A stretch of DNA of 64,000 bases. Origin: an uncultured Clostridia bacterium (GTDB taxonomy: Bacteria > Bacillota > Clostridia > TANB77 > CAG-508). The notes beneath the pieces are model-generated. The model was given only the letters and a program-made list of their open reading frames with translations. It was not told where the DNA came from and searched no databases. Below are positions 1 to 64,000 of the stretch, piece after piece; position 1 is the stretch's first letter, and the number at the start of each line of letters is the position of its first letter. Location of the stretch: contig CAKPIA010000002.1 in NCBI GenBank assembly GCA_934162205.1, positions 100,494 to 164,493 of the forward strand. The letters run 5' to 3'. The position numbers were made by a program, and so were the translations under genes.

Positions 1-824
1 AAGAAATTTTAAGTAGAACTGTTTTGCAAGAACCAACAAAACAAATAGTTCAGGTTGGAACATCTGAATTTTTAAAAAAATATAATGTACATATTGGTGA
101 TAAGATGTATGTATTGTCACCAGCTAAGTTGAAAAAAGAAACAAAGGAAAATTCAGAAGATGTATGTGAAGTTCCACAAAATTTAGATGTTAAATTGTTA
201 GATATAGGAAAGAATTGGGCAAAAGTTTCATATAACGAATATGAAGGTTTTATAAAAAATGACATTCTCACATCAGCTACTGTAAATCCAGAGATAGCAG
301 AAACTTGCAGAATTTTTAGGATTAAGGAAAAACTTGATATAAATATGGAATTAAACAAACCAAGTGGTTTAACTTTGGAAGATTATAAAAAGGTTTTATC
401 AAATAATTCAAGTGATAAAAATAAAATTTTTGAAGAAAATGCAGAAGTTTTTTACAATATAGAAAATAAATATAATATAAATGGAGTTTTTCTTGCTGCA
501 ATGGGAATACATGAAAGCGGATGGGGAAATTCTGTAATTGCACAGACTAAAAAGAATTTATTTGGTTATGGTGCATATGATAGAGACCCATATGGATATT
601 CTTATGGATTTGATACATATGAAGACTGTATAGAAACAGTTGCAAAAGCATTAGTTAAATTTTATATTAATGAATCTGGTACAGAAATTTATGATGGAGA
701 AACAGCTAAAGGATCATATTATAATGGACCAACATTATCAGGAATAAATACAAGATATGCAAGTGATAAAGAATGGTATAATAAAGTTTTTTCAAAAATG
801 GAAGATTTATATAATAAATTATAA
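1..824 (+). CDS. Cell-wall hydrolase, 5' partial: SH3-like N-terminal region plus mannosyl-glycoprotein endo-beta-N-acetylglucosaminidase (glucosaminidase) domain
   Basis: The frame stays open back to window position 1, so the gene starts upstream. Glucosaminidase signature FLAAMGIHESGWGNS is present, with Tyr/Gly-rich catalytic-region motifs (YGAYDRDPYGYSYGF). Confidence 0.65.
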   Translation, partial: EILSRTVLQEPTKQIVQVGTSEFLKKYNVHIGDKMYVLSPAKLKKETKENSEDVCEVPQNLDVKLLDIGKNWAKVSYNEYEGFIKNDILTSATVNPEIAETCRIFRIKEKLDINMELNKPSGLTLEDYKKVLSNNSSDKNKIFEENAEVFYNIENKYNINGVFLAAMGIHESGWGNSVIAQTKKNLFGYGAYDRDPYGYSYGFDTYEDCIETVAKALVKFYINESGTEIYDGETAKGSYYNGPTLSGINTRYASDKEWYNKVFSKMEDLYNKL

Positions 825-835
825 TGGGAGATAAA

Positions 836-1654
836 ATGTTTAATAAGTTGTTAAAAAATAAATATTTTCCTAAAGTTTTAGTTTTAATATTTATTATCTT
901 GGTTATAGTTATAATTAGTATTATATACAAAAATTGTTTAAGAAGTAGTTTTGCAAAAAAGGTGTCTAAAATTGCAGAGGAAAACGAAAATTCAATTTTT
1001 ACTATAGAAAAGGTATTGATGTATAGTAGTGCAGGAATAAATAATAATGAAAATAAAAATTTAGAGGATTTAGAAATTTGTCAATATACTGATTTAGCAA
1101 TATATATAAATAACAAAAATTATATAAAAGAGATTAATGAAAAAAATACAGTAAGTAAATTATATATAGATAATATTAAAATTGAGAGTGACTCTAACAA
1201 AGGAGAAAAAAATATAAATTATAAAAATATTTTAGACTTTGGGAAATTTAAAATGTTAGATAATGCTGAGAGAATTGATTTTAATATTATAAGGACGAAT
1301 GAAGAAAATGTAGAAAATAATTATTCAAATCCAAGTTTTTATACAGATTGTAGTAACCCATTATCTTTAGGCTATGTTAATAAAAATCTAGCTAAATATA
1401 GTGCTACTCAAAATGATAATGTTGTTTATTATGATGGGAAGGTTTTAAAAAATGCAAAGATTAATTTGAATGACATAAATTATAATATTAGTTTTAAAAT
1501 TCATATAATAAATAATATTAACGAAGAGTTTGTATATGATGCAAAAATAAATGATGTGTTAAGTGAAAATGATAAAGCTATATATAATGGTTTTGTTGCT
1601 AAAATGAAAGTTAAGTTTGATGGGGGAAATTCTTTCTTTAAATTAGTTAAATAA
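836..1654 (+). CDS. Hypothetical membrane-anchored, Asn/Lys-rich protein
   Basis: ATG at 836 has RBS GGGAGATAAA; the ORF track starts at an earlier ATG (824). N-terminal hydrophobic anchor KVLVLIFIILVIVIISII. No recognisable domain. Confidence 0.45.
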   Translation: MFNKLLKNKYFPKVLVLIFIILVIVIISIIYKNCLRSSFAKKVSKIAEENENSIFTIEKVLMYSSAGINNNENKNLEDLEICQYTDLAIYINNKNYIKEINEKNTVSKLYIDNIKIESDSNKGEKNINYKNILDFGKFKMLDNAERIDFNIIRTNEENVENNYSNPSFYTDCSNPLSLGYVNKNLAKYSATQNDNVVYYDGKVLKNAKINLNDINYNISFKIHIINNINEEFVYDAKINDVLSENDKAIYNGFVAKMKVKFDGGNSFFKLVK

Positions 1655-1723
1655 AATTAAATTAATTTAAAATATTTTATATATAAAATATTTTAAAAAT
1701 TTGTGAAGATTAAAAGTATAAAA

Positions 1724-1757
1724 AAGAGAAAATATTGATATTTCAATATTTTCTCTT
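1724..1757. terminator. Perfect inverted repeat followed by a T-run; bidirectional terminator between the 836-1654 gene and the minus-strand tRNA cluster
   Basis: aagagaaaatattga-tat-ttcaatattttctctttttt. Confidence 0.6.
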
Positions 1758-1762
1758 TTTTA

Positions 1763-1837
1763 TGGAGGCGACACCCGGATTCGAACCGGGGATCAGAGTT
1801 TTGCAGACTCGTGCCTTAGCCACTTGGCTATGTCGCC
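1763..1837 (-). tRNA. tRNA-Cys (GCA)
   Basis: The reverse complement folds as a cloverleaf: acceptor GGCGACA / TGTCGCC, anticodon loop CTGCAAA, T-loop TTCGAAT, 3' CCA encoded. Confidence 0.85.
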
Positions 1838-1906
1838 GTATAAAATTACTACAATGTTATCGTATACTGACGCTGTAATTCGCTTCGCTCAAACAGCCTC
1901 AACAAC

Positions 1907-1947
1907 TTGGCTATGTCGCCGTATAAAATTACTACAATGTTATCATA
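1907..1947 (-). repeat. Direct duplicate of tRNA-Cys spacer plus first 15 nt of tRNA-Cys; degenerate pseudo-tRNA-Cys
   Basis: 41 nt (cttggctatgtcgccgtataaaattactacaatgttatc) are identical to 1822-1862. Downstream the D-arm-like sequence GCCAAGTTGTTGAGGC diverges from the real tRNA. Confidence 0.6.
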
Positions 1948-1958
1948 TACTGATGCTT

Positions 1959-2034
1959 TGGAGCGGGAAACGGGGCTCAAACCCGCGACCTCTGCCTTGG
2001 CAAGGCAGCGCTCTATCAACTGAGCTATTCCCGC
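1959..2034 (-). tRNA. tRNA-Gly (GCC)
   Basis: Reverse complement GCGGGAATAGCTCAGTTGATAGAGCGCTGCCTTGCCAAGGCAGAGGTCGCGGGTTTGAGCCCCGTTTCCCGCTCCA. Anticodon loop TTGCCAA, CCA encoded. Position 19 is A and position 56 is T where G19:C56 is expected. Confidence 0.8.
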
Positions 2035-2082
2035 AATTGTTATTATTTAGCTTTATTATAATAACAAAATTCTTAATTAATG

Positions 2083-3357
2083 TCAAGTGTTTATAAACTG
2101 TTTTTGAAATATATTTTCTAAATAGGCTATATAATTGAATGATATATATTTAAAATAGTTTAACGGATTTTTTTTCTTTATATTAATTGTATTCATTATA
2201 TCTAAATTTATTACTTTTTTATTATTAATATTAACTGTTAATTCACCAATTTTTTTATTTTCTTTTATTGGTGCTTCTAGTTCTTTATTACAGTTAATTT
2301 CTATATTTATTGCATTAACTTCATTATTTCTAATTGGAATTATTTCATTTTCAATATTGGAAAGAGATAATTCTATTTTGTTAGGTATTCCTTTTTTTAT
2401 AGTGAATTTTGATAAGTTTTTTAACTTCCAGTTTTCAAATTTTGAATCAATAATTTTTTTTATGTTTATATGTTGATAATTATTAAATGTATATTCTATT
2501 AATTTTATACTATCTTGTGTTCTGAATTTTTTTGTATCTGCACCTAAAACTATGCATATAATGTCTAAGTCATTTCTTTTGCAAGCAGTAACTAAACATC
2601 TATTGGCACCATTTGTAAATCCTGTTTTTACACCATATACACCATTTAAAGTTCCTAATAGTTCATTTGTATTTGATAAATTTTTAGAATTTCCGTTTAT
2701 AGTTACAGTATAATTTTTTGTATTAACAATTTGGGCAAATACTTTATTTTTTAAAGCATAATCAGTAAGAATAGCAAGTTCATAAGCTGTGGTATAATGA
2801 TCATCATTATCTAAACCATGAGGAGTTACGAAATGTGTGTTTATTAAATTTAGTTCTTGGGCTTTTTTATTCATTAAATCAGCAAAACCTTCTATACTAC
2901 CACCTACATGTTCTGCTAATGCAACAGCAGCATCATTTCCTGAACATAACATTAGTCCATATAGAAGATCATGAACACTAATTTTATCTCCTGTTTTTAA
3001 TCCAAGTCTTGATCCTCCTGTTCCTGCTGATTTTTTAGAAACTTCTACTATGTCATTTATATTAGAATTTTCTAGTACAATAGTTGCTGTCATAATTTTT
3101 GTTGTAGATGCCATTTTTCTTTTTTCCTTTTCGTTTTTTCCATATAAAATAATCTTTGATTTTCTGTCTATAATAATTGCTGCTCTAGAATTTATTGTTG
3201 GTAGTTTAGATATATCAGAAGAAGTTTCTACTAATTCTTTTTGTATATTATCGATATTTACTTCTTCTGTATTTTCGTTATTTGCAAAAACGGTATGGGA
3301 TAGAAGGAATAGAGCGATTATACAGAAAAATAAAATATATCTTTTTTTTGATTTCAT
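2083..3357 (-). CDS. D-alanyl-D-alanine carboxypeptidase (serine-type, PBP5/DacF-like) with C-terminal domain
   Basis: Signal peptide present. SxxK motif ASTTK, SGN motif (CSGND) and KTG motif (KTGFT) found in order. Confidence 0.85.
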   Translation of the reverse strand: MKSKKRYILFFCIIALFLLSHTVFANNENTEEVNIDNIQKELVETSSDISKLPTINSRAAIIIDRKSKIILYGKNEKEKRKMASTTKIMTATIVLENSNINDIVEVSKKSAGTGGSRLGLKTGDKISVHDLLYGLMLCSGNDAAVALAEHVGGSIEGFADLMNKKAQELNLINTHFVTPHGLDNDDHYTTAYELAILTDYALKNKVFAQIVNTKNYTVTINGNSKNLSNTNELLGTLNGVYGVKTGFTNGANRCLVTACKRNDLDIICIVLGADTKKFRTQDSIKLIEYTFNNYQHINIKKIIDSKFENWKLKNLSKFTIKKGIPNKIELSLSNIENEIIPIRNNEVNAINIEINCNKELEAPIKENKKIGELTVNINNKKVINLDIMNTINIKKKNPLNYFKYISFNYIAYLENIFQKQFINT

Positions 3358-3746
3358 ATTATATTCACCAATATATATATATGCTAATAAATTAAAAATA
3401 TGATTTGAATTTGGTGTTGATATATGTAAGTTTATAATATATTTAATGATTTACACATATAATAAAAAATTAGTATATAGAAAGTTTTATAAATAAAAAA
3501 ATAGACGTATTGAAAATTAGTAGATTTTAGTCACATAATTTTACGTAAACCCTTGATTTTGTAACGAAAATGTAATATAATTGTAATGTAGGACAGTAAT
3601 TTTGGTGAAATCTATTTCCGTAAAGGATTTAGAAGCAAAATATTACAAAGCCAGAATACTAGCAAATTATGGTATTGACTTATTTTTTTTAAGACTATAC
3701 AATTATTATAGACATAGTATAAATATAAAAAAAGGAAGGTTTAGAT

Positions 3747-6700
3747 ATGAAACTAAAAAAGATGTTTTTAATTTTAATAGGTGTTGTCATTATTAGTACA
3801 CTTTTTACAAACGTAAATGTTGCTAATGCTGCAAATGATACATTGCATGTAGGGTTGTCAAAAGTAATACCAGAAACAAGCAATGGATATGCAATATTAG
3901 ATCCAACAGTTTCTAGTGGAAACGGAAAGACTATTTGGAACTTAATTTCATATAAATCTGCTACAGGAACAGATTATTATGATTTTGCTACAACAAATAT
4001 GTATTGTTTAAAAGCTGGTGCTGGTTTTTATAATGCTGGTGGACAATCAGATCAAGCTGTAAGAAAAGATTATACTTCATTATGTGATTTGAGAGAAAAA
4101 GATAAAATGATTAATAGTACTCATACATATGTAAAAGAACTAGCAAATAGTGATAATTATTATAAAGTATTATATTTAGTTGATAATTTATATATAAAAG
4201 GAAAATCTACAAGTAAAGATATAGAAGCATTACTTCGTAAATCAGGAATATATAGTTCAGAATACATAAATGAAAATAAAGATGTTTTCCATGTTAATAG
4301 TGACCTTGATGAAGGTAAATATTATTACATATCTGATGGAGAATATGATTATTCTAGTTATGTTTATTATGGTTCATTAACAGAGGATGGATATTCACAT
4401 ATATTAACAGAAGAAGATATTGTAGCTGTACAACAATTAGCATTATGGCATTTTACAAATAATGGTACAGATTATGATAAATATTCTCAAAATAATATAG
4501 ATTGGTTAGAATATACAAAGGATAATGCAAACACATATAAAGCAATGGGTAGAGGAAGTTATGGATCAGCAGAAAATGATAGAGCTGAGCAAGCTGTAAT
4601 ATTGTATCACTACTTAATTGATTCAGCAGAGAAAAATGCAGCTAATTATAAAAATGATACAAATACAATAGGAAAACCAATCAGTACAAAATCTGCTAGT
4701 ACATTAAAAGCACAATTAATAGGTGATAGATATGTTGCAGGACCAATTAAATTAGATAAAGATAATGATTTAGTAAATGAGATAAAATTAGATATAACAG
4801 ATAATAATGGAAATGATGTTACTGATTATAGTTTTGTAGACAGCACAGGAAAGACATTAAATGAACAAACAATTTCTGAATTAATAGGAAAAGAGTTTTA
4901 TATATCTTTACCAAAGACATTAATAAATAAAATAAATATTAAATTTAATGTAAAATATGAAACAAAAAAAGCAACAATATATGTAGATAATACAACAAAT
5001 ATAGATCAACCAATAGTTGTACCTGAAATTGAAAATCAAGAATATGATATGCCATTTGTAGTGATTATAGAAGGAAAATTTGATTTAGCGTTAAGAAAAT
5101 ATATAACAAAAGTAGATGGAATAGAATTAAAGAGTACAAGTACAAGAATACCTAATATAGATACAGAAAATACATTAGATAAAGGTAAAGAAACAGCAGA
5201 TTATAAACATAAAAAAGATCCAGTTCAAATTAAAACTGGAAGTATAGTTACATATAATATTAGTGTATATAATGAAGGTGATAAAGATGGTTATGCAACA
5301 GAAGTAACAGATCAATTACCAACAGGATTAAAAAGTAATTTAAAAACAGGAGATGTAGTTACATCAACAAAAGGTAATACATATGTAGTAACATATGATG
5401 AAAAAACAAATAAAGTTATATTTAAATTAGACAAAACAAAAACAGTAAAAGGATTAAGTTCATATGTAACAGGAAAATTAGATAAAGATACAATAGAAAT
5501 TGAATGTACTGTTAGTTTACAGGCAACTTCAAAACAACAAATATTAACAAATGTTGCTTGGATAAGTGAAGAATATAATAAAATTGATGATTTAATAATA
5601 ACAAACCAAACTAAAGCGGATAGAGATTCAGAACCAGCAACTGTACCAAATGTAACTGCAGATAGTTTATTAACAGAAGAACAAGGATACAAAGGAAATG
5701 ACGCAAATAAAGATGATTTAACAGATTCAGAGTATTTTTATAAAGGAAAACAAGATGATGATGACTTTGAAAAATTAATATTATTACCAAAAACTTTTGA
5801 TTTAAAATTGGTTAAATATATAACAGCAATTAATGGAGATAAATCTAAAGGAAGAACAATTACAAGTGTAGATTCTAGTAAATTAAAATCAGGAGAAGAA
5901 ACAACAGCTGAATATACAGTAAGTAAAGATCCATTATTAGTAAGACATGGAAACTATGTAACATATACATTTAGAATATATAATGAAGGTGATTTAGATG
6001 GATATGCTTCTGAAATAACAGAGGATATTCCATATGGATTACAATTTGTATGGTCAAATGATATAGTAACAAATGCTGATGGAAAATTAAATTTTGATAA
6101 AGCTAAAGATTTATCAGAAGAAGATAAAAAGGCAATAGAATTTAACTCAAATTATTATTGGACTTTTAAAGATAGTGATATAAATAAAGATGGAAAAATA
6201 GAATTTGTTGAAAGTACTTATTTATCAAAAGAAACAGAAACAACTGAAAATGGAAACTTATTAAAAGCATTTGACAGCGCAAATGATGATGGAAAAGGAT
6301 CTGGATTATCATATAAAGAAATATCTATTATGTTAAAGGTTACTGCTCCAGATACTTATGATAAAATTATAAGAAATGAAGCTGAAATATCTAAATCAAC
6401 ATATAGTGATGGAAAAGAAGAAGCTAAAGATAGAGATTCAGATACTAAAAAATGGGTAAAATATGAAGATGATGAAGATTATGATAATATAAAATTACAA
6501 TATTTTGATTTAGCATTAAGAAAATTCATTACAGATATAAGTGGAAAAGCTGTTACATCAAGAATACCACAAGTAGAATATAAAGATGGAAAAATAACAT
6601 ATAAACATCCAAAAACTCCATTAGAAGTAGTTGTAGGTGATACAGTTACATATACAATTAGAGTATATAATGAAGGAAAATTAGATGGATATGCTTCTAA

Positions 6701-7742
6701 AGTAACAGATGATATACCAGAATATTTAGAGTATTTACCAGATGATAAAACAAACAAAGAATATAGATGGGTAATGATAGACAAAGATGGAAAAGAAACA
6801 ACAGATGTTTCTAAAGCAGTAAAAGTAACAACAGATTATTTATCAAAAGAACAAGAAGAAACAACAGGAAGAAAGAACTTATTAAAAGCATTTGATAGTA
6901 ATGCAAAAATAAGTGAAACAAATCCTGATTATAAGAACTTAAAAATAGCATTTAAAGTAAAAGATCCAAAATCTTCAGATTATATAATTACAAACCATGC
7001 ACAAATTTCAGATGATACTGATGAAGATGGAAATCCAATTGATGATATTGATTCAATACCAGATGAATGGAATGATGGTGAAGATGATCAAGATGTAGAA
7101 CATGTTAAAGTTCAATACTTTGACTTAGCTTTAAGAAAATGGGTAACACAAGCAATTGTTATAGAGAATGGAAAAGAAACTGTTACAAATACAGGACATA
7201 AAGCAGAAGATGACCCAGAAGAAATAGTAAAAGTAGATTTAGACAGAAAAAAATTATCTAATGTTGTAGTAAAATTTGTTTATAAAATAAGAGTAACAAA
7301 TGAAGGGGATATAGCTGGATATGCAAAAGAAATAACAGATTATGTTCCAAGTGGATTAAAATTTGTAGCAGAAGATAATAAAGGATGGACAGATGAAGGA
7401 AATAATGTAATATCTACAAGATTATTAGAAAATACATTATTACAACCAGGTGAAAGCGCAACAGTTGAAGTTACATTAACATGGATTAATGGTAAAGACA
7501 ACATGGGAGTAAAAGTAAATACAGCAGAAATATCAGAAGATTATAATGATAAGGGTGTTCCAGATAGAGATTCAACACCAGATAATAAAAAACCAGGAGA
7601 AGACGATATAGATGATGCACCTGTTATGATATCAATTAAATTAGGTGAATATACAATAGATACAATATACTTTGTATTAGGTGGAGCAGTACTTATCACA
7701 TTAGCAGGAGGAATAGTTCTAATTAAAAAATTTGTATTATAA
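3747..7742 (+). CDS. Large surface protein: signal peptide, N-terminal thioester domain (TED)-like region, four DUF11-type repeat domains, C-terminal TM anchor
   Basis: RBS GGAAGG. Cys87 in YCLKAGAGF and Gln230 in QQLALW (Q-x-A-phi-W) match the Cys/Gln thioester signature of Gram-positive TIE adhesins. Four repeats start FDLALRK(Y/F/W)(I/V)T and contain VTYT-x-(V/I)YNEGD-x-DGYA-x-E(V/I)TD-x-(L/I)P-x-GL. C-terminal helix IYFVLGGAVLITLAGGIVLIKKFVL. No LPXTG. Confidence 0.8.
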   Translation: MKLKKMFLILIGVVIISTLFTNVNVANAANDTLHVGLSKVIPETSNGYAILDPTVSSGNGKTIWNLISYKSATGTDYYDFATTNMYCLKAGAGFYNAGGQSDQAVRKDYTSLCDLREKDKMINSTHTYVKELANSDNYYKVLYLVDNLYIKGKSTSKDIEALLRKSGIYSSEYINENKDVFHVNSDLDEGKYYYISDGEYDYSSYVYYGSLTEDGYSHILTEEDIVAVQQLALWHFTNNGTDYDKYSQNNIDWLEYTKDNANTYKAMGRGSYGSAENDRAEQAVILYHYLIDSAEKNAANYKNDTNTIGKPISTKSASTLKAQLIGDRYVAGPIKLDKDNDLVNEIKLDITDNNGNDVTDYSFVDSTGKTLNEQTISELIGKEFYISLPKTLINKINIKFNVKYETKKATIYVDNTTNIDQPIVVPEIENQEYDMPFVVIIEGKFDLALRKYITKVDGIELKSTSTRIPNIDTENTLDKGKETADYKHKKDPVQIKTGSIVTYNISVYNEGDKDGYATEVTDQLPTGLKSNLKTGDVVTSTKGNTYVVTYDEKTNKVIFKLDKTKTVKGLSSYVTGKLDKDTIEIECTVSLQATSKQQILTNVAWISEEYNKIDDLIITNQTKADRDSEPATVPNVTADSLLTEEQGYKGNDANKDDLTDSEYFYKGKQDDDDFEKLILLPKTFDLKLVKYITAINGDKSKGRTITSVDSSKLKSGEETTAEYTVSKDPLLVRHGNYVTYTFRIYNEGDLDGYASEITEDIPYGLQFVWSNDIVTNADGKLNFDKAKDLSEEDKKAIEFNSNYYWTFKDSDINKDGKIEFVESTYLSKETETTENGNLLKAFDSANDDGKGSGLSYKEISIMLKVTAPDTYDKIIRNEAEISKSTYSDGKEEAKDRDSDTKKWVKYEDDEDYDNIKLQYFDLALRKFITDISGKAVTSRIPQVEYKDGKITYKHPKTPLEVVVGDTVTYTIRVYNEGKLDGYASKVTDDIPEYLEYLPDDKTNKEYRWVMIDKDGKETTDVSKAVKVTTDYLSKEQEETTGRKNLLKAFDSNAKISETNPDYKNLKIAFKVKDPKSSDYIITNHAQISDDTDEDGNPIDDIDSIPDEWNDGEDDQDVEHVKVQYFDLALRKWVTQAIVIENGKETVTNTGHKAEDDPEEIVKVDLDRKKLSNVVVKFVYKIRVTNEGDIAGYAKEITDYVPSGLKFVAEDNKGWTDEGNNVISTRLLENTLLQPGESATVEVTLTWINGKDNMGVKVNTAEISEDYNDKGVPDRDSTPDNKKPGEDDIDDAPVMISIKLGEYTIDTIYFVLGGAVLITLAGGIVLIKKFVL

Positions 7743-7755
7743 AATATAAATTTTA

Positions 7756-7788
7756 AAGAAGGAAGATTTTAAAATCTTCCTTCTTTTT
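7756..7788 (+). terminator. Rho-independent terminator after the surface-protein gene
   Basis: aaagaaggaagatttt aaaatcttccttcttttt. Confidence 0.65.
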
Positions 7789-7936
7789 CTTTACATTAAA
7801 AAAACCTTATGATATAATTTTCCGTAGTAAAACAAAAGAGGTGGGTATATGAATCAAATATTATATACAGAAAATAAAAAAGGAAATAAACGGATCTGTT
7901 GATATAAAAAAAATATTAAGAGTTTTTGCTATTTGT

Positions 7937-8746
7937 ATGCTTGTTTTTGGAATAGTTTTAACTGGGACAGGTCTATATGCTTTAGTTAAAAAGAATAAAG
8001 AAACAGATAAAATTGAAATTCAAAAACCTGTAATAACAGTCGATAATAATGGTGATGATACAATATCAATTAATGTTAAACATAAAAAACAAATTAGTAA
8101 AGTAACTTATTCTTGGAATGGACAAAGTGAAGAGAGTATAGAAGGAGAAGGAAGGGCTTATATACAAAAAGTAATTGATATTCCAATAGGAACTAATAAT
8201 TTAAAAGTTACAGCAACAGATGTTGAAGGAACAGTTGCTGAATATGAAGGAAAATATGTTGCTGAAGAGGATCCTAAAATAACTATTGATTCTGAAGGAA
8301 CAAATATTAAGGCTAAAATTGAAGGAACAAATAAAATTTCATATATAACATATAGATGGGATGAAGAAGAGGAAAAAAGGGTAGAAGTTGGAGATACAAC
8401 ATATGAGCAAACTATTGAAATTCCTCAAGGGTTACATACATTAACAATGGTTGCAGTAGACATTAATAATAAAACTACAACAAAACAACAAAGTGTAAAA
8501 GGTGTTACAAAACCAAAACTTACTGTTACAACAGATGGTAAAAATTTTATTATAAATGCAAGTGATAAAGAAAAATTAGAAAAAATAGAATTTATACTTA
8601 ATGGACAAACATATAGAATTAATTTAGATCAAAAGAAATTTGAATATAAATATCCACTATCAGATGGAGAAAATCTAATAGAGGTTACAGTATATAATAC
8701 TGATGGATTAACAGCCGTATTTAAGGCCAAATGTACAAAACAGTAA
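7937..8746 (+). CDS. Membrane-anchored protein with three tandem ~75-aa Ig-like repeats; likely true start at 7849 in another frame (frameshift at A6 tract)
   Basis: N-terminal TM helix followed by three repeats. The ATG at 7937 has no RBS. A strong RBS AAAGAGGTGGG precedes the ATG at 7849, whose 17-codon ORF ends at 7902; deleting one A from the A6 run (7876-7881) fuses the two frames. Confidence 0.6.
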   Translation: MLVFGIVLTGTGLYALVKKNKETDKIEIQKPVITVDNNGDDTISINVKHKKQISKVTYSWNGQSEESIEGEGRAYIQKVIDIPIGTNNLKVTATDVEGTVAEYEGKYVAEEDPKITIDSEGTNIKAKIEGTNKISYITYRWDEEEEKRVEVGDTTYEQTIEIPQGLHTLTMVAVDINNKTTTKQQSVKGVTKPKLTVTTDGKNFIINASDKEKLEKIEFILNGQTYRINLDQKKFEYKYPLSDGENLIEVTVYNTDGLTAVFKAKCTKQ

Positions 8747-8757
8747 TATTTTAAATA

Positions 8758-8788
8758 AAGGTTGAAAGTTTTATTTGCTTTCAACCTT
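8758..8788 (+). terminator. Terminator-like hairpin after the Ig-repeat protein gene
   Basis: aaggttgaaag-ttttatttgc-tttcaacctt. Confidence 0.5.
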
Positions 8789-8812
8789 TAAGTTGTAAAT
8801 AGAGGGAGATAA

Positions 8813-9628
8813 ATGGAAATAAATTTTTTAAATTTAGTAGCTTGTTTTATTATATATTCTTTTGCTGGATGGTTATTAGAATCAGTGTATAAAACAATTC
8901 TGCAAAGAAAATTAGTAAATAGTGGATTTTTAAATGGACCATTTTGCCCAATATATGGAATTGGTGCACTTATAATGATATTAGTATTAGGAGAATTTAA
9001 AAATAATATAATATTATTATTTGTTATGGCTTTTATTATTTTATCAATATGGGAATATATTGTTGGATTTTTATTAGAAAAGATATTTAAAACCAAGTAT
9101 TGGGATTACTCAAAATTGAAATTTAATATTAATGGAAGAGTATGTTTAAAAAATTCTATCTATTGGGGAATGCTAGGAGTAATATTTATAGATTTAATAA
9201 ATCCATTTATAAACAAAGAATTAGCATTAATTGATAATAAGATAATATTTTATACTTGTTTAATAATAGGGATATGTATGATTATAGATTGTATAATTAG
9301 TATAATAAGTATTGTACAAATTGATAATGCATTAAAATATATAGAAGAATTAAATGAGCAAATAAGAGATAAAATTGAAGAAGTAAAAATTATTACTAAA
9401 ACAATAGATAAATCAAAAGGAAGTATTCAATCTATTATAAATGAATTAAATAAAAAAAGAGAGAAATTTATTAAAAAATTATATAAAAGAATATACAGAT
9501 TAAAAAGAGCTTTCCCAACAATGGAATCTGAAAAAATTACAGAGCTTTTAAATAATAAATTAGAATTGAAAAATAGATTTAAGAAAAATAAAAAAATTGT
9601 AAAAAATAGTAAAAAGGACTTGAAATAA
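8813..9628 (+). CDS. Polytopic membrane protein with C-terminal Lys/Glu-rich coiled-coil tail (DUF1113-like, uncertain)
   Basis: RBS AGGGAG. Four to five predicted TM helices, then about 100 aa of charged coiled coil. Confidence 0.45.
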   Translation: MEINFLNLVACFIIYSFAGWLLESVYKTILQRKLVNSGFLNGPFCPIYGIGALIMILVLGEFKNNIILLFVMAFIILSIWEYIVGFLLEKIFKTKYWDYSKLKFNINGRVCLKNSIYWGMLGVIFIDLINPFINKELALIDNKIIFYTCLIIGICMIIDCIISIISIVQIDNALKYIEELNEQIRDKIEEVKIITKTIDKSKGSIQSIINELNKKREKFIKKLYKRIYRLKRAFPTMESEKITELLNNKLELKNRFKKNKKIVKNSKKDLK

Positions 9629-9670
9629 TTTATATTATATATATAATTAAGAAAAAAAGTGGAGGTAAAA

Positions 9671-10606
9671 ATGGTACAAGAAATATATATTATTGATGAT
9701 GATGATTCTTCTGTAGTTGTATTTAGAGAACTGTTTAAAAATGATAAAGAATATAAATTTATAAGTGTTAAATCTGAGCAAATAGATGTGGCTTTAAAAA
9801 ATATACCTTCATTAATTATAATTAATGAAGATGCTATAGATAGAGATGTTGTAGAATTGTGTAAACAAATTAGAAAAGATGAGGATAATACTATAACACC
9901 TGTAATTGTTGTTTCATCAAATACAGATAAAAATCATAGAATAAATATTTTAAAAGAATCAATAGAATATTATATAAAGAAACCAGTTGATGAAGAATAT
10001 TTATATTTTACAGTAAAAAACATAAACAGATTGCTTTCACTAAACAGAAGAATAAGTCCTCTTACAGGATTACCAGGAAATGTACAAATACATGCGGAAT
10101 TAAAAAAGAGATTGTTAAATAAAGAAAAATTTGATGTATTGTATATAGATTTAGATAATTTTAAAGCATATAATGATGTATATGGATTCTTAAAAGGTGA
10201 TGAAATAATTAAATTTACAGCAAGAACAATATTGGAATGTGTTCATAAAGATATAACTGAAAATTGTTTTGTTGGTCATATTGGTGGAGACGATTTTGTT
10301 GCTATAATTCCAAATATTGACTGCGAAAAAATATGCCAAGATATAATAGTAAATTTTGATAATAATGTTAAAAACTTTTTTACAGAAGAAGATGCAAAAA
10401 AAGGTTATATAGAAGTTGAAAATAGAAAAGGTATAATGGAAGAATTTCCATTAACCTCTGTATCTATAGGTGTTGTTATAGCTGATGAAAATAGATTTAA
10501 AAATATATTAGAAATTGGGGAGGTTGGAGCTCAAGTTAAACATGTTGCAAAATCTGTTGTTGGAAGTAGTTATGCTATTGACAGAAGAAAACAAAGTAGA
10601 AATTAA
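9671..10606 (+). CDS. Response regulator receiver domain fused to a GGDEF-family domain with variant GGDDF motif
   Basis: RBS GGAGG, then ATG at 9671; the ORF track's GTG at 9659 sits inside the RBS. GGDEF domain opens with SPLTGLPGN; the active-site motif reads HIGGDDFVAI. Confidence 0.75.
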   Translation: MVQEIYIIDDDDSSVVVFRELFKNDKEYKFISVKSEQIDVALKNIPSLIIINEDAIDRDVVELCKQIRKDEDNTITPVIVVSSNTDKNHRINILKESIEYYIKKPVDEEYLYFTVKNINRLLSLNRRISPLTGLPGNVQIHAELKKRLLNKEKFDVLYIDLDNFKAYNDVYGFLKGDEIIKFTARTILECVHKDITENCFVGHIGGDDFVAIIPNIDCEKICQDIIVNFDNNVKNFFTEEDAKKGYIEVENRKGIMEEFPLTSVSIGVVIADENRFKNILEIGEVGAQVKHVAKSVVGSSYAIDRRKQSRN

Positions 10607-10615
10607 TAATAAATA

Positions 10616-10645
10616 AAAGTAAGAGAGTTATCACTCTTACTTTTA
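10616..10645. terminator. Bidirectional terminator hairpin between the converging GGDEF and GH5 genes
   Basis: aaaagtaagagag-ttatc-actcttactttt. Confidence 0.6.
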
Positions 10646-11755
10646 TTTTGTTTGAAGTTTTTCTTTTATATATTTACCAGTTTCTGATAAATAATTATTT
10701 ATATTATTTTCAGTGCTATTTGTCGGAAAATTTGGCAATAATATTGAAGAAGATTCGTCTTTGTTTGCAAAAGACCAAAAAATCCAACTTATATTTTTAC
10801 TATTTAAATAATTAATCCAGGAATCAAACTCATCAAAGTATCTTTTTCCATTTCCACTTGCATCAGTTAAACCACATTCTGATACGAAAATGCATATATT
10901 TTTATTTAATGCATAATCAATGTTATCTTGAAGCTCTTTACCATGAGTTCCTGAGTAAAAATGGCAAGAATAAGCGATATTTTTAAATTCTAAAGGATTA
11001 TCTGCAACAGGCTTTAATTGTTTACACCAATCTGGTGTTCCTACTATTATTAAAGATTTTGGACTGTTTTTTCTTATTGTTGGAATAATTTTTTCGGCAT
11101 ATGGTTTAACCTCATTATTCCAAGTAATATTGTTTCCATTTGGCTCATTACATATTTCGTAAATTACATTAGGGTTATTTGAATACATTGAAGATATTTC
11201 CTCAAAAAATGTATTAGCTTGTTCATAATATGTATTTGGATTGTTGTCTGCCAAGATATGCCAATCTATAATAACATACATATCTAAATTAATACAATCA
11301 TTAACAGTATTTATAAGTTTTTGTTTTATTGAATTTGGATTTGCAACATATGCATCAGAATACATTGCAATTCTAAATACATTTATTTTCCAATCTTCTT
11401 TTAATTGTTTTAAGTTATTATATGTGAGTACTTCTGGAAACCATTGTATTCCATGACTACTTAATCCTTTTAACTGAATATTTTGTCCTTTTTCATTTTG
11501 AATTTCTGTAGAATTTACACATAACCATCCATTTTTTGAAACAGAGTAGTCAGTAGTTTTTTCACTATTTTTATTAGAATTTTCTGTTATATTTTCATCT
11601 TTTGTATTATTATTTATCTCTTCCTTGGTTTCTATATTATTTTCAGTACTTAAAGTAGTATTATTGTTATTTTTTTGTGAGTTGTATACTAAAAAAATTG
11701 TAAAGATTAATGCAATTACTAGTAAAGCTATTGATAGATATTTAATAAATTTCAT
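10643..11755 (-). CDS. Glycoside hydrolase family 5 endoglucanase (cellulase-like), signal-anchored
   Basis: GH5 catalytic acid/base in ICNEPNG and nucleophile in IFVSECGL. N-terminal TM/signal. Start chosen at the second ATG after RBS AAAGGA. Confidence 0.8.
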   Translation of the reverse strand: MKFIKYLSIALLVIALIFTIFLVYNSQKNNNNTTLSTENNIETKEEINNNTKDENITENSNKNSEKTTDYSVSKNGWLCVNSTEIQNEKGQNIQLKGLSSHGIQWFPEVLTYNNLKQLKEDWKINVFRIAMYSDAYVANPNSIKQKLINTVNDCINLDMYVIIDWHILADNNPNTYYEQANTFFEEISSMYSNNPNVIYEICNEPNGNNITWNNEVKPYAEKIIPTIRKNSPKSLIIVGTPDWCKQLKPVADNPLEFKNIAYSCHFYSGTHGKELQDNIDYALNKNICIFVSECGLTDASGNGKRYFDEFDSWINYLNSKNISWIFWSFANKDESSSILLPNFPTNSTENNINNYLSETGKYIKEKLQTK

Positions 11756-11924
11756 ATACATATTTCCTTTCACATATTAAATTTATAATTTATAGATATT
11801 TTATAATATTAATATTGATTGAGTCAATAAATATATAATATAAAGGGAATAAAATTTTATTAGAATAAAATAAAAAATTTTTCATATAGATATAAAGAAA
11901 AAATATTTATATAGGAGTTTTTTA

Positions 11925-12635
11925 TGGTTGTTTTAAATAAGAAAAGATTAATATTAGTAACAAGTTGTGTTTTAGTTTCTATATTTGCATTTATGTTATC
12001 AAATTCAAAAAATAGTGATGTGATGGAAACAGTTAGTTTGCCTGTATCTGGTAAAACTATTGTTTTAGATGCACGGACATGGAATACCAGATGAAGGTGC
12101 ACAAAGTAGTAATGGAACTACCGAAGCCAAAACTAATTTAAAAATTGCTCTTAAATTACAAAATCTACTAGAACAAAGTGGATGTAAAGTAATATTAACT
12201 CGTTCAGATGATAATGCAATTTATGATGTAGATAGCAAAACATTAAAACAGAAGAAAATATCAGATATTCATAACAGAGTAAAAATAGGTAATGAAAGCA
12301 GTGCAGATATATTTGTTTCCATTCATTTAAACAAGATTCCACAACAGCAATATAGTGGATGGCAAACTTTCTATAAAGATGGTAATAGTGACGGACAAAA
12401 GTTAGCAGTTTCTATACAAAAAAATCTGAATGATTCCATACAAAAAGAAAATAATAGGGTTGCAAAAACAATAGATAATATTTATATAATAAAATATGTA
12501 GAAATTCCTACAACAATAGTAGAATGTGGATTTTTATCTAATCCAGAAGAAGAAAAATTATTATTAGAAGATGATTATCAAAATAGACTTGCATGGGGAA
12601 TTTATAATGGAATAATAGATTATTTTTATGAATAA
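11925..12635 (+). pseudogene. cwlD: Germination-specific N-acetylmuramoyl-L-alanine amidase CwlD, interrupted by a +1 frameshift (or sequencing error)
   Basis: An N-terminal 56-codon ORF (11925-12095, ...PVSGKTIVLDARTWNTR*) and the 188-aa ORF 12069-12635 (HGIPDEG...SIHLNKIPQQQYSGWQTFY...ECGFLSNPEE) are the two halves of a CwlD-like protein. Removing the c near 12074 (gatgca[c]ggacatgga) restores DAGHGIPDEG. Confidence 0.8.
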
Positions 12636-12721
12636 ATGATATAAAAAATATAGTAAATAAATTTTTTATATATAAATATAAAAGTAATACAACATAAGAT
12701 ATTAAAGAAAAAATTTTTTGA

Positions 12722-12748
12722 AAATGGAAATTATTTTCCATTTTTTAT
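12722..12748 (+). terminator. Rho-independent terminator after cwlD
   Basis: aaatggaaa-ttat-tttccatttttt. Confidence 0.65.
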
Positions 12749-12769
12749 TTTGCTTTTTACTCTATTTGC

Positions 12770-12798
12770 ATTGACTTTTTGGCATTTTCATTATATTA
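12770..12798 (+). promoter_or_regulatory. Sigma-A-type promoter for minD-minE-rodA
   Basis: TTGACT - 17 nt - TATTAT. Confidence 0.5.
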
Positions 12799-12845
12799 TA
12801 TTAGTGTTAAAAATAAGTGTTTTTAAAATCCTAAGGAGGAAAGAT

Positions 12846-13637
12846 ATGGGAGAAGTTATAGTTATAACATCAGGAAAAGGTGGAGTTGGAAAAACTACAA
12901 CAACAGCAAATTTAGGTTCAAGTTTAGCACTAGAAGGTAAAAAGGTAGTATTAATAGATACTGATATTGGTCTTCGTAATTTAGATGTTGTTATGGGACT
13001 TGAAAATAGAATTGTATATGATATTGTAGATGTTGTTGAAGAAAAATGTAAGTTAAGACAAGCTTTAATAAAAGATAAAAGATTTAAAGAATTATACTTA
13101 TTACCAGCTGCACAAACAAGAGATAAAAGCGCGGTAAATGAAGAACAAATGAAAAATTTAACAAGTAAACTAAAGGAAGAATTTGACTATATACTTATAG
13201 ATTGTCCAGCAGGAATAGAACAAGGATTTAAAAATGCTATTGCAGGAGCTGATAGAGCAATAGTTGTAACAACAGCTGAAATATCTGCAATAAGAGATGC
13301 TGATAGAATAATTGGATTATTAGAATCCTCAGAAATAAAAAATCCGGAATTAGTTGTAAATAGAATAAGACCTAATATGGTAAAAAAAGGCGAGATGATG
13401 GATGTTGATGATATAGTAGATTTATTATCAATAGATCTTATAGGTGTTGTGCCTGATGATGAATATATTATTACTCAAACAAATAAAGGAGAACCTGTTA
13501 TTCAAAATAAAAGAGCACCTTCTGGAAAAGCTTATTTAGAAATAGCCAAAAGAGTTTTAGGCGAAGATATTGAAGTTACAATTCCAGGTAGAGAAAAGGG
13601 ATTTTTTGCAATGTTAAAAAGACTATTCAAAAAATAA
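12846..13637 (+). CDS. minD: Septum site-determining ATPase MinD
   Basis: RBS AGGAGG, ATG at 12846. Deviant Walker A GKGGVGKTT. Overall ParA/MinD pattern, including C-terminal amphipathic helix KGFFAMLKRLFKK. Confidence 0.9.
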   Translation: MGEVIVITSGKGGVGKTTTTANLGSSLALEGKKVVLIDTDIGLRNLDVVMGLENRIVYDIVDVVEEKCKLRQALIKDKRFKELYLLPAAQTRDKSAVNEEQMKNLTSKLKEEFDYILIDCPAGIEQGFKNAIAGADRAIVVTTAEISAIRDADRIIGLLESSEIKNPELVVNRIRPNMVKKGEMMDVDDIVDLLSIDLIGVVPDDEYIITQTNKGEPVIQNKRAPSGKAYLEIAKRVLGEDIEVTIPGREKGFFAMLKRLFKK

Positions 13638-13659
13638 ACAATTAGAGGAGTAAGAGTTA

Positions 13660-14193
13660 ATGTTTGATAATATATTAAAATTTTTGAAAAAAATGATAAA
13701 AAAAGAAGAAAAAAGTTCTACTTCTAAAGATACTGCTAAAGAAAGATTACATTTAGTTTTATTGCAAGATAGAGCAAATGTATCAGCAGATTTCTTGGAT
13801 ATGATGAAACAAGAAATTATTGAAGTTATAAAAAAATACATAGAAATAGACGAAAGTGCTATTGATGTAAGACTAACAAATAAAGAAAATTCAGATGGTA
13901 CTAATGGAGCACCAGCATTATATGCTAATATTCCTATAGTAAATATAAAAGATGAAACAAGAAAAATGGCAAACAAAGATGAAAAGACAGAAGATAAAGA
14001 AGAAAATAAAGAAATAGTTACTGAAAAAATAGAAAAAAAGAAAGAGAATGAGTTAGAAGAAAAGATAGAAGATAATATAAAAGAAAATGTTGATGTAGAT
14101 AATAAAGAGGCCCCAAATAAAAAAGGACAAGCTGATAAAGAAGAATCACAAGAAAAGGCTGAAGAAAACAAAGAAGAAAATGTAAACGAATAG
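13660..14193 (+). CDS. minE: Cell division topological specificity factor MinE with ~85-aa Lys/Glu-rich C-terminal extension
   Basis: Lies immediately after minD. N-terminal MinE-like region (KERLHLVLLQDR...IEVIKKYIEID). The acidic/basic low-complexity tail makes it 177 aa against about 90 for a typical MinE. Confidence 0.7.
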   Translation: MFDNILKFLKKMIKKEEKSSTSKDTAKERLHLVLLQDRANVSADFLDMMKQEIIEVIKKYIEIDESAIDVRLTNKENSDGTNGAPALYANIPIVNIKDETRKMANKDEKTEDKEENKEIVTEKIEKKKENELEEKIEDNIKENVDVDNKEAPNKKGQADKEESQEKAEENKEENVNE

Positions 14194-14208
14194 AAAAAGA
14201 GTGATTTG

Positions 14209-15315
14209 ATGAGAAAAAAAATGTTAAAAAATGTTGAGTGGTGGATTTTAATATGTGCAATAATATTATCAATTATAGGGTGTGTTGCATTATTTTCTGC
14301 AACTCAAGAAACAAATTATAGCGAATTTAAAAAGCAAATAATATGGCTAATTGCAAGTATTATTATTATGTTTATAGTAATGTTTATAAATTATGAAATA
14401 TTGGTGAAAATATCACCAATATTTTATGGTATATCTATTATATTATTAATAGTAGTTTTATTTACAGAGCCAATAAATGGTGCAAGAAGCTGGCTTGGAT
14501 TTGATAATTTTTCTTTTCAACCAGGAGAAATTTCAAAGGTATTTGTAGTTATGTGTTTGGCATATATAATTTCTAAATTCCAAGAACGAGGAACAAATGA
14601 AATAAATAAGCCATTAAAATTATTAGCAAGCATAGCAATAGTAGCAATACCAGTACTTTTAATAATATTAGAACCAGACTATGGAACAGCAATGGCGTTT
14701 ATTTTTGCATTAATATGTGTATTGTTTGTTGCCGGTTTAGATAAGAAATATATAATAGCAACAGTTTTGATAGTTGCCATAAGTTTACCACTATTATATT
14801 TATTTGTTCTTCCAGATCATGCTAAAACAAGAATAGATGTATTTTTACATCCAGAATCAGATGCTAGAGGTGCAGGATATAATATAATTCAATCAAAATT
14901 GGCAATAGGAGCTGGACAGCTTACAGGTATGGGATTATTAAAAGGAAATCAAACTCAACTAGGCTTTTTATATCCTAAAACTACAGATTTTATATATGCA
15001 GTTATAGGTGAGGAAATGGGATTTATAGTTGCGGGAAGTGTAATTATATTGTATGTTGTTTTGATAACAAAGGCTATTTTTGTAGCTAAAACAGCAAAAG
15101 ACAATTTAGGATCATATATAGCAACAGGAATTGCTGGAATATTTATATTTCATATGTTAGAAAATATAGGAATGACAATGGGCTTGCTACCAATAACAGG
15201 AGTACCATTATTATTTATAAGTTATGGTGGAAGTTCGTTAATAACAAGTTTTATTTGTATAGGATTATTGTTAAATATAAGTGGACAAAGACAAAAAACA
15301 ATTTTTGTAAAATAA
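14209..15315 (+). CDS. rodA: FtsW/RodA/SpoVE family peptidoglycan glycosyltransferase; likely RodA from minE-adjacent context
   Basis: Ten TM helices, family-typical length, position after minDE. Confidence 0.7.
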   Translation: MRKKMLKNVEWWILICAIILSIIGCVALFSATQETNYSEFKKQIIWLIASIIIMFIVMFINYEILVKISPIFYGISIILLIVVLFTEPINGARSWLGFDNFSFQPGEISKVFVVMCLAYIISKFQERGTNEINKPLKLLASIAIVAIPVLLIILEPDYGTAMAFIFALICVLFVAGLDKKYIIATVLIVAISLPLLYLFVLPDHAKTRIDVFLHPESDARGAGYNIIQSKLAIGAGQLTGMGLLKGNQTQLGFLYPKTTDFIYAVIGEEMGFIVAGSVIILYVVLITKAIFVAKTAKDNLGSYIATGIAGIFIFHMLENIGMTMGLLPITGVPLLFISYGGSSLITSFICIGLLLNISGQRQKTIFVK

Positions 15316-15335
15316 TATAATTTGAGTAGGTAAAT

Positions 15336-16310
15336 ATGTATTTAAAAAAATTAAAAATAGGAAATGTAGAATTAGAAAATAATATTATTTTAGCTCCAAT
15401 GGCAGGTATAACAGACCTGCCTTTTAGAGTTATATGCAAAAAATTTGGTCCTGCTTTGGTATGTACAGAAATGGTAAGTAGTAAAGCAATATTTTATAAT
15501 GATAGTAATACTAAAAGACTTATGAAAATAGAAAAAAAAGAAAGACCTGTTTCTGTACAAATTTTTGGTAGTGATGAAGAATCTATGGAAGTAGCAACAA
15601 AGTATGTTAATGAAATAGCAGATATTATTGATATTAATATGGGGTGCCCTGCTCCTAAAGTTGTAAAAAATGGAGATGGAAGTAAATTATTATTAGATTT
15701 AGAAAAAGCAGAAAAAATAATACAAACAGTTGTAAAAAATGCAAAGGTTCCAGTTACTTTAAAATTTAGAAAAGGATGGGACAATGAACATATAGTTGCT
15801 TGTGAACTAGCTAAAATAGCAGAAAAAAATGGTATTTCGGCAATAACAATTCATGGTAGGACAAGGAGTGAATTTTATTCAAGAAAAGCAGATTGGGAAA
15901 TAATTAAAAAAGTCAAAAAATCTGTAAATATACCAGTAATAGCAAATGGGGATATAGTTGATGAGGAATCAGCTTTAAATGCTTTTAAAGAGACAAATGC
16001 AGATGGAATTATGATAGGAAGAGCAGCTGTTGGAAACCCATGGATATTTAGAAATATAATTTATTTTTTACAAACAGGAGAAAAACTTAATGCTGTAAAT
16101 GCAAAAGAAAAATTAGATATTATAAAAGAACATTTAAATCTAGAAATAGAAGAAAAAGGTGAATTAGTTGCTATAAGAGAAATGAGAAAACATATTTCTG
16201 CATATACAAAAAATTTAAAAGATTCTAGTAAATTTAGAGTAGAAATGAATAAAATTGAAGATAAACAAAAACTAATTAATTTATTAGAAGATTATTTTAT
16301 GAATATTTAA
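15336..16310 (+). CDS. dusB: tRNA-dihydrouridine synthase (DusB-like)
   Basis: MAGITDLPFRVICKKFGPALVCTEMVSSKAI; FMN-binding TIM-barrel pattern. Confidence 0.85.
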   Translation: MYLKKLKIGNVELENNIILAPMAGITDLPFRVICKKFGPALVCTEMVSSKAIFYNDSNTKRLMKIEKKERPVSVQIFGSDEESMEVATKYVNEIADIIDINMGCPAPKVVKNGDGSKLLLDLEKAEKIIQTVVKNAKVPVTLKFRKGWDNEHIVACELAKIAEKNGISAITIHGRTRSEFYSRKADWEIIKKVKKSVNIPVIANGDIVDEESALNAFKETNADGIMIGRAAVGNPWIFRNIIYFLQTGEKLNAVNAKEKLDIIKEHLNLEIEEKGELVAIREMRKHISAYTKNLKDSSKFRVEMNKIEDKQKLINLLEDYFMNI

Positions 16311-16326
16311 ATAATTACTGAATAAA

Positions 16327-16361
16327 AATGTTTAAAGGAGTATACCTTTAAACATTTTTTT
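16327..16361 (+). terminator. Rho-independent terminator after dusB
   Basis: aatgtttaaagg-agtata-cctttaaacattttttt. Confidence 0.65.
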
Positions 16362-16376
16362 ATAGGGGGAATTATT

Positions 16377-17033
16377 TTGAATAAGAAAAAACTATTTTTA
16401 TTTATTTTTATAATTATTCTAATAATTTTAGGAATATTTATATTTTTTAATAAAAAAACGGCTAAAGTTTTTAAAATTGGAAATAATATGAGTAGTCAAG
16501 AAATTGCAGAGTACATTTTAAATATTAGTTCATATGAAGCAACTATATCAGTAGAAGTTACAAGTAATAAAAATTCAAATAAATATGTTATAAATCAAAA
16601 ATTTGCTAGTAAAGATTCTAATTGTCAAGAAGTTTTAGAGCCGAGTAATATAAAAGGTGTTAAAATTATACGTGATGGTGAAAATTTAAAATTAGAAAAT
16701 AGTCAACTTGATTTATCAACATTATTTGAAAATTATAATTATATATCTAATAATTGTTTGGATTTAAATTCTTTTATTGAGGATTATAAAAATTGTAACA
16801 CTTCAGAATTTTTAGAAGAAGAAAATCAAATAGTAATGAGAACACAAAATTCTGAAAAAATGTATAAAATATTATATATAGATAAAAAAACACATAATCC
16901 TACAAAATTAGAAATAAAAGACAATAACCAAAAATCTGTTATTTACATATTATATAATGAGGTAAAGATAAATAGTACAAAAAAGGAAGATATATTGGCT
17001 TTTAAATTATATGATTTTGTAAGTAGTATATAA
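16377..17033 (+). CDS. Hypothetical N-terminally anchored protein
   Basis: TTG start after GGGGGA. TM anchor, no recognisable domain. Confidence 0.4.
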   Translation: MNKKKLFLFIFIIILIILGIFIFFNKKTAKVFKIGNNMSSQEIAEYILNISSYEATISVEVTSNKNSNKYVINQKFASKDSNCQEVLEPSNIKGVKIIRDGENLKLENSQLDLSTLFENYNYISNNCLDLNSFIEDYKNCNTSEFLEEENQIVMRTQNSEKMYKILYIDKKTHNPTKLEIKDNNQKSVIYILYNEVKINSTKKEDILAFKLYDFVSSI

Positions 17034-17119
17034 TAAAACTATTTTCTTTACTTTAAACTAGTATTTAAAATTTACAAATATATAGACTTATAAAAATACT
17101 AATATTAGGAGTGAAGAAA

Positions 17120-17470
17120 ATGATGATTAAAAGAGGCGATATGTTTTATGCAGATTTAAGCCCAGTTGTCGGATCAGAACAAGGTGGTATAAGGCCTGTT
17201 TTAATAATACAAAATGATTTAGGTAATAAATATAGTCCTACTGTAATAGCAGCTGCTATTACATCACAAACAAATAAAACAAAATTGCCAACACACATAG
17301 AATTAGGTGAAAACACAAGTGGATTGAAGAGTAATTCTGTTGTTTTAACAGAACAAATAAGAACAATAGATAAAACTAGATTAAAAGAAAAAATAGGCCA
17401 TATTGATGATGTTAATATTATAAATAAAGTTAATAATGCATTAGGTGTAAGTTTTGGATTAGGCGAATAA
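17120..17470 (+). CDS. mazF: MazF/PemK-family endoribonuclease toxin (EndoA-like)
   Basis: [29 protein letters not shown]... is a near-canonical MazF/NdoA N-terminus. No antitoxin-sized ORF lies upstream. Confidence 0.8.
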
Positions 17471-17473
17471 TAA

Positions 17474-17510
17474 AAAACTTAAAGTTTAATTATTAAACTT
17501 TAAGTTTTTT
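17474..17510. terminator. Bidirectional terminator between mazF and the HD-GYP gene
   Basis: aacttaaagtttaat-tat-taaactttaagttttttt. Confidence 0.65.
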
Positions 17511-18410
17511 TATTATTTTAATTTCTTTATATAAATTATCAATTCCTTCTTTTCTTTTTTTGTAAGCTTGTTTATATTCTTCATATATTTCTGGATAATT
17601 TTCTAAAGTTTCGCTTTTTTGTAATAATAATTTAATACCTTCTAAATAATAATTTTTCTTTTTATCAGTTTTTGAATTTTCCATTTTTTCTTTGTAAATT
17701 TCTATTTGTTCAAATCTAGATAATTCATTTTTTAAAGAATTAACATATTCTTGTGTACAATTTATTTCATAAACAATATCATCTAAAATAACTTTTATTA
17801 AAGCTTTAACTATTTTTGGATCAATTTTTCCATATTTAGAATTTTGACTTGGAATAGTTTGACCAATTATTATTTTTAATGTATCAGATATTCCTATATG
17901 TGATTTATATTGTCTTTTACTAACAATTGCATCATACTCATCAGCAACTTTAACTATTTGAATTTCATAAGGTATATCTTTTTTTGTTAATCCTTGAGGA
18001 TAACCAGAGCCATCTAAAGCTTCATGATGATATAAAGGACCTGGTGCATATGGTCTTAATTTTAAATCTTTCATACACATTTCGTATCCGATTGTTGTAT
18101 GAGTTTTCATTACTTCAAATTCTTCATCTGTTAAAGGACCAGTTTTTTGTAATATTTTTGGTGGTATAAATTGTTTACCTATGTCATGTAAATAAGCACA
18201 TATGGTGCAATACTCTATTGTTTTTTGGTTACAGTGAAGATATTCACAAAGTCTACAAGTAATACTTGCAACATTTTCGCTATGTTTTCTAGTAAAAACA
18301 TCTAATTGATCTAACATATTTAATTGATAACGCATGGATTCATTTAAATTATAAGATTTTAAATTTGTCCTATTATAAAAATCTAGGGTTTGTTCGTTCA
18401 TAAATATCAC
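17493..18410 (-). CDS. HD-GYP domain protein (putative c-di-GMP phosphodiesterase) with C-terminal coiled coil
   Basis: HD motif YLHDIGK; HHEALDGSGYPQGL contains the GYP signature. Confidence 0.75.
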   Translation of the reverse strand: MIFMNEQTLDFYNRTNLKSYNLNESMRYQLNMLDQLDVFTRKHSENVASITCRLCEYLHCNQKTIEYCTICAYLHDIGKQFIPPKILQKTGPLTDEEFEVMKTHTTIGYEMCMKDLKLRPYAPGPLYHHEALDGSGYPQGLTKKDIPYEIQIVKVADEYDAIVSKRQYKSHIGISDTLKIIIGQTIPSQNSKYGKIDPKIVKALIKVILDDIVYEINCTQEYVNSLKNELSRFEQIEIYKEKMENSKTDKKKNYYLEGIKLLLQKSETLENYPEIYEEYKQAYKKRKEGIDNLYKEIKIIKKLKV

Positions 18411-18674
18411 CTACTATAAAATATATCATTAATAAATAAAAAGTGCAATATATTATAATTCGATTGATTATATATATTGTTTTTTAAATGCCGCGTAGCG
18501 AACAACCGGAGCGGAGCGTAGGACGAATAGAGCAGCCTTCCCAAAGGATTCCGAGGGCTGCGACAACAAGGCATAAAAAAACAACTATATAGATTTTTTG
18601 TATTATTGGAATTTTTTAGTAGTTTTTAATGTAAATGTTTTTGTAGAGCTTTGCATAACTTATAGTTCCTATTG

Positions 18675-18703
18675 ACTTTAAGCAAAAATGTGAGTATAAT
18701 TTT
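18675..18703 (+). promoter_or_regulatory. Sigma-A promoter of aspS
   Basis: TTGACT - 17 nt - TATAAT, about 35 nt upstream of the aspS ATG. Confidence 0.6.
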
Positions 18704-18739
18704 ATAATAGCAAATATAGTAAGAGAGAGGGAAAAGTAA

Positions 18740-20479
18740 ATGTATAGAACACACAATTTAGGAGAGTTAAATATAACAAATGTTGGTGAAAAAGTTGAAC
18801 TTTCAGGATGGGTTCAAAAAATAAGAAATTTAGGTGGAATGGTTTTTATAGATTTAAGAGATGAATTTGGAATTACACAAATAGTTATTAATGATGAAAA
18901 ATTACAAGAAGAAGTAAAATCTATATATACAGAAAGTTGTATCCACATAGTTGGAAAAGTTGTGGAAAGAGCAAGCAAAAATTCTAAAATTAATACAGGA
19001 GAAATAGAAGTTGTTGCAGATAGTATAGAAGTTTTAGGAAAATGTAAAAATGTATTACCATTTGAAATTAATACTGATCAAGAAGTTAGGGAAGATTTAA
19101 GATTAGAATATAGATTTTTAGACTTAAGAAATCAAAAATTACACAATAATATTTTATTGCGTTCAAAAATTCTAAAAACATTAAGAGATAAAATGGATGA
19201 ATTAGATTTTACAGAAATTCAAACACCTATATTAGCTAATTCTTCTCCAGAGGGAGCACGTGACTTTTTAGTGCCAAGTAGATTACATCCAGGTGAATTT
19301 TATGCATTACCTCAAGCACCTCAACAATTTAAACAGTTATTGATGGTATCAGGATTTAATAAATATTATCAAATAGCACCATGTTTTAGAGATGAAGATC
19401 CAAGAGCAGATAGAGCACCAGGAGAATTTTATCAATTAGATTTTGAAATGTCTTTTGCTACACAAGAAGATGTATTTAAAGTTATTGAAGAAGTTGTTCC
19501 ATATACATTTAAAAAATTTACAAATTGGAAAGTTGATGAAGGACCATTTATAAGAATTCCTTATAAAGAATCTATGGAAAAATACGGAACAGATAAACCA
19601 GATTTAAGAAACCCATTAATAATTCAAGATGTAACAGAAGTATTTAAAAATTCCGACTTTAAAGCTTTTGAAAATAAAACAATAAAAGCTATTGTTGTTT
19701 CAAATGGAGCAGAACAAGGAAGAAAATTCTTTGATAAAATGACTGATTTTGCTGTTAATGAACTTGGGGCAAAAGGACTTGCTTGGACAAAATTTGAACA
19801 AGATGGAAGTGTTGCAGGTGGTATTGCTAAATTTATTACAGATGATATAAAAGAAAGCTTGATAAGTAATTATAATGTTAAATTAGGTGATAGCATTTTC
19901 TTTATTGCAGATGAATTTAGTACTGCTCAAAAAATTGCAGGAGATGTAAGAATAGAACTAGGTAATAGATTAGATTTATTAGAAAAAGATGTATATAGAT
20001 TTTGCTTTATTGTTGATTTCCCAATGTATGAATTATCTGATGAAGGAACAATAGATTTTAGTCATAATCCATTTTCTATGCCTCAAGGAGGTTTAGAAGT
20101 ATTAGAAAATAAAGATCCATTAGATATATTAGCGTATCAATATGATTTAGTTTGTAATGGATATGAAATGGCATCAGGAGCTGTAAGAAACCATAATCCA
20201 GAAATAATGGTAAAAGCTTTTGAAATAGCAGGATATAGTGAAGAAGATGTAAAAAATAGATTTGGAGCTTTATATAATGCATTCCAATATGGTACTCCTC
20301 CACATGCTGGAGCTGCACCTGGAGTTGATAGAATGGTAATGCTTATTGCTAACTCACAAAATATAAGAGAAATAATAGCTTTTCCAAAAAACAAAAAAGC
20401 AAGAGACTTACTTATGAGAGCACCTTCTGTTGTATCAGATCAACAATTAAAAGATGTTCATATAAAAGTAGAGGAATAA
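18740..20479 (+). CDS. aspS: Aspartyl-tRNA synthetase
   Basis: Class II aaRS motifs (FRDEDPRADRAPGEFYQLD, GGIAKF..., C-terminal GAAPGVDRMVM); 579 aa. Confidence 0.95.
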   Translation: MYRTHNLGELNITNVGEKVELSGWVQKIRNLGGMVFIDLRDEFGITQIVINDEKLQEEVKSIYTESCIHIVGKVVERASKNSKINTGEIEVVADSIEVLGKCKNVLPFEINTDQEVREDLRLEYRFLDLRNQKLHNNILLRSKILKTLRDKMDELDFTEIQTPILANSSPEGARDFLVPSRLHPGEFYALPQAPQQFKQLLMVSGFNKYYQIAPCFRDEDPRADRAPGEFYQLDFEMSFATQEDVFKVIEEVVPYTFKKFTNWKVDEGPFIRIPYKESMEKYGTDKPDLRNPLIIQDVTEVFKNSDFKAFENKTIKAIVVSNGAEQGRKFFDKMTDFAVNELGAKGLAWTKFEQDGSVAGGIAKFITDDIKESLISNYNVKLGDSIFFIADEFSTAQKIAGDVRIELGNRLDLLEKDVYRFCFIVDFPMYELSDEGTIDFSHNPFSMPQGGLEVLENKDPLDILAYQYDLVCNGYEMASGAVRNHNPEIMVKAFEIAGYSEEDVKNRFGALYNAFQYGTPPHAGAAPGVDRMVMLIANSQNIREIIAFPKNKKARDLLMRAPSVVSDQQLKDVHIKVEE

Positions 20480-20609
20480 TAATATATAATAAAAATGTTG
20501 ATACTAGTTATTAAATAGTAAAAAGTATAAATAAAAAGAATTTAAAAATAAAAAATTGAACAAAATATATAAAGAGAAAAACAAAGAAAAATACAAAGGA
20601 GGAAAAATT

Positions 20610-22085
20610 ATGAAAATAAAGCAAACTAAAGGTATTACACTAATAGCATTAATAATAACAATAATAGTATTGTTAATACTTGCAGGAGTAACAATAACAA
20701 TGTTAACAGGAGATAATGGAATATTAAAACAAGCAACAAATGCAAGAGAAACAAATAGTAAAGCAGAATTCGAGGAACAAGTAAAGTTAGCAGTAATAGC
20801 ATCAAGAGTAAATGATACAGCAAGTATAGATTTAAAAACATTAGATGAAGAAATAAATAAAATAAGTGGAACAACAATAACTAAATCAACAGATGATAAC
20901 TTACCATGGACAGTAAAAAAAGAAAGTTATGAAGTAACAATAACAGCAGATGGAATAATAACATCAAACACAACAGGAAAAGATGATGAAACAAAAATAG
21001 ATTATGGAACAAAAACACCAGCAGAAGATACAAGAACAGTAATAGAACAAGCAACAGCAGCAAAACCAACAGGTTCAACAATAAATCCAAATACAAATGA
21101 AACAACAGGAATAGTAATGATAGATAGTAACCAAAACGAATGGGTATGGATAGAAGTACCAAGTACAGTATTTACAAGTGCAACAAGTAGTACAGATTAT
21201 AATAATATAAAAGCAGATTTAATAGAATATGCAAAAGATTATAGAGAAGGGAAAAAAGGACAAGGATGTAATTGGACAGATGAGTGGTATGCAAAGGATG
21301 GTAGCACATTAGTAACAGCAAGTACAGAAGGATTAACAGATGCACAAAAAGCTTTAAATAATGGATGTGGTTTAACATATAATGAGTACAATACAAATTA
21401 TAATAAAATGTTAAGTAGTATATATACTAATAAAGGATTTTATATAGGAAGATATGAAACAGGAATAGCAGGCAGTGATACAAATACAAGTCTAGCGAGA
21501 TATAGTAGAACAGAAATAACAAGTAGTTCACCAAAAGCAGTAAGCAAAAAAGATATGGTACCATATAATAATTTATATTGTAGTGAAGCACAACAATTAG
21601 CAAATGGAATGAGTACAGGAAATAAAACAAGTAGTTTAATGTTTGGAATACAATGGGATTTAGTATGTAAGTTTTTAGAAGTAAAAGGTAATTGGGATAC
21701 AACTACAAATACAGCACAATATTATATAAAAGAAAATAGTACAAGTTGGGGAAATTATGGTAATAGTACATTTACAATAAATAGTACAAAAGCAAAAAAA
21801 TATAATAGTAGTAATAAATCATGTGATGATATAACAGGAGAAAAAACAAGCTCTATGTTATTAACAACAGGAGCTAGTGAGTATACAAATAAAATGAATA
21901 TATATGATTTTGCAGGAAATGAATATGAATGGACCTTAGAAAAAACGACTAACACTTTCTTTCCTTGTAGCACTAGGGGAGGCTCTTACTACGACGATGG
22001 CTCTAGCTATCCAGCTTCTCTCCGCGGTAGCAGCATTACGGCTGACAGCAACAACGACCTTGGTTTGCGTCCCTCACTTTATTAA
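20610..22085 (+). CDS. Type IV prepilin-like N-terminus, Thr-rich linker, then formylglycine-generating-enzyme (FGE/SUMF1) family domain
   Basis: RBS AGGAGG, then MKIKQTKG|ITLIALIITIIVLLILAGV (class III leader-like; position +5 is A, not E). C-terminal domain carries GNEYEWT and the terminal RGGSYYDDGSSYPASLRGSSITADSNNDLGLRP motifs of the FGE-sulfatase fold. Confidence 0.7.
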   Translation: MKIKQTKGITLIALIITIIVLLILAGVTITMLTGDNGILKQATNARETNSKAEFEEQVKLAVIASRVNDTASIDLKTLDEEINKISGTTITKSTDDNLPWTVKKESYEVTITADGIITSNTTGKDDETKIDYGTKTPAEDTRTVIEQATAAKPTGSTINPNTNETTGIVMIDSNQNEWVWIEVPSTVFTSATSSTDYNNIKADLIEYAKDYREGKKGQGCNWTDEWYAKDGSTLVTASTEGLTDAQKALNNGCGLTYNEYNTNYNKMLSSIYTNKGFYIGRYETGIAGSDTNTSLARYSRTEITSSSPKAVSKKDMVPYNNLYCSEAQQLANGMSTGNKTSSLMFGIQWDLVCKFLEVKGNWDTTTNTAQYYIKENSTSWGNYGNSTFTINSTKAKKYNSSNKSCDDITGEKTSSMLLTTGASEYTNKMNIYDFAGNEYEWTLEKTTNTFFPCSTRGGSYYDDGSSYPASLRGSSITADSNNDLGLRPSLY

Positions 22086-22539
22086 TGTAGGACTGTACTC
22101 TAAAGCCGTGATTAGAGTATAGAAAAAAAGTAGTTTTAAATAGAGTAATTTGAATAAAAGTTACTAACGGATTTATGTTTTAGTAGAAAAAAGAGATTGT
22201 ATTTTATAGTGTATACATTTGAAAAATATGTATGCACTATTTTTATATCAATGTTGTCAATGGGGACGTAGTTTTCGACAACTCGAAAATATAACAGAGA
22301 ATATAAGGATTTACAAATTATTAAAATAGAAAGAAAAAGGAATAGAAATAGGAAATTACATATCACAGATGTTTGCAAATATATATTTGAATGAAGTTGA
22401 TCAATATATAAAGCATAAATTATTTTTATAGGGTGATCATATCATAAGTTATTCATAAGATTACATAAAATATTGTTGCTATAATTACTAAAATGTTGTA
22501 TAATAATATTATGGTCAAAAATGGAAAGGGGGATATATA

Positions 22540-23480
22540 TGATAAAAATATATGATACAGATGTAGAAACAAATAAAACTATAGAAATAGACGAAATAAA
22601 AAAGGGTTGCTGGATTAATCTGGTTAGTCCTACAGATGCAGAAATAAAAAAAGTATGCAAAAGTGTAAAAATAGAAGAAGACTTCATTAGATATTCGCTA
22701 GACTATGAAGAAAAAGCCAGAATTGATATAGAAGATGAAGATAACACAATATTATTTATCATAGATGTTCCTATTTTAGATAAAGAAAATAATGAAACAA
22801 TACACACAACACTTCCACTTGGAATAATTGTTGTAAGAGATGATTATTTTATAACAGTTTCATTAAAACAAACAAGAGTCATTTCAGATTTAAAACAAGA
22901 TAGTATTGTTACATATAAGAAAAGTAGAAGTATATTACAAATATTTTATAAGAATTCTGAATTATTTTTAAGAGAATTAAAAAAGATAAATAAAGAAAAA
23001 GAAGTAGCAGAAAAAGAATTAAACACATCAATGAGAAATAAAGAATTATTAAAAATGCTAAATATTGAAAAGAGTTTGGTTTATTTTACAACTTCATTAA
23101 AATCTAATGAGCTAGTAATGGAGAAAACTATGAAAGGAAGAATAATCAAACTTTATGAAGAAGATGAAGATATACTAGAGGATGCTATTATTGAAAATAA
23201 ACAAGCTATAGAGATGGCTAAAACATATAGTGACATATTAAGTGGAACAATGGATACATATGCATCTATTATTTCTAATAACTTAAATATTGTTATGAAA
23301 TTTTTAACATTAGTAACAATTGTTTTAGCAATACCTACTTTGTTATTTAGTATGTGGGGAATGAATGTTGAGTTACCATTTCAACATAATCCATATGGAT
23401 TCTTATGGATTTTAGGAATAACAATAGTTATAACACTAATTGTTATTTGGTGGTTTAAAAAGAAAGATATGTTAGATTAA
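22540..23480 (+). CDS. corA: CorA-family magnesium/cobalt transporter
   Basis: RBS AAGGGGG, ATG at 22540. GMN motif in FSMWGMNVELPF followed by the second TM helix. Confidence 0.85.
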
Positions 23481-23588
23481 AAAGATAACCAAGAGTATAT
23501 GAAAGCTCTTGGTTATTTACAAATATATTGAATGAGTATATAATAAATTAGAATGTAAATAATTAATAAAAAGAAAGAAGGAAAAAAT

Positions 23589-23792
23589 ATGAAAGAAATT
23601 ATAATAAATGTTGAAGGTATGGTTTGTGGAGGATGTGAAAATAGAGTAATAAATGCTTTGAAATCTGTAGGTGGAGTTAGTCAAGTTATAGCAGATTACA
23701 AAACAGGAATAGTAAAAGTAAGTGCAAAAGATGATATAGAAGAAAATATATTAAAAGATAAAATTGAAGATATTGGTTTTAATGTAAAATAA
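23589..23792 (+). CDS. copZ: Copper chaperone (HMA domain)
   Basis: GMVCGGCENRV metal-binding motif; 67 aa. Confidence 0.85.
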   Translation: MKEIIINVEGMVCGGCENRVINALKSVGGVSQVIADYKTGIVKVSAKDDIEENILKDKIEDIGFNVK

Positions 23793-23825
23793 GATTTAAT
23801 TTATTATTAGGAGAATAATTATAAT

Positions 23826-26048
23826 ATGAAAAAAATTATATTGGCAATAGATGGCATGACTTGTAGTGCTTGTTCTAATGGACTTGAGAAATATTTAAAT
23901 AAGCAAAATGGAATTATAGAAGCTCAAGTTAATTTAGTAATGGCAAATGCAACTGTAAATTATGATGAAAACATATTAGACATAAATAAAATAGAAAAAT
24001 TTGTTAAAGAAGCGGGATTTAAAAGTTTAGGAGAATTTAAACAAATAAAAATAGAAACAAAAAATAAAAAGGAAAAAATTAAATTTATAGTATTTTCTTT
24101 TTTAGCAATTGTATTAATGTATATATCAATGGGGCATATGATAAATTTACCAATAATAGATATATTAAATCCACATTTTAATCCGATTGCCTATACAGTT
24201 GTTTTATTATGCTTAACAATAGCATTTTTAATATATGGATTTGATATTATAAAAAATGGGTATAAGAATTTAATTCATAAAACACCTAATATGGATACAT
24301 TAGTTTCATTAGGAGTGTTATGTAGTTTTGTATATAGTTTATATGCAACATATATGATATTTAATGGAAAACATGAATATATCATGAATTTATACTTTGA
24401 ATCAACAGCAATAATAATTTACTTTATAAAGTTGGGACGTTATATAGATGGAATTAGCAAAGATAAAACAAAAGAAGCAATTAAAAAATTAGTAGAGATA
24501 ACACCTAATAAGGCTGTAATAAAGGTAGATGGACAAGAAAAGGTAGTTACGTTAGATGAAATAAAAAAAGGTATGATAGTAATAGCAAAGCCGGGAGAAA
24601 AAATAGCAGTTGATGGTGAGATTATAAATGGAAAATCACATTTAGATGAATCATTTATAACAGGTGAAAGTAAGCCAGTAAAGAAACAAGAGGGAGAAAA
24701 AGTTATTGCAGGAAGCTTAAATTATGATGGATATTTAGAATATAAAGCAGAAAAAATAGGAAAAGAATCTACAATATCAGAAATAGTTAGATTAGTAATA
24801 GAAGCAAGTAATACTAAAGCTCCAATTGCAAAAATAGCAGATAAAGTTTCAGGATATTTTGTGCCTTTTGTTATAGCAATTGCAATAATTACTTTTTTTG
24901 TTTATTTATTTTTAGGATATGATTTTTCTGTAGCTTTAGGTACATTTATTACAGTGTTAGTTGTTGCATGTCCATGTAGTTTAGGTTTAGCTACACCACT
25001 TGCTATTGTAGTAAGTGAAGGAATATGTGCAAATAACGGAATATTAGTTAAGAAGAGTGAAATATTAGAAAATGCTCAAAAAGTAAATACAATTGTTTTG
25101 GATAAAACAGGAACATTAACATATGGTAAACTTAAAGTATCAAAAATTATTAACTTAAGTGGAATAGAAGAAAAAGAATTAATGCAATTAGTATGCAGTT
25201 TGGAAAGTAAATCAACACATCCAATAAGTAAAGCATTTTTGTCTTATATGAAGGATAATAAAATTGAAAAAGTAGATGTTGATGAATTCAATGAAATTAC
25301 AGGATATGGTATAATTGGCAAAATAGATAATAAAAAAATAATATTAGGCAATAAAAAAATATTAGATAAATATAATATTGAAAATAAATTTTTAAAAGAA
25401 GAAAATGAATTAGCAGAAGAAGGAAATAGTATAATATATGTTGTAATTGATAATGAAATAAAGTCAATAATTGGTACAAATGATATTGTAAGAGAAGGAA
25501 TAGAACAATCTATAAAAAGTTTAAATAGATATGGAATAGAAACAATAATGCTTACAGGGGATAATCAAATTACAGCACAGAAAATAGCAGAAAAAGTTGG
25601 AATTACAAAAGTAATATCAAATGTATTGCCAGCTGAAAAAGTAAATGTTATAAAGAACTTAAAAAAAGAAAATAAATATGTTATGATGTGCGGAGATGGA
25701 ATTAATGATAGTCCTGCCTTAGCTGTTGCAGATATTGGTGTAAGTGTAAAAAGTGGCACAGATATAGCAATGGACTCATCTGATGTAATACTAACTCAAA
25801 ATGATATTAGTTCTATTATAAAATTAATAAAAATAAGCAAAAAAACAATAAGAAATATTAAACAAAATTTGTTTTGGGCGTTTTTTTACAACTTATTAAT
25901 GATTCCTATTGCTATGGGAATATTTAGATTTATTGGTATTACAATTAATCCAATGATTGCAAGTGTAGCTATGGTACTTAGCAGTATTACTGTTATTTTA
26001 AATGCATTAAGATTAAAAAGAATAAAATTAAATAAAAACTCTATGTAA
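23826..26048 (+). CDS. copA: Copper-translocating P1B-type ATPase
   Basis: N-terminal HMA GMTCSACS, CPC motif (ACPCSLGLATP), DKTGTLT phosphorylation site, GDGINDSPAL hinge. Confidence 0.9.
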   Translation: MKKIILAIDGMTCSACSNGLEKYLNKQNGIIEAQVNLVMANATVNYDENILDINKIEKFVKEAGFKSLGEFKQIKIETKNKKEKIKFIVFSFLAIVLMYISMGHMINLPIIDILNPHFNPIAYTVVLLCLTIAFLIYGFDIIKNGYKNLIHKTPNMDTLVSLGVLCSFVYSLYATYMIFNGKHEYIMNLYFESTAIIIYFIKLGRYIDGISKDKTKEAIKKLVEITPNKAVIKVDGQEKVVTLDEIKKGMIVIAKPGEKIAVDGEIINGKSHLDESFITGESKPVKKQEGEKVIAGSLNYDGYLEYKAEKIGKESTISEIVRLVIEASNTKAPIAKIADKVSGYFVPFVIAIAIITFFVYLFLGYDFSVALGTFITVLVVACPCSLGLATPLAIVVSEGICANNGILVKKSEILENAQKVNTIVLDKTGTLTYGKLKVSKIINLSGIEEKELMQLVCSLESKSTHPISKAFLSYMKDNKIEKVDVDEFNEITGYGIIGKIDNKKIILGNKKILDKYNIENKFLKEENELAEEGNSIIYVVIDNEIKSIIGTNDIVREGIEQSIKSLNRYGIETIMLTGDNQITAQKIAEKVGITKVISNVLPAEKVNVIKNLKKENKYVMMCGDGINDSPALAVADIGVSVKSGTDIAMDSSDVILTQNDISSIIKLIKISKKTIRNIKQNLFWAFFYNLLMIPIAMGIFRFIGITINPMIASVAMVLSSITVILNALRLKRIKLNKNSM

Positions 26049-26066
26049 TTAAAACATAGAGTTTTT
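26037..26066 (+). terminator. Terminator hairpin overlapping the copA stop
   Basis: aactctatgt-aattaaa-acatagagttttt. Confidence 0.55.
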
Positions 26067-26082
26067 ATTGTAAGTGTAAATG

Positions 26083-27363
26083 TTATTTAATGGGTTCTCC
26101 CATAGTATTTTTTATTTTTGTTAATTCTGTTTGTAAAGTGTTATATGTTTTTTGTCCAATTGAAGTATCTTTTTCTGTATCATATTTAGAAATAGAGCTT
26201 TCTATATCCAAAATTTTATATGCTTTTGTTTTGGCTGTAGATTTATACATATATATAGGTGTATAGTTAACACTATCTATTGAAATTTTTCCATCTTGTG
26301 CTTTTTTAGTTATTTTTAAATCAAGGATTATAGAATTCTTAGTATTTTCTTTAACTTGTCCTGACATAAAATTTCCTAAAGAATATATAACAAATCCATC
26401 TTTTGTTGATCCATCTTCTAATGTAACTGTTCTTTTTTCCATTGGCTGTAGTACATGTGGATGACTTCCAAGAATTATATCAACACCATTTTCAAAAAGA
26501 AAATCTGCTAAAGCTTCTTGTTCTTTATTTTGTTTTGTTTGATATTCAATTCCCCAATGCATGCTTACACATATAATATCAGGATTTTCAGCTTTTGCTA
26601 ATTCTAATTGTTTTTTAATTAATTCTTTGTCTATCAAATTAATACAATAATCTTTTCCAGTAGGAACTTTAATTCCATTTGTTCCATATGTATAACTTAA
26701 AAATGCAATTTTTACATCTTTCACATTTTTTATTAATATTTTATTTTGGTCCTCTTCAGATTTAAAAGTACCTGTATGAGAAATATCTGCTTTATCTAAA
26801 TAGTCAATTGTACTTTCTATTCCTTTATAACCTTTATCTAAACTGTGATTATTTGCTGTTGTTAAAACATCTAATCCTAAATCTTTTAAATTATCTGCTA
26901 AAGATTCAGGAGTGTTAAATGTAGGATAACTACTATATCCAACTGATTTACCAGCAAAAGTTGTCTCCAAATTTCCTATAGCAATATCAGCAGTTTTAAT
27001 TTTTGTTTTAATATCTTTAAAAACATATGAAAAATCATAAGTACCTGTATTAGAATTATATGCATCTGTATATTGTGTATTATGACACATAATATCACCA
27101 ATTACACTCATATTAAAAGTAATATCGCTTTGCTCTTTTTTATTATTAATATTTTGGTTATCTAAAACTGTAGTACCTTCTTCGGAAACAGGAATACTTA
27201 CATTATTAGAATTGTTTTTTATTAAATTTATAATTGTTTTCGAATTATAAATTAAAATACATAAAATTATAATTAAAAGTAATATAAATACTGATTTTTT
27301 AAATTTTTCTGAATCTTTTATAACTATTCTCTTTTTACGAGTATTTCTTGCCAATAAAAACAT
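26083..27363 (-). CDS. CapA/PgsA-family metallophosphatase-like protein (poly-gamma-glutamate/capsule synthesis family), membrane anchored
   Basis: TTANNHSLDKGYKGIESTIDYLD and SMHWGIEYQ...ILGSHPHVLQP are typical of the CapA (PGA_cap) family. Confidence 0.7.
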   Translation of the reverse strand: MFLLARNTRKKRIVIKDSEKFKKSVFILLLIIILCILIYNSKTIINLIKNNSNNVSIPVSEEGTTVLDNQNINNKKEQSDITFNMSVIGDIMCHNTQYTDAYNSNTGTYDFSYVFKDIKTKIKTADIAIGNLETTFAGKSVGYSSYPTFNTPESLADNLKDLGLDVLTTANNHSLDKGYKGIESTIDYLDKADISHTGTFKSEEDQNKILIKNVKDVKIAFLSYTYGTNGIKVPTGKDYCINLIDKELIKKQLELAKAENPDIICVSMHWGIEYQTKQNKEQEALADFLFENGVDIILGSHPHVLQPMEKRTVTLEDGSTKDGFVIYSLGNFMSGQVKENTKNSIILDLKITKKAQDGKISIDSVNYTPIYMYKSTAKTKAYKILDIESSISKYDTEKDTSIGQKTYNTLQTELTKIKNTMGEPIK

Positions 27364-27512
27364 CTCCTTTTACTTTATAAATTAAAATTATCATAAAAAT
27401 AACTTTTTTTCAATATAATGTATAAATTTATTATAAAAAGAAAAAATAATAAATATAAATAAGTTTTTAAAATTAAATATAAATATAGAACTTAGTAATA
27501 TGGAGGTGAATA

Positions 27513-27703
27513 TGATGAAAGTTATTGATAAAATAGCATTAGTTTTAATCATAATAGGTGCAATAAACTGGGGACTTATAGGATTTTTTCAATTCAATCT
27601 AGTTGATACTATTTTTGGACAAATGAGTGTATTATCAAGAATTATATATGCTTTAGTAGGTATATCTGGATTATGGGGAATAAAATTACTTTTTGATGAT
27701 TAA
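27513..27703 (+). CDS. Small two-TM membrane protein (DUF378-like)
   Basis: RBS GGAGGTG. IGAINWGLIGFF motif. Confidence 0.55.
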
Positions 27704-27725
27704 TTGAAATATTTTATATAATATA

Positions 27726-27751
27726 AAAAAACGGGAATTATTCCCGTTTTT
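27726..27751 (+). terminator. Rho-independent terminator
   Basis: aaaaacgggaattattcccgtttttt. Confidence 0.75.
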
Positions 27752-28006
27752 TCGTTGTAGCTTCACTATTTGGAAGAACTCTTCAATTGGAGTTTTTTTC
27801 AATTGATTTAGAAGTTTTTTAGTATTTAATGATTTTCATCTTCCATGATGCTTTTTTTTATAATTTTTTCTAGGCATAGCTACTCCTTTCTGTAATGAAC
27901 AATAAAGTTATAAATATTATATCAAAATTATATAAATAAGGCAAACCACTTGAAAATAAAGCCAATATAATGTATAATTTACAAATGTAGTAAGGAGGAG
28001 AGAAAT

Positions 28007-29590
28007 ATGTTATCTGCAAATGGAGTAACAATTAGATTTGGAAAAAGAGTTTTATTTGAAGATGTAAATATAAAGTTTGGAAAAGGAAATTGTTATGGTA
28101 TTATTGGAGCAAATGGTGCTGGAAAAACAACTTTTTTAAAAGTTTTATCAGGAGAGATAGAACCAAACAAAGGTGATGTAACATTAGATAAAGGTGAGAG
28201 AATATCAGTCTTAAAACAAGACCACTTTGCATATGAGGATTATAGTGTTTTAGATACTGTAATGATGGGAAATAAAGAATTATATGACATTATGAAACAA
28301 AAAGATGCCATATATGCAAAACCAGATTTTTCAGAAGAAGATGGAATGATTGCAGCTAAATTAGAAGAAAGATTTGCAGAATTAGATGGTTGGAATGCAG
28401 AATCGGATGCAGCAATGCTTTTAAATGATTTAGGAATATCTCCAGAAAATCACTACAAAATGATGAAGGAAATAGAAGCTAGAGAAAAAGTTAAGGTTTT
28501 ATTAGCACAAAGTTTATTTGGAAATCCAGATGTATTATTATTAGATGAACCTACAAATGACTTGGACTTAAAGAGTATAAACTGGCTTCAAGAATTTTTA
28601 ATTAATTTTGAAAATACAGTAATTGTAATATCACATGATAGATATTTTTTAAATAAAGTTTGTACACATATTGCTGATGTTGATTTTGGGAAAATTAAAG
28701 TATATCCAGGAAATTATGATTTCTGGTATGAATCAAGTCAATTAGCTTTAAAACAAATGAAAGAACAAAATAAGAAAAAAGAAGAAAAAATAAAGGAATT
28801 ACAAGACTTTATTGCAAGATTTAGTGCAAATGCATCAAAGTCAAAACAAGCAACGTCAAGAAAGAAAACGTTAGAAAAAATTGAATTAGATGAGATTAAA
28901 CCATCAAACAGAAAATATCCATATGTAGATTTCAAACCAGATAGAGAGCCTGGAAAGGAAATCTTACAAGTTAAAAATATTTCAAAAACAATTGATGGAG
29001 AAAAGATTTTAGATAATATTAGTTTTACAGTTAAACAAGATGATAAAATAGCGTTTTTAGCAGATAATGAAAATGCTAAAACAATATTATTCCAAATTAT
29101 TGCTGGTGAATTAGAGCCTGATGAGGGAGAATTAGTTTGGGGAACAACAATAACAAGTAGTTATTTCCCAAAGGATAATAATTATTTATTTAATACAGAT
29201 GAAAATTTAACAGATTGGCTAAGAAAATATTCAAAAGATCCAGATGAAACTTATGTAAGAGGATTTTTGGGAAGAATGCTATTTTCTGGTGATGAAGCAT
29301 TAAAAAAAGTTAATGTTTTATCAGGAGGAGAAAAAGTAAGATGTGTTCTTTCTAAGATGATGTTATCTGGTGCGAATTTTTTAATTTTTGATGAACCTAC
29401 AAACCATTTGGATATGGAAAGTATAACATCTGTTAATGATGGTATGGCTAAATTTAAGGGAAATATTTTATTTACTTCACATGATCACCAATTAACACAA
29501 ACTGTAGCAAATAGAATAATTGATATAAAAGAAGATGGTAAAGTAATTGATAGAGAAATTAGTTATAATGAATATTTAGGAATTGAATAA
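28007..29590 (+). CDS. ABC-F family ATPase (two ABC domains, no TMD); EttA/YdiF-like translation factor type
   Basis: Walker A GANGAGKTT and second ABC signature LSGGEKVRC. About 80-aa inter-domain linker. Confidence 0.8.
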   Translation: MLSANGVTIRFGKRVLFEDVNIKFGKGNCYGIIGANGAGKTTFLKVLSGEIEPNKGDVTLDKGERISVLKQDHFAYEDYSVLDTVMMGNKELYDIMKQKDAIYAKPDFSEEDGMIAAKLEERFAELDGWNAESDAAMLLNDLGISPENHYKMMKEIEAREKVKVLLAQSLFGNPDVLLLDEPTNDLDLKSINWLQEFLINFENTVIVISHDRYFLNKVCTHIADVDFGKIKVYPGNYDFWYESSQLALKQMKEQNKKKEEKIKELQDFIARFSANASKSKQATSRKKTLEKIELDEIKPSNRKYPYVDFKPDREPGKEILQVKNISKTIDGEKILDNISFTVKQDDKIAFLADNENAKTILFQIIAGELEPDEGELVWGTTITSSYFPKDNNYLFNTDENLTDWLRKYSKDPDETYVRGFLGRMLFSGDEALKKVNVLSGGEKVRCVLSKMMLSGANFLIFDEPTNHLDMESITSVNDGMAKFKGNILFTSHDHQLTQTVANRIIDIKEDGKVIDREISYNEYLGIE

Positions 29591-29765
29591 AAAAGTATTG
29601 AAATATATAGAACGGTATGTTATTATATTAACACTATTTGTTCTATATATTTTTTTTAATGGAACAAATTAAATTATTTATTTCCTTTTTTTGATTCAAT
29701 TTATTTTTTTCTTGATTTGATTCAAAATTTTATCAAAGTATTTTTTAAAAAAGGAGGTGGTATGG

Positions 29766-30068
29766 ATGGAAGAAAAAATTCTTACTATATTATTAGATAT
29801 ACAAAAAGATGTTAAAGAACTAAAAGAAAGAGTAACTAGCTTAGAAGAAAAGGTCGATAGACTAGAAAAGAGAATTGATAGCCTAGAAAAGAGAATGGAT
29901 AGACTAGAAAAGAGAATGGATAGCCTAGAAAAGAGAATGGATAGACTAGAAAAGAGAATGGATAGGCTAGAGGGAAGAGTAGAATGTCTAGAAGGACAAA
30001 GACATATTGATAGTATTAATATTGCAAAAATATTAGAATATCAAATACAAATGGTTAAACATTATTAA
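29766..30068 (+). CDS. Small coiled-coil protein built from heptad repeats LEKRMD(R/S)
   Basis: RBS GGAGGTGG, ATG at 29766. Six tandem 7-aa repeats. Confidence 0.5.
   Translation: MEEKILTILLDIQKDVKELKERVTSLEEKVDRLEKRIDSLEKRMDRLEKRMDSLEKRMDRLEKRMDRLEGRVECLEGQRHIDSINIAKILEYQIQMVKHY
29866..29991 (+). repeat. 21-bp tandem repeat x6 (gatagMctagaaaagagaatg) within the coding sequence
   Basis: Near-identical in-frame units. Confidence 0.8.
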
Positions 30069-30167
30069 TTCACATTATGTTTACAAAAATGTAAAAATAT
30101 GGTATAATATAATTGTTAAGAAAGATTCTAATACTAAAAAAAGATGAAAAAAGCAGGAGGAAACAAT

Positions 30168-30377
30168 ATGATAATAACAATTGAAAACAAAATTTATCAA
30201 TACGAAATTATTAAAAACGAATCTTGTAAAACATTTATTTATTATCTTATGCAAGAAATTGTTGAGATGATAAATAAATTAAGGAGCAGACAATTGTTTT
30301 ATTGTCTGACACCACATGAAAGAAATGTGGCAGAGGAAATAGAAGAAAAATATAGAAAAGAAAATAAAATTTTTTAG
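30168..30377 (+). CDS. Hypothetical small protein
   Basis: RBS AGGAGG before ATG at 30168. Confidence 0.35.
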   Translation: MIITIENKIYQYEIIKNESCKTFIYYLMQEIVEMINKLRSRQLFYCLTPHERNVAEEIEEKYRKENKIF

Positions 30378-30578
30378 TATTAGAAGTATATTAAAGGGAG
30401 TTACAAATGTAGCTCCTTATTTTTTAAGATTTAGGAAATTGTTATAATATTATAACTTTTTGTTATATAAATAATTTTGTTAAGTGCTATTCATGTCCAA
30501 AATTCATTAAATATTTCTTGACTTTAAAGTTTTTTTGATATAATAATAAAATATACTAAAATAAAGAAAGGAAAAAAC

Positions 30579-32762
30579 ATGGAAAAAATAATAAAAACAA
30601 TATCAGAAGAATTAGGAGTTAAATATTATCAAGTAGAAAATACAATTAAATTAATAGACGAAGGAAATACAATACCATTTATTGCACGTTATAGAAAAGA
30701 AGCAACAGGGGGATTAAGTGACGAAATTTTAAGAGATTTAAATGAAAGATTGACTTATTTAAGAAACTTAGAAAAGAGAAAAGAAGAAGTTATAAATTCA
30801 ATTGATGAGCAAGGAAAGCTTACAGATGAAATTCTTAAATCTGTTGCTATTGCAAAAACATTAGCAGAGGTCGAAGATATATATAGACCATATAAACAAA
30901 AGAAAAAGACAAGAGCTACAGTTGCTAAAGCAAAGGGATTAGACCCTTTAGCTGAAATTATTATTGCACAAGAAGAAAAAGAAGAAATAAAAGAAATTGC
31001 TAAAAATTATATAAATGTAGATAATTTATCTGATGAAGATAAAAAGAATAAAGATAAAATTGTTGCAACAGCAGAAGATGCTATTCAGGGTGCATTAGAT
31101 ATTATTGCAGAAGCTATCTCTGATAATGCAGATTACAGAAAACAAATAAAGAAAATTTGTTATAGAGAAGGATTAGTTCTTACAAAAGCTGCTAAAGAAG
31201 ACGAAAAATCAAATTATGAAATGTATTATGATTATAGTGAATCAATAAATAGGATTCCTAGTCATAGAATTTTAGCAATTAATAGAGGAGAAAAAGAAGA
31301 ATTCTTAAAAGTAAAATTAGAAAAACCAGAAGATAAAATTTTAAAAATAATCGAAAGGGATTTAATAAAAGGTGAAACTCAATTTACAGAAATGCTAAAA
31401 GTAACAATAGAAGATGCATTTAAAAGATTAATTGAACCATCGATAGACAGAGAAATACGTGCAGATTTAACAGAAAAAGCAGAAGAAAAAGCAATAAAAG
31501 TTTTTGGACAAAATTCTAAACAATTATTATTAGGAGCACCAATAAAAAATAAAACAGTTATGGGATTTGATCCAGCATATAGAACTGGTTGTAAAATAGC
31601 TGTAATAGATGAAACTGGAAAAGTTTTAGATTATACAACAGTATATCCAACAGAACCTCAAAATGATGTTGAAGGGGCCAAAAAAGAATTACTAAAGTTA
31701 ATAGATAAAGATAAAATTGATATGATAGCAATTGGAAATGGTACAGCTTCAAGAGAATCAGAAATGTTTGTATCAGATATGATAAAAGAAGCATCAAGAC
31801 CTGTTCATTATGTTATAGTTAGTGAAGCGGGAGCATCTGTATATTCTGCATCAAAACTTGCAACAGAAGAATATCCAGACATAAATGTTTCAATAAGAGG
31901 AGCAATATCTATAGCAAGACGTTTACAAGATCCTCTTGCAGAACTTGTAAAAATTGACCCAAAAGCAATTGGAGTTGGACAATATCAACATGATGTTAAT
32001 CAAAAAAGATTAGCTGAAAGTTTGACAGGGGTAGTAGAAGATAGTGTTAATAAAGTTGGGGTAGATGTTAATACTGCAACACCATCATTACTTTCATATG
32101 TTTCTGGAATTAATTCTACAATAGCAAAAAATATAGTTAAATATAGAGACGAAAATGGTAAATTAAAAAATAGAAAAGAATTATTAAAGGTTCCTAAACT
32201 TGGTAAGGCTGCATTTGAACAATGTGCTGGATTTTTAAGAATAATTGATGGAGATAATCCATTAGAAATAACTGCTGTTCACCCAGAAAGTTATGAAGCA
32301 ACAGAAAAGTTATTAAGTAGTATAGGATTTGATAAAAATGATTTGAAAAATAAAGAAAGATTAGAAGAATTAAGAAATAAACTAAAATTGCTTGATATTG
32401 CTAAGGTTGCAAAAGAAATTGAAATAGGTGAAATGACATTAAAAGATATAATAGATGAACTTATAAAACCAGGAAGAGATCCACGTGAAGATATGCCAAA
32501 ACCTATTTTAAGATCAGATGTTTTAAAATTGGATGATTTAAAAGAGGGAATGATACTTACTGGAACAGTAAGAAATGTTATTGATTTTGGAGCATTTGTA
32601 GATATTGGAGTAAAACATGATGGATTAGTTCATATTTCTGAAATGAGTGATAAATATATAAAAAATCCATCAGACATTGTATCTGTTGGAGATATTGTAA
32701 AAGTAAAAGTTATAAAAATAGATAAAGAAAGACAAAAAGTTGGATTAAGTATGAAAATATAA
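30579..32762 (+). CDS. tex: Tex-like transcription accessory protein (HhH, YqgF, S1 domains)
   Basis: N-terminal ...IPFIARYRKEATGGL; C-terminal S1 domain. Confidence 0.9.
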   Translation: MEKIIKTISEELGVKYYQVENTIKLIDEGNTIPFIARYRKEATGGLSDEILRDLNERLTYLRNLEKRKEEVINSIDEQGKLTDEILKSVAIAKTLAEVEDIYRPYKQKKKTRATVAKAKGLDPLAEIIIAQEEKEEIKEIAKNYINVDNLSDEDKKNKDKIVATAEDAIQGALDIIAEAISDNADYRKQIKKICYREGLVLTKAAKEDEKSNYEMYYDYSESINRIPSHRILAINRGEKEEFLKVKLEKPEDKILKIIERDLIKGETQFTEMLKVTIEDAFKRLIEPSIDREIRADLTEKAEEKAIKVFGQNSKQLLLGAPIKNKTVMGFDPAYRTGCKIAVIDETGKVLDYTTVYPTEPQNDVEGAKKELLKLIDKDKIDMIAIGNGTASRESEMFVSDMIKEASRPVHYVIVSEAGASVYSASKLATEEYPDINVSIRGAISIARRLQDPLAELVKIDPKAIGVGQYQHDVNQKRLAESLTGVVEDSVNKVGVDVNTATPSLLSYVSGINSTIAKNIVKYRDENGKLKNRKELLKVPKLGKAAFEQCAGFLRIIDGDNPLEITAVHPESYEATEKLLSSIGFDKNDLKNKERLEELRNKLKLLDIAKVAKEIEIGEMTLKDIIDELIKPGRDPREDMPKPILRSDVLKLDDLKEGMILTGTVRNVIDFGAFVDIGVKHDGLVHISEMSDKYIKNPSDIVSVGDIVKVKVIKIDKERQKVGLSMKI

Positions 32763-32775
32763 AAAATAAAAAAAT

Positions 32776-32806
32776 AAAAGTTTGATGACAAACTTTTATT
32801 TTTTTT
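32776..32806. terminator. Bidirectional terminator between tex and the minus-strand membrane gene
   Basis: aaaagtttg-atga-caaacttttatttttttt. Confidence 0.65.
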
Positions 32807-32824
32807 GTTTACATTTTATAAAAT

Positions 32825-33577
32825 TTATTCAGATATAGGACCATTATCTTCTGGTTGTACTTCTGTAGTTTTAGTACTTATAGTATTTCCAGCTAAGTCT
32901 TCATAGAAGATAACTAAAGCAACTTGTAAATAAGGTGCTATCCATAACATACCAATACCTAATGTAAATACTGATAAAATAAACCATCCTATAAATGTAA
33001 TTGGTAACCAAAACCAAGCCCATTTATGACCTTGCATTAATTCTTCACTTTTTTCAACTATAGATTTTGAATCCATATCTGGGTTATCATATAAAATGTA
33101 TTGAGCTAAAACATATGAGAATCCTTTAACAATTGCCCATATTAAAGAAACAATATAAAGAATAACTCCTAATATAGCTAAAAATCCCATGCTTTCTCCA
33201 GATACAATAGTTCCGGCTCCACCAACAGCAATTAGTACTATAGAAATAATTATTGCAATCATAGGAAGAAGCATTTTTAATATTGTTTGCCCAATTACTC
33301 CCCAAACTTTTCCGAATTGATTAAATCCATTTTTAAAGAAGTCAATATATCCAACTTCTTCATTTCTTTTTAGTTTTATAATTGAAACTAAAAATCCAAA
33401 AGTAAGTACTGGAGTAATTACTAAATTTATAAGTCCTCCAATCATAGGGATTAAGTTAAGTAAAAATGAAATTAAATATTCAATAACTCCAAATACTAAT
33501 GTTAATAATGCTGCTTTTCCCCATTTACCTGTTAAATTGTTACGAGCTTCTGCTCTAATTTGTGATGATACCATCAT
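32825..33577 (-). CDS. Polytopic membrane protein (DUF975-like, uncertain)
   Basis: RBS AGGGGG. Five to six TM helices. Likely co-transcribed with the upstream RR gene (34-bp gap). Confidence 0.45.
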   Translation of the reverse strand: MMVSSQIRAEARNNLTGKWGKAALLTLVFGVIEYLISFLLNLIPMIGGLINLVITPVLTFGFLVSIIKLKRNEEVGYIDFFKNGFNQFGKVWGVIGQTILKMLLPMIAIIISIVLIAVGGAGTIVSGESMGFLAILGVILYIVSLIWAIVKGFSYVLAQYILYDNPDMDSKSIVEKSEELMQGHKWAWFWLPITFIGWFILSVFTLGIGMLWIAPYLQVALVIFYEDLAGNTISTKTTEVQPEDNGPISE

Positions 33578-33611
33578 AAAACCCCCTTAAATAATATATA
33601 TTAATAAATTA

Positions 33612-34673
33612 TTAATATTTTTCTTGAATTTCCTTTATTTTGTCATAATCATTATTTAAAATATCTAAGAATACATCTGTTAATTCTGGATCAAATTGTG
33701 TTCCTCTATTTTTTGCAAATTCTTCTTTAACTACTTCAATTGGCAAAGAATCTCTATAAGTTCTTTTAGAAGTCATAGCATCAAAACTATCTGCAATAGT
33801 AGCTATTCTTGCAAGATATGGAATATCTTCACCTTTTAACTGACTTGGATAACCATGACCATCATATCTTTCATGATGATGTTTAACAATTGGTATAATA
33901 TCTTTAAAAATTGTTGCATTTGATAAGATATGAGCACCAATTGATGGATGATTTTTAATTTGAGAATATTCATCATCAGTTAATCTTTCTGTTTTTTGAA
34001 TTATGCTATCTGGTACACCAATTTTTCCTATATCATGGAAAAGACCACCTATTTCAAGTGTTTTTAAATCAGTATCTGATAATCCAAGTTTCTTACCTAT
34101 TAATATAGAATATTCAGAAACTCTATCAGAATGACCTCTTGTATATGTATCTTTAGCTTCAACAGTATATCTTAATGTTTGAATACTTTCTAAGTAAGCT
34201 TTTTCTAGTTTGTCATATGTGTCAGAAAGTTCAACATTTATTCTTTTTATTTCATTCATTTGTGCAATTGATTTTAAACCTGATTCTATTAATAAAAGTA
34301 ATTGATCAAATTTATCTCCTTTTTCACAATAACCTTGAATATCTAATCTTCTTATAGTTTCAAGTGGAGGAGCTAAATCTTTGTGCCCTGTTAATAATAA
34401 TATATATAAATCTTTATCAAATTTTCTTATTTCTTCTACAACTTGGTCACCATGCAAAGGTGTCATGATAAAGTCTAATATTAATAAATCATAATGTTCT
34501 TTTTTTAATAACTCTATTGCTTCCATTGGATCTGTTAAACCAGTTAAAGTATAACCAGATCTTCTTAAAAAGACAGAAAGAGAATCAATTATTCCTGCTT
34601 CATCATCTACAGCAATTATTTTATACTTAGAATTAGGATTATTTTCTTGTTGTTGAGCAATTCCTTTTCTCAT
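33612..34673 (-). CDS. Two-component response regulator: receiver domain plus HD-GYP output domain
   Basis: RBS GAAGGAGG, then ATG (MRKGIAQ...). Receiver acidic pocket DDE...D, HD motif FHDIGK, HHERYDGHGYP. Confidence 0.85.
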   Translation of the reverse strand: MRKGIAQQQENNPNSKYKIIAVDDEAGIIDSLSVFLRRSGYTLTGLTDPMEAIELLKKEHYDLLILDFIMTPLHGDQVVEEIRKFDKDLYILLLTGHKDLAPPLETIRRLDIQGYCEKGDKFDQLLLLIESGLKSIAQMNEIKRINVELSDTYDKLEKAYLESIQTLRYTVEAKDTYTRGHSDRVSEYSILIGKKLGLSDTDLKTLEIGGLFHDIGKIGVPDSIIQKTERLTDDEYSQIKNHPSIGAHILSNATIFKDIIPIVKHHHERYDGHGYPSQLKGEDIPYLARIATIADSFDAMTSKRTYRDSLPIEVVKEEFAKNRGTQFDPELTDVFLDILNNDYDKIKEIQEKY

Positions 34674-34856
34674 ATAATTACCTCCTTCTACAATTACTGA
34701 CATTATATTAATAAATCATTAAAAAATCAATCATTTTATAAAAAAATTGCAAAAATCATTAAAAAAATTTATATTTTGTAAAATAAATTGCTTTTTTTTT
34801 ACAATAGGGTTATAATTTAAGCGATTATTAAAATTAAATTGTCAAAAGGTGATTAG

Positions 34857-37800
34857 ATGGAAAAAAAGGATGTTTATGAATTAACAAATCCACAAAAATC
34901 TATATGGAATACAGAATTGTTTTTCAGTAATACAACTGTAAATAATATATGCGTTTCAGGGATTATTAATGAAGAGGTTAATATAGAAATTTTGAAAAAA
35001 GCTATTAACTTGTTGGTTAAAGAAAATGATAGTTTTAGAACAAAATTAATAGTTAATGATAGTATACCAGTTCAATTTTTTAGTGAGTATATACCATTTG
35101 ATATTGATGTTACTAAAGTTGAAAATAAAAAAGAATTTAAGAAAATTGAACAACAAATGGTAGAAGAAAAATTTAATTTGATAAATTCTGAATTATATAA
35201 ATTTAAAATAGTAAAATTTCCTGATAATACTGCGGGAATTATTTTGAATGTTCATCATATGATTGCAGATTCTTGGTCATTGGGAATTACAATACAGGAA
35301 ATTGTAAAAATATATAAAACACTATTAGAAAATAAAGAATATATTTCAGATACTTTTTCTTATAAAAATTATATTGAGTCAGAAAGGGAATATAAAAATA
35401 GTAAGCGATTTGACAAAGATAAAGAATTCTGGAATGAGTATTTATCAGAAAATGTTGAACCTGTTTCAATTCCTTCTATAAATAGAAATATAGAAGTGAA
35501 ATCTTCTAATGGAAAAAGAACTTCATATGTATTAAAAAAAGATGTAATGAACAAAATTACAGAATTTTGCGAAAAAAATAAAATTTCAAATTATGTATTT
35601 TTTATGTCTGTTTTTTCAATATATATAGGAAATATGGCAAACACAGATAAATTCCTTTTAGGTACACCTATTTTAAATAGATTAAATTTCAAAGATAAAA
35701 AAACAGAGGGTATGTTTGTTACAACAGTACCTTTTAAAGTTGATATAGAAAATAATACATTTACAGAATTTGCTATAGATAACAATATTAATTTAATGTC
35801 TGTTTTAAGACATCAAAAATATTCATATACAGATATTATAGAAGATGTAAGAACAAAAAATCCTGACATTCCAAATCTTTATGATATTGCTATATCATAT
35901 CAAATAACAAAAGCAACTGCAGACGATATAGGAAATTATACAACAAATTGGACATTTAATAATAACTGTTTAAATGATATGAATATACATTTATATGATA
36001 TTAATGATACTGGAGAACTTAAAGTAGATTATGATTTCTTAACAGATAAATATTCAGAAAAAGAGATAGAAAATGGGCACAATAGAATTATACATATAAT
36101 AGAGCAAATTATAGAAAATCCTGATATAAATGTTCAAGATATAGAAATTGTAACAAATGATGAAAAGGAACAAATTGTTAATAAATTTAATAATAGAAAA
36201 CTAAAATGTCCTTTTGATAAAAATATTATAGAAATCTTTGAAGAACAAGTGGTAAAAAATGAAGATGAGATAGCACTTGTTTATAAAGAAAATCAATTTA
36301 CTTATAAAGAATTAAATAAAATTGTTAATAAATTTGCTAGATTCTTAAAGGAACAAGGAATAAATAAAAATGATATTGTAGGAGTTTATATGAACAAAAA
36401 TTATTGGTTTATTATATCAATTCTTGCAATTCAAAAATTAGGTGCAGCATATACACCAATGCACCCAGAATATCCAGAAGAAAGAGTAAATTATATATTA
36501 AATGATTGTAATTCAAAAGTATTAATAACAGATCAAGAAATATCTAATAAAGAATATAAAATAATAAATCCAAATCAAATATCTTTGGATTCTTTTGAAG
36601 ATACGAATTTAAATGAAGAATTTGATAGTAATACTTTGTGTTACGTTATATATACATCAGGTTCTACAGGAAAACCAAAAGGTGTTATGCTTACACATAG
36701 AAACTTGATTAATTTTGTATATAACTTTAATGAAGGCTTCAATACAAAATTTTCAAGAAATGATAATTGTTTATCACTTACAAATATTTCATTTGATGTT
36801 AGTGTATGCGAAATCTTTACACCATTAACACTAGGGGCTACATTAGTTATTTATCCAGAAAATACCTTAACAGATATTCATATGTTATGTGATCTTATAG
36901 AAAAAGAAAAAATAACATTTTTATATCTTCCACCAAGTGTTTTAAAAGATGTATATGAATTTATAAAAACAAATAATTATAAGTTTTATGTAGAAAAAAT
37001 GCTTGTTGGAGTTGAAGCAATTAAGAACTTAGATCTTAATAATTTGCTTTCATTGAATAAAAATCTTGAAATAGTTAATGGGTATGGACCAACAGAAACA
37101 ACAATATGTTCTACATTTTATAAATATGAGTTTAATAAAAAGAATGATGAAATTGTACCTATTGGATATCCATTAAGAAATAACGACATATATATTGTAA
37201 ATAAATTTAATAATTTACAACCAGTAGGAATACCAGGAGAATTAATAATATCAGGAGATAGCGTTTCTTTAGGATATTTAAATAATCTTGAAAAGACAGA
37301 AGAGTCATTTAAAAAGATTTCTAAACTAAAAAATGATATTTTCTATAAAACTGGTGATATTTCATATTGGAATGAAAATGGTTTCTTAAATTTCATAGGC
37401 AGACAAGATTCTCAAATAAAGTTTAGAGGACATAGAATTGAATTAAATGAAATAAATAATAATATAAAAATGATAAAAGGAGTTACAAATAGTATTACAA
37501 TATTAAAAAATATTAATGAAATACCATGTATTTGTAGTTATTTATCAAATGATGACAATATTATAACAGAGGATTATGTTAAAATTAAATTAAATGAAAT
37601 TTTACCATATTATATGATTCCAACACATGTAGTTTGTATGGAACAATTACCAATTAATAAAAGCGGAAAAGTAGATAAAAATTTATTGCCGGAAGTTTCT
37701 ATAACATCATTAAAATTTGTTGAAGCTTCTACATTAACGGAAATCAAAGTACATCAAATTTTATGCAAATTATTAAATTTGAATAAGATTTCTGTAATTG

Positions 37801-40800
37801 ATAACTTGTTTGAGTTGGGCATGGATTCTTTAATTTGTATAAGATTTTCTTTAGAAATTTATAATAATTTTAATATAAATATTTCTATAAAAGATTTATT
37901 TAAATATAATACAATTCAAGAAATATCAAAATATATAGATGAGGCAGATACAGCTTATAAGAACGAAGATGTACATATATATCCAAAAGAATTTAGTTAT
38001 CCATTATCATCTGCACAAAAAAGAATATATTATGCAACAAAATCAGCGGGAGAAAATTCACTTTTATATAATGTAAGCGGTGGTCTTTTCATTAAAGAGT
38101 TTTTAGATGCTGAAAAAGTAAATAAAATTTTTAATATATTAGTAGAGAAAAATAGCTCTTTGCGTACTTATTTTAAAATTGACAATGGAGAGCCAAGACA
38201 ATTTGTAATGGATTCAATATCTGTAAAAATTAATACATATAAGAATAAAGATATAATTAGAAATAATATATCTACATTAATTAATGCTTTTCCTAAGTCT
38301 TTTGATTTAGAATTTGCACCATTATTAAGAGTGGAATTACATTATATAAAAGATGGAACTTTAATATTAGTTGATTCACATCATATTATATTGGATGGAA
38401 CTTCTTTAAATATATTATTAAAAGATTTTTGTTATCTATATAATAATGAAGAATATGCTTATAACAAAGAAATAGAATATAAAGATTATTCTATTTGGGA
38501 AGATAATCTAATTAATACTTCTAGTTTTGAAATTATTAGAAATTATTGGAAGGAACGTTTCGAAAATTTTGAAATACCAGTAATTAATTTACCGTATGAT
38601 TATGCAGTTGGAGAAAAGAGAACATTTAATGGAAATAAATTATATTTTAAAATAGATAAAAAATTGTTTGAAAAAACAGAAAGAATTTCTAAAAAATATA
38701 ATGTGTCTTTATATATGATGTTTTTAACAAACTTATACTTAATGCTTTATAAATATACAGGACAAAATAATATAATAATAGGATCACCAATAGAGGCAAG
38801 GAACTCTATAAAATTAAATGATATAATAGGAATGTTTGTTAATAATATTGCTTTAAACTTAAATATTTTAGATGATTACACTTTAGAAAATTTAATTAAA
38901 AAAGTAAAAAGTTTGGTTTTAGGTTCTTTAACCAACCAACCTTATCCTTATGAGATGTTATTGAAAGATTTAAATATTCCTTCAACAACTTCATTATTTG
39001 ATGTTGTATTTACATTTCAAAATAATACAAATATAAATAATAGAATAAATAATAAAGTGTTAGAACTAATACCATCAAATACTCATACATCTAAATTTAA
39101 TTTGACTTTTGAAATAGATCCATCAACATATAATTTAAATATTGAGTATAATACAGATTTGTTTAAAAAAGAAACTATATGTAGCTTTTATAATCATTAT
39201 ATATATTTATTAGAGAATTTTGTTAGAAATCTTAATACAAAAGTTTCGGAAATAGATATTATTACTAAAAAAGAAGACGAATTACTAGCAATATTTAATA
39301 AAACAGATGGAAAAATTAACAATGATACAGTTGTATCTATAATAGAAGAACAAGTAAAAAAACATCCTAATAATATAGCAGTAATTTGTGACGATAAAAC
39401 GCTAACTTACAGAGAGTTAAATGATAAAGCTAATAGTTTAGCTCATGTGTTAATAGAAAAGGGAATTCAACCTAATGATATTGTTTGTATTATGACAAAC
39501 CGTTCATTAGAGACGATTGTGTGTATGTTAGGAATATTAAAAGCAGGAGCAGCATTTTTAAATGTTGATCCTACATATCCAATAGATAGAACTAAATATT
39601 ATTTAGAAAATTCAAAGACACAATATGTATTAACACAAGCTTGTTTGAAAGAAAAAGTTAAAGAAATAGAAAATTGTATAGAAATTGACTTGGAAAATGA
39701 TTTGTATAATAAAAAATGTAAAAACCCAAATGTAAAAGTTCAACCAAATGATTTATCATATATTATATATACATCTGGTTCAACAGGAACACCAAAAGGT
39801 GTAATGCTTAATCAAGTTGGTTTCGCCAATATGGCAAAAGCTATGACTAAGGTTCTAGATTATTTAAAAGAGGGAAATAAGCATTGTTTAATATCAGTAA
39901 CATCAACTCCATTTGATATATTTGTATATGAAATAATTGTTTCATTAACTCATGGATTAAAAATATTAATGGCAAATAATGCTGAACATAGAAATCCAGT
40001 ATTATTAGATGCATTAATAAAAAAATATAATGGTGATGTTATGACTGTTACTCCAAGTCTTATGAAAATAAATTATGATAATAGGCTTCAACCATCTGCA
40101 CTTTCTAATGTAAAACATATGGTATTTGGAGGAGAACCTCTTCCAGAAAAATTTGTTAGTGATTTAAGAGAGCTTTCAGAAGGAGTTACAATATATAATA
40201 TTTATGGCCCAAGTGAAATTACCATTTTATCAAATGTTCAGAAACTTGAAAAAAATGACAAAATAACAGTAGGACCACCTATTATGAATACACAAATACA
40301 TATATTAGATAAATTTGGAAAAAGAGTTCCAATAGGTGTTGTTGGAGAAATATACATATCTGGTATTCAAGTAGGACGAGGTTATTTAGGAAAACCAGAA
40401 ATGACTAAAGAAAGATTTTTAGATAACCCATTTGGTGAAGGAAAAATGTATAAATCAGGAGATATTGGAAGATGGACCTTTGATGGTAAAGTTCAATGTT
40501 TAGGTAGAGTTGATCATCAAATAAAACTACGTGGACTAAGAATAGAATTAGGCGAAATTGAAAACAAAATGGAATCTATAAAAGGTGTAATTGCTAGTGT
40601 TGTCAACAAAGTAGAATATAATGGAAAAGAAGTGCTTTGTGGATATTATGTTTGTAACAAAGAAGAAGTAACAGAACAGATTGTAAAAGAATATCTAAGA
40701 AAAGAATTGCCATATTATATGGTTCCAACATATATAATGAAATTAAAGGAAATGCCATATACAATAAATAGAAAAATAGATAGAAAAGCATTACCATTAC

Positions 40801-42308
40801 CACATTTTACAAATAATAAAAATAAAGATATTATTAGTGATAAAAAATTATCTGTAAGTGAAAAAAAATTACTAGATATATGGAAAAATGTTTTAAATAG
40901 TGATAACATATCAATTGACGATAATTTCTTTGATATAGGAGGAGACTCTATTTCTGCTATAACAATGCAGTTAGAAGCTATGAAATGTGGATTTGAATTT
41001 GAATATTCTGACATATTTAATTATCCAACTATAAAGATGCTTTCTAGTAAAGTATATATTAACTCAGAACAATATGAAGAATTAAAAGATTATGATTATT
41101 CTAAAATAAATGATATTTTAAAGAGAAATGAAGTAGATTGTCTAAAGGATATACATAAATTTAATGTAAAAAATATATTATTAATAGGTGGAACTGGATA
41201 TCTAGGAGCACACTTAATTAATGCTTTCTTAAATAATGAGAAAGGAAAAATTTATTGTTTGGTTCGTCCAAAAAACAATGTTATAGCATCTGAACGTTTA
41301 AAAAATACATTAAATTTCTATTTTGGGGATAATTATTATGAAAATAATATAAAAAGAATACACATTCTTGAAGGTGATATTGCTAAAAAGAATATGGGAT
41401 TATCTAAAGATAATATAGAATTATTGAAAAAAGAAATATCTACTATTATAAATTCAGGAGCAATAGTTAAACATTTTGGACAAAGAGCATTATTTGAAAA
41501 AATAAATGTTGAAGGTACAAAAAATATAGTAGAGATGTGTAAAAAATTAGAAAAAAGGTTAATTCATATATCTACTATTAGTATTTCTGGTAATGGAGAA
41601 AAAGAAAATTCCATAGATGAAAAAGAAAAGAATTCTTCAACAGAAAAAGTATTTACAGAAAGAGATATTTATGTTGGACAAAATCTAAATGGTGTATACA
41701 CAATTACAAAATTTGAAGCAGAAAGAATAATATTAGAAGAAATAGCAAATGGTTTAGATGCACAAATATTAAGAATAGGAAATATTGTTAATAGATATTC
41801 TGATGGTAAATTCCAAATAAATACATCAGAAAATGCTTTTGCTTCAAGAATAAAATCATTTATAAATATAGGTGCATTTCCAGAATATGCATTAAAACAT
41901 GCAATAGAATTAACACCAGTTGATTTATGTGCAAATGCAATAATAAAAATATTACAAAATAATAGCAAGGCAAATGTTTTTCATATATATAATACTAAAT
42001 TAATGTCAATAAAATCTTTTTATGAGGTATTAAGTGAAATGGGAATAAACATATTACCTGTTTCCGAAGAAAAGATGACTGATATAATAGAAAAACTATT
42101 AAATGATCCATTGAAGAAAAATATATTATCAGGAGTAATACCAGATATAGATGCTAATAAGCATTTAGTTTATACATCTAATATCACACTAGAATCTAGT
42201 TTTACGGAAGAATATTTGAAACAAATAGGCTTTTCGTGGGATGAGATTGATCAAAATTATATTACTAAATATATAGAATACTTTAGAAAAATAAAATTTA
42301 TAGAATAG
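34857..42308 (+). CDS. Non-ribosomal peptide synthetase, two modules with terminal reductase: C-A-T-C-A-T-R
   Basis: C1 HHMIADSWS. A1 cores YTSGSTGKPKGV, NGYGPTETT, YKTGD, GRQDSQIKFRGHRIELNEI, NKSGKVDK. T1 GMDSL. C2 HHIILDGTS. A2 cores YTSGSTGTPKGV, YGPSEIT, YKSGD, GRVDHQIKLRGLRIELGEIE, NRKIDRK. T2 GGDSIS. R domain GGTGYLGAHL (Rossmann) and YTITK (YxxxK). Confidence 0.95.
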   Translation: MEKKDVYELTNPQKSIWNTELFFSNTTVNNICVSGIINEEVNIEILKKAINLLVKENDSFRTKLIVNDSIPVQFFSEYIPFDIDVTKVENKKEFKKIEQQMVEEKFNLINSELYKFKIVKFPDNTAGIILNVHHMIADSWSLGITIQEIVKIYKTLLENKEYISDTFSYKNYIESEREYKNSKRFDKDKEFWNEYLSENVEPVSIPSINRNIEVKSSNGKRTSYVLKKDVMNKITEFCEKNKISNYVFFMSVFSIYIGNMANTDKFLLGTPILNRLNFKDKKTEGMFVTTVPFKVDIENNTFTEFAIDNNINLMSVLRHQKYSYTDIIEDVRTKNPDIPNLYDIAISYQITKATADDIGNYTTNWTFNNNCLNDMNIHLYDINDTGELKVDYDFLTDKYSEKEIENGHNRIIHIIEQIIENPDINVQDIEIVTNDEKEQIVNKFNNRKLKCPFDKNIIEIFEEQVVKNEDEIALVYKENQFTYKELNKIVNKFARFLKEQGINKNDIVGVYMNKNYWFIISILAIQKLGAAYTPMHPEYPEERVNYILNDCNSKVLITDQEISNKEYKIINPNQISLDSFEDTNLNEEFDSNTLCYVIYTSGSTGKPKGVMLTHRNLINFVYNFNEGFNTKFSRNDNCLSLTNISFDVSVCEIFTPLTLGATLVIYPENTLTDIHMLCDLIEKEKITFLYLPPSVLKDVYEFIKTNNYKFYVEKMLVGVEAIKNLDLNNLLSLNKNLEIVNGYGPTETTICSTFYKYEFNKKNDEIVPIGYPLRNNDIYIVNKFNNLQPVGIPGELIISGDSVSLGYLNNLEKTEESFKKISKLKNDIFYKTGDISYWNENGFLNFIGRQDSQIKFRGHRIELNEINNNIKMIKGVTNSITILKNINEIPCICSYLSNDDNIITEDYVKIKLNEILPYYMIPTHVVCMEQLPINKSGKVDKNLLPEVSITSLKFVEASTLTEIKVHQILCKLLNLNKISVIDNLFELGMDSLICIRFSLEIYNNFNINISIKDLFKYNTIQEISKYIDEADTAYKNEDVHIYPKEFSYPLSSAQKRIYYATKSAGENSLLYNVSGGLFIKEFLDAEKVNKIFNILVEKNSSLRTYFKIDNGEPRQFVMDSISVKINTYKNKDIIRNNISTLINAFPKSFDLEFAPLLRVELHYIKDGTLILVDSHHIILDGTSLNILLKDFCYLYNNEEYAYNKEIEYKDYSIWEDNLINTSSFEIIRNYWKERFENFEIPVINLPYDYAVGEKRTFNGNKLYFKIDKKLFEKTERISKKYNVSLYMMFLTNLYLMLYKYTGQNNIIIGSPIEARNSIKLNDIIGMFVNNIALNLNILDDYTLENLIKKVKSLVLGSLTNQPYPYEMLLKDLNIPSTTSLFDVVFTFQNNTNINNRINNKVLELIPSNTHTSKFNLTFEIDPSTYNLNIEYNTDLFKKETICSFYNHYIYLLENFVRNLNTKVSEIDIITKKEDELLAIFNKTDGKINNDTVVSIIEEQVKKHPNNIAVICDDKTLTYRELNDKANSLAHVLIEKGIQPNDIVCIMTNRSLETIVCMLGILKAGAAFLNVDPTYPIDRTKYYLENSKTQYVLTQACLKEKVKEIENCIEIDLENDLYNKKCKNPNVKVQPNDLSYIIYTSGSTGTPKGVMLNQVGFANMAKAMTKVLDYLKEGNKHCLISVTSTPFDIFVYEIIVSLTHGLKILMANNAEHRNPVLLDALIKKYNGDVMTVTPSLMKINYDNRLQPSALSNVKHMVFGGEPLPEKFVSDLRELSEGVTIYNIYGPSEITILSNVQKLEKNDKITVGPPIMNTQIHILDKFGKRVPIGVVGEIYISGIQVGRGYLGKPEMTKERFLDNPFGEGKMYKSGDIGRWTFDGKVQCLGRVDHQIKLRGLRIELGEIENKMESIKGVIASVVNKVEYNGKEVLCGYYVCNKEEVTEQIVKEYLRKELPYYMVPTYIMKLKEMPYTINRKIDRKALPLPHFTNNKNKDIISDKKLSVSEKKLLDIWKNVLNSDNISIDDNFFDIGGDSISAITMQLEAMKCGFEFEYSDIFNYPTIKMLSSKVYINSEQYEELKDYDYSKINDILKRNEVDCLKDIHKFNVKNILLIGGTGYLGAHLINAFLNNEKGKIYCLVRPKNNVIASERLKNTLNFYFGDNYYENNIKRIHILEGDIAKKNMGLSKDNIELLKKEISTIINSGAIVKHFGQRALFEKINVEGTKNIVEMCKKLEKRLIHISTISISGNGEKENSIDEKEKNSSTEKVFTERDIYVGQNLNGVYTITKFEAERIILEEIANGLDAQILRIGNIVNRYSDGKFQINTSENAFASRIKSFINIGAFPEYALKHAIELTPVDLCANAIIKILQNNSKANVFHIYNTKLMSIKSFYEVLSEMGINILPVSEEKMTDIIEKLLNDPLKKNILSGVIPDIDANKHLVYTSNITLESSFTEEYLKQIGFSWDEIDQNYITKYIEYFRKIKFIE

Positions 42309-42318
42309 AGGAATTTTT

Positions 42319-44133
42319 ATGGAATTAATGACTTTTCCCTTTATATTGTTAATAATATCTACAATTACAATAACAGTTTTGGCTTTTTATATTTCAAATA
42401 AAAAGCCTCTAATGCAATTACAAAAATCATTTTTTGGAATATTAATATGTGTATTAGTTATATGTTATGGTGTACTTTTTCAGAGTATTTTTAACAAGAT
42501 ATTTAATATAGATCCTATTTATTTTGAATATATAATATATATTGGGACTTGTTTTTTACCAGTTACAATATTCTTAATGGCTACTATATTAAGAGATACA
42601 AAAATAAAATTAAGAAGATGGCACTTATTATTATTTATTGTTCCAATAATATCATTGTTTGTATTATGGACTAATTCTTTTCACCATTTATTTTATATAG
42701 AATATTCTGGTGATATGTCAAAGGTTGTATATGGTGCGTATTTTTATATTCATACAGCATATACATATATATTGTTGTTTATAAGTATGTATATTTTGCT
42801 TAAAAATTCATTCAAGACCTCTGGAATATTTTCTAAGCAATCAATATTATTTATTATAGGAACAAGTATACCAATATTAATAAATATACTAGGGACATTA
42901 AAAGTAATAAACATGAATGTATATATGACACCTATATCTTTTTCAATAACAGTAATATTTTATGCACTTGCAATTTTTAAATTTAACTTTTTAGGTGTTG
43001 CACCAATTGCTGTTCAAAAAATAGTAGATAAAATCTCAGACAGTTATCTTGTATTAAGTGAGGATGGAGCGATTACAGATTATAATAAAACATTTTTAAC
43101 AACATTTAAAATAAAAAGTGATAATTTAAGAGGAAAAGATTTTGTAGGATTCTTAAAAGAAAAGAAATTTTCAATTAATGAAAAAAGATTAAGACATTCA
43201 ATTGCAAAAGCGAAAGAAACAGAAAAAATAATATCTTATGAATCAGAAATAAAGAAAATTAATAAAATATTTATGGTAGAAATAAGTTCTATATCATCAA
43301 AAGGAACATTTTTAGGAATAGTAATTTTATTAAAAGATATAACACAACATAAGCACGATATACAAACAATAAGAGATAACCAGGAAACACTTATGGAAAA
43401 AGAAAGACTTGCTTCTCTTGGTCAATTAATTGGTGGTATAGCACATAACTTAAAAACACCTATAATGTCTATATCAGGAGCAGCAGAAGGATTACTAGAC
43501 TTAATTCAAGAATATGATAATTCTATAGAAGATCCTGAAGTTACACCACAAGATCATCATGAAATTGCATCAGATATGAGAGAATGGATTTCGAAAATAA
43601 AAGTTCATACAGCATATATGTCAGATGTAATTACAGCGGTTAAAGGACAAGCTGTTGCATTATCAGAAGATGAAATTGTAACATTTGATGTAGATGAATT
43701 AGTAAAACGTGTTAATATCTTAATGAAACATGAATTAAAAAATGCTATTATATATTTAAATGTAGATATGCAGGTAGACAGTAGTTTGACTATGAAGGGT
43801 GATGTTAATAATTTAGTTCAAGTTATTAATAATATGATATCAAACTCAATTCAAGCATATAATGGAAAACCAGAACAAAATATTGATATGATTTTAACTA
43901 AAAAAAATAATAATTTAGTTATTTCAATAAGAGATTATGCTGGAGGATTACCAGAAGTAGTTAAGAAAAAATTATTTAAAGAAATGATAACAACAAAAGG
44001 TAAAAATGGTACTGGACTTGGATTGTATATGTCTTATTCAAATATAAGAGCACATTTTAATGGAGATATTACAGTTGAAACTGAAGATGGTAAAGGTACA
44101 ACGTTTAATATAATTTTACCAATAGATAATTAA
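42319..44133 (+). CDS. Sensor histidine kinase: 7-TM N-terminal domain, PAS-like, HisKA, HATPase_c
   Basis: RBS AGAGGA overlaps the NRPS stop codon. H-box LASLGQLIGGIAHNLKTP; G-boxes GTGLGLY. Confidence 0.85.
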   Translation: MELMTFPFILLIISTITITVLAFYISNKKPLMQLQKSFFGILICVLVICYGVLFQSIFNKIFNIDPIYFEYIIYIGTCFLPVTIFLMATILRDTKIKLRRWHLLLFIVPIISLFVLWTNSFHHLFYIEYSGDMSKVVYGAYFYIHTAYTYILLFISMYILLKNSFKTSGIFSKQSILFIIGTSIPILINILGTLKVINMNVYMTPISFSITVIFYALAIFKFNFLGVAPIAVQKIVDKISDSYLVLSEDGAITDYNKTFLTTFKIKSDNLRGKDFVGFLKEKKFSINEKRLRHSIAKAKETEKIISYESEIKKINKIFMVEISSISSKGTFLGIVILLKDITQHKHDIQTIRDNQETLMEKERLASLGQLIGGIAHNLKTPIMSISGAAEGLLDLIQEYDNSIEDPEVTPQDHHEIASDMREWISKIKVHTAYMSDVITAVKGQAVALSEDEIVTFDVDELVKRVNILMKHELKNAIIYLNVDMQVDSSLTMKGDVNNLVQVINNMISNSIQAYNGKPEQNIDMILTKKNNNLVISIRDYAGGLPEVVKKKLFKEMITTKGKNGTGLGLYMSYSNIRAHFNGDITVETEDGKGTTFNIILPIDN

Positions 44134-44143
44134 ATAAAAGATG

Positions 44144-44172
44144 TTTGACAATAAGGTATTTATGTATTAAAA
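44144..44172 (+). promoter_or_regulatory. Sigma-A promoter upstream of hisS
   Basis: TTGACA - 17 nt - TAAAAT. Followed by a 26-nt palindrome (aaagctatgtatatgtttacatagcttt) at 44189-44216. Confidence 0.55.
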
Positions 44173-44243
44173 TATAACAAACATCAAAGAAAAGCTATGT
44201 ATATGTTTACATAGCTTTAAACATATAAAACAAGGAGAAAAAT

Positions 44244-45554
44244 ATGAATAAAACAAATCCAAGAACATTACCAGGTTTTATGGAATTATTACCTGAAGAA
44301 CAAATATTATTTAATCAAATACAAGATAAAATAAGAAAAACATATGAGAAATTTGGTTTTTTACCATTAGATACACCTATTATAGAATCTTCAGAAGTTT
44401 TGCTTGCAAAAGCTGGTGGGGAAACAGAAAAACAAATATATAGATTTTTAAAGGGTGACACAGATTTATCTTTAAGATTTGATCTAACAGTACCTTTAGC
44501 AAAATATGTAGCACAGAATTATAGTAATTTAAGTTTTCCATTTAGAAGATATCAAATAGGGAAAGTTTATAGAGGTGAAAGACAACAAAAAGGAAGATTT
44601 CGTGAGTTTTATCAATGTGATATAGATATAATTGGTGATGAAAAATTAAGTATAATAAATGATGCAGAACTTCCTAGTGTAATATACTCAATATTTAATG
44701 ATTTAGGATTTGGGGATTTTACAATATGTATAAATAACAGAAAAATATTAAATGGCTTATTTTCTAGTTTAAAATTAGAAGAAAAATCTGCTGATATTCT
44801 AAGAATAATAGATAAAATAGAAAAAATCGGAAAAGAAGAAGTAAAAAATGAACTTGTAAAATTAAATGTAGAAGCAGAAAAAATAGATAGCATATTAGAT
44901 TTTATAACAATGGATGGAAATACAGATGATAAGCTAGAAAAACTAAAAAAATTAAATATAGAAGATCAATCATTTAATGAGGGATTAGAGGAATTATTAG
45001 AAGTTGTAAAATATATGAGGGCATTTGGTATACCAGACAAAAACTTTAAAATAGATTTAACAATTGCTCGTGGATTAGATTATTATACAGGAACAGTATA
45101 TGAAACATTTTTAAATGATTACAAATCATTAGGAAGTGTTTGTTCAGGTGGTAGATATGAAAATTTAGCTGAATATTATACAGATAAAAAATTACCAGGA
45201 GTAGGTATATCAATAGGATTAACAAGATTATTTTATCAATTAAACGAAAGAAAGTTAATAAATGCAGAGAAAAAATCAATATCTGATGTAATAATTATTA
45301 ATATGACAGATGATTTTGAATATTCAGCAGATGTAGCAACAAAACTTCGTATGGAAAATATAAATACACAAATTTATATGGAAGATAAAAAAATAAAAGC
45401 TAAATTTAAATATGTAGATAAATTACAAATTCCATATGCAATTGTAATTGGCGAAGATGAAATAAAAGAAAACAAATTAACATTAAAAGACATGAGAATT
45501 GGTGAACAAAAACAACTTGAATTAAAAGAAATAATAGATATAATAAAAGCATAA
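44244..45554 (+). CDS. hisS: Histidyl-tRNA synthetase
   Basis: Class II motif 2 FRRYQIGKVYRGERQQKGRFREFYQCDIDIIG and a C-terminal anticodon-binding domain; 436 aa. Confidence 0.8.
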   Translation: MNKTNPRTLPGFMELLPEEQILFNQIQDKIRKTYEKFGFLPLDTPIIESSEVLLAKAGGETEKQIYRFLKGDTDLSLRFDLTVPLAKYVAQNYSNLSFPFRRYQIGKVYRGERQQKGRFREFYQCDIDIIGDEKLSIINDAELPSVIYSIFNDLGFGDFTICINNRKILNGLFSSLKLEEKSADILRIIDKIEKIGKEEVKNELVKLNVEAEKIDSILDFITMDGNTDDKLEKLKKLNIEDQSFNEGLEELLEVVKYMRAFGIPDKNFKIDLTIARGLDYYTGTVYETFLNDYKSLGSVCSGGRYENLAEYYTDKKLPGVGISIGLTRLFYQLNERKLINAEKKSISDVIIINMTDDFEYSADVATKLRMENINTQIYMEDKKIKAKFKYVDKLQIPYAIVIGEDEIKENKLTLKDMRIGEQKQLELKEIIDIIKA

Positions 45555-45575
45555 GATAAAGGAGAACAAACACAA

Positions 45576-46376
45576 ATGAGTATAGTTAAATTCTTTCCAG
45601 AAGGATGGGATTATAAAACATGTGAAATAACAAAAGAAAATATAAATAATGTAATAGATGATAATAAGGTGTTTCAAGGAATTGTAGATAGTTGTGATGA
45701 AAGTTATAATCTACATATTCCACTTGAAAATGGATTAAATGGTATTATTCCAAGAGAAGAAATAGAAGGAATAAATATAAATGAAAATGGTATTCCTAAA
45801 GAGGAATTATGTACAGGAAAAGTACATAAATATGTGCAATTCAAGGTTAAATCTATTGAGGATAATAATTTGATTCTTTCAAGAAAAGATGTACAAGCAG
45901 ATGCCATAAATTGGATAAAAAATGATATGCAAGAAGGTCAACAAGTATGTGGGATAGTAAAAAATATAAAACCTTATGGAGTATTTGTAGAAATTGGTGG
46001 AGGAGTAGTTGGATTAGCTCATATAGAAGATTTGTCAGTAGCTAGAATAAAATCTCCATATGAAAGAGTAAAAATTGGACAAAAGCTAAATATTATGGTA
46101 AAATCTATAGATAGAGAAACTGGAAGAGTAATTCTTTCTTATAAAGAAGAATTTGGAACTTGGGAAGAAAATGTGAAAAATTTTCAAGAAGGGACAAAAG
46201 TAAAAGGAATAGTCAGAGAAACTGAGAAAAATAAAAATGGTATTTTTATTGAACTTACACCCAACCTAGTGGGTATGGCCGAATATAAGGAGAATTTACA
46301 ATATGGACAAACTGTAAATGTTTATATAAAAAGAATAATACCAGAAAAGAAAAAAGTTAAGTTAGTTATAATTTAA
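45576..46376 (+). CDS. S1 RNA-binding domain protein (multiple S1 repeats)
   Basis: Repeated S1-like GxV-x-GxV / G-x-V-x-VDIG style segments. Confidence 0.6.
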   Translation: MSIVKFFPEGWDYKTCEITKENINNVIDDNKVFQGIVDSCDESYNLHIPLENGLNGIIPREEIEGININENGIPKEELCTGKVHKYVQFKVKSIEDNNLILSRKDVQADAINWIKNDMQEGQQVCGIVKNIKPYGVFVEIGGGVVGLAHIEDLSVARIKSPYERVKIGQKLNIMVKSIDRETGRVILSYKEEFGTWEENVKNFQEGTKVKGIVRETEKNKNGIFIELTPNLVGMAEYKENLQYGQTVNVYIKRIIPEKKKVKLVII

Positions 46377-46405
46377 ATAAATTATATAAATAGGAGGAGT
46401 TATTT

Positions 46406-47347
46406 ATGGTTGAAGATAACGAAATAAAAGCGCAAATATCACCATTTGCAATAAGAGAAGGAGAAATAAAAACATTTGATGGTAAAGATGGATATGTTTC
46501 TATGAATCAGATAGTTCATAAAATTAATATAGGACATATTACAGATATTCATTTTGCTATATTAGAATTAGTAAATGAATTTGAATTTATAACATCAAGA
46601 CAATTATATCAAATGTTAGAAATAAAAGGGATTGATCCAAAATCTCAAGATAAATTAAATAATAAATTAGAACAATTGGTAAAATCTAAAATTTTAACAA
46701 GATATTATTTTACTTCTGAAGAAGGAAAAGGAATTTATAGAATTTACTGTTTAGAGAAAATGGGAAAATATTTATTAAATTCTAAAGAAATAGATTGTAA
46801 ATGGCAACCATCAGATAATACTAAGCCAGTTGCAATGATTAAAAAAAGATTAGCTGGAAATCAAACTATTATAGCATATTTAAGAAAAGTAAAAGCATTT
46901 GATAGTTATATAGTAAAACCAGCAATTACTGCAAAAGTAACAGGAAAAACATTTAAAGCATCAGGTGGATGTGTTAAACTAACAAAGAATGGTAAATCAA
47001 TACAATTCTTGTTTGAAGCTGTTAGAAGAGAAGAAGACTGGCAAAAAAAATTAGTAGATAAAATGAGATTATATAAAGATTTTTACGAAAATTTTGTTCC
47101 AATGGATTCAGGATTTCAAACAATGCCACAATTAATATTTATTTGTGAAGATGAAAAACACGCTGTTGAAACATTTAAGGAAATTGTAAAAAATAATTTA
47201 GAAATAGAACAAATAAAATTATATTTTACTACTGATTTAAAACAAAATAGTAATACATTGGAAAATACTTTAATAGAATTTAAACTAGACCCAAATACTA
47301 ATAAATATAAAGTTGAAAATGTAGAATTGAAATTATTAGGAATGTAA
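46406..47347 (+). CDS. Hypothetical protein with N-terminal winged-helix-like region
   Basis: RBS AGGAGG; no firm domain call. Confidence 0.4.
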   Translation: MVEDNEIKAQISPFAIREGEIKTFDGKDGYVSMNQIVHKINIGHITDIHFAILELVNEFEFITSRQLYQMLEIKGIDPKSQDKLNNKLEQLVKSKILTRYYFTSEEGKGIYRIYCLEKMGKYLLNSKEIDCKWQPSDNTKPVAMIKKRLAGNQTIIAYLRKVKAFDSYIVKPAITAKVTGKTFKASGGCVKLTKNGKSIQFLFEAVRREEDWQKKLVDKMRLYKDFYENFVPMDSGFQTMPQLIFICEDEKHAVETFKEIVKNNLEIEQIKLYFTTDLKQNSNTLENTLIEFKLDPNTNKYKVENVELKLLGM

Positions 47348-47353
47348 TTTATT

Positions 47354-47381
47354 AAGAAGGCTTTAAATAGGCCTTCTTATT
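47354..47381 (+). terminator. Rho-independent terminator
   Basis: aagaaggc-tttaaata-gccttcttatt. Confidence 0.65.
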
Positions 47382-47395
47382 GTTAGGAGAATATT

Positions 47396-47833
47396 ATGAA
47401 ATTAGTAATTCAAAGAGTAAAAAAAGCAAGTGTTACAGTAGATGAAAAGATTGTAGGAAAAATAGATAAAGGATTATTAGTGTTCCTTGGTGTAACACAT
47501 GATGATAATGAAGAAAAAGTAGATTATCTTGTAAAAAAAATATGTAATTTAAGAATATTTGAAGATGAAAATGAGAAAATGAATTTATCTGTAAAAGATG
47601 TAAATGGAAGCTTATTAATAGTTTCTCAATTTACTTTATATGCAGATACTAGTAGTGGTAATAGGCCAAGTTTTACAAACGCTGCAAAACCTGAATTTGC
47701 AGATAAATTATATGAAAGTTTTAAACAAAAGTGCAAAAACTGTGGATTAGAAGTTCAATCTGGAATATTTGGTGCAAATATGCAAGTAGAATTGATTAAT
47801 GATGGACCAGTAACAATTGTAATGGAACATTAA
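47396..47833 (+). CDS. dtd: D-aminoacyl-tRNA deacylase
   Basis: MKLVIQRV...SQFTLYAD...GNRPSF; 145 aa. Confidence 0.9.
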   Translation: MKLVIQRVKKASVTVDEKIVGKIDKGLLVFLGVTHDDNEEKVDYLVKKICNLRIFEDENEKMNLSVKDVNGSLLIVSQFTLYADTSSGNRPSFTNAAKPEFADKLYESFKQKCKNCGLEVQSGIFGANMQVELINDGPVTIVMEH

Positions 47834-47900
47834 ATTAATAAAAATTGAAATTGTGCAATATTTTAAAATTTAAAATATATAATATAATTTGGAGAGAGAT

Positions 47901-48815
47901 ATGGAACAAACAAAAAGGTATAATCACTTAAATGAATATTTAAAAAACAAATTTGGTGAAAGAACTTTGAAAATTTGTGTTGATGGAGGATTTACATGTC
48001 CTAATCGAGATGGAAAAATAGGAACAGGTGGATGCATATTTTGTAGTGAAAGAGGCTCAGGAGATCATATTGATTCAACATTAAGTATAAAAAAGCAAGT
48101 TGAAGAATATTTTAAAAGTTATAGAGCAAAAAGAGCAAATAAATTTATAGTATATTTTCAAAACTATACAAACACATATGATTCAATTGAAAATTTAAAG
48201 AAAAAATATGATGCAGCTTTAATAGATGATAGGATTGTTGGAATTGCTATTGCAACAAGACCAGATTGTATTAATGAAGAAATAGCCCAATTAATAAAAA
48301 GTTATTCAAATAAATATTATGTATGGGTTGAACTTGGATTACAGACATCAAATGATAATATTGGAAAAATTATAAATAGAGGATATAATACAAGACAATT
48401 TTCCAGAGCAGTAGATATTTTAAATAAATATAATATAGATGTGGTGGCACATATTATGGTAGGGTTGCCAAATGAAACAAAAAATGATATAAAAAATACA
48501 GTAAAATTTATAAATAACAGCAAAATTGCAGGAATAAAAATTCACTCAACATATATTGTTAAAAATACTATTTTAGAAAATATGTATTTAAATGGTGAAT
48601 ATACTCCAATAACATTAGAATATTACTTAGATTGCTTAACATATATAATAACACATATTAATTCTAATATAGTAATACATAGAATTTCTGGGGATGCACC
48701 TAAGAACTTACTTATTGCACCAGAGTGGAATCTTCATAAGAAATGGATATTAAATGGTTTTGAGAAAATTTTAAAGAATGAAAATTTATTTCAAGGAAAA
48801 TATTATTCTAATTAG
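47901..48815 (+). CDS. Radical SAM protein (TIGR01212/YtqA-like family)
   Basis: RBS GGAGAG, ATG at 47901. Cys cluster CPNRDGKIGTGGCIFC. Confidence 0.75.
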   Translation: MEQTKRYNHLNEYLKNKFGERTLKICVDGGFTCPNRDGKIGTGGCIFCSERGSGDHIDSTLSIKKQVEEYFKSYRAKRANKFIVYFQNYTNTYDSIENLKKKYDAALIDDRIVGIAIATRPDCINEEIAQLIKSYSNKYYVWVELGLQTSNDNIGKIINRGYNTRQFSRAVDILNKYNIDVVAHIMVGLPNETKNDIKNTVKFINNSKIAGIKIHSTYIVKNTILENMYLNGEYTPITLEYYLDCLTYIITHINSNIVIHRISGDAPKNLLIAPEWNLHKKWILNGFEKILKNENLFQGKYYSN

Positions 48816-48888
48816 GTATAAAATTTTTTTATGAAATAATTAATTAAAAAATGCATATATTGTTCTTGGGAAGATTAAAGGAGGAGAC

Positions 48889-49149
48889 ATGATGAATGAA
48901 TTTAAAGAAAGTTTAAAACATAATAACACAAAAGATTTTACTGAGTTTGACGCAAAGATAACACATGCGGTTATAGAGGCTATTAATAGTGTTTCTGCAA
49001 ATGATAAAGATGAACAAGTTAGAAAATTAGAAATGATTTTGAATATGAATAGATTTATATCTAATTATGATAGTTCTTTGGAAATTTTAAAAGAAGCTGA
49101 GAAAAAGGAAAAAAGAAAAGAAAAAAAAGGTATGAATAAATATAGATAA
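48889..49149 (+). CDS. Hypothetical small protein with Lys-rich tail
   Basis: RBS GGAGGAG. Confidence 0.3.
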   Translation: MMNEFKESLKHNNTKDFTEFDAKITHAVIEAINSVSANDKDEQVRKLEMILNMNRFISNYDSSLEILKEAEKKEKRKEKKGMNKYR

Positions 49150-49180
49150 TAAAATAGTATTGTGTTTTATGGGAGGACAA

Positions 49181-50599
49181 ATGAATATAGGAATAGATAT
49201 AGATAATGTTATTTCAAATTTTAATGAGGAATTATTAAAAGAATATATAGAGCATGATAAGAAAGTAAGAAATACAGGTATCATTAATAAAAATGCTAAG
49301 TATATTAGAAATGGTATGTTTAACTGGTCAGAAACAGAAGAAAAAACATTTTATAAAAATAATATAGAAAGAATTGCCAAAAAATTAAAAGTTATTAAAG
49401 GAGCAAAAGAATATATAGATAAGTTGCATGAAGATGGTCATTTAATTTATATAATTACAGGAAGAGATAATGGAGATTATACAAATCCTGAAAAAATGAC
49501 AAAAGAGTGGCTTAAAGATAATGATATTTATTGTGATAATTTAATATTAACAGATGCATCTGATAAACATGCTAAAACTGAAAAATGTATAGAACATCAT
49601 ATTGATATTATGATCGAGGATTCAGTTCGTATATGTAGCGATTGCATTAAAAGTGGAATAAATACGCTTTTAATGGATACACCATATAATAAATATGAAA
49701 AAAATATGACTAGAGTCAATAATTGGGAAGAAATATATAAGTATATTTCAAATTATAAAATAAATGTAATATTAGATACAGACACATATAATGAATGTGA
49801 TGACCAATTTGCATTGGCATATATGTTAAAAAATCAGAATTTATTTAATATAGAAGCCATTACAGTTGCACCATATTCTCATAAAACAAGAAATGTATCA
49901 GTAAAAGATGGGCAAGAATTAAGTTATAATGAAATATTAAAAATATGTAATTGGTTAGATTTCAATACAGATAATAAAGTTTTTAGAGGTTCAATGGACT
50001 ATATTCAAAATGGTTATAATGATGATAATGAAGCTGTTAATAAAATTATTGAAGTAGCACAAAAAAATGATAAAACTTACATTATTGCAATTGGAGCAAT
50101 TACTAATGTTGCACTTGCTATAAAAAAACAACCTAAAATAATTGATAAAATAGAAATTGTATGGTTAGGGGGAAATGATCTGAATTATAAAGACAACTTG
50201 GAATATAATTTTAGACAAGATATTGAGGCTGTTAAAATAGTATTGAATTCAAAAGCTAAACTTACTATATTACCTTGTAAAAATGTAGTCTCTGAATTAA
50301 GAATAGATATAAATACACTAAAAGAAAATATAGGTAACAAGTCAGAACTTTGTAATTACTTAATTGATAGATTTTATATTGATGGATATCATGGAATACA
50401 AGAAGAAAGAGTAATATGGGATATATCTTGTATCGCTTATATAATAAATAAGGATTGGTTTGAATTTAAGCAAATAAGTTGTCCTAATATTAGAGAAGAT
50501 ACTTCTTATGAACTTACTGAAAATAAACATAATATAACTTTTGTTACAAAAGTAGATAAAGACAAAATATATAAAGATTTATTCAGAAAGTTGGGGTAA
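49181..50599 (+). CDS. Fusion: HAD-type 5'(3')-deoxyribonucleotidase (NT5C-like) N-terminal domain plus inosine-uridine-preferring nucleoside hydrolase C-terminal domain
   Basis: RBS GGGAGGA, ATG at 49181. N-terminal DIDNV (DxDxV HAD motif I); C-terminal domain starts DTDTYNECDDQFALAY (IUNH aspartate cluster). Confidence 0.65.
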   Translation: MNIGIDIDNVISNFNEELLKEYIEHDKKVRNTGIINKNAKYIRNGMFNWSETEEKTFYKNNIERIAKKLKVIKGAKEYIDKLHEDGHLIYIITGRDNGDYTNPEKMTKEWLKDNDIYCDNLILTDASDKHAKTEKCIEHHIDIMIEDSVRICSDCIKSGINTLLMDTPYNKYEKNMTRVNNWEEIYKYISNYKINVILDTDTYNECDDQFALAYMLKNQNLFNIEAITVAPYSHKTRNVSVKDGQELSYNEILKICNWLDFNTDNKVFRGSMDYIQNGYNDDNEAVNKIIEVAQKNDKTYIIAIGAITNVALAIKKQPKIIDKIEIVWLGGNDLNYKDNLEYNFRQDIEAVKIVLNSKAKLTILPCKNVVSELRIDINTLKENIGNKSELCNYLIDRFYIDGYHGIQEERVIWDISCIAYIINKDWFEFKQISCPNIREDTSYELTENKHNITFVTKVDKDKIYKDLFRKLG

Positions 50600-50636
50600 T
50601 ATATGGAATTATATGTAGTTAGATATGGGGAAATAA

Positions 50637-51830
50637 ATGGAAAAAAATAATAGAAAATATATAGCGATAATTGAATTTTTAAGAAAATTTATGAGTGTAT
50701 TCTTTTCTTTGTTTTTCAATATATATATATTAAAAATTGTAAACAATGATATGAATTTTATTCTAAAGTATACTGTATACTCAGTAATTCTAGGATTTGT
50801 ATTAGAATATGTGTTATTAAAAATAATAAATTCAAAAAATGCTAGTTTTATTTATAGAATGAGTTTTATATTAAGTGTATTAAGTATAATAATTTTGATT
50901 ATATTTAAAGAAAATATTGTAAATTATATATTATTATTTAAAACTTTAGATACAATGAGGTTACTATTTTATTCAGTACCATATGAACTTATTATAATAG
51001 GATCAAATAGCAATAAATCAATGAGTAGTTACTTGGCGAATTTAAACATATTAGGGAATATTACAGCTATATTAACACCTATATTTTCTGGATTTGTAAT
51101 AGAAAAATTTTCATATAATATTTTATTTATTATATTGGCAATAGAAACAATATTAATAATATTAGTATCTTTAAAAATTAAGGATTTTACAGTACAAGAT
51201 AATAAAATGGATTTAAAAGAATACTGGAAAATCGCAAAAGATAAGCAACATATAAAAGATATATATAATTGTATGTTTTTTAGAAGAATATCAGCACAAG
51301 GTGCAATGACAGAATTATTACCAATTGTTTTATTTTTGAGACTTGGTACAGAATTTAGTTTTGGAAGTTATAATACAGTATTTGCATTAATTTCAATCAT
51401 TTCATTGCAAATACTAAAAATAATAAATAGTAAAAATATAAACAAAAGATTTTATCCATATATGGCAATAGCAATTTTTATATCATCTTTATTTGTTGTA
51501 TTTAATACAAGTTTTATAGCATTGTTAATTTATTATATATTAATGAACTCATTTGGAACAATAATTGAATCTGAGTCATGTAGCTTGGTATATTCAGCAA
51601 TTAAAGTAGATAATTTAGAAAAATACAGAAAAGAGCATATAATGATGTTTAATATTTATATGTTTTTAGGACAACTAATAAGTTATAGTTTGGTATTTAT
51701 TTTGTATAATTATTTCTACAATGTAAATATATTATCAATAACAATTGCTATTTTAATGTTTTTCTTAATAATAGCTACAATTTATTTAAGAAAAACAGAA
51801 GATTATATGTATAAATGTATGAAAAGATAG
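50637..51830 (+). CDS. Polytopic membrane protein (about 12 TM; transporter-like)
   Basis: Hydrophobicity pattern only. Confidence 0.45.
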   Translation: MEKNNRKYIAIIEFLRKFMSVFFSLFFNIYILKIVNNDMNFILKYTVYSVILGFVLEYVLLKIINSKNASFIYRMSFILSVLSIIILIIFKENIVNYILLFKTLDTMRLLFYSVPYELIIIGSNSNKSMSSYLANLNILGNITAILTPIFSGFVIEKFSYNILFIILAIETILIILVSLKIKDFTVQDNKMDLKEYWKIAKDKQHIKDIYNCMFFRRISAQGAMTELLPIVLFLRLGTEFSFGSYNTVFALISIISLQILKIINSKNINKRFYPYMAIAIFISSLFVVFNTSFIALLIYYILMNSFGTIIESESCSLVYSAIKVDNLEKYRKEHIMMFNIYMFLGQLISYSLVFILYNYFYNVNILSITIAILMFFLIIATIYLRKTEDYMYKCMKR

Positions 51831-51863
51831 AATTTGATATAATAAAAATATAGGGAGAAAAAT

Positions 51864-52472
51864 ATGAAGTTAACAAGTGAAGAAGCAAAAAAATTATTAG
51901 AAATTGAAAGAAAAAGAGCAAAAGATAATAGATGGATTGATCACTGCTTAGCTGTTGGAAATAATGCTGGAAGACTTGCAAAGGCATTAAAAGAAAAAGG
52001 TATGGACATTGATGTAGATAAAACAATAACTCTTGGTTATTTACATGATATTGGTAAATATAATGGAGAATCACATGGTCATGTTATGAGAGGGTATGAA
52101 TATTTAAAAGAAAAGGGATATGATGATGAGTTCTGTAATATATGTCTAACACATTCATACTTAAATAATGATATTGTATGTACTGCTGGAGGAGTGCCAA
52201 ATCCAGAAGATAATCCATTTTTAACTAATTTTATAAAAACGCATGAATATACAATAGAAGAAAAATTAATTAATTTGTTTGATTTAATGTGTCCACAAAG
52301 TAGTAAGGTATTTACTGTAGATAAAAGATTAATTGATATAATGATTAGAAGAGGAGCTTATTCTAATACACAATATCATGTAAAAGAAACATATAAATTA
52401 AAAGAATATTTTGATAATCTACTAGGATTTGATTTATATGATTTATTTCCAGAAATAAAGGAAAATTTATAA
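51864..52472 (+). CDS. HD-domain phosphohydrolase
   Basis: H...HDIGKY motif; 202 aa. Confidence 0.65.
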   Translation: MKLTSEEAKKLLEIERKRAKDNRWIDHCLAVGNNAGRLAKALKEKGMDIDVDKTITLGYLHDIGKYNGESHGHVMRGYEYLKEKGYDDEFCNICLTHSYLNNDIVCTAGGVPNPEDNPFLTNFIKTHEYTIEEKLINLFDLMCPQSSKVFTVDKRLIDIMIRRGAYSNTQYHVKETYKLKEYFDNLLGFDLYDLFPEIKENL

Positions 52473-52554
52473 TTATTGTAAATTTAATTTTATAATGTTT
52501 TAAATATATAACAAAAGAGACTGAAAATAAACAGTCTCTTTTGCCGTTAATGAA

Positions 52555-52926
52555 TTACTTCATATTTCCGGTGGCTATAGCAAGTCTTCTTTTTGCTATT
52601 TCTTTTTCTTTTTCATTTAGTTCTCGACCAAGTTTTGGACAGTATAAAGGTTTTTCCATATTTGTCCATTCGCTAGGTCTTTCAAGAGAACCAGCTATTA
52701 CTCCGTTAATTTCAAGGCATATTGCCTTCATGTCCCCATCTCTGAAATCATCAAATGGATCTGGATCTGGAAGTAATCTAAATGAATTACATTGATCACA
52801 ATACTCACAGTTACCATTGTTGCTTTGAGTGGAATAATCAATTTCTCCATTATTTCCAATTACAACAACATCAAGACCTGCATTTTCAAATTCCCGAATT
52901 TCTTGAAGTTTTTTTTCATCTAACAT
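52555..52926 (-). CDS. Hypothetical Cys-rich protein (CxxCxxC ... C)
   Basis: RBS AAGGAGGG. CEYCDQC ... YCPKLG. Better supported than the overlapping plus-strand ORF (52541-52795). Confidence 0.5.
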   Translation of the reverse strand: MLDEKKLQEIREFENAGLDVVVIGNNGEIDYSTQSNNGNCEYCDQCNSFRLLPDPDPFDDFRDGDMKAICLEINGVIAGSLERPSEWTNMEKPLYCPKLGRELNEKEKEIAKRRLAIATGNMK

Positions 52927-53129
52927 AATAGCCCTCCTTAAAATAAATATTTTACTAAGTTGTTTAAAAATTAAAGAAAAAAGGATTTAAAGCAACTAGA
53001 ATAATATTATTATATCATAATTACATAATATTCTCAATGAAAATTTAATCTGAATATTTATACATAAAAAGAGGTAATAGATTTTAGTAACTATTACCTC
53101 TTTTTATGTATAAATTGCCGAGAACTTTT

Positions 53130-53354
53130 TTAGAATGTAGTTACTTGAAAGCCTTCCATTTTCAAGTAGCTAAGAAAAGTATCTATGTTATTGGGATTTC
53201 CAATTAACTTTAGTTTATAATAGTCCTTAAAACAGCCAATTTTCTGATTAAGAATATTACATTTAATTTTACATTCATCAGATTTATGAATGTAAGTAAA
53301 TGATGGCCATGTCAGTTTGGACCGATTTACGGCAACTTCTACAAATTTTTCCAT
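53130..53354 (-). CDS. Hypothetical small protein
   Basis: RBS AGGAGGATTATTT. Its leader contains two overlapping hairpins. Confidence 0.4.
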   Translation of the reverse strand: MEKFVEVAVNRSKLTWPSFTYIHKSDECKIKCNILNQKIGCFKDYYKLKLIGNPNNIDTFLSYLKMEGFQVTTF

Positions 53355-53684
53355 AATAAATAATCCTCCTATTTTAACAATATTTATCGAGGACTATTAG
53401 TGCCCTCGAAATTGTTCGAGAGCAAAAAACTCTTAATGATAATGAGTGTAACATAAAATTCGTTTTTTGTCAATCTGCATCGTAACAGATTATGTTGAAT
53501 TTAATGATAAGATACTTAAAATATCATATTTTAAATAAACATATTTCTAAACAAAAAAATAACTGAAACACAATTGCATAAACGATGAACATTAAATTTA
53601 TCTATATTTTTTCAAGAGGAGTATGGAAAAGACTTGTAATATAATGTATAATAAAATAGAATTTTAGCCGAAAGGAAAATTAAA

Positions 53685-54902
53685 ATGAAAACTAAATTAG
53701 ACAGAAGTGCAAAATCGTTAATGGCATGTGATCTAACTAATGATATTATAAACTTATTTGGTGAAACTTTTTTAATAGCATATTTTTTACAAATTTCTAA
53801 TGAAAATATAATACAAGTTTCAACATTTTATATAATTTTATATCTACTATTAGGTGTTGGAAGTATTTTATTAGGTAATATAATTAAGAGCAAACCTAAA
53901 AAAAGAGTTTCAGTTTATCGATTTGGTATTATAATCAAATCGATTTATATATTATTAATAGTATTACTTAAAGACAAAATAAGTAAATATTTTATAATTT
54001 TTGCAATCTTTTATGGTATTGCCGAAGCTTTATACTGGTCAACACATGATGTAATGAATACACAAATAGTTGATAATGAAAATAGAAAAAAATATATGAC
54101 AACAAAAAGAATTTTAAGTAAGTTTATAAATATATTAGTTCCTATAATATTAGGAACATCTATAGAATTAACATCTTTTGGGAATATAGCAATATATATA
54201 TTTGTATTAACTTTATTCCAAATAATGATGTCATTACAAATAGATACTAATAAATTTGTTATTGAGGATAAAATTGAAAAGTATAATTTAAAGAATTATA
54301 TAACAGATTTATCTATCAAACAAAAAGAAAATATAAACAAAATTTATAAATTAGCTTTTTTATATGGAATTATGATGGATACAATACGAGTATTAGTAGT
54401 TGTTATAACAATTATGACTTTTAAAACTTCTTTTAATTTAGGAATGTTAACAACTATATTCTCTATTTTTTCTATGATATCACTATATTTATTTAATAAA
54501 TTGTATCAAAAGAAACATGCAAAAAAATTATTGAGTTTTTGTGCTACATTATCGGTATTAGGAGTATTAGGTTTAATATTAAATATAAATCAAACAACAT
54601 TAATAATTTATAATTTTACATATAGCATAACTGTATATGTTTTAGAAGTCATGTTTAAAATTAAAGCAGATGATGCAGTTAAAGAAAATAATATAGAAAA
54701 ATGGTTAGTGGAATATCATACTTTTATAGGAGGATTTATGGAAATAGGAAGAATAACAGGATTTATACTAATGCTATTGGTAGGTATGTTAAATAATGTT
54801 ATATACTTTAAGTTATTATTATTGATAGTTACTATTTCTATACCTGTATATGCTAGAATAATGTACAAACTGGAAAAATCATTAGTAAAAGACAATGCTT
54901 AG
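53685..54902 (+). CDS. Polytopic membrane protein (transporter-like)
   Basis: RBS GAAAGGAAAA; 10-12 TM helices. Confidence 0.45.
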   Translation: MKTKLDRSAKSLMACDLTNDIINLFGETFLIAYFLQISNENIIQVSTFYIILYLLLGVGSILLGNIIKSKPKKRVSVYRFGIIIKSIYILLIVLLKDKISKYFIIFAIFYGIAEALYWSTHDVMNTQIVDNENRKKYMTTKRILSKFINILVPIILGTSIELTSFGNIAIYIFVLTLFQIMMSLQIDTNKFVIEDKIEKYNLKNYITDLSIKQKENINKIYKLAFLYGIMMDTIRVLVVVITIMTFKTSFNLGMLTTIFSIFSMISLYLFNKLYQKKHAKKLLSFCATLSVLGVLGLILNINQTTLIIYNFTYSITVYVLEVMFKIKADDAVKENNIEKWLVEYHTFIGGFMEIGRITGFILMLLVGMLNNVIYFKLLLLIVTISIPVYARIMYKLEKSLVKDNA

Positions 54903-55176
54903 TATGCATTGTCTTTATTATTTAAAGCAGTATCATTTCTTGGTTACTAAAATATTCAATAAGTTGATTTTATAGGGAGAGGTTAAAAGATAGCTTACTA
55001 AGTACAAGGTTCTTTTTTTATAAACCTTGTATAAATTTTCAAGGAAGTATGGGAATTTTTTAGATATTATTGTATAATGATGTAAGTTATTACTTGTATA
55101 TAACATGAGGTGATAGTAATATGAATTTAAATAGAAAACCAATTATTGGTATAGTTTCAAAACATTTATTAAAAAA

Positions 55177-55963
55177 ATGAAACAAAGATTTAATAAAAAT
55201 ATTTTTAACAATTTGATTAATATACAAGATGTAACAAACAATGTAAGCATGTTGTCAAAAACTTTACCAAGTCTAAATATTGATAGTATATTCATTGAAC
55301 AAGATGGAAAAACTACAAAGAAGAACAATTGCATGAATTAAGAAGTTGTGCTAAAATATTAGTTGCTATGGCCATTGGAATAGCAATTGATAAAAAATTA
55401 TCAATATCAAGTGAAACATTAACTTTAAATACTAAAATTTTTCCAGTAATTAAAGATGTAACAAATATAACAAATAAAAATAATATTAAGAAGATTAAAG
55501 AATGGACAATAAAGGATTTACTCACGCATACTACTGGTTATGAAGCACGAATGATGTCAGAAAGATTTATACAAGATATTGACGATAACAAATTAGTAGA
55601 TTATGCTTTAAATTATGATATTCCATATGAAGTAGGAGTTAGATTTGCTTATAACAATGTAGAACCATTTATATTATCTGTTTTTTTCAAGAAGCGTTTA
55701 ATCAAAATTTGGCAGATTTCATTGATGAAAATATATTTAAAAAAGTTAACATTTTAGATTATAAATGGGAAAAATATGGTAAATATTGTCCAGGAGCTAC
55801 TGGATTATATCTTAAACATTCTGATTTTCATAAGATAGGTCAATTATTACTAAATGAAGGAAAATATAACAACAATCAAATTGTTTCAAGTAGCTGGATA
55901 AAAGAAATGTGTTCTATAAAATTAAAAACAATACGTTTCACAAGATATGTTAGCAGATTTTAA
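55177..55963 (+). pseudogene. Serine hydrolase of the beta-lactamase/PBP (class C-like) family, decayed: three frames and internally shortened
   Basis: N-terminal fragment in frame 1 (55177-55341). SxxK motif SCAK plus ...LTHTTGY... in frame 0 (55329-55757). C-terminal YCPGATGLYLK...LLNEGKYNN... in frame 2 (55709-55963). Total length is far below an intact homologue. Confidence 0.7.
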
Positions 55964-56234
55964 AGCAGAATTTGGATTAACAGAATTTAAGGTTTGTGAA
56001 TTAGGTGGTAATTTAGTTTTACCAGAGTATAGAGGAAATGGAATTACTACTAAATTACAAACTATGGAATTACAATTAGCAAAAAATTTAGGATTTGATT
56101 ATATAATTTCTATGGCTCATCCAGATAATATTGGTAGTTGTAAAACTCTTGAAAGAGTTGGATTAAAATTTGTAAAAGAAACAACTTTATCAAATGGATT
56201 TTTAAGAAAATTATATATGTTAAAATTGAAATAG
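55947..56234 (+). pseudogene. GNAT acetyltransferase, 5'-truncated remnant
   Basis: Only the C-terminal ~95 aa remain, including motif A region EYRGNGITTKL. Overlaps the preceding pseudogene. Confidence 0.55.
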
Positions 56235-56244
56235 TTATATAACA

Positions 56245-56275
56245 ATAGGACAATGTTAGTTGCATTGTCCTATTG
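56245..56275 (+). terminator. Perfect 15-bp inverted repeat hairpin
   Basis: aacaataggacaatg-ttagttg-cattgtcctattgtt. Confidence 0.55.
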
Positions 56276-56281
56276 TTATAT

Positions 56282-56334
56282 AAAATAAAAACTTACGAAC
56301 TTTTCAGTTCGTAAGTTTATTTTAATTGGAGCGG
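56282..56334. repeat. Left imperfect direct repeat (att-like) ending in the tRNA-Gly 3' octamer tggagcgg
   Basis: aaaataaaaacttacgaact (21/21 identical to 61980-62000), then similar sequence, ending in tggagcgg, which equals the 3' end CCGCTCCA of tRNA-Gly(TCC) on the minus strand. Confidence 0.65.
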
Positions 56335-56473
56335 TTAAGCAACATCTTACGAACCATAACACTCTCTTTCTAAAAATATTATATACGAATTACAATTAAA
56401 TTTCAATGGGAGTATGGAGAATTTTGTTATTTTATAGTATAATATTCATAATTAAAATTCTTGGAGGTACTAT

Positions 56474-57031
56474 ATGAGCAAATTTAAAACAATGGTTAGA
56501 AAAGATATTGAACTTTGTGATGAATATATTGCTAAGAATATGGCTACTCATTCAGAAGTTAATGCTTTATTAGGAAAATATGTAATGGATTATCCTGATT
56601 TTAATAAAAATATTATTGCATATGCTAGTGTTCCAGGGCATGAAACTAATGAAATAGAAAATATTAAAATAATAAAATCGAAGTTAGAATATTTGTTAAA
56701 TCGAAGTGATAATCCTGATTTATATAATAAGCAGAATAATTCTGGTATCACCATATCTAATGTAAATAATAACAATAATACAAATAATGTTAATCTTAAT
56801 ATAAGTATTGAAGATATAAAATCAAATATTGATGAAAATACATATCTAAGTGATTTGGATAAAAAGGAATTATTAGGCAAATTAGATGAAATAATAGAAT
56901 TACAAAAAAGCAAAGAAAGTAAGACTAAAAAATGGGATAAAGCAAAAAAAATTTTAGCATTTTTACTTGATAAGGGTGCAGATATTGCAATTATGTATAT
57001 TCCACAAATATTAAAAGCTTTAGGCAATTAA
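56474..57031 (+). CDS. Hypothetical protein; first gene of the islet cargo operon
   Basis: RBS GGAGGT. No recognisable domain; central poly-Asn stretch. Confidence 0.5.
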   Translation: MSKFKTMVRKDIELCDEYIAKNMATHSEVNALLGKYVMDYPDFNKNIIAYASVPGHETNEIENIKIIKSKLEYLLNRSDNPDLYNKQNNSGITISNVNNNNNTNNVNLNISIEDIKSNIDENTYLSDLDKKELLGKLDEIIELQKSKESKTKKWDKAKKILAFLLDKGADIAIMYIPQILKALGN

Positions 57032-57047
57032 TTTAAAGGAGGAAATT

Positions 57048-57851
57048 ATGGATAAAATTATAATGTTAGGTACAGGTAATGGTGGAACAATTGATTTATA
57101 CAATACCTGTTTTGTAATTAAAAATGAAAATGGCAATTTCTTAATTGATACAGGTGGAAGTATTGAAATCATAAAAAGACTAAATCAAGTAGATATAGAT
57201 TATAAATCAATACGTCATATTTTTATATCTCATAGTCATACTGACCACATATTAGGTATATTCTGGCTATTTAAAAGAATAAGTAGAAATGTTATGCACG
57301 GTGATATAAAAGAAAAAATAAATTTGTATTGTAATGATACAGTATATGAATCTATTAAAGAAGTAGCAAAGTATATACTTCCGGAAAAACTTATGAATGC
57401 CATATATAGTATTGTAGATTTTAAGGTGTTAAATGATGGAGATAAATATAATATTAACGGAATAGATTATACTTTCTTTGATATTCAAGCAAAAGGAACA
57501 AAACAATTTGGATTTGAATGTAGTTTAAATGATAAAAGATTAGCATTTCTTGGAGATGAAACTTTAAATCCAAATCTTTATGATAGAATTAAAGGTTTTG
57601 ATTATGTTATGCACGAGGCTTTTTGTTTAGATTCAGAAGAAAATATATTCCATGCCTATGAAAAAAATCATTCAACAACAAAAAGTGTTAGTGAAGTAAT
57701 GAATACATTAGAGGTTAAAAATTTAATTTTATATCATACCGAAGAATCTCATAAAGAAAAAAGAAAAGAATTATACACAAAAGAAGCACAAGAATTTTTT
57801 AATGGTAATGTAATAGTACCAAATGATTTAGAAATTATAGAAATAAATTAG
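57048..57851 (+). CDS. Metallo-beta-lactamase-fold hydrolase (RNase Z/BN-like short form)
   Basis: RBS AGGAGG, 16 bp after the previous stop. HxHxDH motif HSHTDH and N-terminal LGTGNGG. Confidence 0.7.
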   Translation: MDKIIMLGTGNGGTIDLYNTCFVIKNENGNFLIDTGGSIEIIKRLNQVDIDYKSIRHIFISHSHTDHILGIFWLFKRISRNVMHGDIKEKINLYCNDTVYESIKEVAKYILPEKLMNAIYSIVDFKVLNDGDKYNINGIDYTFFDIQAKGTKQFGFECSLNDKRLAFLGDETLNPNLYDRIKGFDYVMHEAFCLDSEENIFHAYEKNHSTTKSVSEVMNTLEVKNLILYHTEESHKEKRKELYTKEAQEFFNGNVIVPNDLEIIEIN

Positions 57852-57869
57852 AAAGAGAGTGAATTATAT

Positions 57870-58301
57870 ATGGGAATAGTAATTGTTGGTGGAGTAATTG
57901 AAAAAGATGGTAAATTTCTTTTAGTTCAAGAGGCACAAGAAAAATGCAGAGGTAAATGGAATATACCGGCAGGGCATTTAGATCCAAATGAAACAATTTT
58001 TGATGGAGCTAAAAGAGAAATTAAAGAAGAAACAGGATGCAATGTTGAATTAACAGGTGTCCTACAAATAGGTAATCGAGTGTTAGAAGATGATGTATTT
58101 GTAAGTGTGATATTTTCAACTAAATTATTAGACGAAAATATTACATACAACCCTAATGAAATACTAGATGTTAAATGGTTCACTTATGAAGAATTGCTTA
58201 ATATGAAGGATGAATTAAGGTCATATAATTGGATTATTAACAGCATAACTGCTTTGATTGAAAACAAAGTCGCAGATATTGATTTGGTAAAAATGATGTA
58301 A
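57870..58301 (+). CDS. NUDIX hydrolase
   Basis: Nudix box GHLDPNETIFDGAKREIKEETG (G-x5-E-x7-REuxEExG). Confidence 0.8.
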   Translation: MGIVIVGGVIEKDGKFLLVQEAQEKCRGKWNIPAGHLDPNETIFDGAKREIKEETGCNVELTGVLQIGNRVLEDDVFVSVIFSTKLLDENITYNPNEILDVKWFTYEELLNMKDELRSYNWIINSITALIENKVADIDLVKMM

Positions 58302-58320
58302 TCAATGGAGTATATAATAA

Positions 58321-59217
58321 ATGAATAATAATTATAATCTATTAAGAAGCAAAGATATAATTGCAATATTAGATGGAGATTTTCAAATAGAAGAAGTTGA
58401 TGGTATAAGAATTGCTATGCCATATTTAAGCGGACCAATGCTTTGTGAACTTTCCCAAAAATTTGGATACTATCAGGAATATTACTGGGGAAATAGTTCT
58501 AAACCAAATTTGAGTAGATGGCAGTATATGGATAATATTTTGGAATATGTTATTAAAGAAAATAAGACAAGCCAACTTTTGTCATATATGATGGAGAAAG
58601 AAAGATTTTCGGATAGTTTGAGAAACCTAAATAATGTAAATGATATAGAAAAAATGTATAAATATATTATAAAAAAAGTTATAGATCAAATTAATTCTAT
58701 ATTGTATTTTGGTGGGCACGAATTAGTTATAATTAATAATCAATATATCATCAAGAATATCGATGAGAAAATTAATATCGATGTTCCGAATATAAATATT
58801 GTTGATAGAGATTATATTAAAGATTTATCTGAACGTGCAATGAAAGATATAGATGAAGGAAATTTAGATAGTGCCATTACAAAATCAAGAACCATTTTAG
58901 AAGAAACTTTTTGTTACGCTATTGAAATTAAAGGAGAAGAACCTTCTGATAGTGGTGATATTGGGAAGTTATATAAACAAGTAAAAGACTTGTATAATAT
59001 GCATGCAAATAAAGATATGGATAAAAGAGTTAATAAGTTATTATCTGGGCTTGAAAATATTGTTCAGTCAATTGCTGAAATGAGAAACAATGGAAGTGAT
59101 TCGCATGGTCTTGGAAATAAGCGAGTAAATATTTCAGACTACCATGCTAGATTAGCTGTAAATTCTTCTACCACTATGGCTGAATTTATTCTCTCTGTAT
59201 CTCAGAATTCAAAATAA
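58321..59217 (+). CDS. AbiJ-like abortive-infection-type protein with C-terminal HEPN (Abi_C-like) domain
   Basis: C-terminal EMRNNGSDSHGLGN contains an Rx6H HEPN-type motif, followed by a hydrophobic helix LAVNSSTTMAEFIL. 19 bp after the NUDIX gene. Confidence 0.5.
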   Translation: MNNNYNLLRSKDIIAILDGDFQIEEVDGIRIAMPYLSGPMLCELSQKFGYYQEYYWGNSSKPNLSRWQYMDNILEYVIKENKTSQLLSYMMEKERFSDSLRNLNNVNDIEKMYKYIIKKVIDQINSILYFGGHELVIINNQYIIKNIDEKINIDVPNINIVDRDYIKDLSERAMKDIDEGNLDSAITKSRTILEETFCYAIEIKGEEPSDSGDIGKLYKQVKDLYNMHANKDMDKRVNKLLSGLENIVQSIAEMRNNGSDSHGLGNKRVNISDYHARLAVNSSTTMAEFILSVSQNSK

Positions 59218-59323
59218 TAATTTGAAGTTAAGGGTATGGGAATTCCCATAATAGAATTTATGCGGGAGTATAAATTCAGTGCTGGCTAGACACTACTTTT
59301 ACTCCCACATTGGAAAACATAGA

Positions 59324-59364
59324 AAAAGAGGATTAAATTATTTTGATAATTTTTTCCTCTTTTT
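59324..59364. terminator. Bidirectional terminator between the cargo operon and the minus-strand recombination genes
   Basis: aaaagaggat - 22-nt loop - tcctctttttttt. Confidence 0.55.
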
Positions 59365-59374
59365 TTGAGATTAT

Positions 59375-59731
59375 TTATACAAAAACATATTCATTTAAGA
59401 CAATTTCCTCAGCCATATTTTTGTAATTATTCATTAACTTTGTCCACTCAATTGGATTTAATTCTTTACTTTTTTCAGGCAGTCTTTCATCGCTTTTGAT
59501 ATAATCATCCATTAGTATTTTGTATAAACTTTCACAAGAATCACTGACTAAAAGAAGATGATGAGTAAGTTTATTTGTTATCAATAGTGTTTCATAAAGT
59601 GCTTGTTTGTTTTGTGCAATAAAGTGTAATCTTAGTATTCCGTATTTGCCAATTCTTCCACATTCTTCCTCTTTTTCTAAATATAAATTTGGTATTAAAT
59701 AATCTTCTTGTCTTGTATATTTTATTTCCAT
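59375..59731 (-). CDS. Small protein immediately downstream of the serine recombinase (position analogous to tnpV of Tn4451-family elements; function unknown)
   Basis: RBS AAAGGA; 118 aa. Co-directional with the recombinase, 24-bp gap. Confidence 0.4.
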   Translation of the reverse strand: MEIKYTRQEDYLIPNLYLEKEEECGRIGKYGILRLHFIAQNKQALYETLLITNKLTHHLLLVSDSCESLYKILMDDYIKSDERLPEKSKELNPIEWTKLMNNYKNMAEEIVLNEYVFV

Positions 59732-59755
59732 AGTTTTATCAATCCTTTCTTAATT

Positions 59756-61537
59756 TTAAACATTTATTAGTTCTGTTTTTGGTATAAGAATTAAAGTATC
59801 AACTATATTGTTGCCTTCAATATAAGGACAATTTATTATTCCATCTACATAGAAATGTTCTTTCATTAAATTAATATAGTTGTTTAATTCTTCTTCAGAA
59901 TATAGATTATTTTCTATTTTTTCTAATGACATAATGGTATAATCTTTTTGTAATTCTAATAATTTTTCTTTATTAATTTGTTCTTTATAAGTTATACCAA
60001 TATTATTATTAGTTAGTAGTTCATTTAAATAATCAATATAATCTTGTGTACTTTTTGAGATAAATTCTTCAGTAAATTTGATATTTTTAATCTCAATATT
60101 GTAGTTATCATCTCTAATTATTTCAATAGAAGATATTAATCTATTAATTAATTCTTTTTGTGCTTTTCTATTTAAACTATCAAATAAATAAGCAAAACTT
60201 AAATTATTTTTAAATATAAAATCTCCATTATCTTCTTCATAATCTAATTTTTTTAGAAGTTCTACTGTGTATTCTTTAAAGTCATTATCTGGATCAAGAG
60301 TAGTTTTCTTTTTAGTTAGTTTATCAATCTCTTTTTTAATAACATCATTTTTATGATTAATAGTTTCTACATCAAGAGTAGAACTTAAATATAAGTCAAC
60401 TAATCTTTTTTCTTGAACTTTTAATTTTTCAATGGCTTTGTCTATTTCCTTTACTTCTTTACTTTTGGTAGAACTACAAGTAATTATTTCGTTAGAATTA
60501 TCATACATAAATCTAGTTAATTCATTTAAAATTCTTTTTAATTTATCTTCAATTTTATCTGAATTATAATGATAACCATAACCTTTGCAATTAGAGTTTT
60601 TACATCTTAAATGATAATAAATTTTAGTTTCATTCTTATACTTTTTAAATGATTCACTAGCAGCAAGTATTTCATTACATATTGGACATTTTACTAATCC
60701 TGCAAATAAATGAATATGCTCTCCATAGTTTGGATGTTTATTTTTTTCTAAATTTGCTCTTGTCGTGTTCCAAGTAGTTATATCAATAATTGGCTCACAA
60801 TAGTCTTCAACTCTTAAAACATCCTGTGGTTTTCTTTTATACTTTCCATACTCAAATACACCAATATAAATAGAATTAGTAAGTATCTTATAAACTCTAT
60901 CTGCTTTCCATTTGCCTAGTTTTAAATAAGCGTTATTATCTTTCATAATAGTTGCAATATTTCTAGTAGAATGTCCTATTTTACATAGTTCAAATATCTC
61001 TTTAACAACTTGTGATTCAATAGGTTCTACTTCTAAATGACCAGTTTCTTTGTTTCTAATATAGCCATAAGGTGCTTTACTTGGGTGTATTTTTTCAAGT
61101 GCCATTTCTTCCATTGCTCGTTTAGTTCTTGCCCCAATTTCTTTCCTTTCACGTTGACCGAATACTAAATTCATACCAAATATCATTTCACCATTAGCAG
61201 TAGATACATCATAAGGTTCAAGTATTAATTCAATCTTAACATCGTGTTCTTCACAGTAATTAAGTAGCCAGAATCCATCATAATTATTTCTAGTTAATCT
61301 ATCTACTTTAATAGCAATCAACTTATCAATTTTCTTTGATTTGATATCTTTTAATAATCTTTGCATTTCAGGTCTCATTAAATCTTTACCAGAATGTCCT
61401 GCATCATTATAGACATCCACAATATCATAATTATTCTTTTCACAATATTCTTTTATCATTCGAAGTTGTGAATCAATAGAATAGCCATTATCTCTTTGGT
61501 CATCAGTAGATACTCTTACATAAACTCCACATCTCAT
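59756..61537 (-). CDS. Large serine recombinase (resolvase-type catalytic domain, recombinase domain, zinc ribbon)
   Basis: N-terminal VYVRVSTDDQ...GYSIDSQ carries the catalytic Ser. C-terminal Cys cluster CPICNE...CKNSNCKGYG; 593 aa. Confidence 0.9.
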   Translation of the reverse strand: MRCGVYVRVSTDDQRDNGYSIDSQLRMIKEYCEKNNYDIVDVYNDAGHSGKDLMRPEMQRLLKDIKSKKIDKLIAIKVDRLTRNNYDGFWLLNYCEEHDVKIELILEPYDVSTANGEMIFGMNLVFGQRERKEIGARTKRAMEEMALEKIHPSKAPYGYIRNKETGHLEVEPIESQVVKEIFELCKIGHSTRNIATIMKDNNAYLKLGKWKADRVYKILTNSIYIGVFEYGKYKRKPQDVLRVEDYCEPIIDITTWNTTRANLEKNKHPNYGEHIHLFAGLVKCPICNEILAASESFKKYKNETKIYYHLRCKNSNCKGYGYHYNSDKIEDKLKRILNELTRFMYDNSNEIITCSSTKSKEVKEIDKAIEKLKVQEKRLVDLYLSSTLDVETINHKNDVIKKEIDKLTKKKTTLDPDNDFKEYTVELLKKLDYEEDNGDFIFKNNLSFAYLFDSLNRKAQKELINRLISSIEIIRDDNYNIEIKNIKFTEEFISKSTQDYIDYLNELLTNNNIGITYKEQINKEKLLELQKDYTIMSLEKIENNLYSEEELNNYINLMKEHFYVDGIINCPYIEGNNIVDTLILIPKTELINV

Positions 61538-61623
61538 AATTTTCCTCCTTTCCTCAAATTTTGAGAAATATTAAATACCTCTCATATGTTTCCTCACTTA
61601 AATGCAAAAAGTGTACCCTAAAT

Positions 61624-61899
61624 TTAAAAATTTCTTAAAAAAGTTTCAATTTCTTTCAAATTATACTTTTCTTTACGCTCTTTAATGTAGAATGGTTTAT
61701 TACTAATTTCATTTACTTTATATTCAAATATAGTAATAGTAATGGGATATATAATTAGATACTCGGTTGGTTCAATAAACTGCAAATTAGTATTTAGAAG
61801 AACTTTAACTTTTCCTTTTTTAGTTTTATAAGTAAATTCTTTAATAAGTTCTAGTAGTTTAGGATTAGGTTTGAGTTCTTGGGTAATTTTAAATTCAAG
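61624..61899 (-). CDS. Hypothetical small protein upstream of the recombinase
   Basis: RBS GGAAGGAGG, then ATG at 61899 (MLEFKITQEL...). The ORF track's longer start at 61965 lacks an RBS. Confidence 0.4.
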   Translation of the reverse strand, partial: LEFKITQELKPNPKLLELIKEFTYKTKKGKVKVLLNTNLQFIEPTEYLIIYPITITIFEYKVNEISNKPFYIKERKEKYNLKEIETFLRNF

Positions 61900-61979
61900 C
61901 ATAAAAAATGTCCTCCTTCCTAGAAAGAGAACATTATCTTTATATTTGGTAGAACAAGCCTTCAAGCCTGACTACGGAC

Positions 61980-62026
61980 AAAATAAAAACTTACGAACTT
62001 TAATTAGTCCGTAAGTTGTCTTCAAA

Positions 62027-62034
<8 letters not shown>
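61980..62034. repeat. Right imperfect direct repeat (att-like) overlapping the tRNA-Gly(TCC) 3' end
   Basis: aaaataaaaacttacgaact...ccgtaagtt...tggagcgg; partner of 56282-56334. Confidence 0.65.
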
Positions 62035-62100
<66 letters not shown>

Positions 62101-62241
62101 ATCTAAAACCATTATAAAATATAAAGACATTTTTTTCAAGTATTTTTATATTTTGATTGATAATAAAAAATAGATATGTTATTATAATTTCGAAAAAAAT
62201 AGCAAATAATAAATGTAGTTATTTTAAGGAGGAAAAAACGG

Positions 62242-64000
62242 ATGAAATTTGAAGAATGGAAAGATTTTAATAAAGGTGAATGGCAAGATGAAATAAATGT
62301 AAGAGATTTTATTCAAAGAAACTATACACCATATGAAGGAGATGAAAGTTTTTTAGTTGGAACAACAGAAAAAACAAACAAATTATGGAATGAAGTTTTA
62401 GAATTATATAAAAAGGAAAAAGATTCAGAAGGTGGAGTTTTAGATATAGACACAAAAACAGTATCAACAATATCAGCACATGAAGCGGGATATATAGATG
62501 AAGAATTAGAAGACATTGTTGGACTTCAAACAGACAAGCCATTAAAAAGAGCAATAATGCCATTTGGTGGAATAAGAATAGTTGAAAAATCATGTGAAGC
62601 ATATGGTAGAAAAGTTGACCCAGAAACAGATGAAATATTTCATAAATATAGAAAAACACATAATGATGGTGTGTTTAGTGTATATACACCAGATATTAGA
62701 GCTGCAAGAAGTTCTCACTTAATTACAGGACTTCCAGATGGATATGGAAGAGGAAGAATTATAGGAGATTACAGAAGAGTTACACTTTATGGTGTTGATG
62801 TATTAATAGAAGAAAAGAAAGATGAATTAAACCAATTAGATGTAGACTGCTTTACAGAAGAAATAATAAGAGAAAGAGAAGAAATAAGTGAACAAATAAA
62901 TGCACTTAACGAATTAAAAGTTATGGCATCTAAATATGGCTTTGATATTTCTAAACCAGCTCAAAATTCAAAAGAAGCAGTTCAATGGTTGTATTTTGGA
63001 TATTTAGCAGCAATAAAAGATCAAAATGGTGCTGCAATGAGTTTAGGAAGAACCTCTACATTTTTAGATATATATTTTGAAAGAGATTTAAAAAATGGAA
63101 CAATTACAGAAGAAGAAGTTCAAGAAATAATGGACCATTTTATAATGAAATTAAGATTAGTAAGATTTTTAAGAACACCAGAATACAATGAATTATTTAG
63201 TGGAGACCCTGTATGGGTAACAGAAAGTATTGGTGGTATGGGAATTGATGGTAGAACATTAGTTACAAAAAATTCATTTAGAATTTTACACACATTAGAA
63301 AATCTTGGGCCAGCTCCAGAACCAAATTTAACAGTTCTATGGTCAACAAGATTACCAGAAGGATTTAAAAGATATACTTCTAAATTATCAATAAAAACAT
63401 CATCAATACAATATGAAAATGATGATGTTATGAGAATAACATTAGGAGATGATTATGGAATAGCATGTTGTGTATCGCCTATGAAAATAGGAAAGCAAAT
63501 GCAATTCTTTGGAGCTAGAGCTAATTTAGCTAAAACACTATTATATGCAATAAATGGTGGTAGAGATGAAAAATCTGGAAAACAAGTTACACCAAAATTT
63601 GCTCCAATAACTTCAGAATATTTAGATTATGAAGAAGTTATGGAAAAATTTGATCAAATGATGGATTATGTTGCAAAAATATATATAAAAGCATTAGACG
63701 CAATTCATTATATGCACGATAAATACTCATATGAAGCAATAGAAATGGCTTTACATGATAAAGATATATTACAAACAATGGCATGTGGAATAGCTGGACT
63801 TTCAGTAGTTGCAGACTCACTTTCAGCTATAAAATATGCAAAAGTAAAAGTTATTAGAGACGAAACAGGGCTAGCAGTTGATTATGAAGTTGATGGCGAC
63901 TTCCCTAAATTTGGAAATGATGATGACAGAGTTGACCAAATTGCAGTTGATATAGTAAGAACATTTATTAAAAAATTAAGAAAATATCCTACTTATAAAA
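62242..64000 (+). CDS. pflB: Pyruvate formate-lyase (formate C-acetyltransferase), 3' partial, continues beyond the window
   Basis: RBS AAGGAGG. N-terminal [38 protein letters not shown] is PFL-typical. The frame stays open to the window end, so the ORF is absent from the complete-ORF track. Confidence 0.9.

Follow-up and report, generated by a model that had tools for sequence, protein, structure and literature searches.

The locus considered here raises the question of how a long surface protein of an uncultured gut bacterium of the Clostridia, whose DNA is very AT-rich, may capture its target and how it is held on the cell. In the window, that is the whole 64,000-nt stretch of DNA that was analysed, an open reading frame runs from ATG to stop at exactly 3747..7742 (+ strand) and encodes 1331 amino acids, as the initial annotation had it. 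On the sequence and model evidence the product is a real TIE-type surface adhesin, which most likely captures its target covalently through an internal thioester.

The gene and its family

A Shine-Dalgarno sequence (aggaagg; 3733..3739, + strand) is read directly 7 nt upstream of the ATG, and a sequence scan found a promoter-like site, TTGACT-17-TACAAT, further 5' (3675..3703, + strand). Since promoter-like sites in this AT-rich region are not enriched relative to shuffled sequences, only the position of the latter is suggestive. A hairpin resembling an intrinsic terminator, with a 14-bp stem and a T run, lies 13 nt past the stop codon (7755..7786, + strand); the hairpin and T-run scan gave three terminator-like sites where 0.5 would be expected. 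The gene is apparently monocistronic. By hydropathy, residues 1-28 (3747..3830, + strand) form a predicted Sec signal peptide consisting of MKLKK, a hydrophobic core and a putative cleavage site between VANA and the following A, and its M1, K2 and K5 are kept in the aligned homologues.

The family comprises 522 stretches in species-representative genomes, all in gut Clostridia MAGs and all unannotated. Several metagenome contigs encode an identical copy of the protein. Clustered at 90% identity, it falls in a group of 32, of which the 15 listed are all 1331 aa long. As genomic context, the divergent neighbour encodes a PBP5-type D-Ala-D-Ala carboxypeptidase (Peptidase_S11; 2083..3357, - strand; Pfam E 7e-66). 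A homologue of this gene is present at 65 of 80 genome loci, nearly always immediately upstream and divergent, and these loci share a wide housekeeping synteny, fusA-tuf-plsX-acpP-S11-TIE-...-spo0A.

The N-terminal domain and its target

Judged by profile matches and a structure model, residues 29-444 (3831..5078, + strand) are a divergent class II thioester domain (TED), in agreement with the TED-like N-terminus that had been recognised before. Pfam TED gives 20.7 bits (E 5.5e-4) for the N-terminal 448 aa and 13.1 bits for the full 1331-aa protein, both under its gathering cut-off of 22 bits, and matches all ten aligned sequences (the query and nine homologues; best E 1.1e-10). The TQXA_dom model matches the query with an E of 1.2e-3. 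The AF2 model of the N-domain is of moderate confidence (pLDDT 74, pTM 0.73); its best four PDB matches in Foldseek are 6FWY and 6FWV, with E 2.8e-8 to 8.2e-8 and prob 1.00, and the next match has an E of 0.06. Global TM-scores to these structures are low (0.25-0.36, rmsd 8-13 A). No class I TED is among the significant Foldseek matches of the N-domain.

The two matched structures are the class II TEDs of EfmTIE86 from E. faecium (6FWY) and BaTIE from B. anthracis (6FWV), which together with SaTIE represent the class II TIE proteins (PMC6194298). While they are the sole significant fold matches, sequence similarity of the query to class II TIEs is undetectable by phmmer or profile search, and sequence and profile searches with the query family found no class II TED in the PDB. 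Like these proteins, the query has a signal peptide, then an N-terminal TED, then an Ig-like stalk predicted to be cross-linked, and both have a helical TQxx(phi)W-type motif and a beta-sandwich inserted past helix alpha3. In the model this insert typical of class II TEDs would cover approximately residues 312-414 (4680..4988, + strand), which are all-beta after helix alpha3. Natural relatives (L124-L132) are without the beta-sandwich, yet keep the QP strand NTQPIILIER directly after helix alpha3. A Tyr/Asp/Gly-rich insertion of about 45 aa between helices (residues 172-216; 4260..4394, + strand), seen only in the closest relatives P0001 and P0002, immediately precedes the TQ-motif helix and has a pLDDT below 50.

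Among 15 alleles the protein varies most in its TED region, and residues 151-450 hold 47 of 112 variable positions. This fits a surface meeting a variable partner, whose identity it does not give. It is possible, though rather doubtful, that the thioester is aimed at other microbes, at dietary material or at the envelope of the cell itself and not at a host protein such as fibrinogen, serving aggregation, biofilm or mating-pair formation as for TIEpLS20. The family hosts are gut commensal MAGs and not known pathogens, a response-regulator diguanylate cyclase is encoded 2 kb downstream in the window and in close relatives, and conjugation of Bacillus subtilis involves an adhesin with a class II TED and no sortase signal (PMC8092201), all of which would suit such a target; the gene, however, sits in a housekeeping chromosomal neighbourhood and not in a conjugation operon, and the allelic variation is equally silent about this kind of partner.

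The DUF11/CLIPPER repeats, a probable stalk

The four DUF11-type repeats described initially were recovered as four stretches by both Pfam DUF11 (E 4e-25) and TIGR01451 (E 3e-20). DUF11 (PF01345) is the CLIPPER intramolecular isopeptide domain (PMC12617251), and by sequence and model all four repeats are domains of this isopeptide type, in which the bonds themselves may be expected. They start at residues 445, 684, 920 and 1125, in units of 239, 236, 205 and 207 aa, where the 207 aa take in the anchor. Each has a putative triad: K451/D522/N602 in repeat 1 (residues 445-683; 5079..5795), K690/E759/N877 in repeat 2 (residues 684-919; 5796..6503), K926/D988/N1083 in repeat 3 (residues 920-1124; 6504..7118), and K1131/D1198/N1258 in repeat 4 (residues 1125-1284; 7119..7598), all on the + strand. 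The K/D(E)/N motifs are present in 4 of 4 query repeats and in 374 of 406 family repeats. The AF2 model of repeat 4 is an Ig-like sandwich (pLDDT 89), and the CLIPPER structure 9IFR ranks third among its Foldseek matches (E 1.7e-4). The repeat profile, too, has 9IFR as its top PDB match by sequence, with a non-significant E of 0.16. Three repeats start with FDLALRK, as had been stated for all four, and the second starts with FDLKLVK; the reported VTYT..YNEGD.DGYA block is likewise found in the repeats, but is degenerate in repeat 4 (FVYKIRVTNEGDIAGYA).

The query repeats keep the strand-A DLxLxK Lys, the (I/V)TDxxP acid and the NxAxI(S/T) Asn of 9IFR and, like CLIPPER domains, would serve as the stalk of a fibrillar adhesin (PMC12617251); the TED is among the domains drawn in CLIPPER fibrillar adhesins according to a supplementary figure legend of the same paper. 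CLIPPER/DUF11 domains have about 100-120 aa, whereas the query repeats have about 200-240 aa, with about 30 aa inserted past strand A and a long stretch inserted ahead of the Asn strand, and repeat 2 has Glu where CLIPPER has Asp. Some DUF11 domains are without an isopeptide bond (PMC12617251).

The C-terminal module, a probable anchor

Residues 1285-1331 (7599..7739, + strand) read EDDIDDAPV-MISIKLG-EYTID-TM helix-KKFVL-COOH in the family alignment, with the TM helix at approximately residues 1306-1326 by hydropathy (7662-7724, + strand). The hydrophobic helix, the KKFVL end and the lack of an LPXTG-like motif are thus as first described, and neither LPXTG nor another sortase signature occurs anywhere in the 64-kb window. 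The description of a TM helix in place of LPXTG is correct as far as it goes, but too modest for a C-terminus that is, from its sequence, a strongly conserved family module of 44-47 aa, laid out like a sortase signal with x-T-G, a hydrophobic span and a basic tail. The family-wide consensus is EDDIDDAPV-x2-[ST]-[IV]-x-[T/L]-G, TM helix, LIKK[FY]V[LI]-COOH. The module is present in 62 of 62 complete genes of the genome loci, and signal peptide, TED and tail occur together in all 62 as well as in every complete ORF found by the tail motif alone. EDDIDDAPV is exact in 113 of 151 module-bearing members; at a fixed position before the helix, TG is found in 136 of the 151 and LG in 10, as in the query. 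The tail length is identical in 64 of 85 representative tails. With this fixed length, an invariant Gly and Ile in the helix, and x-T-G in 90%, the tail is far more conserved than a plain membrane anchor requires, which hints at recognition by some partner. Since a few divergent members (P0086, P0135 and P0152) end in unrelated TM-plus-basic tails without x-T-G, membrane insertion appears to be the common denominator.

It is worth asking whether the tail is a cleaved sorting signal, in which an unusual sortase, another transpeptidase or a protease cuts [ST]-[IV]-x-T-G and attaches the adhesin to the wall or releases it; this we regard as unlikely. The tail shares with sortase signals (TIGR01167/PF00746, NF033846 Rumino_NPXTG, TIGR03063 srtB_target) the tripartite layout of a T-G end, about 20 hydrophobic residues and a short basic C-terminus with KK, the kept length and helix residues would suit a specific partner, and a few members have S-P-A-T-G or P-x-T-G at the motif position. 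Weak similarity to sortase-type signal models points the same way (Rumino_NPXTG 18.9 bits with a cut-off of 23.5, LPXTG_anchor 13, srtB_target 11), but none of the curated sorting-signal families reaches its threshold on the tail. Moreover, Pro is missing from motif position 2 in most members. Leu replaces the Thr of scissile type in the 10 LG members, which include the query, and in all 15 alleles listed for the query cluster. Conservation of the helix and the LIKK[FY]V[LI]-COOH end at fixed length is unlike sortase signals. In one relative (L159) a Pfam-confirmed sortase gene lies 70 nt downstream of the TIE-type gene, but it is the only such case among the 132 genes with the tail that are followed by 900 nt or more of sequence, and a sortase is not a consistent neighbour of these genes; at another locus (L046) a sortase neighbours a cohesin protein whose sorting signal is a canonical LPKTGE, and the TIE gene there keeps its own tail. 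The tail is found on the TIE-type TED family only. Part of the tail 'motif' is moreover structural, because EDDIDDAPV-M-I-S-I has its homologue in the linker strand between repeats, EDDQDVEHVKVQY.

The predicted thioester-forming residues

Cys87 (codon TGT; 4005..4007, + strand) in MYCLKAG is the predicted thioester cysteine. YCLK agrees with the [YFL]C-phi-zeta motif as defined for TEDs (PMC6194298), at nearly the same position as Cys88 of EfmTIE86, and lies on a short beta-strand in the AF2 model. The VQQLALW peptide, which like the preceding one is present as initially reported, contains QQLALW (Gln229-Trp234; 4431..4448, + strand), a predicted helical TQxx(phi)W motif flanking the thioester in which T is replaced by Gln; in an alignment made with the family profile, VVQQLALWYFTN falls on VTQLAIWYF of 5DCQ, a solved chain that bears the name 'Fibronectin-binding protein'. 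None of Cys87, Gln229, Gln230 and Trp234 varies among 17 homologues (27-67% identity), and in 134 representatives, that is homologues clustered at 50% identity, their conservation is 94-100% (Cys87 and Gln230 in 131 each, Trp234 in all 134). From the sequences, these N-terminal Cys/Gln/Trp features, the repeats and the C-terminus are not due to chance.

Among the ten Gln of residues 1-460, only Gln229, Gln230 and Gln421 are conserved in the representatives. Gln421 (codon CAA; 5007..5009, + strand) in NIDQPIVV is Gln in 132 of 134 and the adjacent Pro422 is Pro in 134 of 134, and Cys87, Gln230, Trp234, Gln421 and Pro422 are all kept in the 15 alleles. In the model Gln421 is at the tip of a predicted terminal hairpin, 23 residues before the TED end, as compared with 22 for Gln292 of EfmTIE86. 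Characterised TEDs carry the Gln of the bond on a beta-strand close to where the domain ends (PMC4450167, PMC6194298, PMC8092201). Conservation and the predicted hairpin suggest that the thioester partner of Cys87 is probably Gln421 rather than Gln230. The query Gln motif, xQP(I/V)V, differs from that of class II TIEs, and its Cys and Gln lie 334 residues apart, where class II TIEs have about 170-204; longer loops and the 45-aa insertion account for the difference.

It seems improbable that the N-domain keeps the TED fold without a reactive thioester, as a non-covalently binding or purely structural head. The sub-threshold Pfam TED score, the loose fit of DQPIV to the published Gln motif and the large disordered insertion in the model might be taken this way, but Cys87 and Gln421 are 98-99% conserved across representatives sharing approximately 25-30% identity overall, for which selection on the chemistry is the sole expected cause, and the thioester Cys and Gln are the only universally conserved TED residues (Walden 2015). 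A thioester between Cys87 and Gln230 of QQLALW, as originally proposed, would accord with the near-invariance of both residues and with the TQXA_dom model touching residues 220-239, but is highly improbable, since Gln230 corresponds to the TQ-motif Gln in the alignment with 5DCQ and lies in a helix of the AF2 model, the Gln and Trp of TQxx(phi)W (earlier TQxA(I/V)W) are helical, adjoin the bond and are dispensable in every characterised TED (PMC4450167, PMC6194298, PMC8092201), and the place where the partner is expected is taken by a second invariant Gln-Pro, residues 421-422. The distance between Cys87 and Gln230 would not decide the matter, as the Gln of the motif lies next to the thioester in either case.

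Proposed mechanism and comparison with known systems

Taken as a whole, a TIE-type fibrillar adhesin with a Cys87-Gln421 thioester, a CLIPPER stalk and a type I membrane anchor is a fairly probable model. After Sec export and removal of the signal peptide, residues 29-444 would fold as a class II TED, and the terminal beta-hairpin would bring Cys87 (YCLK) and Gln421 (DQPIVV) together to form the internal thioester autocatalytically, flanked by Gln230 and Trp234 of the QQLALW helix. An amine of the ligand, typically lysine, would attack the thioester and become joined by a covalent amide link. The four Ig-like DUF11/CLIPPER domains, joined by acidic EDDxD linkers and each probably with a Lys-Asn isopeptide cross-link catalysed by Asp/Glu, would form the stalk. 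The C-terminal TM helix and the KKFVL tail (positive-inside) would remain in the membrane and hold the protein on the cell, and such retention implies a type I membrane anchor and not a sortase-made cell-wall link.

The stalk is of DUF11/CLIPPER type in the query and of CnaB type in class II TIEs, and the C-terminus is a conserved TM module in the former and LPXTG in the latter. TIEpLS20 (p34) from B. subtilis plasmid pLS20 also has a class II TED, is without a sorting signal and sortase-independent (PMC8092201), and is a precedent for non-LPXTG TIE proteins. It has neither LPXTG nor a C-terminal TM, and is plasmid-borne in a conjugation operon with a Cna-type stalk, whereas the query is chromosomal with DUF11 repeats and the conserved C-terminal TM module. 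In Clostridium perfringens, Cpe0147 is a TED adhesin with an ester-bonded Ig stalk, and the TED adhesins of this species are sortase-anchored. The query is like C. perfringens CpTIE (TED PDB code: 5A0G) in being clostridial, with an N-terminal TED and a repetitive Ig-like stalk that would be cross-linked; however, it differs from the C. perfringens adhesins in that they have a class I TED and a Thr-Gln ester-bond stalk.

Thioester domain

[quoted passage not shown] The main idea of the initial annotation, a thioester domain at the N-terminus, therefore holds, and the motifs that it quoted are all present: Cys87 in YCLKAG, Gln229-Gln230 in QQLALW, the repeat starts, and a terminal hydrophobic span followed by KKFVL-COOH.

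The Pfam TED model (PF08341) scored 13.1 bits on the full protein, below the gathering threshold of 22 bits. On the N-terminal 448 aa it scored 20.7 bits (E 5.5e-4) and the whole model was spanned, which is still less than the 22-bit cut-off. All ten aligned sequences (the query and nine homologues) match Pfam TED at E<=0.1, the best at E 1.1e-10, and precomputed annotation assigns PF08341 to the homologous proteins P0006 and P0010. TIGR03934 (TQXA, TQXA_dom) matches residues 220-239 with E 1.2e-3. The TED cysteine motif is found as YCLK at residues 86-89, its Cys being kept in 131 of the 134 representatives, clustered at 50% identity, on which conservation was counted.

An AlphaFold2 model of residues 28-448 (17 sequences, pLDDT 74, pTM 0.73) runs from N-terminal strands through a helical bundle and an all-beta segment to a long terminal hairpin, with the Cys87 motif on a short strand. 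Class II TEDs are marked by a beta-sandwich, about 75 residues long, that follows helix alpha3 and precedes strand P, and by a long P-Q hairpin that returns to the upper lobe as a slipknot (PMC6194298). The model shows the sandwich as an all-beta stretch (about 312-414) and, after it, the long hairpin (394-414/423-441). When the model was compared with the PDB by Foldseek, only class II structures matched: the top four were 6FWY (Enterococcus faecium TIE86) and 6FWV (Bacillus anthracis TIE), with E 2.8e-8 to 8.2e-8 and prob 1.00, and a clear gap separated them from the fifth match at E 0.06. Global TM-scores to 6FWY/6FWV are low (0.25-0.36), which tempers the match. The model has a 45-residue disordered insertion and two lobes of uncertain relative orientation. 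Among PDB sequences, no class II TED was found by phmmer with the full protein or by profiles of the full length, of the N-domain (21 diverse members) and of the sandwich plus hairpin; the N-domain profile recovered only the TQ-motif stretch of chain 5DCQ, and the sandwich plus hairpin profile gave chance matches only, such as CRABP2.

The insertion, rich in Tyr, Asp, Gly and Ser (…GKYYYISDGEYDYSSYVYYGSLTEDGY), occupies residues 172-216 (nt 4260-4394) directly before the TQ-motif helix. It is modelled at pLDDT < 50 and occurs in the closest relatives only, and it may form a ligand-facing loop. Natural members without the class II beta-sandwich were found at the metagenome loci L124-L132, where NTQPIILIER comes no more than about 20 residues after helix alpha3, with the first FDLALRK repeat next; a class II family thus includes members of class I-like topology.

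The proposed thioester pair

The pairing of Cys87 with Gln230 in the initial annotation is not supported, since Gln230 belongs to the helical TQxx(phi)W motif, whose Gln is not needed for the bond. TEDs hold two separate Gln-containing motifs, of which TQxx(phi)W (TQxA(I/V)W in the older notation) is helical and adjoins the bond, its Gln and Trp being dispensable for bond formation (PMC4450167, PMC6194298); this motif is not strictly required in TEDs (PMC4450167). QQLALW is the same motif with T replaced by Q. Its segment is helical in the AlphaFold2 model, and in a profile of 21 diverse family members VVQQLALWYFTN was aligned to VTQLAIWYF of the solved chain 5DCQ, a 'Fibronectin-binding protein'. 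Known Cys and Gln pairs are Cys88 and Gln292 in the 39-314 domain of EfmTIE86, Cys296 and Gln467 in SaTIE (PMC6194298), and Cys68 and Gln256 in TIEpLS20 (PMC8092201).

Of the ten glutamines in residues 1-460, only three are conserved among the 134 representatives, namely Gln229 (126/134), Gln230 (131/134) and Gln421 (132/134), and Pro422, directly after the last, is invariant. Gln421 (NIDQPIVV) lies at the turn of the predicted terminal hairpin, 23 residues ahead of the first stalk repeat, as compared with 22 for Gln292 of EfmTIE86. Its context, DQPIV, fits the published Gln motif loosely. The sandwich-less members at L124-L132 keep the corresponding NTQPIILIER immediately after helix alpha3; therefore, the QP strand is part of the TED core. 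By elimination and position, the thioester pair is likely Cys87 and Gln421. Two other cysteines were discarded as candidates, Cys113 because the aligned homologues do not conserve it and Cys587 because it belongs to repeat 1 and not to the TED. The assignment decides which mutants to make and where a construct should end, that is 29-444 and not 30-300, since the shorter construct would be without the likely bond-forming Gln and would seem to refute the thioester idea.

The stalk

Four DUF11 repeats, as initially annotated, were confirmed with starts at residues 445, 684, 920 and 1125, three of them reading FDLALRK and one FDLKLVK. Pfam DUF11 (PF01345) matches over four stretches with 88.7 bits against a cut-off of 24.6 (E 4e-25), and TIGR01451 likewise over four stretches with 71.9 bits against 24. 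DUF11 was lately renamed CLIPPER; the crystal structure 9IFR shows a Lys-Asp-Asn intramolecular isopeptide bond, and some DUF11 domains are without the bond (PMC12617251).

Invariant or near-invariant in the four repeats and in the homologues are F-D-L-x-L-x-K, N-E-G, T-D/E-x-x-P-x-x-L, N-x-A-x-I-S/T, D-x-D-S and an acidic E-D-D-x-D linker. Motif alignment gives candidate isopeptide triads in repeats 1 to 4 (+ strand) as K451/D522/N602, K690/E759/N877, K926/D988/N1083 and K1131/D1198/N1258, and all three triad motifs are present in 374 of 406 family repeats. The best PDB sequence match of the repeat profile is 9IFR at a non-significant E of 0.16, and in this alignment the repeat acid falls on the D of LNDTLGQGL. 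The local alignment sets the 9IFR Lys against another segment, owing to a 30-aa insertion; the Lys of FDLALRK was therefore chosen from the canonical DLxxxK motif. The repeat 4 model is an Ig-like sandwich (pLDDT 89), and 9IFR is third among its PDB matches (E 1.7e-4), amid generic E-set folds. From these data we infer isopeptide bonds in the stalk.

Two insertions bring the repeats to double the normal DUF11 length. They are 31-35% identical to each other in amino acids, and they are old. Repeat number varies from 2 to 6 across paralogues, which suggests diversification of stalk length. Several genomes carry two adhesin paralogues in tandem (L025, L027, L042, L043, L054, L065, L087, L123, L144 and L153), for example of 1306 and 1769 aa or of 1511 and 2005 aa.

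The C-terminal module

A C-terminal TM helix instead of LPXTG had been proposed as the anchor. The hydrophobic span (about 1306-1326) and the KKFVL after it were found, and the query protein has no LPXTG-like motif, with S-I-K-L-G at that place; the proposal is refined in that the anchor is a conserved module, residues 1285-1331 in the query. Among 151 module-bearing members, EDDIDDAPV is exact in 113, and after two residues and [ST]-[IV]-x it is followed by T-G at a fixed position in 136, or by L-G in ten, the query included. Three or four residues further come a conserved Tyr and a helix in which one Gly and one Ile are invariant, and the very C-terminus reads LIKK[FY]V[LI]. The length is identical in 64 of 85 representative tails. 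All 62 complete genes of the genome loci have the module, and in each of the ten long genes that lack it the sequence ends before the gene does. The opening part of the module (EDDIDDAPVMISI) and the linker strand between repeats (EDDQDVEHVKVQY) are homologous; therefore, the stalk probably has its last strand in this part.

Permanent membrane anchoring of the query protein is favoured. That the module is instead a processed, cleaved signal seems unlikely to us. The layout is tripartite, T-G is conserved in 90%, the helix itself is conserved, and a hydrophobic span with a positively charged tail is what a sortase signal would have, all of which would suit cleavage. Against it, the query has Leu for Thr, stable in 15 of the 15 listed alleles of its cluster, and in a few divergent members the C-terminus is an unrelated TM-plus-basic tail. 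A sortase lies just downstream in one of the 132 tail-bearing genes with enough downstream sequence; that sole case, at locus L159, speaks for cleavage, whereas at locus L046 the sortase adjoins a cohesin protein with a canonical LPKTGE and the TIE gene keeps its own tail. No sortase-like TLxTC ORF was found in the 64-kb window.

The same 44-47 residues (EDDIDDAPV-x2-[ST]-[IV]-x-T-G, helix, LIKK[FY]V[LI]-COOH) might, in a reading that we hold to be quite improbable, be a previously undescribed dedicated sorting or processing signal, read by a membrane enzyme of gut Clostridia such as a non-canonical sortase, another transpeptidase or a protease. Curated C-terminal sorting families gave no match at threshold to the family tails; the nearest models were Rumino_NPXTG (18.9 vs 23.5, an S-P-A-T-G variant), LPXTG_anchor (13.5 vs 15.9) and srtB_target (11.4 vs 18.15), and Pfam Gram_pos_anchor did not match the query tail. 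If such a signal were true, it would define a new protein-sorting system specific to a covalent-adhesin family, and the T-to-L variant of the query would be an uncleavable, membrane-retained form.

A general sorting signal of diverse proteins is rejected for the sample. A metagenome scan seeded with the tail motif alone confirmed 485 stretches, and in the best 80 of these loci every complete tail-bearing ORF also has a signal peptide and a TED; thus, within the sample, the module is specific to the TED adhesin family. A homologue search with the tail profile for non-TED carriers returned only fragments of 47-90 aa, which are not small proteins but gene-call artefacts starting at an internal Met. 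In the three loci checked, the break behind the fragment is a scaffold N-gap (L082, L083) or one in-frame TGA (L081).

In L081, the TGA (7630-7632) replaces a Leu codon of the last FDLALRK in an otherwise intact 1644-codon gene, so that a 1444-aa product without the anchor is separated from a 76-aa 'tail' ORF; either a true truncation, giving a released adhesin, or a sequencing error could explain this. Sortases are present in related MAG lineages. The Pfam-confirmed sortase of L159 (1274-1957) starts 70 nt after the tail-bearing adhesin gene. In L046, a cassette (151-5544) just upstream of the carboxypeptidase-adhesin pair encodes a 1300-aa protein, the cohesin protein ending in LPKTGE plus TM, and the sortase, after which come two further ORFs; read by eye, the C-terminal repeat of the 1300-aa protein seems dockerin-like and the two ORFs look like serine recombinases.

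Distribution and relation to known thioester adhesins

An exhaustive profile search returned 683 representatives (clustering at 50% identity) at E<=1e-3, of which 260 reach E<=1e-30; many are 1000-2900 aa in length. With one genome per species in GTDB, relatives are encoded in 522 stretches. The best 80 of these all come from gut MAGs (human, mouse, rabbit and other hosts) of uncultured Clostridium sp., Clostridia or Bacillota; the closest is 53% identical, several genomes recur and some loci have tandem copies. Several metagenome contigs carry a protein identical to that of the window. At 90% identity it falls in a cluster of 32 members, none of them named, and all 15 listed are 1331 aa long; the precomputed Pfam annotation is DUF11/CLIPPER only. 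The 15 alleles (94.5-99.8% identity) keep all key residues; of their 112 variable positions, 47 fall in residues 151-450, which makes the TED the region of densest variation.

In mode of action, the protein resembles BaTIE, EfmTIE86 and SaTIE (class II TIE), with a covalent-capture head on a cross-linked Ig stalk, both of putative chemistry here. It differs from known TIE members in its very divergent sequence, its longer loops and Tyr/Asp-rich insertion, its CLIPPER stalk in place of CnaB, and its conserved non-LPXTG C-terminal module in place of a sortase signal. The co-occurrence of TED and isopeptide domains was already noted (PMC12617251), and a class II TIE independent of sortase has a precedent in TIEpLS20, although this one lacks any C-terminal TM (PMC8092201).

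A large, unannotated, sequence-divergent class II TED family is now placed in uncultured, AT-rich Clostridia from the guts of humans, mice, rabbits and other mammals. Work on thioester adhesins has so far centred on Gram-positive pathogens, and to our knowledge they are the only bacterial adhesins known for covalent target binding. Since some sampled genomes have two or more copies, a few in tandem, commensals may commonly rely on covalent attachment to colonise. The conserved non-LPXTG module also poses a well-defined, testable question on surface-protein retention in gut Clostridia.

Gene and neighbourhood

The gene is an unbroken ORF of 1331 codons from ATG to stop, preceded by a Shine-Dalgarno sequence (aggaagg, 3733-3739, +) and followed by a terminator-like hairpin with a 14-bp stem (7755-7786, +). 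Given this hairpin and the strong promoter-like site that belongs to the following gene, the adhesin gene looks monocistronic. No relevant DNA-level tandem repeats were found in it. The window has a G+C of 25%, and the setting is chromosomal and of Clostridia type, the neighbours being a GH73-type glucosaminidase, two tRNAs, a divergent PBP5-type DD-carboxypeptidase, an Ig-repeat membrane protein, a CmpB-like membrane protein, a response-regulator diguanylate cyclase and a GH5 cellulase.

The carboxypeptidase (Peptidase_S11, 2083..3357, -) has homologues in 65 of 80 genome loci, in nearly all directly upstream of the adhesin gene and in divergent orientation, and it is also beside it in the window and in L081-L084, despite different flanks. 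Most loci share a long housekeeping synteny (fusA-tuf-plsX-acpP-S11-TIE-...-spo0A); therefore, the pairing may be simply inherited. A functional partnership of the S11 DD-carboxypeptidase with the adhesin is not supported, the pair lying inside this synteny and S11 being absent from some paralogous adhesin loci.

Downstream on the + strand are an N-terminally anchored Ig-like repeat protein of 269 aa with three Big_7/Glucodextran_B-like repeats (7937-8746), a CmpB-family membrane protein (8813-9628) and a response-regulator GGDEF diguanylate cyclase (9659-10606). These three genes stay with the adhesin gene only in the close relatives of the window (L081-L084). A link between c-di-GMP and adhesin expression is conceivable; no c-di-GMP or other riboswitch was found in the 390 nt upstream of the adhesin gene.

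Three tRNA genes lie on the - strand (1766-1837, 1962-2034 and 62030-62100), and a listed 90-aa ORF (1824-2096) is probably not a gene since it overlaps two of them. Elsewhere in the window, 34857-42308 (+) encodes a 2483-aa two-module non-ribosomal peptide synthetase (C-A-T-C-A-T plus a terminal NAD-binding reductase domain), whose product may be of dipeptide aldehyde type, and a 7TM-PAS histidine kinase gene follows directly (42319-44133, +).

Follow-up and report, generated by a model that had tools for sequence, protein, structure and literature searches.

Reductase-ended nonribosomal peptide synthetases (NRPSs) are abundant in the gut microbiome and are best known for making dipeptide aldehydes and pyrazinones that inhibit host proteases. 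The synthetase considered here, from an uncultured Clostridia bacterium, shares its locus with a histidine kinase (HK) and an HD-GYP response regulator (RR). The original prediction, drawn from the window alone (the whole 64,000-nt stretch of DNA analysed), had tied the synthetase functionally to the kinase and regulator, and conserved linkage, allelic cassettes and co-variation now lend that tie strong comparative support. On balance we favour a three-gene signalling module, in which a strain-specific NRPS signal would meet a matching kinase and be passed on as a second-messenger output.

Synthetase, kinase and regulator in the window

The features on which the argument rests are as follows, with NRPS domains placed by Pfam/NCBIfam:
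34857–42308, + strand: NRPS, 2483 aa, C-A-T-C-A-T-R by Pfam, NCBIfam and motifs
34857–36176, + strand: NRPS C1 domain
36219–37691, + strand: NRPS A1 domain
37734–37946, + strand: NRPS T1 domain
37989–39296, + strand: NRPS C2 domain
39324–40811, + strand: NRPS A2 domain
40854–41081, + strand: NRPS T2 domain
41154–42305, + strand: NRPS R domain
42319–44133, + strand: HK, 604 aa (Pfam HisKA_7TM, PAS_9, HisKA, HATPase_c)
42319–43005, + strand: HK 7TM sensor (HisKA_7TM, 7e-37)
43015–43353, + strand: HK PAS domain (PAS_9)
43396–44130, + strand: HK DHp and catalytic core (HisKA, HATPase_c)
34788–34816, + strand: sigma-70-type promoter of the NRPS-HK operon, conserved in relatives
34788–34793, + strand: promoter -35 TTGCTT, with a 17-nt spacer to the -10
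34811–34816, + strand: promoter -10 TATAAT, invariant in the aligned upstream regions
33612–34673, - strand: RR, 353 aa (Pfam Response_reg and HD_5/HD, 1e-36)
~34290–34619, - strand: RR REC domain (Response_reg)
~33681–34166, - strand: RR HD-GYP domain (HD_5/HD)
32825–33577, - strand: DUF975 membrane protein (Pfam DUF975, 6.7e-45), 34 nt downstream of the RR

Pfam and motifs bear out the predicted C-A-T-C-A-T-R synthetase of 2483 aa (Condensation twice, 1.4e-174; AMP-binding twice, 8e-167; PP-binding twice, 1e-23), and because the open reading frames are long and the domain matches very strong, chance is no concern. Its two A-T modules are complete, with core motifs and phosphopantetheine-attachment serines intact: both A domains carry the A4, A5, A7 and A8 motifs along with Lys938 and Lys1973, and the sequence reads HHMIADSWS at aa 133 (C1), LGMDSL with Ser991 (T1), HHIILDGTS at aa 1175 (C2) and IGGDSI with Ser2031 (T2). 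Across 102 NRPS homologues, Ser991, His1175/1176, Asp1180 and Ser2031 are kept in every one, as is Asp138 of C1, and C1 His134 is kept in 101. Again as predicted, the place of a thioesterase (no such domain was found) is taken at the C-terminus by a thioester reductase of the SDR type, which has both the GxxGxxG nucleotide site and the Thr/Tyr/Lys triad. It matches NAD_binding_4 (1e-48, aa 2110–2362) and reads GGTGYLG at aa 2111 and YTITK at aa 2281; Gly2111/2114/2117, Arg2137, Tyr2281 and Lys2285 are present in 102/102 homologues, and Thr2113 and Thr2240 in 100/102.

The best NCBIfam match is AusA (NF047350), at 1383 bits over aa 1044–2478 (C2-A2-T2-R), which points to kinship with pyrazinone and dipeptide-aldehyde synthetases; orthology with AusA itself was rejected on the partial coverage and on a score far short of the 2500-bit equivalog cut-off. 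The aureusimine synthetase AusA/PznA of Staphylococcus aureus (A-T-C-A-T-R) is likewise dimodular and uses a terminal thioester reductase to make a dipeptide aldehyde (PMC8210680). Unlike AusA, the window NRPS has an extra N-terminal C domain and no adjoining AusB-type PPTase, and AusA has no link to a kinase or to allelic cassettes.

That extra domain had been called a starter-type C domain, a call that stands as to position and catalytic His (C1 starts at residue 1 with no carrier domain before it, and its HHxxxD motif is intact) and is weaker as to sequence. C1 scores 93 bits against TycC6 (LCL), 67 against VibH, 50 against the RzmA starter C domain and 32 against CDA-C1, whereas C2 scores 231 against TycC6 and at most 34 against starter C domains. 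By these scores C1 looks like a divergent C domain, relatively nearer to starter or stand-alone C domains and not clearly of the lipo-initiation subtype.

The NRPS, with specificity codes DVCYLGGICK (A1) and DIYTVGIILK (A2), would load two alpha-amino acids, of which the first is probably N-acylated by C1, and free the dipeptide by reduction, giving an aldehyde or perhaps an alcohol, predicted outcomes that both fit the sequence. Pyrazinone cyclisation requires a free N-terminal amine, and an N-acylated dipeptide aldehyde therefore cannot become a pyrazinone; the two are alternative predicted fates, not successive steps as the original prediction had them. An N-acyl tail also stabilises a dipeptide aldehyde (PMC8210680), and among the gut Clostridia NRPSs that release dipeptide aldehydes some make products whose N-acyl tail prevents pyrazinone formation (PMC8210680, PMC12327764). 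The window NRPS resembles these gut-commensal synthetases, RupA included, in its gut Clostridia origin and predicted aldehyde release, as far as summaries of that work allow comparison. The gut-commensal dipeptide-aldehyde NRPS family was reportedly set out by Guo et al. in 2017 (Cell 168:517), and ruminopeptin, from RupA of Ruminococcus bromii, is said to have been described by Schneider & Balskus in 2018. The searchable literature on these synthetases makes no mention of a linked 7TM kinase, HD-GYP regulator or within-species cassettes. No PPTase, MbtH, ACP or acyl ligase gene was found anywhere in the 64-kb window, even at E<0.1; the nearest transporters, MFS genes at 50637–51830 and 53685–54902, lie at a distance and are not conserved neighbours in related loci, in line with the predicted lack of an adjoining PPTase, MbtH or transporter gene.

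The 7TM-PAS kinase begins 11 nt after the NRPS stop, just as first described. With a 10-nt spacer between them, the two genes are probably translationally coupled; a ribosome-binding site, GAGGAA, overlaps the NRPS stop codon. A hydropathy scan of the kinase gives six strong segments and one weaker. The H-box His and the N, G1 and G2 boxes are in place: all 102 homologues share His376, Asn505/509, Asp539 and Gly543, and 100–101 of them also have the G2-box glycines Gly564/566/568. In aligned upstream regions of relatives the TATAAT is present in 7/7 and a -35 of the form TTGnnn in 6/7 (it is missing in L003); in an alternative allele of the cassette described below (L168), the promoter sequence matches the window almost base for base. 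No Rfam riboswitch was found at E<=1.

The RR is divergent and upstream of the NRPS, and Pfam finds no DNA-binding domain in it, which agrees with the original prediction. Although its open reading frame spans 33612–34703 (- strand), the true start is almost certainly 34673, since a GGAGGT lies 7 nt upstream of it, alignment with homologues begins at this point and gene calling gives a protein of 353 aa. The receiver has its phospho-acceptor Asp, acidic pair, Thr and Lys: of 102 homologues (363-aa numbering) all share Asp33/34, Asp77 and Thr105, and 101 share Lys128; H191, H223-D224, H252, H276-H277-E278, D281, G284-Y285-P286, D305 and D308 are likewise invariant, so that the HD-GYP metal ligand set and the HHExxDGxGYP motif are complete. 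The best solved relatives are V-cGAP3 (5z7c, 5e-44), which is cGAMP-specific, and then PmGH (4mcw, 1.6e-37), which is c-di-GMP-specific; the predicted substrate is c-di-GMP or possibly 3'3'-cGAMP. The DUF975 gene is probably co-transcribed with the RR, and its place in the signalling module is uncertain: it follows the RR in L041, L046, L048, L058, L060 and L083, and is elsewhere or missing in most relatives. The window also encodes a second HD-GYP protein and a GGDEF-like protein; the latter has a GGDDF motif and no phospho-Asp, and is therefore only a putative source of c-di-GMP.

Linkage among related gut Clostridia

The relatives found are all gut MAGs. Two sets were scored for linkage, 74 genomes at species level and 73 metagenome loci anchored on the kinase, all from one clade of related uncultured gut Clostridia whose shared ancestry inflates the counts: every one of the 74 genome loci has the HK immediately after the NRPS, and the NRPS adjoins the HK in 71/73 anchored loci, or effectively 73/73, the other two being alignment-edge effects. 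The RR falls inside the flank in 65 of the 74 genome loci and is present in 71 of the 73 anchored ones; in 58 of the 73 it stands next to the HK and is read from the same strand. Nearly all relatives carry NRPS, HK and RR in that order on a single strand. The original prediction of a synthetase embedded within a two-component system holds for the window, whose layout is derived and lineage-specific: exactly the NRPS-HK block is inverted, and it is because of this inversion that HK and RR are divergent there. Trimodular NRPS relatives of 3.5 kaa occur in three settings: the same locus, a LemA locus that also has the RR, and a RadA/DisA locus that has the HK and lacks the RR. The linkage counts show that the association is not accidental, and the NRPS-HK pair survives changes of context and architecture, being kept in at least three unrelated genomic contexts with two or three modules.

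Distances between kinase cores and REC domains are correlated after controls (partial Mantel r 0.45, p 0.0005), which suggests that HK and RR are a cognate two-component pair, with phosphotransfer predicted between them. The NRPS is fragmented in about 16 of 71 species representatives, and one sub-clade has NRPS frameshifts near aa ~2105 in common beside an intact HK; the kinase can therefore be retained without a working synthetase, which fits an eavesdropping receptor and also fits a kinase with some other signal. Divergently upstream of the NRPS, roughly 57/74 loci carry an HtrA-type serine protease with PDZ domains. The protease is missing from the window and from the RadA/DisA-context loci; the kinase is never missing.

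A hypervariable cassette across synthetase and sensor

The main feature of the locus, absent from the original prediction, is that the NRPS and the HK 7TM form a hypervariable within-species cassette:
34908–43005, + strand: hypervariable allelic cassette (NRPS codons 18–2483, the 10-nt spacer and HK codons 1 to ~228, the 7TM)

The cassette is ~8.1 kb long, its left edge lies at 34907/34908 and its right end is the end of the 7TM domain. Between the window and the same-species loci L167, L168 and L169 the flanks are 95–99% identical and the cassette 48–77% (nt); outside the cassette, the PAS-kinase core and RR are 97–100% identical between strains. The window species has at least four alleles with identical edges, the right one falling at 42980–43010 (within about 30 nt) in all six allele pairs. 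The four natural alleles of this one species differ from each other in predicted dipeptide and in 7TM, the rest of the kinase being identical; the 7TM regions of L167 and L168 are 50–51% identical to that of the window, and the HK proteins P0122, P0123, P0126, P0127 and P0128 match the window HK at ~99–100% from aa ~231 on, with visible divergence up to that point. Other species behave likewise: L043 and L079 have flanks at 1.00 identity on either side of a block at 0.48–0.76 that takes in the NRPS and the initial ~700 nt of the HK, and L077 compared with L107 and L090 shows the same near-identical flanks around a divergent NRPS-HK 5' block. Three further species-like groups (kinase core and RR >=97% identical) hold 5, 2 and 2 7TM alleles, every one of them with an A1 code to itself, and where kinase cores are >=90% identical the 7TM identity is 0.92 if the A1 code is the same and 0.67 if it is different. 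The sensor allele matches the specificity code one-to-one.

Sensor and synthetase are adjacent, and most of this co-variation could be block inheritance, a confound that only two mosaic pairs break. The A1–7TM Mantel correlation is small (partial r 0.13–0.22, in tests that are liberal), and the residual correlation after control for the intervening T2-R and A2 is small. In the mosaic of L130 and L009, one divergent patch in A1-T1 (0.48–0.54 identity) and another in the HK sensor (+300 to +1200 nt, 0.67–0.81) are 4.2 kb apart, with 0.97–1.00 identity between them, and L058 and L046 form a similar pattern; in these two mosaics the A1-T1 swap goes with a separate, non-contiguous change in the kinase sensor. 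The 7TM alleles share many invariant residues and, for this reason, are taken as functional rather than decaying. Just past the right edge the sequence is highly conserved (GVAPIA.QKIVD..SDSY); conserved patches within the 7TM region are not crossover points. A cassette with fixed edges over synthesis and sensor, joined to a conserved transmitter and regulator, is a pherotype-type pattern.

A signal, a weapon or a passenger?

The same hypervariable synthesis-plus-sensor pattern is known from the Bacillus comQXPA pherotypes as well as from agr. In the staphylococcal agr (agrBDCA) groups the hypervariable region spans agrB-agrD-agrC and leaves kinase transmitter and regulator conserved (PMC10482373), and the window cassette is similar in that its fixed edges enclose the signal genes and the N-terminal kinase sensor. 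Unlike agr and com, however, where the signal is a ribosomal peptide and the regulator binds DNA and autoinduces its operon, the signal here would be the non-ribosomal product of a 7.5-kb gene and the regulator is an HD-GYP enzyme; no transcriptional feedback element was found, the RR lacking a DNA-binding domain and no riboswitch appearing at E<=1. For the output the nearer likeness is Rpf/DSF of Xanthomonas, with its RpfF synthase, RpfC kinase and RpfG REC-HD-GYP regulator, and c-di-GMP degradation as output (PMC6337780). Here, too, the gene of a putative signal synthase is grouped with those of a membrane sensor kinase and of a REC-HD-GYP regulator that has no DNA-binding output, and by analogy the module may work like Rpf. 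Membership of the Rpf/DSF family was nonetheless rejected: the synthase is an NRPS where RpfF is an enoyl-CoA hydratase, and the kinase, of simple 7TM-PAS build with no REC or HPt by Pfam, differs from RpfC, a hybrid that has both. The host differs as well, being a Gram-positive gut anaerobe. Pherotype-like cassettes are not known from Rpf. In CqsA/CqsS of Vibrio and LqsA/LqsS of Legionella an autoinducer synthase gene adjoins that of a polytopic membrane kinase whose signal is the hydrophobic product, much as a small-molecule synthase is encoded beside a membrane kinase here; their synthase is PLP-dependent, and the sensor fold and downstream phosphorelay differ.

Judging from these sequence patterns, the most likely role of the NRPS product is that of a strain-specific signal to which the matching kinase responds. 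The HK, co-transcribed and probably translationally coupled with the NRPS, would recognise the product through its 7TM (plus PAS) input domain and phosphorylate the REC-HD-GYP regulator, which would then hydrolyse a cyclic dinucleotide, either c-di-GMP or possibly 3'3'-cGAMP. Output would thus be a second-messenger level rather than transcription, and any change in downstream physiology would follow from that level. Synthetase specificity and sensor domain would diversify jointly as interchangeable alleles while transmitter and RR stay constant, so that the system would act like pherotype-type quorum sensing or kin discrimination (agr, comQXP) with an Rpf-like HD-GYP output. In its most specific form, with (N-acyl) dipeptide aldehydes as strain-specific pheromones, matched synthetase/7TM alleles and RR cyclic-dinucleotide hydrolysis as the readout, we put this forward tentatively, as falling somewhat short of an even chance.

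The product might instead act mainly outward, as a protease inhibitor or an antagonist whose targets would be host cathepsins, the proteases of competitors or the producing cell's HtrA, with the polymorphism reflecting an arms race; HK and RR would then sense some other envelope or host cue and be co-inherited, serving at most in self-recognition or immunity. Dipeptide aldehydes from gut commensal NRPSs do inhibit host proteases and are stabilised by an N-acyl tail (PMC8210680, PMC12327764), and both the frequent upstream HtrA gene (roughly 57/74 loci) and the NRPS pseudogenes beside intact kinases sit well with such a role. We nevertheless consider it unlikely as the main function, for it leaves unexplained why the variable block always takes in the 7TM and ends at the 7TM/PAS junction, and why the kinase sensor changes separately alongside an A1-T1 swap; moreover it is HtrA, never the kinase, that is missing from the window and the RadA/DisA-context loci. 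Inhibition and signalling are not exclusive, and a dual use as weapon and autoinducer, as with lantibiotics, is possible.

Two further explanations carry less weight. Under pure genomic linkage, balancing or diversifying selection would act on the NRPS alone and the 5' part of the kinase gene would hitch-hike, with crossovers resolving in the first strongly conserved sequence, the PAS/linker region. Adjacency, the small residual correlation after T2-R and A2 control, the generally faster evolution of transmembrane sensor domains than of kinase cores, and the conserved GVAPIA.QKIVD..SDSY as a possible crossover site are all compatible with this; yet the pair is kept in at least three unrelated contexts with two or three modules, the right edge recurs in all six window-species allele pairs and in other species while conserved patches inside the 7TM go unused, the 7TM alleles keep many invariant residues, and the two mosaics place A1-T1 and sensor patches several kb apart across near-identical DNA, all of which makes it improbable. 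Still harder to credit is that the 7TM docks the synthetase at the membrane or aids product export, the kinase reporting flux rather than an external signal. Although the cluster has no conserved transporter, the genes are probably translationally coupled (10-nt spacer) and the 7TM tracks the NRPS alleles, HisKA_7TM has no described transport function or ligand, an energy-coupling component is absent, and kinases are intact where the NRPS is broken.

In at least 74 species the synthetase comes with a sensor kinase and HD-GYP regulator as a fixed set, and synthetase and sensor alleles are exchanged together within species, which points to producer-side signalling. If true, the uncharacterised HisKA_7TM sensor would gain its first class of ligand and Rpf-type signalling to c-di-GMP a Gram-positive analogue, and the module would stand as the first pherotype system based on an NRPS. 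On the pheromone reading it would be the non-ribosomal, second-messenger-output counterpart of the agr/com pherotypes, lineages that kept the receptor and lost the synthetase would be eavesdroppers, and at least some of the 'host-protease-inhibitor' gut NRPSs would natively serve bacterial kin discrimination. Among most relatives the second residue is constant and the first module has more than 20 specificity codes, so that the family amounts to a natural combinatorial library useful for NRPS engineering.

The synthetase–kinase–regulator locus and its relatives

The locus consists of a large nonribosomal peptide synthetase (NRPS), a histidine kinase and a divergently transcribed response regulator (RR), and the coordinates and Pfam domains of all three agree with the ORFs and domain order of the original prediction.

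Genes of the locus and the NRPS promoter
33612-34703 (start 34673), - strand: divergent ORF (RR); Pfam Response_reg-HD_5
34788-34816: NRPS promoter, TTGCTT, 17 nt, TATAAT; -10 box invariant in 7/7 relatives
34857-42308, + strand: large ORF (NRPS), 2483 aa; Pfam Condensation-AMP-binding-PP-binding twice, then NAD_binding_4
42319-44133, + strand: kinase ORF, 604 aa; Pfam HisKA_7TM-PAS-HisKA-HATPase_c

Three observations place the RR start at 34673: a GGAGGT 7 nt upstream of it, homologue alignments that begin there and a called gene of 353 aa. Between the NRPS stop codon and the kinase start there are 10 nt, and the ribosome-binding site (RBS) of the kinase overlaps that stop codon. As a generic promoter/terminator scan was uninformative in DNA of ~25% GC (110 sites against 117 expected), the NRPS promoter was identified by conservation. 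The synthetase motifs read earlier are all found (HHMIADSWS at aa 133, GGTGYLG at aa 2111, YTITK at aa 2281), along with carrier serines Ser991 and Ser2031 and a C2 motif, HHIILDGTS, at aa 1175. The earlier reading of no adjacent phosphopantetheinyl transferase (PPTase), MbtH or transporter gene holds; for PPTase and MbtH it extends to the full 64 kb, where we also found no ACP or acyl ligase, and no PPTase emerged among the unannotated ORFs even at E<0.1. Searches upstream of the NRPS and between the kinase and HisRS gave no c-di-GMP or other riboswitch at E<=1, only one chance sRNA match, and no feedback element was found at the locus. The kinase–HisRS spacer of the window (44134-44243) holds a promoter-like TTGACA-17-TAAAAT (44145-44173) and a perfect 11-bp-stem hairpin (44191-44218). 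It lacks a NUDIX gene; a 146-aa NUDIX protein is encoded between kinase and HisRS in two loci of the same species (L167 12115-12555, L168 12125-12565). The surrounding genes are chromosomal housekeeping genes (Tex, HisRS, AspRS, MinD/E, RodA); a plasmid origin of the locus was considered and rejected, given these surroundings and the lack of a PLSDB match by megablast with the NRPS.

Taken alone, the NRPS belongs to the known reductase-terminated dipeptide-aldehyde synthetases (gut Firmicutes, AusA) and is not an AusA orthologue. In NCBIfam it is closest to AusA, the aureusimine synthetase, with 1383 bits over aa 1044-2478. This score is well under the equivalog cut-off of 2500, and module 2 and the reductase (R) domain are thus related, rather than orthologous, to pyrazinone/dipeptide-aldehyde synthetases. 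With 231 bits to TycC6, C2 is typical of LCL elongation domains. PDB similarity shows C1 to be divergent: its score to TycC6 is 93 bits, and full-length matches, absent or weak for C2, connect it with VibH, CDA-C1 and the starter C domain of RzmA. By its position C1 is the predicted starter domain, and a functional one, since its catalytic residues are conserved (His134 in 101/102 homologues, Asp138 in 102/102).

Adenylation-domain specificity codes come from an alignment of the A4, A5 and A10 motifs with GrsA positions 235-517, which we take to be the code positions; their validity is supported by relatives that yield canonical codes for Gly (DILQLGMIWK), Thr (DFWNIGMVHK) and Val (DAFWLGGTFK) and a Pro-like code (DVQFIAHVAK). 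The window codes, DVCYLGGICK for A1 and DIYTVGIILK for A2, both keep Asp235 and Lys517, which indicates alpha-amino acid substrates. We know of no canonical code that matches either one, and neither is mentioned in the searchable literature. Across ~100 loci the A2 code is almost invariant (DIYTVGI[IV]LK) and A1 takes more than 20 codes, including the canonical Gly, Thr and Val codes and the Pro-like one, suggesting that in most of the family the aldehyde-bearing residue is fixed and the residue before it variable. An exception is the window species, whose alleles differ in A2 as well.

Scanning GTDB at one genome per species yielded 74 loci with this NRPS, all from uncultured gut Clostridia (among them Clostridium sp. 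CAG:780, CAG:452 and CAG:389; Hadza, Brazilian, rabbit and mouse gut metagenome-assembled genomes, MAGs). The kinase lies directly 3' of the NRPS in every one (74/74) and the RR falls inside the 6-kb flank in 65/74, while neighbours further out vary; the usual order is HtrA< NRPS> HK> RR> [DUF975>] Tex< (HK, the kinase). A kinase-anchored scan recovered 80 metagenome loci (kinase identity 55-66%), with the NRPS adjacent in 71 of the 73 that had enough upstream sequence, the other two being alignment-edge effects, and the RR present in 71/73. Both kinase homologue searches reached close relatives only (>=55% identity), and all loci are from MAGs and metagenomes of one clade. Trimodular versions of the NRPS (~3.5 kaa; 3504-3549 aa in L081, L083, L084, L165 and L166) are always followed by a 7TM kinase of the same type, in three contexts: the usual locus, a LemA locus that includes the RR, and a RadA/DisA/PPIase locus where the kinase is present and the RR absent. 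These contexts make NRPS plus kinase the tightest unit. Upstream of the NRPS and divergent from it, ~57/74 loci encode a membrane-anchored serine protease of HtrA/DegP type with PDZ domains (e.g. L003 4653-5798, L077 6664-7824, L083 6583-7719); by tblastn, the 64-kb window has none. That a serine protease gene adjoins one for a predicted protease-inhibiting aldehyde may be meaningful or may be plain synteny.

The order in the window (Tex> DUF975< RR< NRPS> HK> HisRS>) equals that of L046 and L058 (HtrA< HisRS< NRPS> HK> RR> DUF975> Tex<) apart from an inversion of the NRPS-HK block. The inverted arrangement is common to independent assemblies and is therefore real, and the inverted NRPS retains its own conserved promoter. 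Where the block ends on either side, a search for IS remnants and inverted repeats gave low-complexity AT-rich matches only. Elsewhere in the family, five loci (L021, L025, L031, L040, L056) carry a block with a TraG/VirD4-like coupling protein (~500 aa) between kinase and RR, the start of the RR gene recurs at the end of L056, and the RR is flipped in eight others (L095-L097, L106, L141, L144, L163, L164). Such insertions, recurrence and flips suggest a locus prone to insertions and inversions.

A hypervariable NRPS–7TM cassette

Among 61 non-redundant loci, mean pairwise identity is 0.35-0.46 for C1, A1, T1 and C2, 0.54 for the kinase 7TM domain and 0.48 for PAS; the corresponding values are 0.73 for A2, 0.70 for the kinase core and 0.74-0.82 for the RR. 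These low means are explained by pairs of loci with near-identical flanks and divergent NRPS and 7TM sequences: in some, kinase core and RR are 99-100% identical and NRPS and 7TM merely 30-80%. For example, nucleotide identity between L043 and L079 is 1.00 up to the NRPS start, 0.48-0.76 over the NRPS and ~700 nt at the kinase start, and 1.00 thereafter, and L077 shows the same profile against both L107 and L090.

At least four alleles occur in the window species, all in the inverted arrangement and with flanks 95-99% identical.

Adenylation codes of the alleles in the window species
Window: A1 DVCYLGGICK; A2 DIYTVGIILK; reference
L169: A1 DVCYLGGICK; A2 DIFQVAGVFK; C1-A1 99% identical to window
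L167: A1 DAQFSGGICK; A2 DAFWLGGTFK (Val); only A1 pocket segment replaced
L168: A1 DAFWLGGTFK (Val); A2 DILQMGMVWK (Gly-like)

On its left side the variable block begins at 34907/34908, past NRPS codon 17, such that promoter, RBS and the first 17 codons are common to the alleles. The right edge falls at 42980-43010 (kinase codon ~221-231, the end of the 7TM domain) in all six allele pairs, with kinase nucleotide identity rising from 62-66% before it to 96.7-98.5% after. Variation also occurs on a finer scale: window and L167 are 97% identical in C1 and mostly identical in A1, and a pocket segment of A1 (~36657-37016, NRPS aa 601-720) drops to 0.55-0.75 identity and changes the code from DVCYLGGICK to DAQFSGGICK. 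NRPS engineering uses sub-domain swaps of this kind; here one has arisen naturally.

When loci with >=97% identical PAS-core and RR are treated as species-like groups, three groups carry 5, 2 and 2 alleles of the 7TM domain, each with its own A1 code. Similarly, where the kinase core is >=90% identical, 7TM identity is 0.92 if the A1 code is shared versus 0.67 if it is not. The comQXP quorum-sensing genes have a similar hypervariable pattern. The cassette is also like agr, where the hypervariable region spans agrB, agrD and the agrC sensor (PMC10482373).

Linkage versus functional matching

Adjacency alone could yield most of the co-variation between NRPS and 7TM domain, the kinase sensor simply hitch-hiking with the synthetase. 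After control for the intervening regions, mirror-tree/Mantel correlations are significant, small (partial r 0.13-0.22) and confounded by linkage, and for this reason we put weight on the nucleotide profiles within species. In two mosaic pairs the divergent patches are non-contiguous, which breaks the adjacency confound. L130 and L009, with flanks at 0.97-1.00, diverge in A1-T1 (0.48-0.54) and again in the kinase sensor (+300 to +1200 nt; 0.67-0.81); the 4.2 kb in between, C2-A2-T2-R plus the initial 300 nt of the kinase, are at 0.97-1.00. Between L058 and L046, an A1-T1 patch and a patch covering T2-R plus 7TM flank a C2-A2 stretch at 0.91-0.95. Alternatively, the 7TM domain might serve in docking or export, or the product might be an outward-directed protease inhibitor and the kinase unrelated or of an immunity type. 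We favour functional matching because the right edge sits constantly at a domain junction, because the NRPS-kinase pair is kept in unrelated contexts and because many residues are invariant among the 7TM alleles. Together, these patterns argue for a kinase input domain that is functionally matched to the NRPS or its product.

The NRPS is fragmented, into 2-6 ORFs each, in ~16/71 species representatives. In one sub-clade (L070, L073, L074, L075) a common frameshift lies near residue ~2105 and the kinase is intact, which looks like inherited loss of the synthetase with the receptor kept. Broken NRPS with intact kinase fits receptor-only eavesdroppers, and equally a kinase with another signal. 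Individual broken loci include L070 and L072-L075, as well as L060-L063, L067 and L068; common frameshifts near aa ~610, ~800 and ~1644 occur in L072 and L073, and kinase and flanking ABC-F gene are mostly intact in broken-NRPS loci.

The regulator and a proposed signalling circuit

Every receiver (REC) and HD-GYP catalytic residue is present in the RR and invariant in 102 homologues. Among solved structures the RR is closest to V-cGAP3, which is specific for cGAMP, and PmGH, which is specific for c-di-GMP. The kinase H-box and ATP-binding boxes are likewise intact; its sensor family, HisKA_7TM, has no described ligand. Adjacency of the genes and co-variation of the kinase core with REC (partial r 0.45) support a cognate kinase-RR relationship.

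It is plausible, then, that the NRPS would make a dipeptide aldehyde, probably N-acylated, that the co-transcribed kinase would use its 7TM domain, either alone or together with PAS, to sense this product and would phosphorylate the REC-HD-GYP regulator, and that the regulator would in turn hydrolyse c-di-GMP or cGAMP. We infer product, sensing, phosphotransfer and phosphodiesterase activity from sequence-level facts, and consider the chain as a whole moderately probable. Reductive release and N-acyl stabilisation are known for the dipeptide-aldehyde class (PMC8210680). In outline, the logic is like that of RpfF, RpfC and RpfG (PMC6337780) and resembles that of CqsA/CqsS; however, the module is without the features that define Rpf, agr/comQXP and CqsA/CqsS, be it synthase type, kinase architecture, ribosomal pheromone or DNA-binding regulator. 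We found no literature linking NRPSs to HD-GYP regulators, HisKA_7TM kinases or pherotype-like cassettes, in a coverage that stops short of Guo 2017 and Schneider & Balskus 2018.

Other components of cyclic-dinucleotide signalling are present in the window, as it encodes two further proteins of this kind. A second, stand-alone HD-GYP protein (17493-18410, - strand) has intact HD and HHE..DG.GYP motifs and adjoins a MazF/PemK toxin gene (17111-17470). The other (9659-10606, + strand) is a degenerate REC-like and GGDEF-like protein, with GGDDF in place of GG[DE]EF and Asn at the phospho-acceptor Asp site of its receiver (LIIINEDA); a cyclase that is inactive or non-canonical is one possibility, and a partner that binds the HD-GYP regulator another.

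Two additional regions of the window are of note. A probable integrated element (58321-62100) lies beside tRNA-Gly (62027-62100).

Genes of the probable integrated element
58321-59217: Abi_C abortive-infection protein
59375-59731: TnpV
59756-61537: large serine recombinase

At the other end of the window, a probable surface protein of 1331 aa is encoded at 3747-7742 (+ strand). The one domain recognised in it is a DUF11 repeat at the C terminus, and its neighbours are cell-wall genes (glucosaminidase, D-Ala-D-Ala carboxypeptidase, amidase).

Follow-up and report, generated by a model that had tools for sequence, protein, structure and literature searches.

Among the mobile elements driven by large serine recombinases (LSRs), SCC elements (SCCmec; CcrAB/CcrC) integrate at the 3' end of a conserved housekeeping gene and leave it functional, carry variable cargo but no transfer genes of their own, and form tandem or composite arrays at one site. 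The large serine integrases of phages act on an attP of imperfect dyad symmetry, centred on a non-palindromic dinucleotide. Tn4451 forms a circular intermediate, exchanges strands at a 2-bp sequence, is mobilised in trans, and integrates with low specificity (PMC5704250). In streptococci and other Firmicutes, IMEs and ICEs that use serine recombinases interrupt the protein genes rumA, traG, maff2, and snf2, into which they integrate (PMC5357655; PMC5704250). The use of t(m)RNA genes by S-Int has been described as not previously reported, with 14 of 297 computational cases (PMC7192596).

The locus described here occupies 56332-62031 of a 64-kb window (the whole stretch of DNA analysed). We consider it highly probable that it is a small integrative element, probably mobilizable, that was inserted into a tRNA 3' end by its own LSR and carries AbiJ-type cargo. 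An earlier note on this DNA had read it as an islet inserted at tRNA-Gly(TCC), which is essentially right, and all the features it described were found where it had placed them.

Limits and gene content of the element

The features are as follows (coordinates in the window, strand, description).
56282-56326, minus: host-side tRNA trailer displaced from the tRNA (left repeat copy), with terminator hairpin at 56289-56318 (fold z -7.3)
56327-56334, minus: left junction core TGGAGCGG, copy of the tRNA 3' end CCGCTCCA
56332-62031, minus: integrative element, 5,700-bp unit between predicted crossover positions, absent at locus L008 and present at L011-L020
56335-56354, minus: far arm, putative attP P half-site, TTAAGCAACATCTTACGAAC (GTTCGTAAGATGTTGCTTAA on the tRNA strand)
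56474-57031, plus: cargo gene 1, 185 aa, no Pfam, NCBIfam, or PHROG match
57048-57851, plus: cargo gene 2, metallo-beta-lactamase-fold hydrolase (Lactamase_B_2, E 3e-16)
57870-58301, plus: cargo gene 3, NUDIX hydrolase (Pfam NUDIX, E 5e-23; PADLOC PDC-S07, E 1e-14)
58321-59217, plus: cargo gene 4, AbiJ-type abortive-infection protein with Abi_C/HEPN C-terminus (PADLOC AbiJ, full length, E 3.2e-84; Pfam Abi_C, E 2.7e-22)
59228-59292, minus: 65-nt non-coding motif 3' of tnpV, conserved across relatives
59375-59731, minus: tnpV, 118 aa (PF14198, E 7.6e-28)
59756-61537, minus: LSR, 593 aa (Resolvase, E 5.5e-33; Recombinase, E 1.9e-16; weak Zn_ribbon_recom match)
61624-61902, minus: p92, conserved 92-aa protein 5' of the LSR gene
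61907-61935, minus: conserved hairpin with a 13-pair stem that pairs the Shine-Dalgarno of p92
61980-62026, minus: element-borne near arm (right repeat copy), putative attP P' half-site and replacement intrinsic terminator
62027-62100, minus: tRNA-Gly(TCC), target gene (ARAGORN; Rfam 63.6 bits), intact after insertion

Segments 56282-56334 and 61980-62034 share the exact 22-mer AAAATAAAAACTTACGAACTTT; the earlier note was correct on the exact identity, but it counted 21 nt and quoted a string of 20 letters. The 22-mer has two copies only in the window with 3 mismatches allowed (0.01 expected; two or more in 0 of 100 shuffles). As had been noted, it is followed in both segments by the hairpin arm CGTAAGTT and then by the terminal octamer, which at 62027-62034 is the reverse complement of the last 8 nt of the tRNA. 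The repeats are separated by 5,645 bp (about 5.7 kb in the earlier reading), and equivalent crossover positions by 5,700 bp.

The LSR, the sole recombinase encoded in the element, has an N-terminal YVRVSTDDQ motif and four Cys (CPIC...CKNSNC). Searches against TnpX, Ccr, and phage integrases, as the earlier note had suggested, identified a bona fide LSR: PHROG 95 (integrase) was matched at E 1e-98, the best PDB match was the TP901-1 N-terminal domain (E 3e-20), the best NCBIfam match was CcrB (E 5e-44, far below cut-off), and TnpX was matched in the N-terminal domain only (E 5e-8). The tnpX-tnpV-like gene order pointed out earlier is correct for the downstream gene, which is tnpV, but the LSR is no close relative of TnpX. 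The PHROG 95 match and 14 relatives on IMG/VR "viral" contigs would fit a prophage remnant or phage satellite with the LSR as phage integrase. We rate such an origin as highly improbable: there is no structural, replication, or packaging gene between the arms; no nucleotide match was found among 50,697 phage records; the tail and endolysin genes on the two gene-scanned IMG/VR contigs (L104 and L105) lie outside the element, upstream of the near arm; and at nine IMG/VR loci (L104-L111, L113) a short 3' remnant of a tRNA, not a complete tRNA, precedes the near arm.

Relatives number 313 in GTDB species representatives, and the family counts given here refer to the best 80 (LSRs 74-97% identical). 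Directly 3' of the LSR gene lies tnpV in 59 of the 80. The small gene noticed upstream of the recombinase is best called as p92, which is found in 74/80 relatives and for which the protein collection contains 2,349 homologues; neither Pfam nor NCBIfam gives a match, and the AF2 model of p92 is unusable (pLDDT 58.6). The hairpin segment 5' of p92 is 100% kept in many relatives (IG_p92_arm positions 91-124). The 65-nt motif, which matches no Rfam family, was found at 50 loci; its identity is 85-98%, also at loci where that of TnpV is as low as about 50%. It lies in relatives 20-25 bp 5' of a NikA-like ribbon-helix-helix gene and is a candidate orphan oriT or mob-operator. Since the motif precedes a NikA-like relaxosome gene in relatives, the likely route from cell to cell would be trans-mobilisation from an orphan oriT; transfer is conjectural because this copy has no relaxase or NikA gene among its genes. 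The backbone consists of p92, LSR, TnpV, and the 65-nt motif.

The four co-directional plus-strand genes, already recognized as an operon, would form an AbiJ-type abortive-infection cassette, and the annotation suggests a cargo function in phage defence. Gene 1 was not found in the 80 species-representative relatives. Gene 2 may be of the RNase Z, Apyc1, or cyclic-nucleotide phosphodiesterase type, judged from weak matches below cut-off (Apyc1 in Pfam, E 1.4e-4; RNase Z halves in NCBIfam, E 5e-26).

Insertion sites and the predicted crossover

An empty site of the kind that the earlier note had proposed to look for was found in the same species: at L008, window positions 55000-56334 are joined straight to 61980-62283 via a single trailer copy, while L003 and L004 are occupied with an identical flank. 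The element is present in L011-L020 at 99.6-99.9% nucleotide identity in differing contexts. Copies with more than 99.5% nucleotide identity and identical LSR protein stand beside tRNA-Gly(TCC) genes of at least five differing sequences; the neighbouring genes vary, and flank GC ranges from 24 to 35%. Apart from one candidate non-tRNA insertion (L016), all mapped insertions of the identical element are exactly at a tRNA 3' end. Metagenome contigs may be chimeric across the shared repeat, so that a given pairing of left and right flanks is not guaranteed and each junction stands alone. The insertion into the tRNA 3' end is thus borne out by the empty site and by the same element at other tRNA-Gly(TCC) genes. 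The alternative that the repeat arose when the tRNA trailer was duplicated locally, with a fixed and immobile 5.7 kb between the copies, is hardly credible: GC content shows no compositional contrast (element 25.8%, window 25.2%), as such a duplication would have it, but the empty site refutes it, identical DNA lies at tRNA-Gly genes of other genomes (L012-L020), and all ORFs of the element are intact. JGI metagenome contigs and IMG/VR yielded no excised circle or attP junction of the element; a degenerate pattern matched twice, both times in chromosomal tandem arrays.

The tRNA gene was called by ARAGORN at the coordinates given in the earlier note; a promoter-like site for it lies at 62139-62111. 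All ten left junctions (10/10) read host flank-TGGAGCGG|TTAAGCAAC, the element side starting with TTAAGC, and right junctions are always ...CAAATGGAGC followed by the host tRNA. The tRNAs of L014 and L020 have TGGAGCAG, with a host-specific A at octamer position 7 that occurs at the tRNA-side junction only, and therefore the exchange is confined to TGGAGC. This 6-bp core (GCTCCA on the tRNA strand) is the sole sequence common to all insertion sites. The attP reconstructed from the joined element ends, GTTCGTAAGATGTTGCTTAA-CCGCTCCA-TTTGAAGACAACTTACGGAC, is an imperfect 48-bp dyad. When the rule for phage attP sites is applied to it, the dyad symmetry of the attP consensus has a sharp peak at CT (14/22 vs 8 or fewer for other registers). 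Predicted from attP symmetry alone, the crossover dinucleotide is most probably this central CT (C72-U73), i.e., AG at 56330-56331 and 62030-62031 on the plus strand. TnpX and TndX exchange at GA, which here is equivalent to TC, one base over.

The repeats of about 53 bp named earlier as bounds of the element are real, but they are not the duplication made by recombination, GCTCCA only being common to all junctions. The right copy belongs to the element, serving as its attP arm and as a replacement terminator for the tRNA; it is identical across all hosts, with the P' half-site GTCCGTAAGTTGTCTTCAAA at 62007-62026 and a terminator hairpin (61988-62017) with a T-run after it. The tRNA trailer of this host makes up the left copy; it equals the single trailer at L008 or is a strain variant of it, is probably an arm left as a fossil by an older related element, and likewise carries a terminator-like hairpin on the minus strand. 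Element arm and host flank are identical at 38-40/47 positions in this species only and at about 50% in other hosts. The repeat looks 53 bp long in this host because the trailer is homologous to the family arm. Were the repeats functional att sites instead, long tRNA-trailer identity would be needed, in the manner of tyrosine integrases or by homology. The 22-nt exact run and the 38 identical columns out of 49 when the repeat is aligned, with gaps, to the 47-nt arm would agree with that requirement, which we nevertheless hold to be most unlikely: the flanks at L012-L018 have 24-31 identical columns in 48-55-column alignments with the arm, those junctions have only the 8-nt core in common, the element has no tyrosine recombinase, and the right copy moves with the element in every host.

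We propose that the 593-aa LSR inserts a circular form, presumably produced by excision, into the 3' end of the tRNA gene. The attB would comprise the tRNA T-arm and acceptor end (GTTCGATTC...GCTCCA) and a poorly conserved trailer. With exchange within GCTCCA, most probably at the central CT, the tRNA would keep its body, and the element would supply its CCA end together with a new intrinsic terminator. In this window the element would have landed beside a host trailer itself homologous to the family arm, probably the relic of an older element of which a GNAT/beta-lactamase cargo remnant lies to the left.

The family in gut bacteria and comparison with known systems

The hosts of the best 80 of the 313 relatives are uncultured low-GC gut Firmicutes. 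In 45 of the 80, the same strand carries a tRNA that ends 455-801 nt upstream; 27 of these are Gly-TCC, 7 Gly-GCC, 8 Thr-CGT, and 3 Thr-GGT. All 45 tRNAs end in GCTCCA and are directly followed 3' by the conserved arm (consensus TTTGAAnACAACTTACGrAC...GTTCGTAAGTTTTTATTTT). A further 22/80 stand behind recurrent non-tRNA ends of the kind seen in tandem arrays, and most of the relatives outside the 45 lie within such arrays. In 25 family elements the far arm is kept, as GTTCGTAAGcTGTtGCTTAA-cCGCTCCA. This is a widespread and apparently undescribed element family of gut bacteria; its LSRs are directed to the ends of tRNA genes, a type of site otherwise attributed almost exclusively to tyrosine integrases.

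Tn4451/Tn4453 (Clostridium perfringens / Clostridioides difficile) are likewise about 6 kb, found in low-GC Firmicutes, with tnpV (same Pfam family) directly 3' of the LSR gene. This gene order, the small size, and the homologous N-terminal domain of TnpX would be expected if the element were a mobilisable transposon of that type, with TnpX-like low specificity and GA ends, at a tRNA by chance. We find this very unlikely. Tn4451 itself is of low integration specificity (PMC5704250), whereas the present element is specific for tRNA 3' ends with L016 as the one candidate exception, as are 45-47 of about 70 assessable relatives. Its LSR is distant (593 aa) and shares less than 35% identity with every plasmid-borne LSR; TnpY, TnpZ (Mob_Pre), TnpW, and cat genes (catP) are absent, and a conserved p92 is added. 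The mobilisation region of its relatives is of the NikA type and its cargo is defence-type, not antibiotic resistance.

The features given above for SCC (an LSR as the driver, a gene 3' end as a target that stays functional, variable cargo, no transfer genes of its own, arrays at one site) are also those of the element, which differs in targeting a tRNA gene instead of rlmH, in having a single recombinase with TnpV and p92, in its much smaller size, and in its uncultured gut Firmicutes hosts. The domain architecture of its LSR is that of the phage large serine integrases (TP901-1, A118, phiC31, Bxb1), but the element is not in a phage. For classical unidirectional phage LSRs, integration beside a P'-like arm would be unexpected; to judge from this window and from the tandem arrays, the element appears to tolerate such an arm on the B' side. 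Like the IMEs and ICEs with serine recombinases in streptococci and other Firmicutes (Coluzzi 2017, PMC5357655; Guedon 2017, PMC5704250), it integrates site-specifically by means of one LSR, has direct repeats that are very short, and varies in cargo, but the element family hits tRNA 3' ends and restores gene and terminator. The tRNA islands and IMEs of tyrosine integrases (Islander-type) likewise occupy the tRNA 3' end, reconstitute the gene, keep the integrase gene at the end nearest the tRNA, and accumulate as tandem arrays at a hotspot; their recombinases belong to another superfamily with another chemistry, and the core is 6 bp here in contrast to tens of bp in those islands.

Empty and occupied sites at tRNA-Gly(TCC)

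The 5,700-bp element (56332-62031) adjoins the 3' end of tRNA-Gly(TCC), which lies on the minus strand at 62027-62100 (ARAGORN; Rfam agrees); at relaxed thresholds Rfam reported nothing besides this tRNA in 55000-62300. An exact 22-mer, AAAATAAAAACTTACGAACTTT, is common to 56282-56303 and 61980-62001, and with up to 3 mismatches allowed these are the only 2 copies in the 64-kb window (0.01 expected; no shuffle gave two). After the 22-mer both repeat copies continue into a CGTAAGTT hairpin arm and end in TGGAGCGG, which at 62027-62034 is the complement of the final eight bases of the tRNA. The motif AACTTACGRAC occurs 4 times in the window, always within the two repeats (0 expected). The tRNA is intact after insertion, and an 8-nt copy of its 3' end is found at the far junction. 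The repeats, tRNA and ORF layout described in the earlier note were thus confirmed by repeat search, ARAGORN, Rfam and Pfam.

Same-species contigs were obtained by exact-protein look-up of the flanking MFS transporter. The empty tRNA-Gly(TCC) site that the earlier note had proposed to look for is present in one of them (L008, with the empty attB at 3713-3790), in which window 55000-56334 is joined straight to 61980-62283 via one trailer copy; two others (L003 and L004) are occupied, with the same flank and trailer followed by the first 70-130 bp of the element. Look-up of the recombinase retrieved other contigs encoding the identical large serine recombinase (LSR) inside the same seven-gene unit, 99.6-99.9% identical in nucleotide sequence to window ~56327-62032 and with different surroundings. 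Carrier samples include those behind ERZ27287289, ERZ27298371 and ERZ28615099. In these hosts (contigs L012/L015, L013, L014, L018 and L020) the element adjoins tRNA-Gly(TCC) genes that differ in sequence, and flank GC ranges from 24% to 35%, the element itself being 25.8% GC. Every left junction reads host flank-TGGAGCGG followed by TTAAGCAAC, and every right junction reads ...GTCTTCAAATGGAGC followed by the host tRNA. Metagenome contigs may be chimeric across the shared repeat and the left and right flanks do not necessarily belong to one genome; despite this, each junction is independent evidence.

The right repeat copy (61980-62026) is identical across all hosts and is therefore part of the element, and the left copy is host DNA matching the tRNA trailer at the empty site. 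Between element arm and host flank, 38-40 of 47 positions are identical in the window's species, against ~50% in other hosts, where the core alone is shared. The ~53-bp repeat noted earlier is therefore real but local; it is not the functional core, which the multi-host junctions reduce to 6 bp (GCTCCA on the tRNA strand). Given the multi-host junctions and the empty site, we reject both long-homology att sites, in which the 53-bp repeat would be functional, and a fixed local duplication. On the tRNA strand both repeat copies resemble intrinsic terminators (fold z-scores -4.2 and -7.3), and the element thus supplies a replacement terminator for the tRNA.

The empty site and the multi-host junctions support the earlier interpretation as an integrative islet, with two refinements needed. 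Having its own integration module and defined ends (LSR, mapped ends, empty and occupied sites), the unit is very probably an LSR-driven integrative element specific for tRNA 3' ends. The exact attP junction of a circular form was absent from JGI metagenome contigs and IMG/VR; the degenerate family attP pattern gave two matches, both in chromosomal tandem arrays on 76- and 84-kb contigs. In another contig (L016, 1-211) the identical element is joined to non-tRNA DNA, with GGGCTCCA followed by TTTGAAG and the GCTCCA core alone shared, which reflects either insertion at a secondary site or chimerism in the assembly.

Recombinase, exchange point and target choice

The 593-aa LSR is the sole recombinase in the element, and Pfam detected no Phage_integrase (tyrosine integrase) domain there. 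It has an N-terminal catalytic domain (PF00239, E 5.5e-33, residues 5-146, with YVRVSTDDQ at residues 6-14), which aligns to the N-terminal domain of TP901-1 integrase, and after it a Recombinase domain (PF07508, E 1.9e-16, residues 172-266); a putative zinc ribbon (PF13408) falls under the cut-off at E 0.009, with four Cys (CPIC...CKNSNC) in the sequence. The earlier note had likened the order of recombinase and downstream gene to tnpX-tnpV, and the 118-aa downstream product is a genuine TnpV (PF14198, E 7.6e-28). In specificity the recombinase does not resemble TnpX, being a distant LSR directed at tRNA 3' ends. TnpV may have a role in directionality; in Tn4451 the recombinase by itself suffices for transposition (PMC5704250).

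The 92-aa protein encoded upstream of the LSR (p92) has 2,349 homologues and matched no family; Pfam searches at E up to 5 on all 26 close homologues were also blank, and an AF2 model built from these 26 is unreliable (mean pLDDT 58.6). A 13-pair hairpin at 61907-61935 (minus strand), invariant in sequence in many relatives, pairs the p92 Shine-Dalgarno; its invariance suggests that the p92-LSR operon is controlled at translation or by attenuation.

Sequence variation among hosts locates the exchange. The tRNAs in L014 and L020 end in TGGAGCAG (plus-strand reading), position 7 of the octamer being the host A at the tRNA-side junction and the element G at the far junction. In elements inserted at tRNA-Thr the far end keeps CCGCTCCA and the tRNA reads GGCTCCA or AGCTCCA. 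Exchange therefore takes place within GCTCCA; because all targets have this hexamer in common, the natural variants did not narrow the crossover below the 6-bp core. We reconstructed attP by joining a consensus far arm (25 elements) to a consensus near arm (73 elements), which gave GTTCGTAAGcTGTtGCTTAAcC-GCTCCA-TTTGAAaaCAACTTACGgAC for the family; the junction sequence of the element itself is GTTCGTAAGATGTTGCTTAACCGCTCCATTTGAAGACAACTTACGGAC. With CT central, 14 of 22 attP positions show dyad symmetry, and the ten other registers reach 8 at most. An attP dyad around a central dinucleotide is the established picture for large serine integrases. The CT is non-palindromic, lies inside the core and corresponds to C72-U73 of the tRNA. 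Junction comparison and dyad symmetry together point to attP x attB exchange at the central dinucleotide, with CT the likely crossover:

Predicted crossover dinucleotide
56330-56331 and 62030-62031, AG in plus-strand reading; gives a 5,700-bp unit

The dinucleotide of TnpX-type enzymes is GA, which would match the neighbouring TC in this element's core. Exchange by these enzymes spans 2 bp (PMC5704250).

A family scan with one genome per GTDB species yielded 313 relatives among the species representatives; the 90% cluster has 1,313 members. The best 80 of the 313 show 74-97% identity and belong to uncultured low-GC gut Firmicutes, for example Clostridium sp. CAG:571, Acholeplasma sp. CAG:878 and MAGs with the labels Bacilli, Mollicutes, Tenericutes or Erysipelotrichaceae. 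Mapped elements measure about 3.4 to 9 kb, and the backbone is kept, with p92 in 74 of the 80 loci and TnpV directly after the LSR in 59. A same-strand tRNA ends 455-801 nt upstream of the recombinase gene in 45 of the best 80:

Target tRNAs in the 45 loci
Gly(TCC), 27 loci
Gly(GCC), 7 loci
Thr(CGT), 8 loci
Thr(GGT), 3 loci

All 45 have a GTYCGATTY T-arm and a GCTCCA end, and after each comes the conserved arm TTTGAAnACAACTTACGrAC...GTTCGTAAGTTTTTATTTT. All four tRNAs are used even among recombinases with more than 85% identity to the query; specificity is therefore for the shared end rather than one tRNA. At 22 further loci the arm is preceded by recurrent non-tRNA sequences ending in the core, which represent far ends of other element types arranged in tandem.

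The same tRNA-Gly core, combined with another arm (TAAGGTAAAATCGTCGCACC...), serves a second LSR lineage that is 27% identical:

Second-lineage LSRs (606-655 aa), with TnpV, the same 65-nt motif and NikA
L060 (a further locus), 289-2631
L016, 5921-8238

Relative to the core, GTTCG is 4 bp closer in the tRNA half-site than in the attP arms. In the A118 integrase model the motifs of the zinc-ribbon domain are offset between attB and attP, and a parallel between the two offsets is speculative. The window's tRNA-Gly(GCC) (1959-2034), a target of relatives of the element in other genomes, also ends in CCGCTCCA, has a GGGTTTGAGCC T-loop and is unoccupied, which is compatible, anecdotally, with T-loop recognition. 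Between this gene and tRNA-Cys (~1820-1955, minus strand) a ~48-nt segment is duplicated, comprising upstream sequence and the first 16 nt of tRNA-Cys and leaving a truncated tRNA-Cys 5' fragment. One relative (L047) has a second complete tRNA-Gly(TCC) at 13926-13999, ~6 kb downstream of the recombinase, which suggests that some arrays carry or duplicate a whole tRNA.

Cargo, tandem arrays and a candidate oriT

The plus-strand operon (56474-59217) encodes a 185-aa protein without assignment, a metallo-beta-lactamase-fold hydrolase, a NUDIX hydrolase and an Abi_C protein (Pfam). The last is AbiJ by PADLOC (E 3.2e-84, residues 2-297 against profile positions 3-280 of 281), with the Abi_C domain at its C-terminus (E 2.7e-22), and the AbiJ-type cassette may confer phage resistance. 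Among the 80 relatives compared, it was seen in one other species representative only; such rarity indicates that the cargo turns over. The metallo-beta-lactamase-fold protein weakly matches the anti-Pycsar protein Apyc1, cyclic-nucleotide phosphodiesterases and RNase Z, and its gene is followed by that of the NUDIX hydrolase (PADLOC candidate PDC-S07). Together the two (57048-58301) could break down signalling nucleotides in counter-defence or work with AbiJ. In two related loci (L105, 10645-14600; L106, 10649-16277) the cargo is a DNA methyltransferase and a helicase-like protein, and other neighbours contain SLFN/AlbA_2, PIN, Abi_alpha and DUF6036 nucleotidyltransferase genes. From its gene content, the family appears to traffic mainly in defence-type genes.

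Strains differ over the whole interval from the MFS gene to the tRNA (contigs L001, L002 and L003). Left of the left repeat, 55177-56281 holds GNAT and beta-lactamase-family genes that look decayed, with split ORFs (the GNAT is 95 aa vs 168 aa in L002), and that are 86-95% identical to the cargo which an intact element of the second LSR type carries in L060. The host trailer that forms the left repeat resembles the family's conserved arm. The arm-like trailer and the L060-like decayed cargo suggest that window ~55215-56326 is probably the remnant of an older element, of which the left repeat would be the fossil arm; because neither a second core nor a far end was found left of 56282, the older element is one that we infer. 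Directly after the GNAT gene and abutting the left repeat is an inverted repeat of perfectly matched 21-bp arms around a 7-nt loop (56235-56283), conserved with L060 and probably a bidirectional terminator.

A tandem neighbour in L011 (15212-19715; also in L002, 13700-16783) has TnpV, the 65-nt motif, a NikA-like gene and Abi_alpha cargo and lacks a recombinase; it may be a non-autonomous element relying on a recombinase in trans. In two IMG/VR loci (L104 and L105) a family element comes directly after the end of a prophage that has tail and endolysin genes. About 45 nt upstream of the near arm in L104-L111 and L113, the tRNA-Gly before the arm is reduced to its final ~12-15 nt (e.g. ...tcatcacctGCTCCA). 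A prophage end and a tRNA remnant beside the near arm indicate that prophages and elements apparently stack at the same tRNA. That the element is itself a prophage remnant is unsupported: phage genes are absent between its arms, its nucleotide sequence has no match in the phage record collection, the relatives on the two IMG/VR contigs scanned (L104, L105) lie outside the phage genes, and the short tRNA remnant in the nine IMG/VR loci fits a tandem array with a prophage end.

The 157-bp spacer after tnpV holds a 65-nt block (59228-59292) that recurs, 85-98% identical, in 50 loci, among them loci with a TnpV of just ~50% identity, and also in second-lineage elements. Seven loci were tested, and in these the block is followed after 20-25 bp by the start of a NikA-like or MobC-like ribbon-helix-helix gene. 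The window element carries the block and lacks both a NikA gene and a relaxase, and no nic site was identified in it; some tandem neighbours encode Mob_Pre or PF03432 relaxases. Because the block stands beside NikA-like genes in relatives and by itself here, we tentatively propose it as a candidate orphan oriT, from which related elements would mobilise the element in trans. A promoter/operator or a tnpV terminator are the alternatives for the same block.

On a broader reading, the element would belong to a large group of LSR-TnpV mini-elements, so far undescribed, of uncultured low-GC gut Firmicutes, with at least two LSR lineages (27% identical). Such elements would recognise the T-loop/acceptor/CCA end of tRNA-Gly and tRNA-Thr (GTTCGATTC...GCTCCA) with attP arms whose T-loop-like GTYCG is ~4 bp more distant from the crossover, supply the tRNA with a terminator of their own, tolerate P'-like arms and so accumulate in tandem, next to one another and to prophages, as defence-gene hotspots, and spread via an orphan oriT. 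For this composite as a whole we consider the case evenly poised.

Relation to known systems

The family would be a vehicle for defence-gene turnover in uncultured gut Firmicutes, and its target preference bears on the reasons for which integrases choose tRNA genes. A conserved tRNA end is present in many hard-to-engineer gut bacteria, and LSRs that take it as attB are also appealing as tools for genome integration.

In the way it works the element resembles SCC or Tn4451-type LSR elements, and a tnpV beside the recombinase gene is common to it and Tn4451/Tn4453. TnpX of Tn4451/Tn4453, however, is matched by the LSR in the N-terminal domain only (2mhc, E 4.8e-8, residues 4-90), and the element's seven ORFs include no match to the TnpZ (Mob/Pre) relaxase with RS_A oriT, TnpY, TnpW or cat. 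In plasmid records no close relative of the LSR was found (all <35% identical), and the element's nucleotide sequence had no match in plasmid record collections. Tn4451 has low target specificity (PMC5704250), whereas the element is specific for tRNA 3' ends; site specificity and the distant recombinase exclude a member of the Tn4451 family or a promiscuous transposon.

A literature search on serine recombinases at tRNA genes or TnpV-containing tRNA elements, of incomplete coverage, found no description of the family. Insertion at the ends of tRNA genes is regarded as typical of tyrosine integrases, as their hallmark. Tyrosine-integrase islands occupy the same niche (the 3' part of a tRNA, with the gene restored), but the recombinase here is an LSR. 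Site-specific integrative and mobilizable elements with serine recombinases insert within genes and disrupt them (reviews PMC5704250, PMC5357655). Of the 297 S-Int islands in the largest systematic island survey, Mageeney et al. assigned 14 to t(m)RNA genes, a use called previously unreported and needing proof (PMC7192596). The natural evidence from the present family is clean and replicated many-fold: the 3' ends of tRNA-Gly and tRNA-Thr are targets of an abundant LSR clade, with base-resolved boundaries and an empty site at hand.
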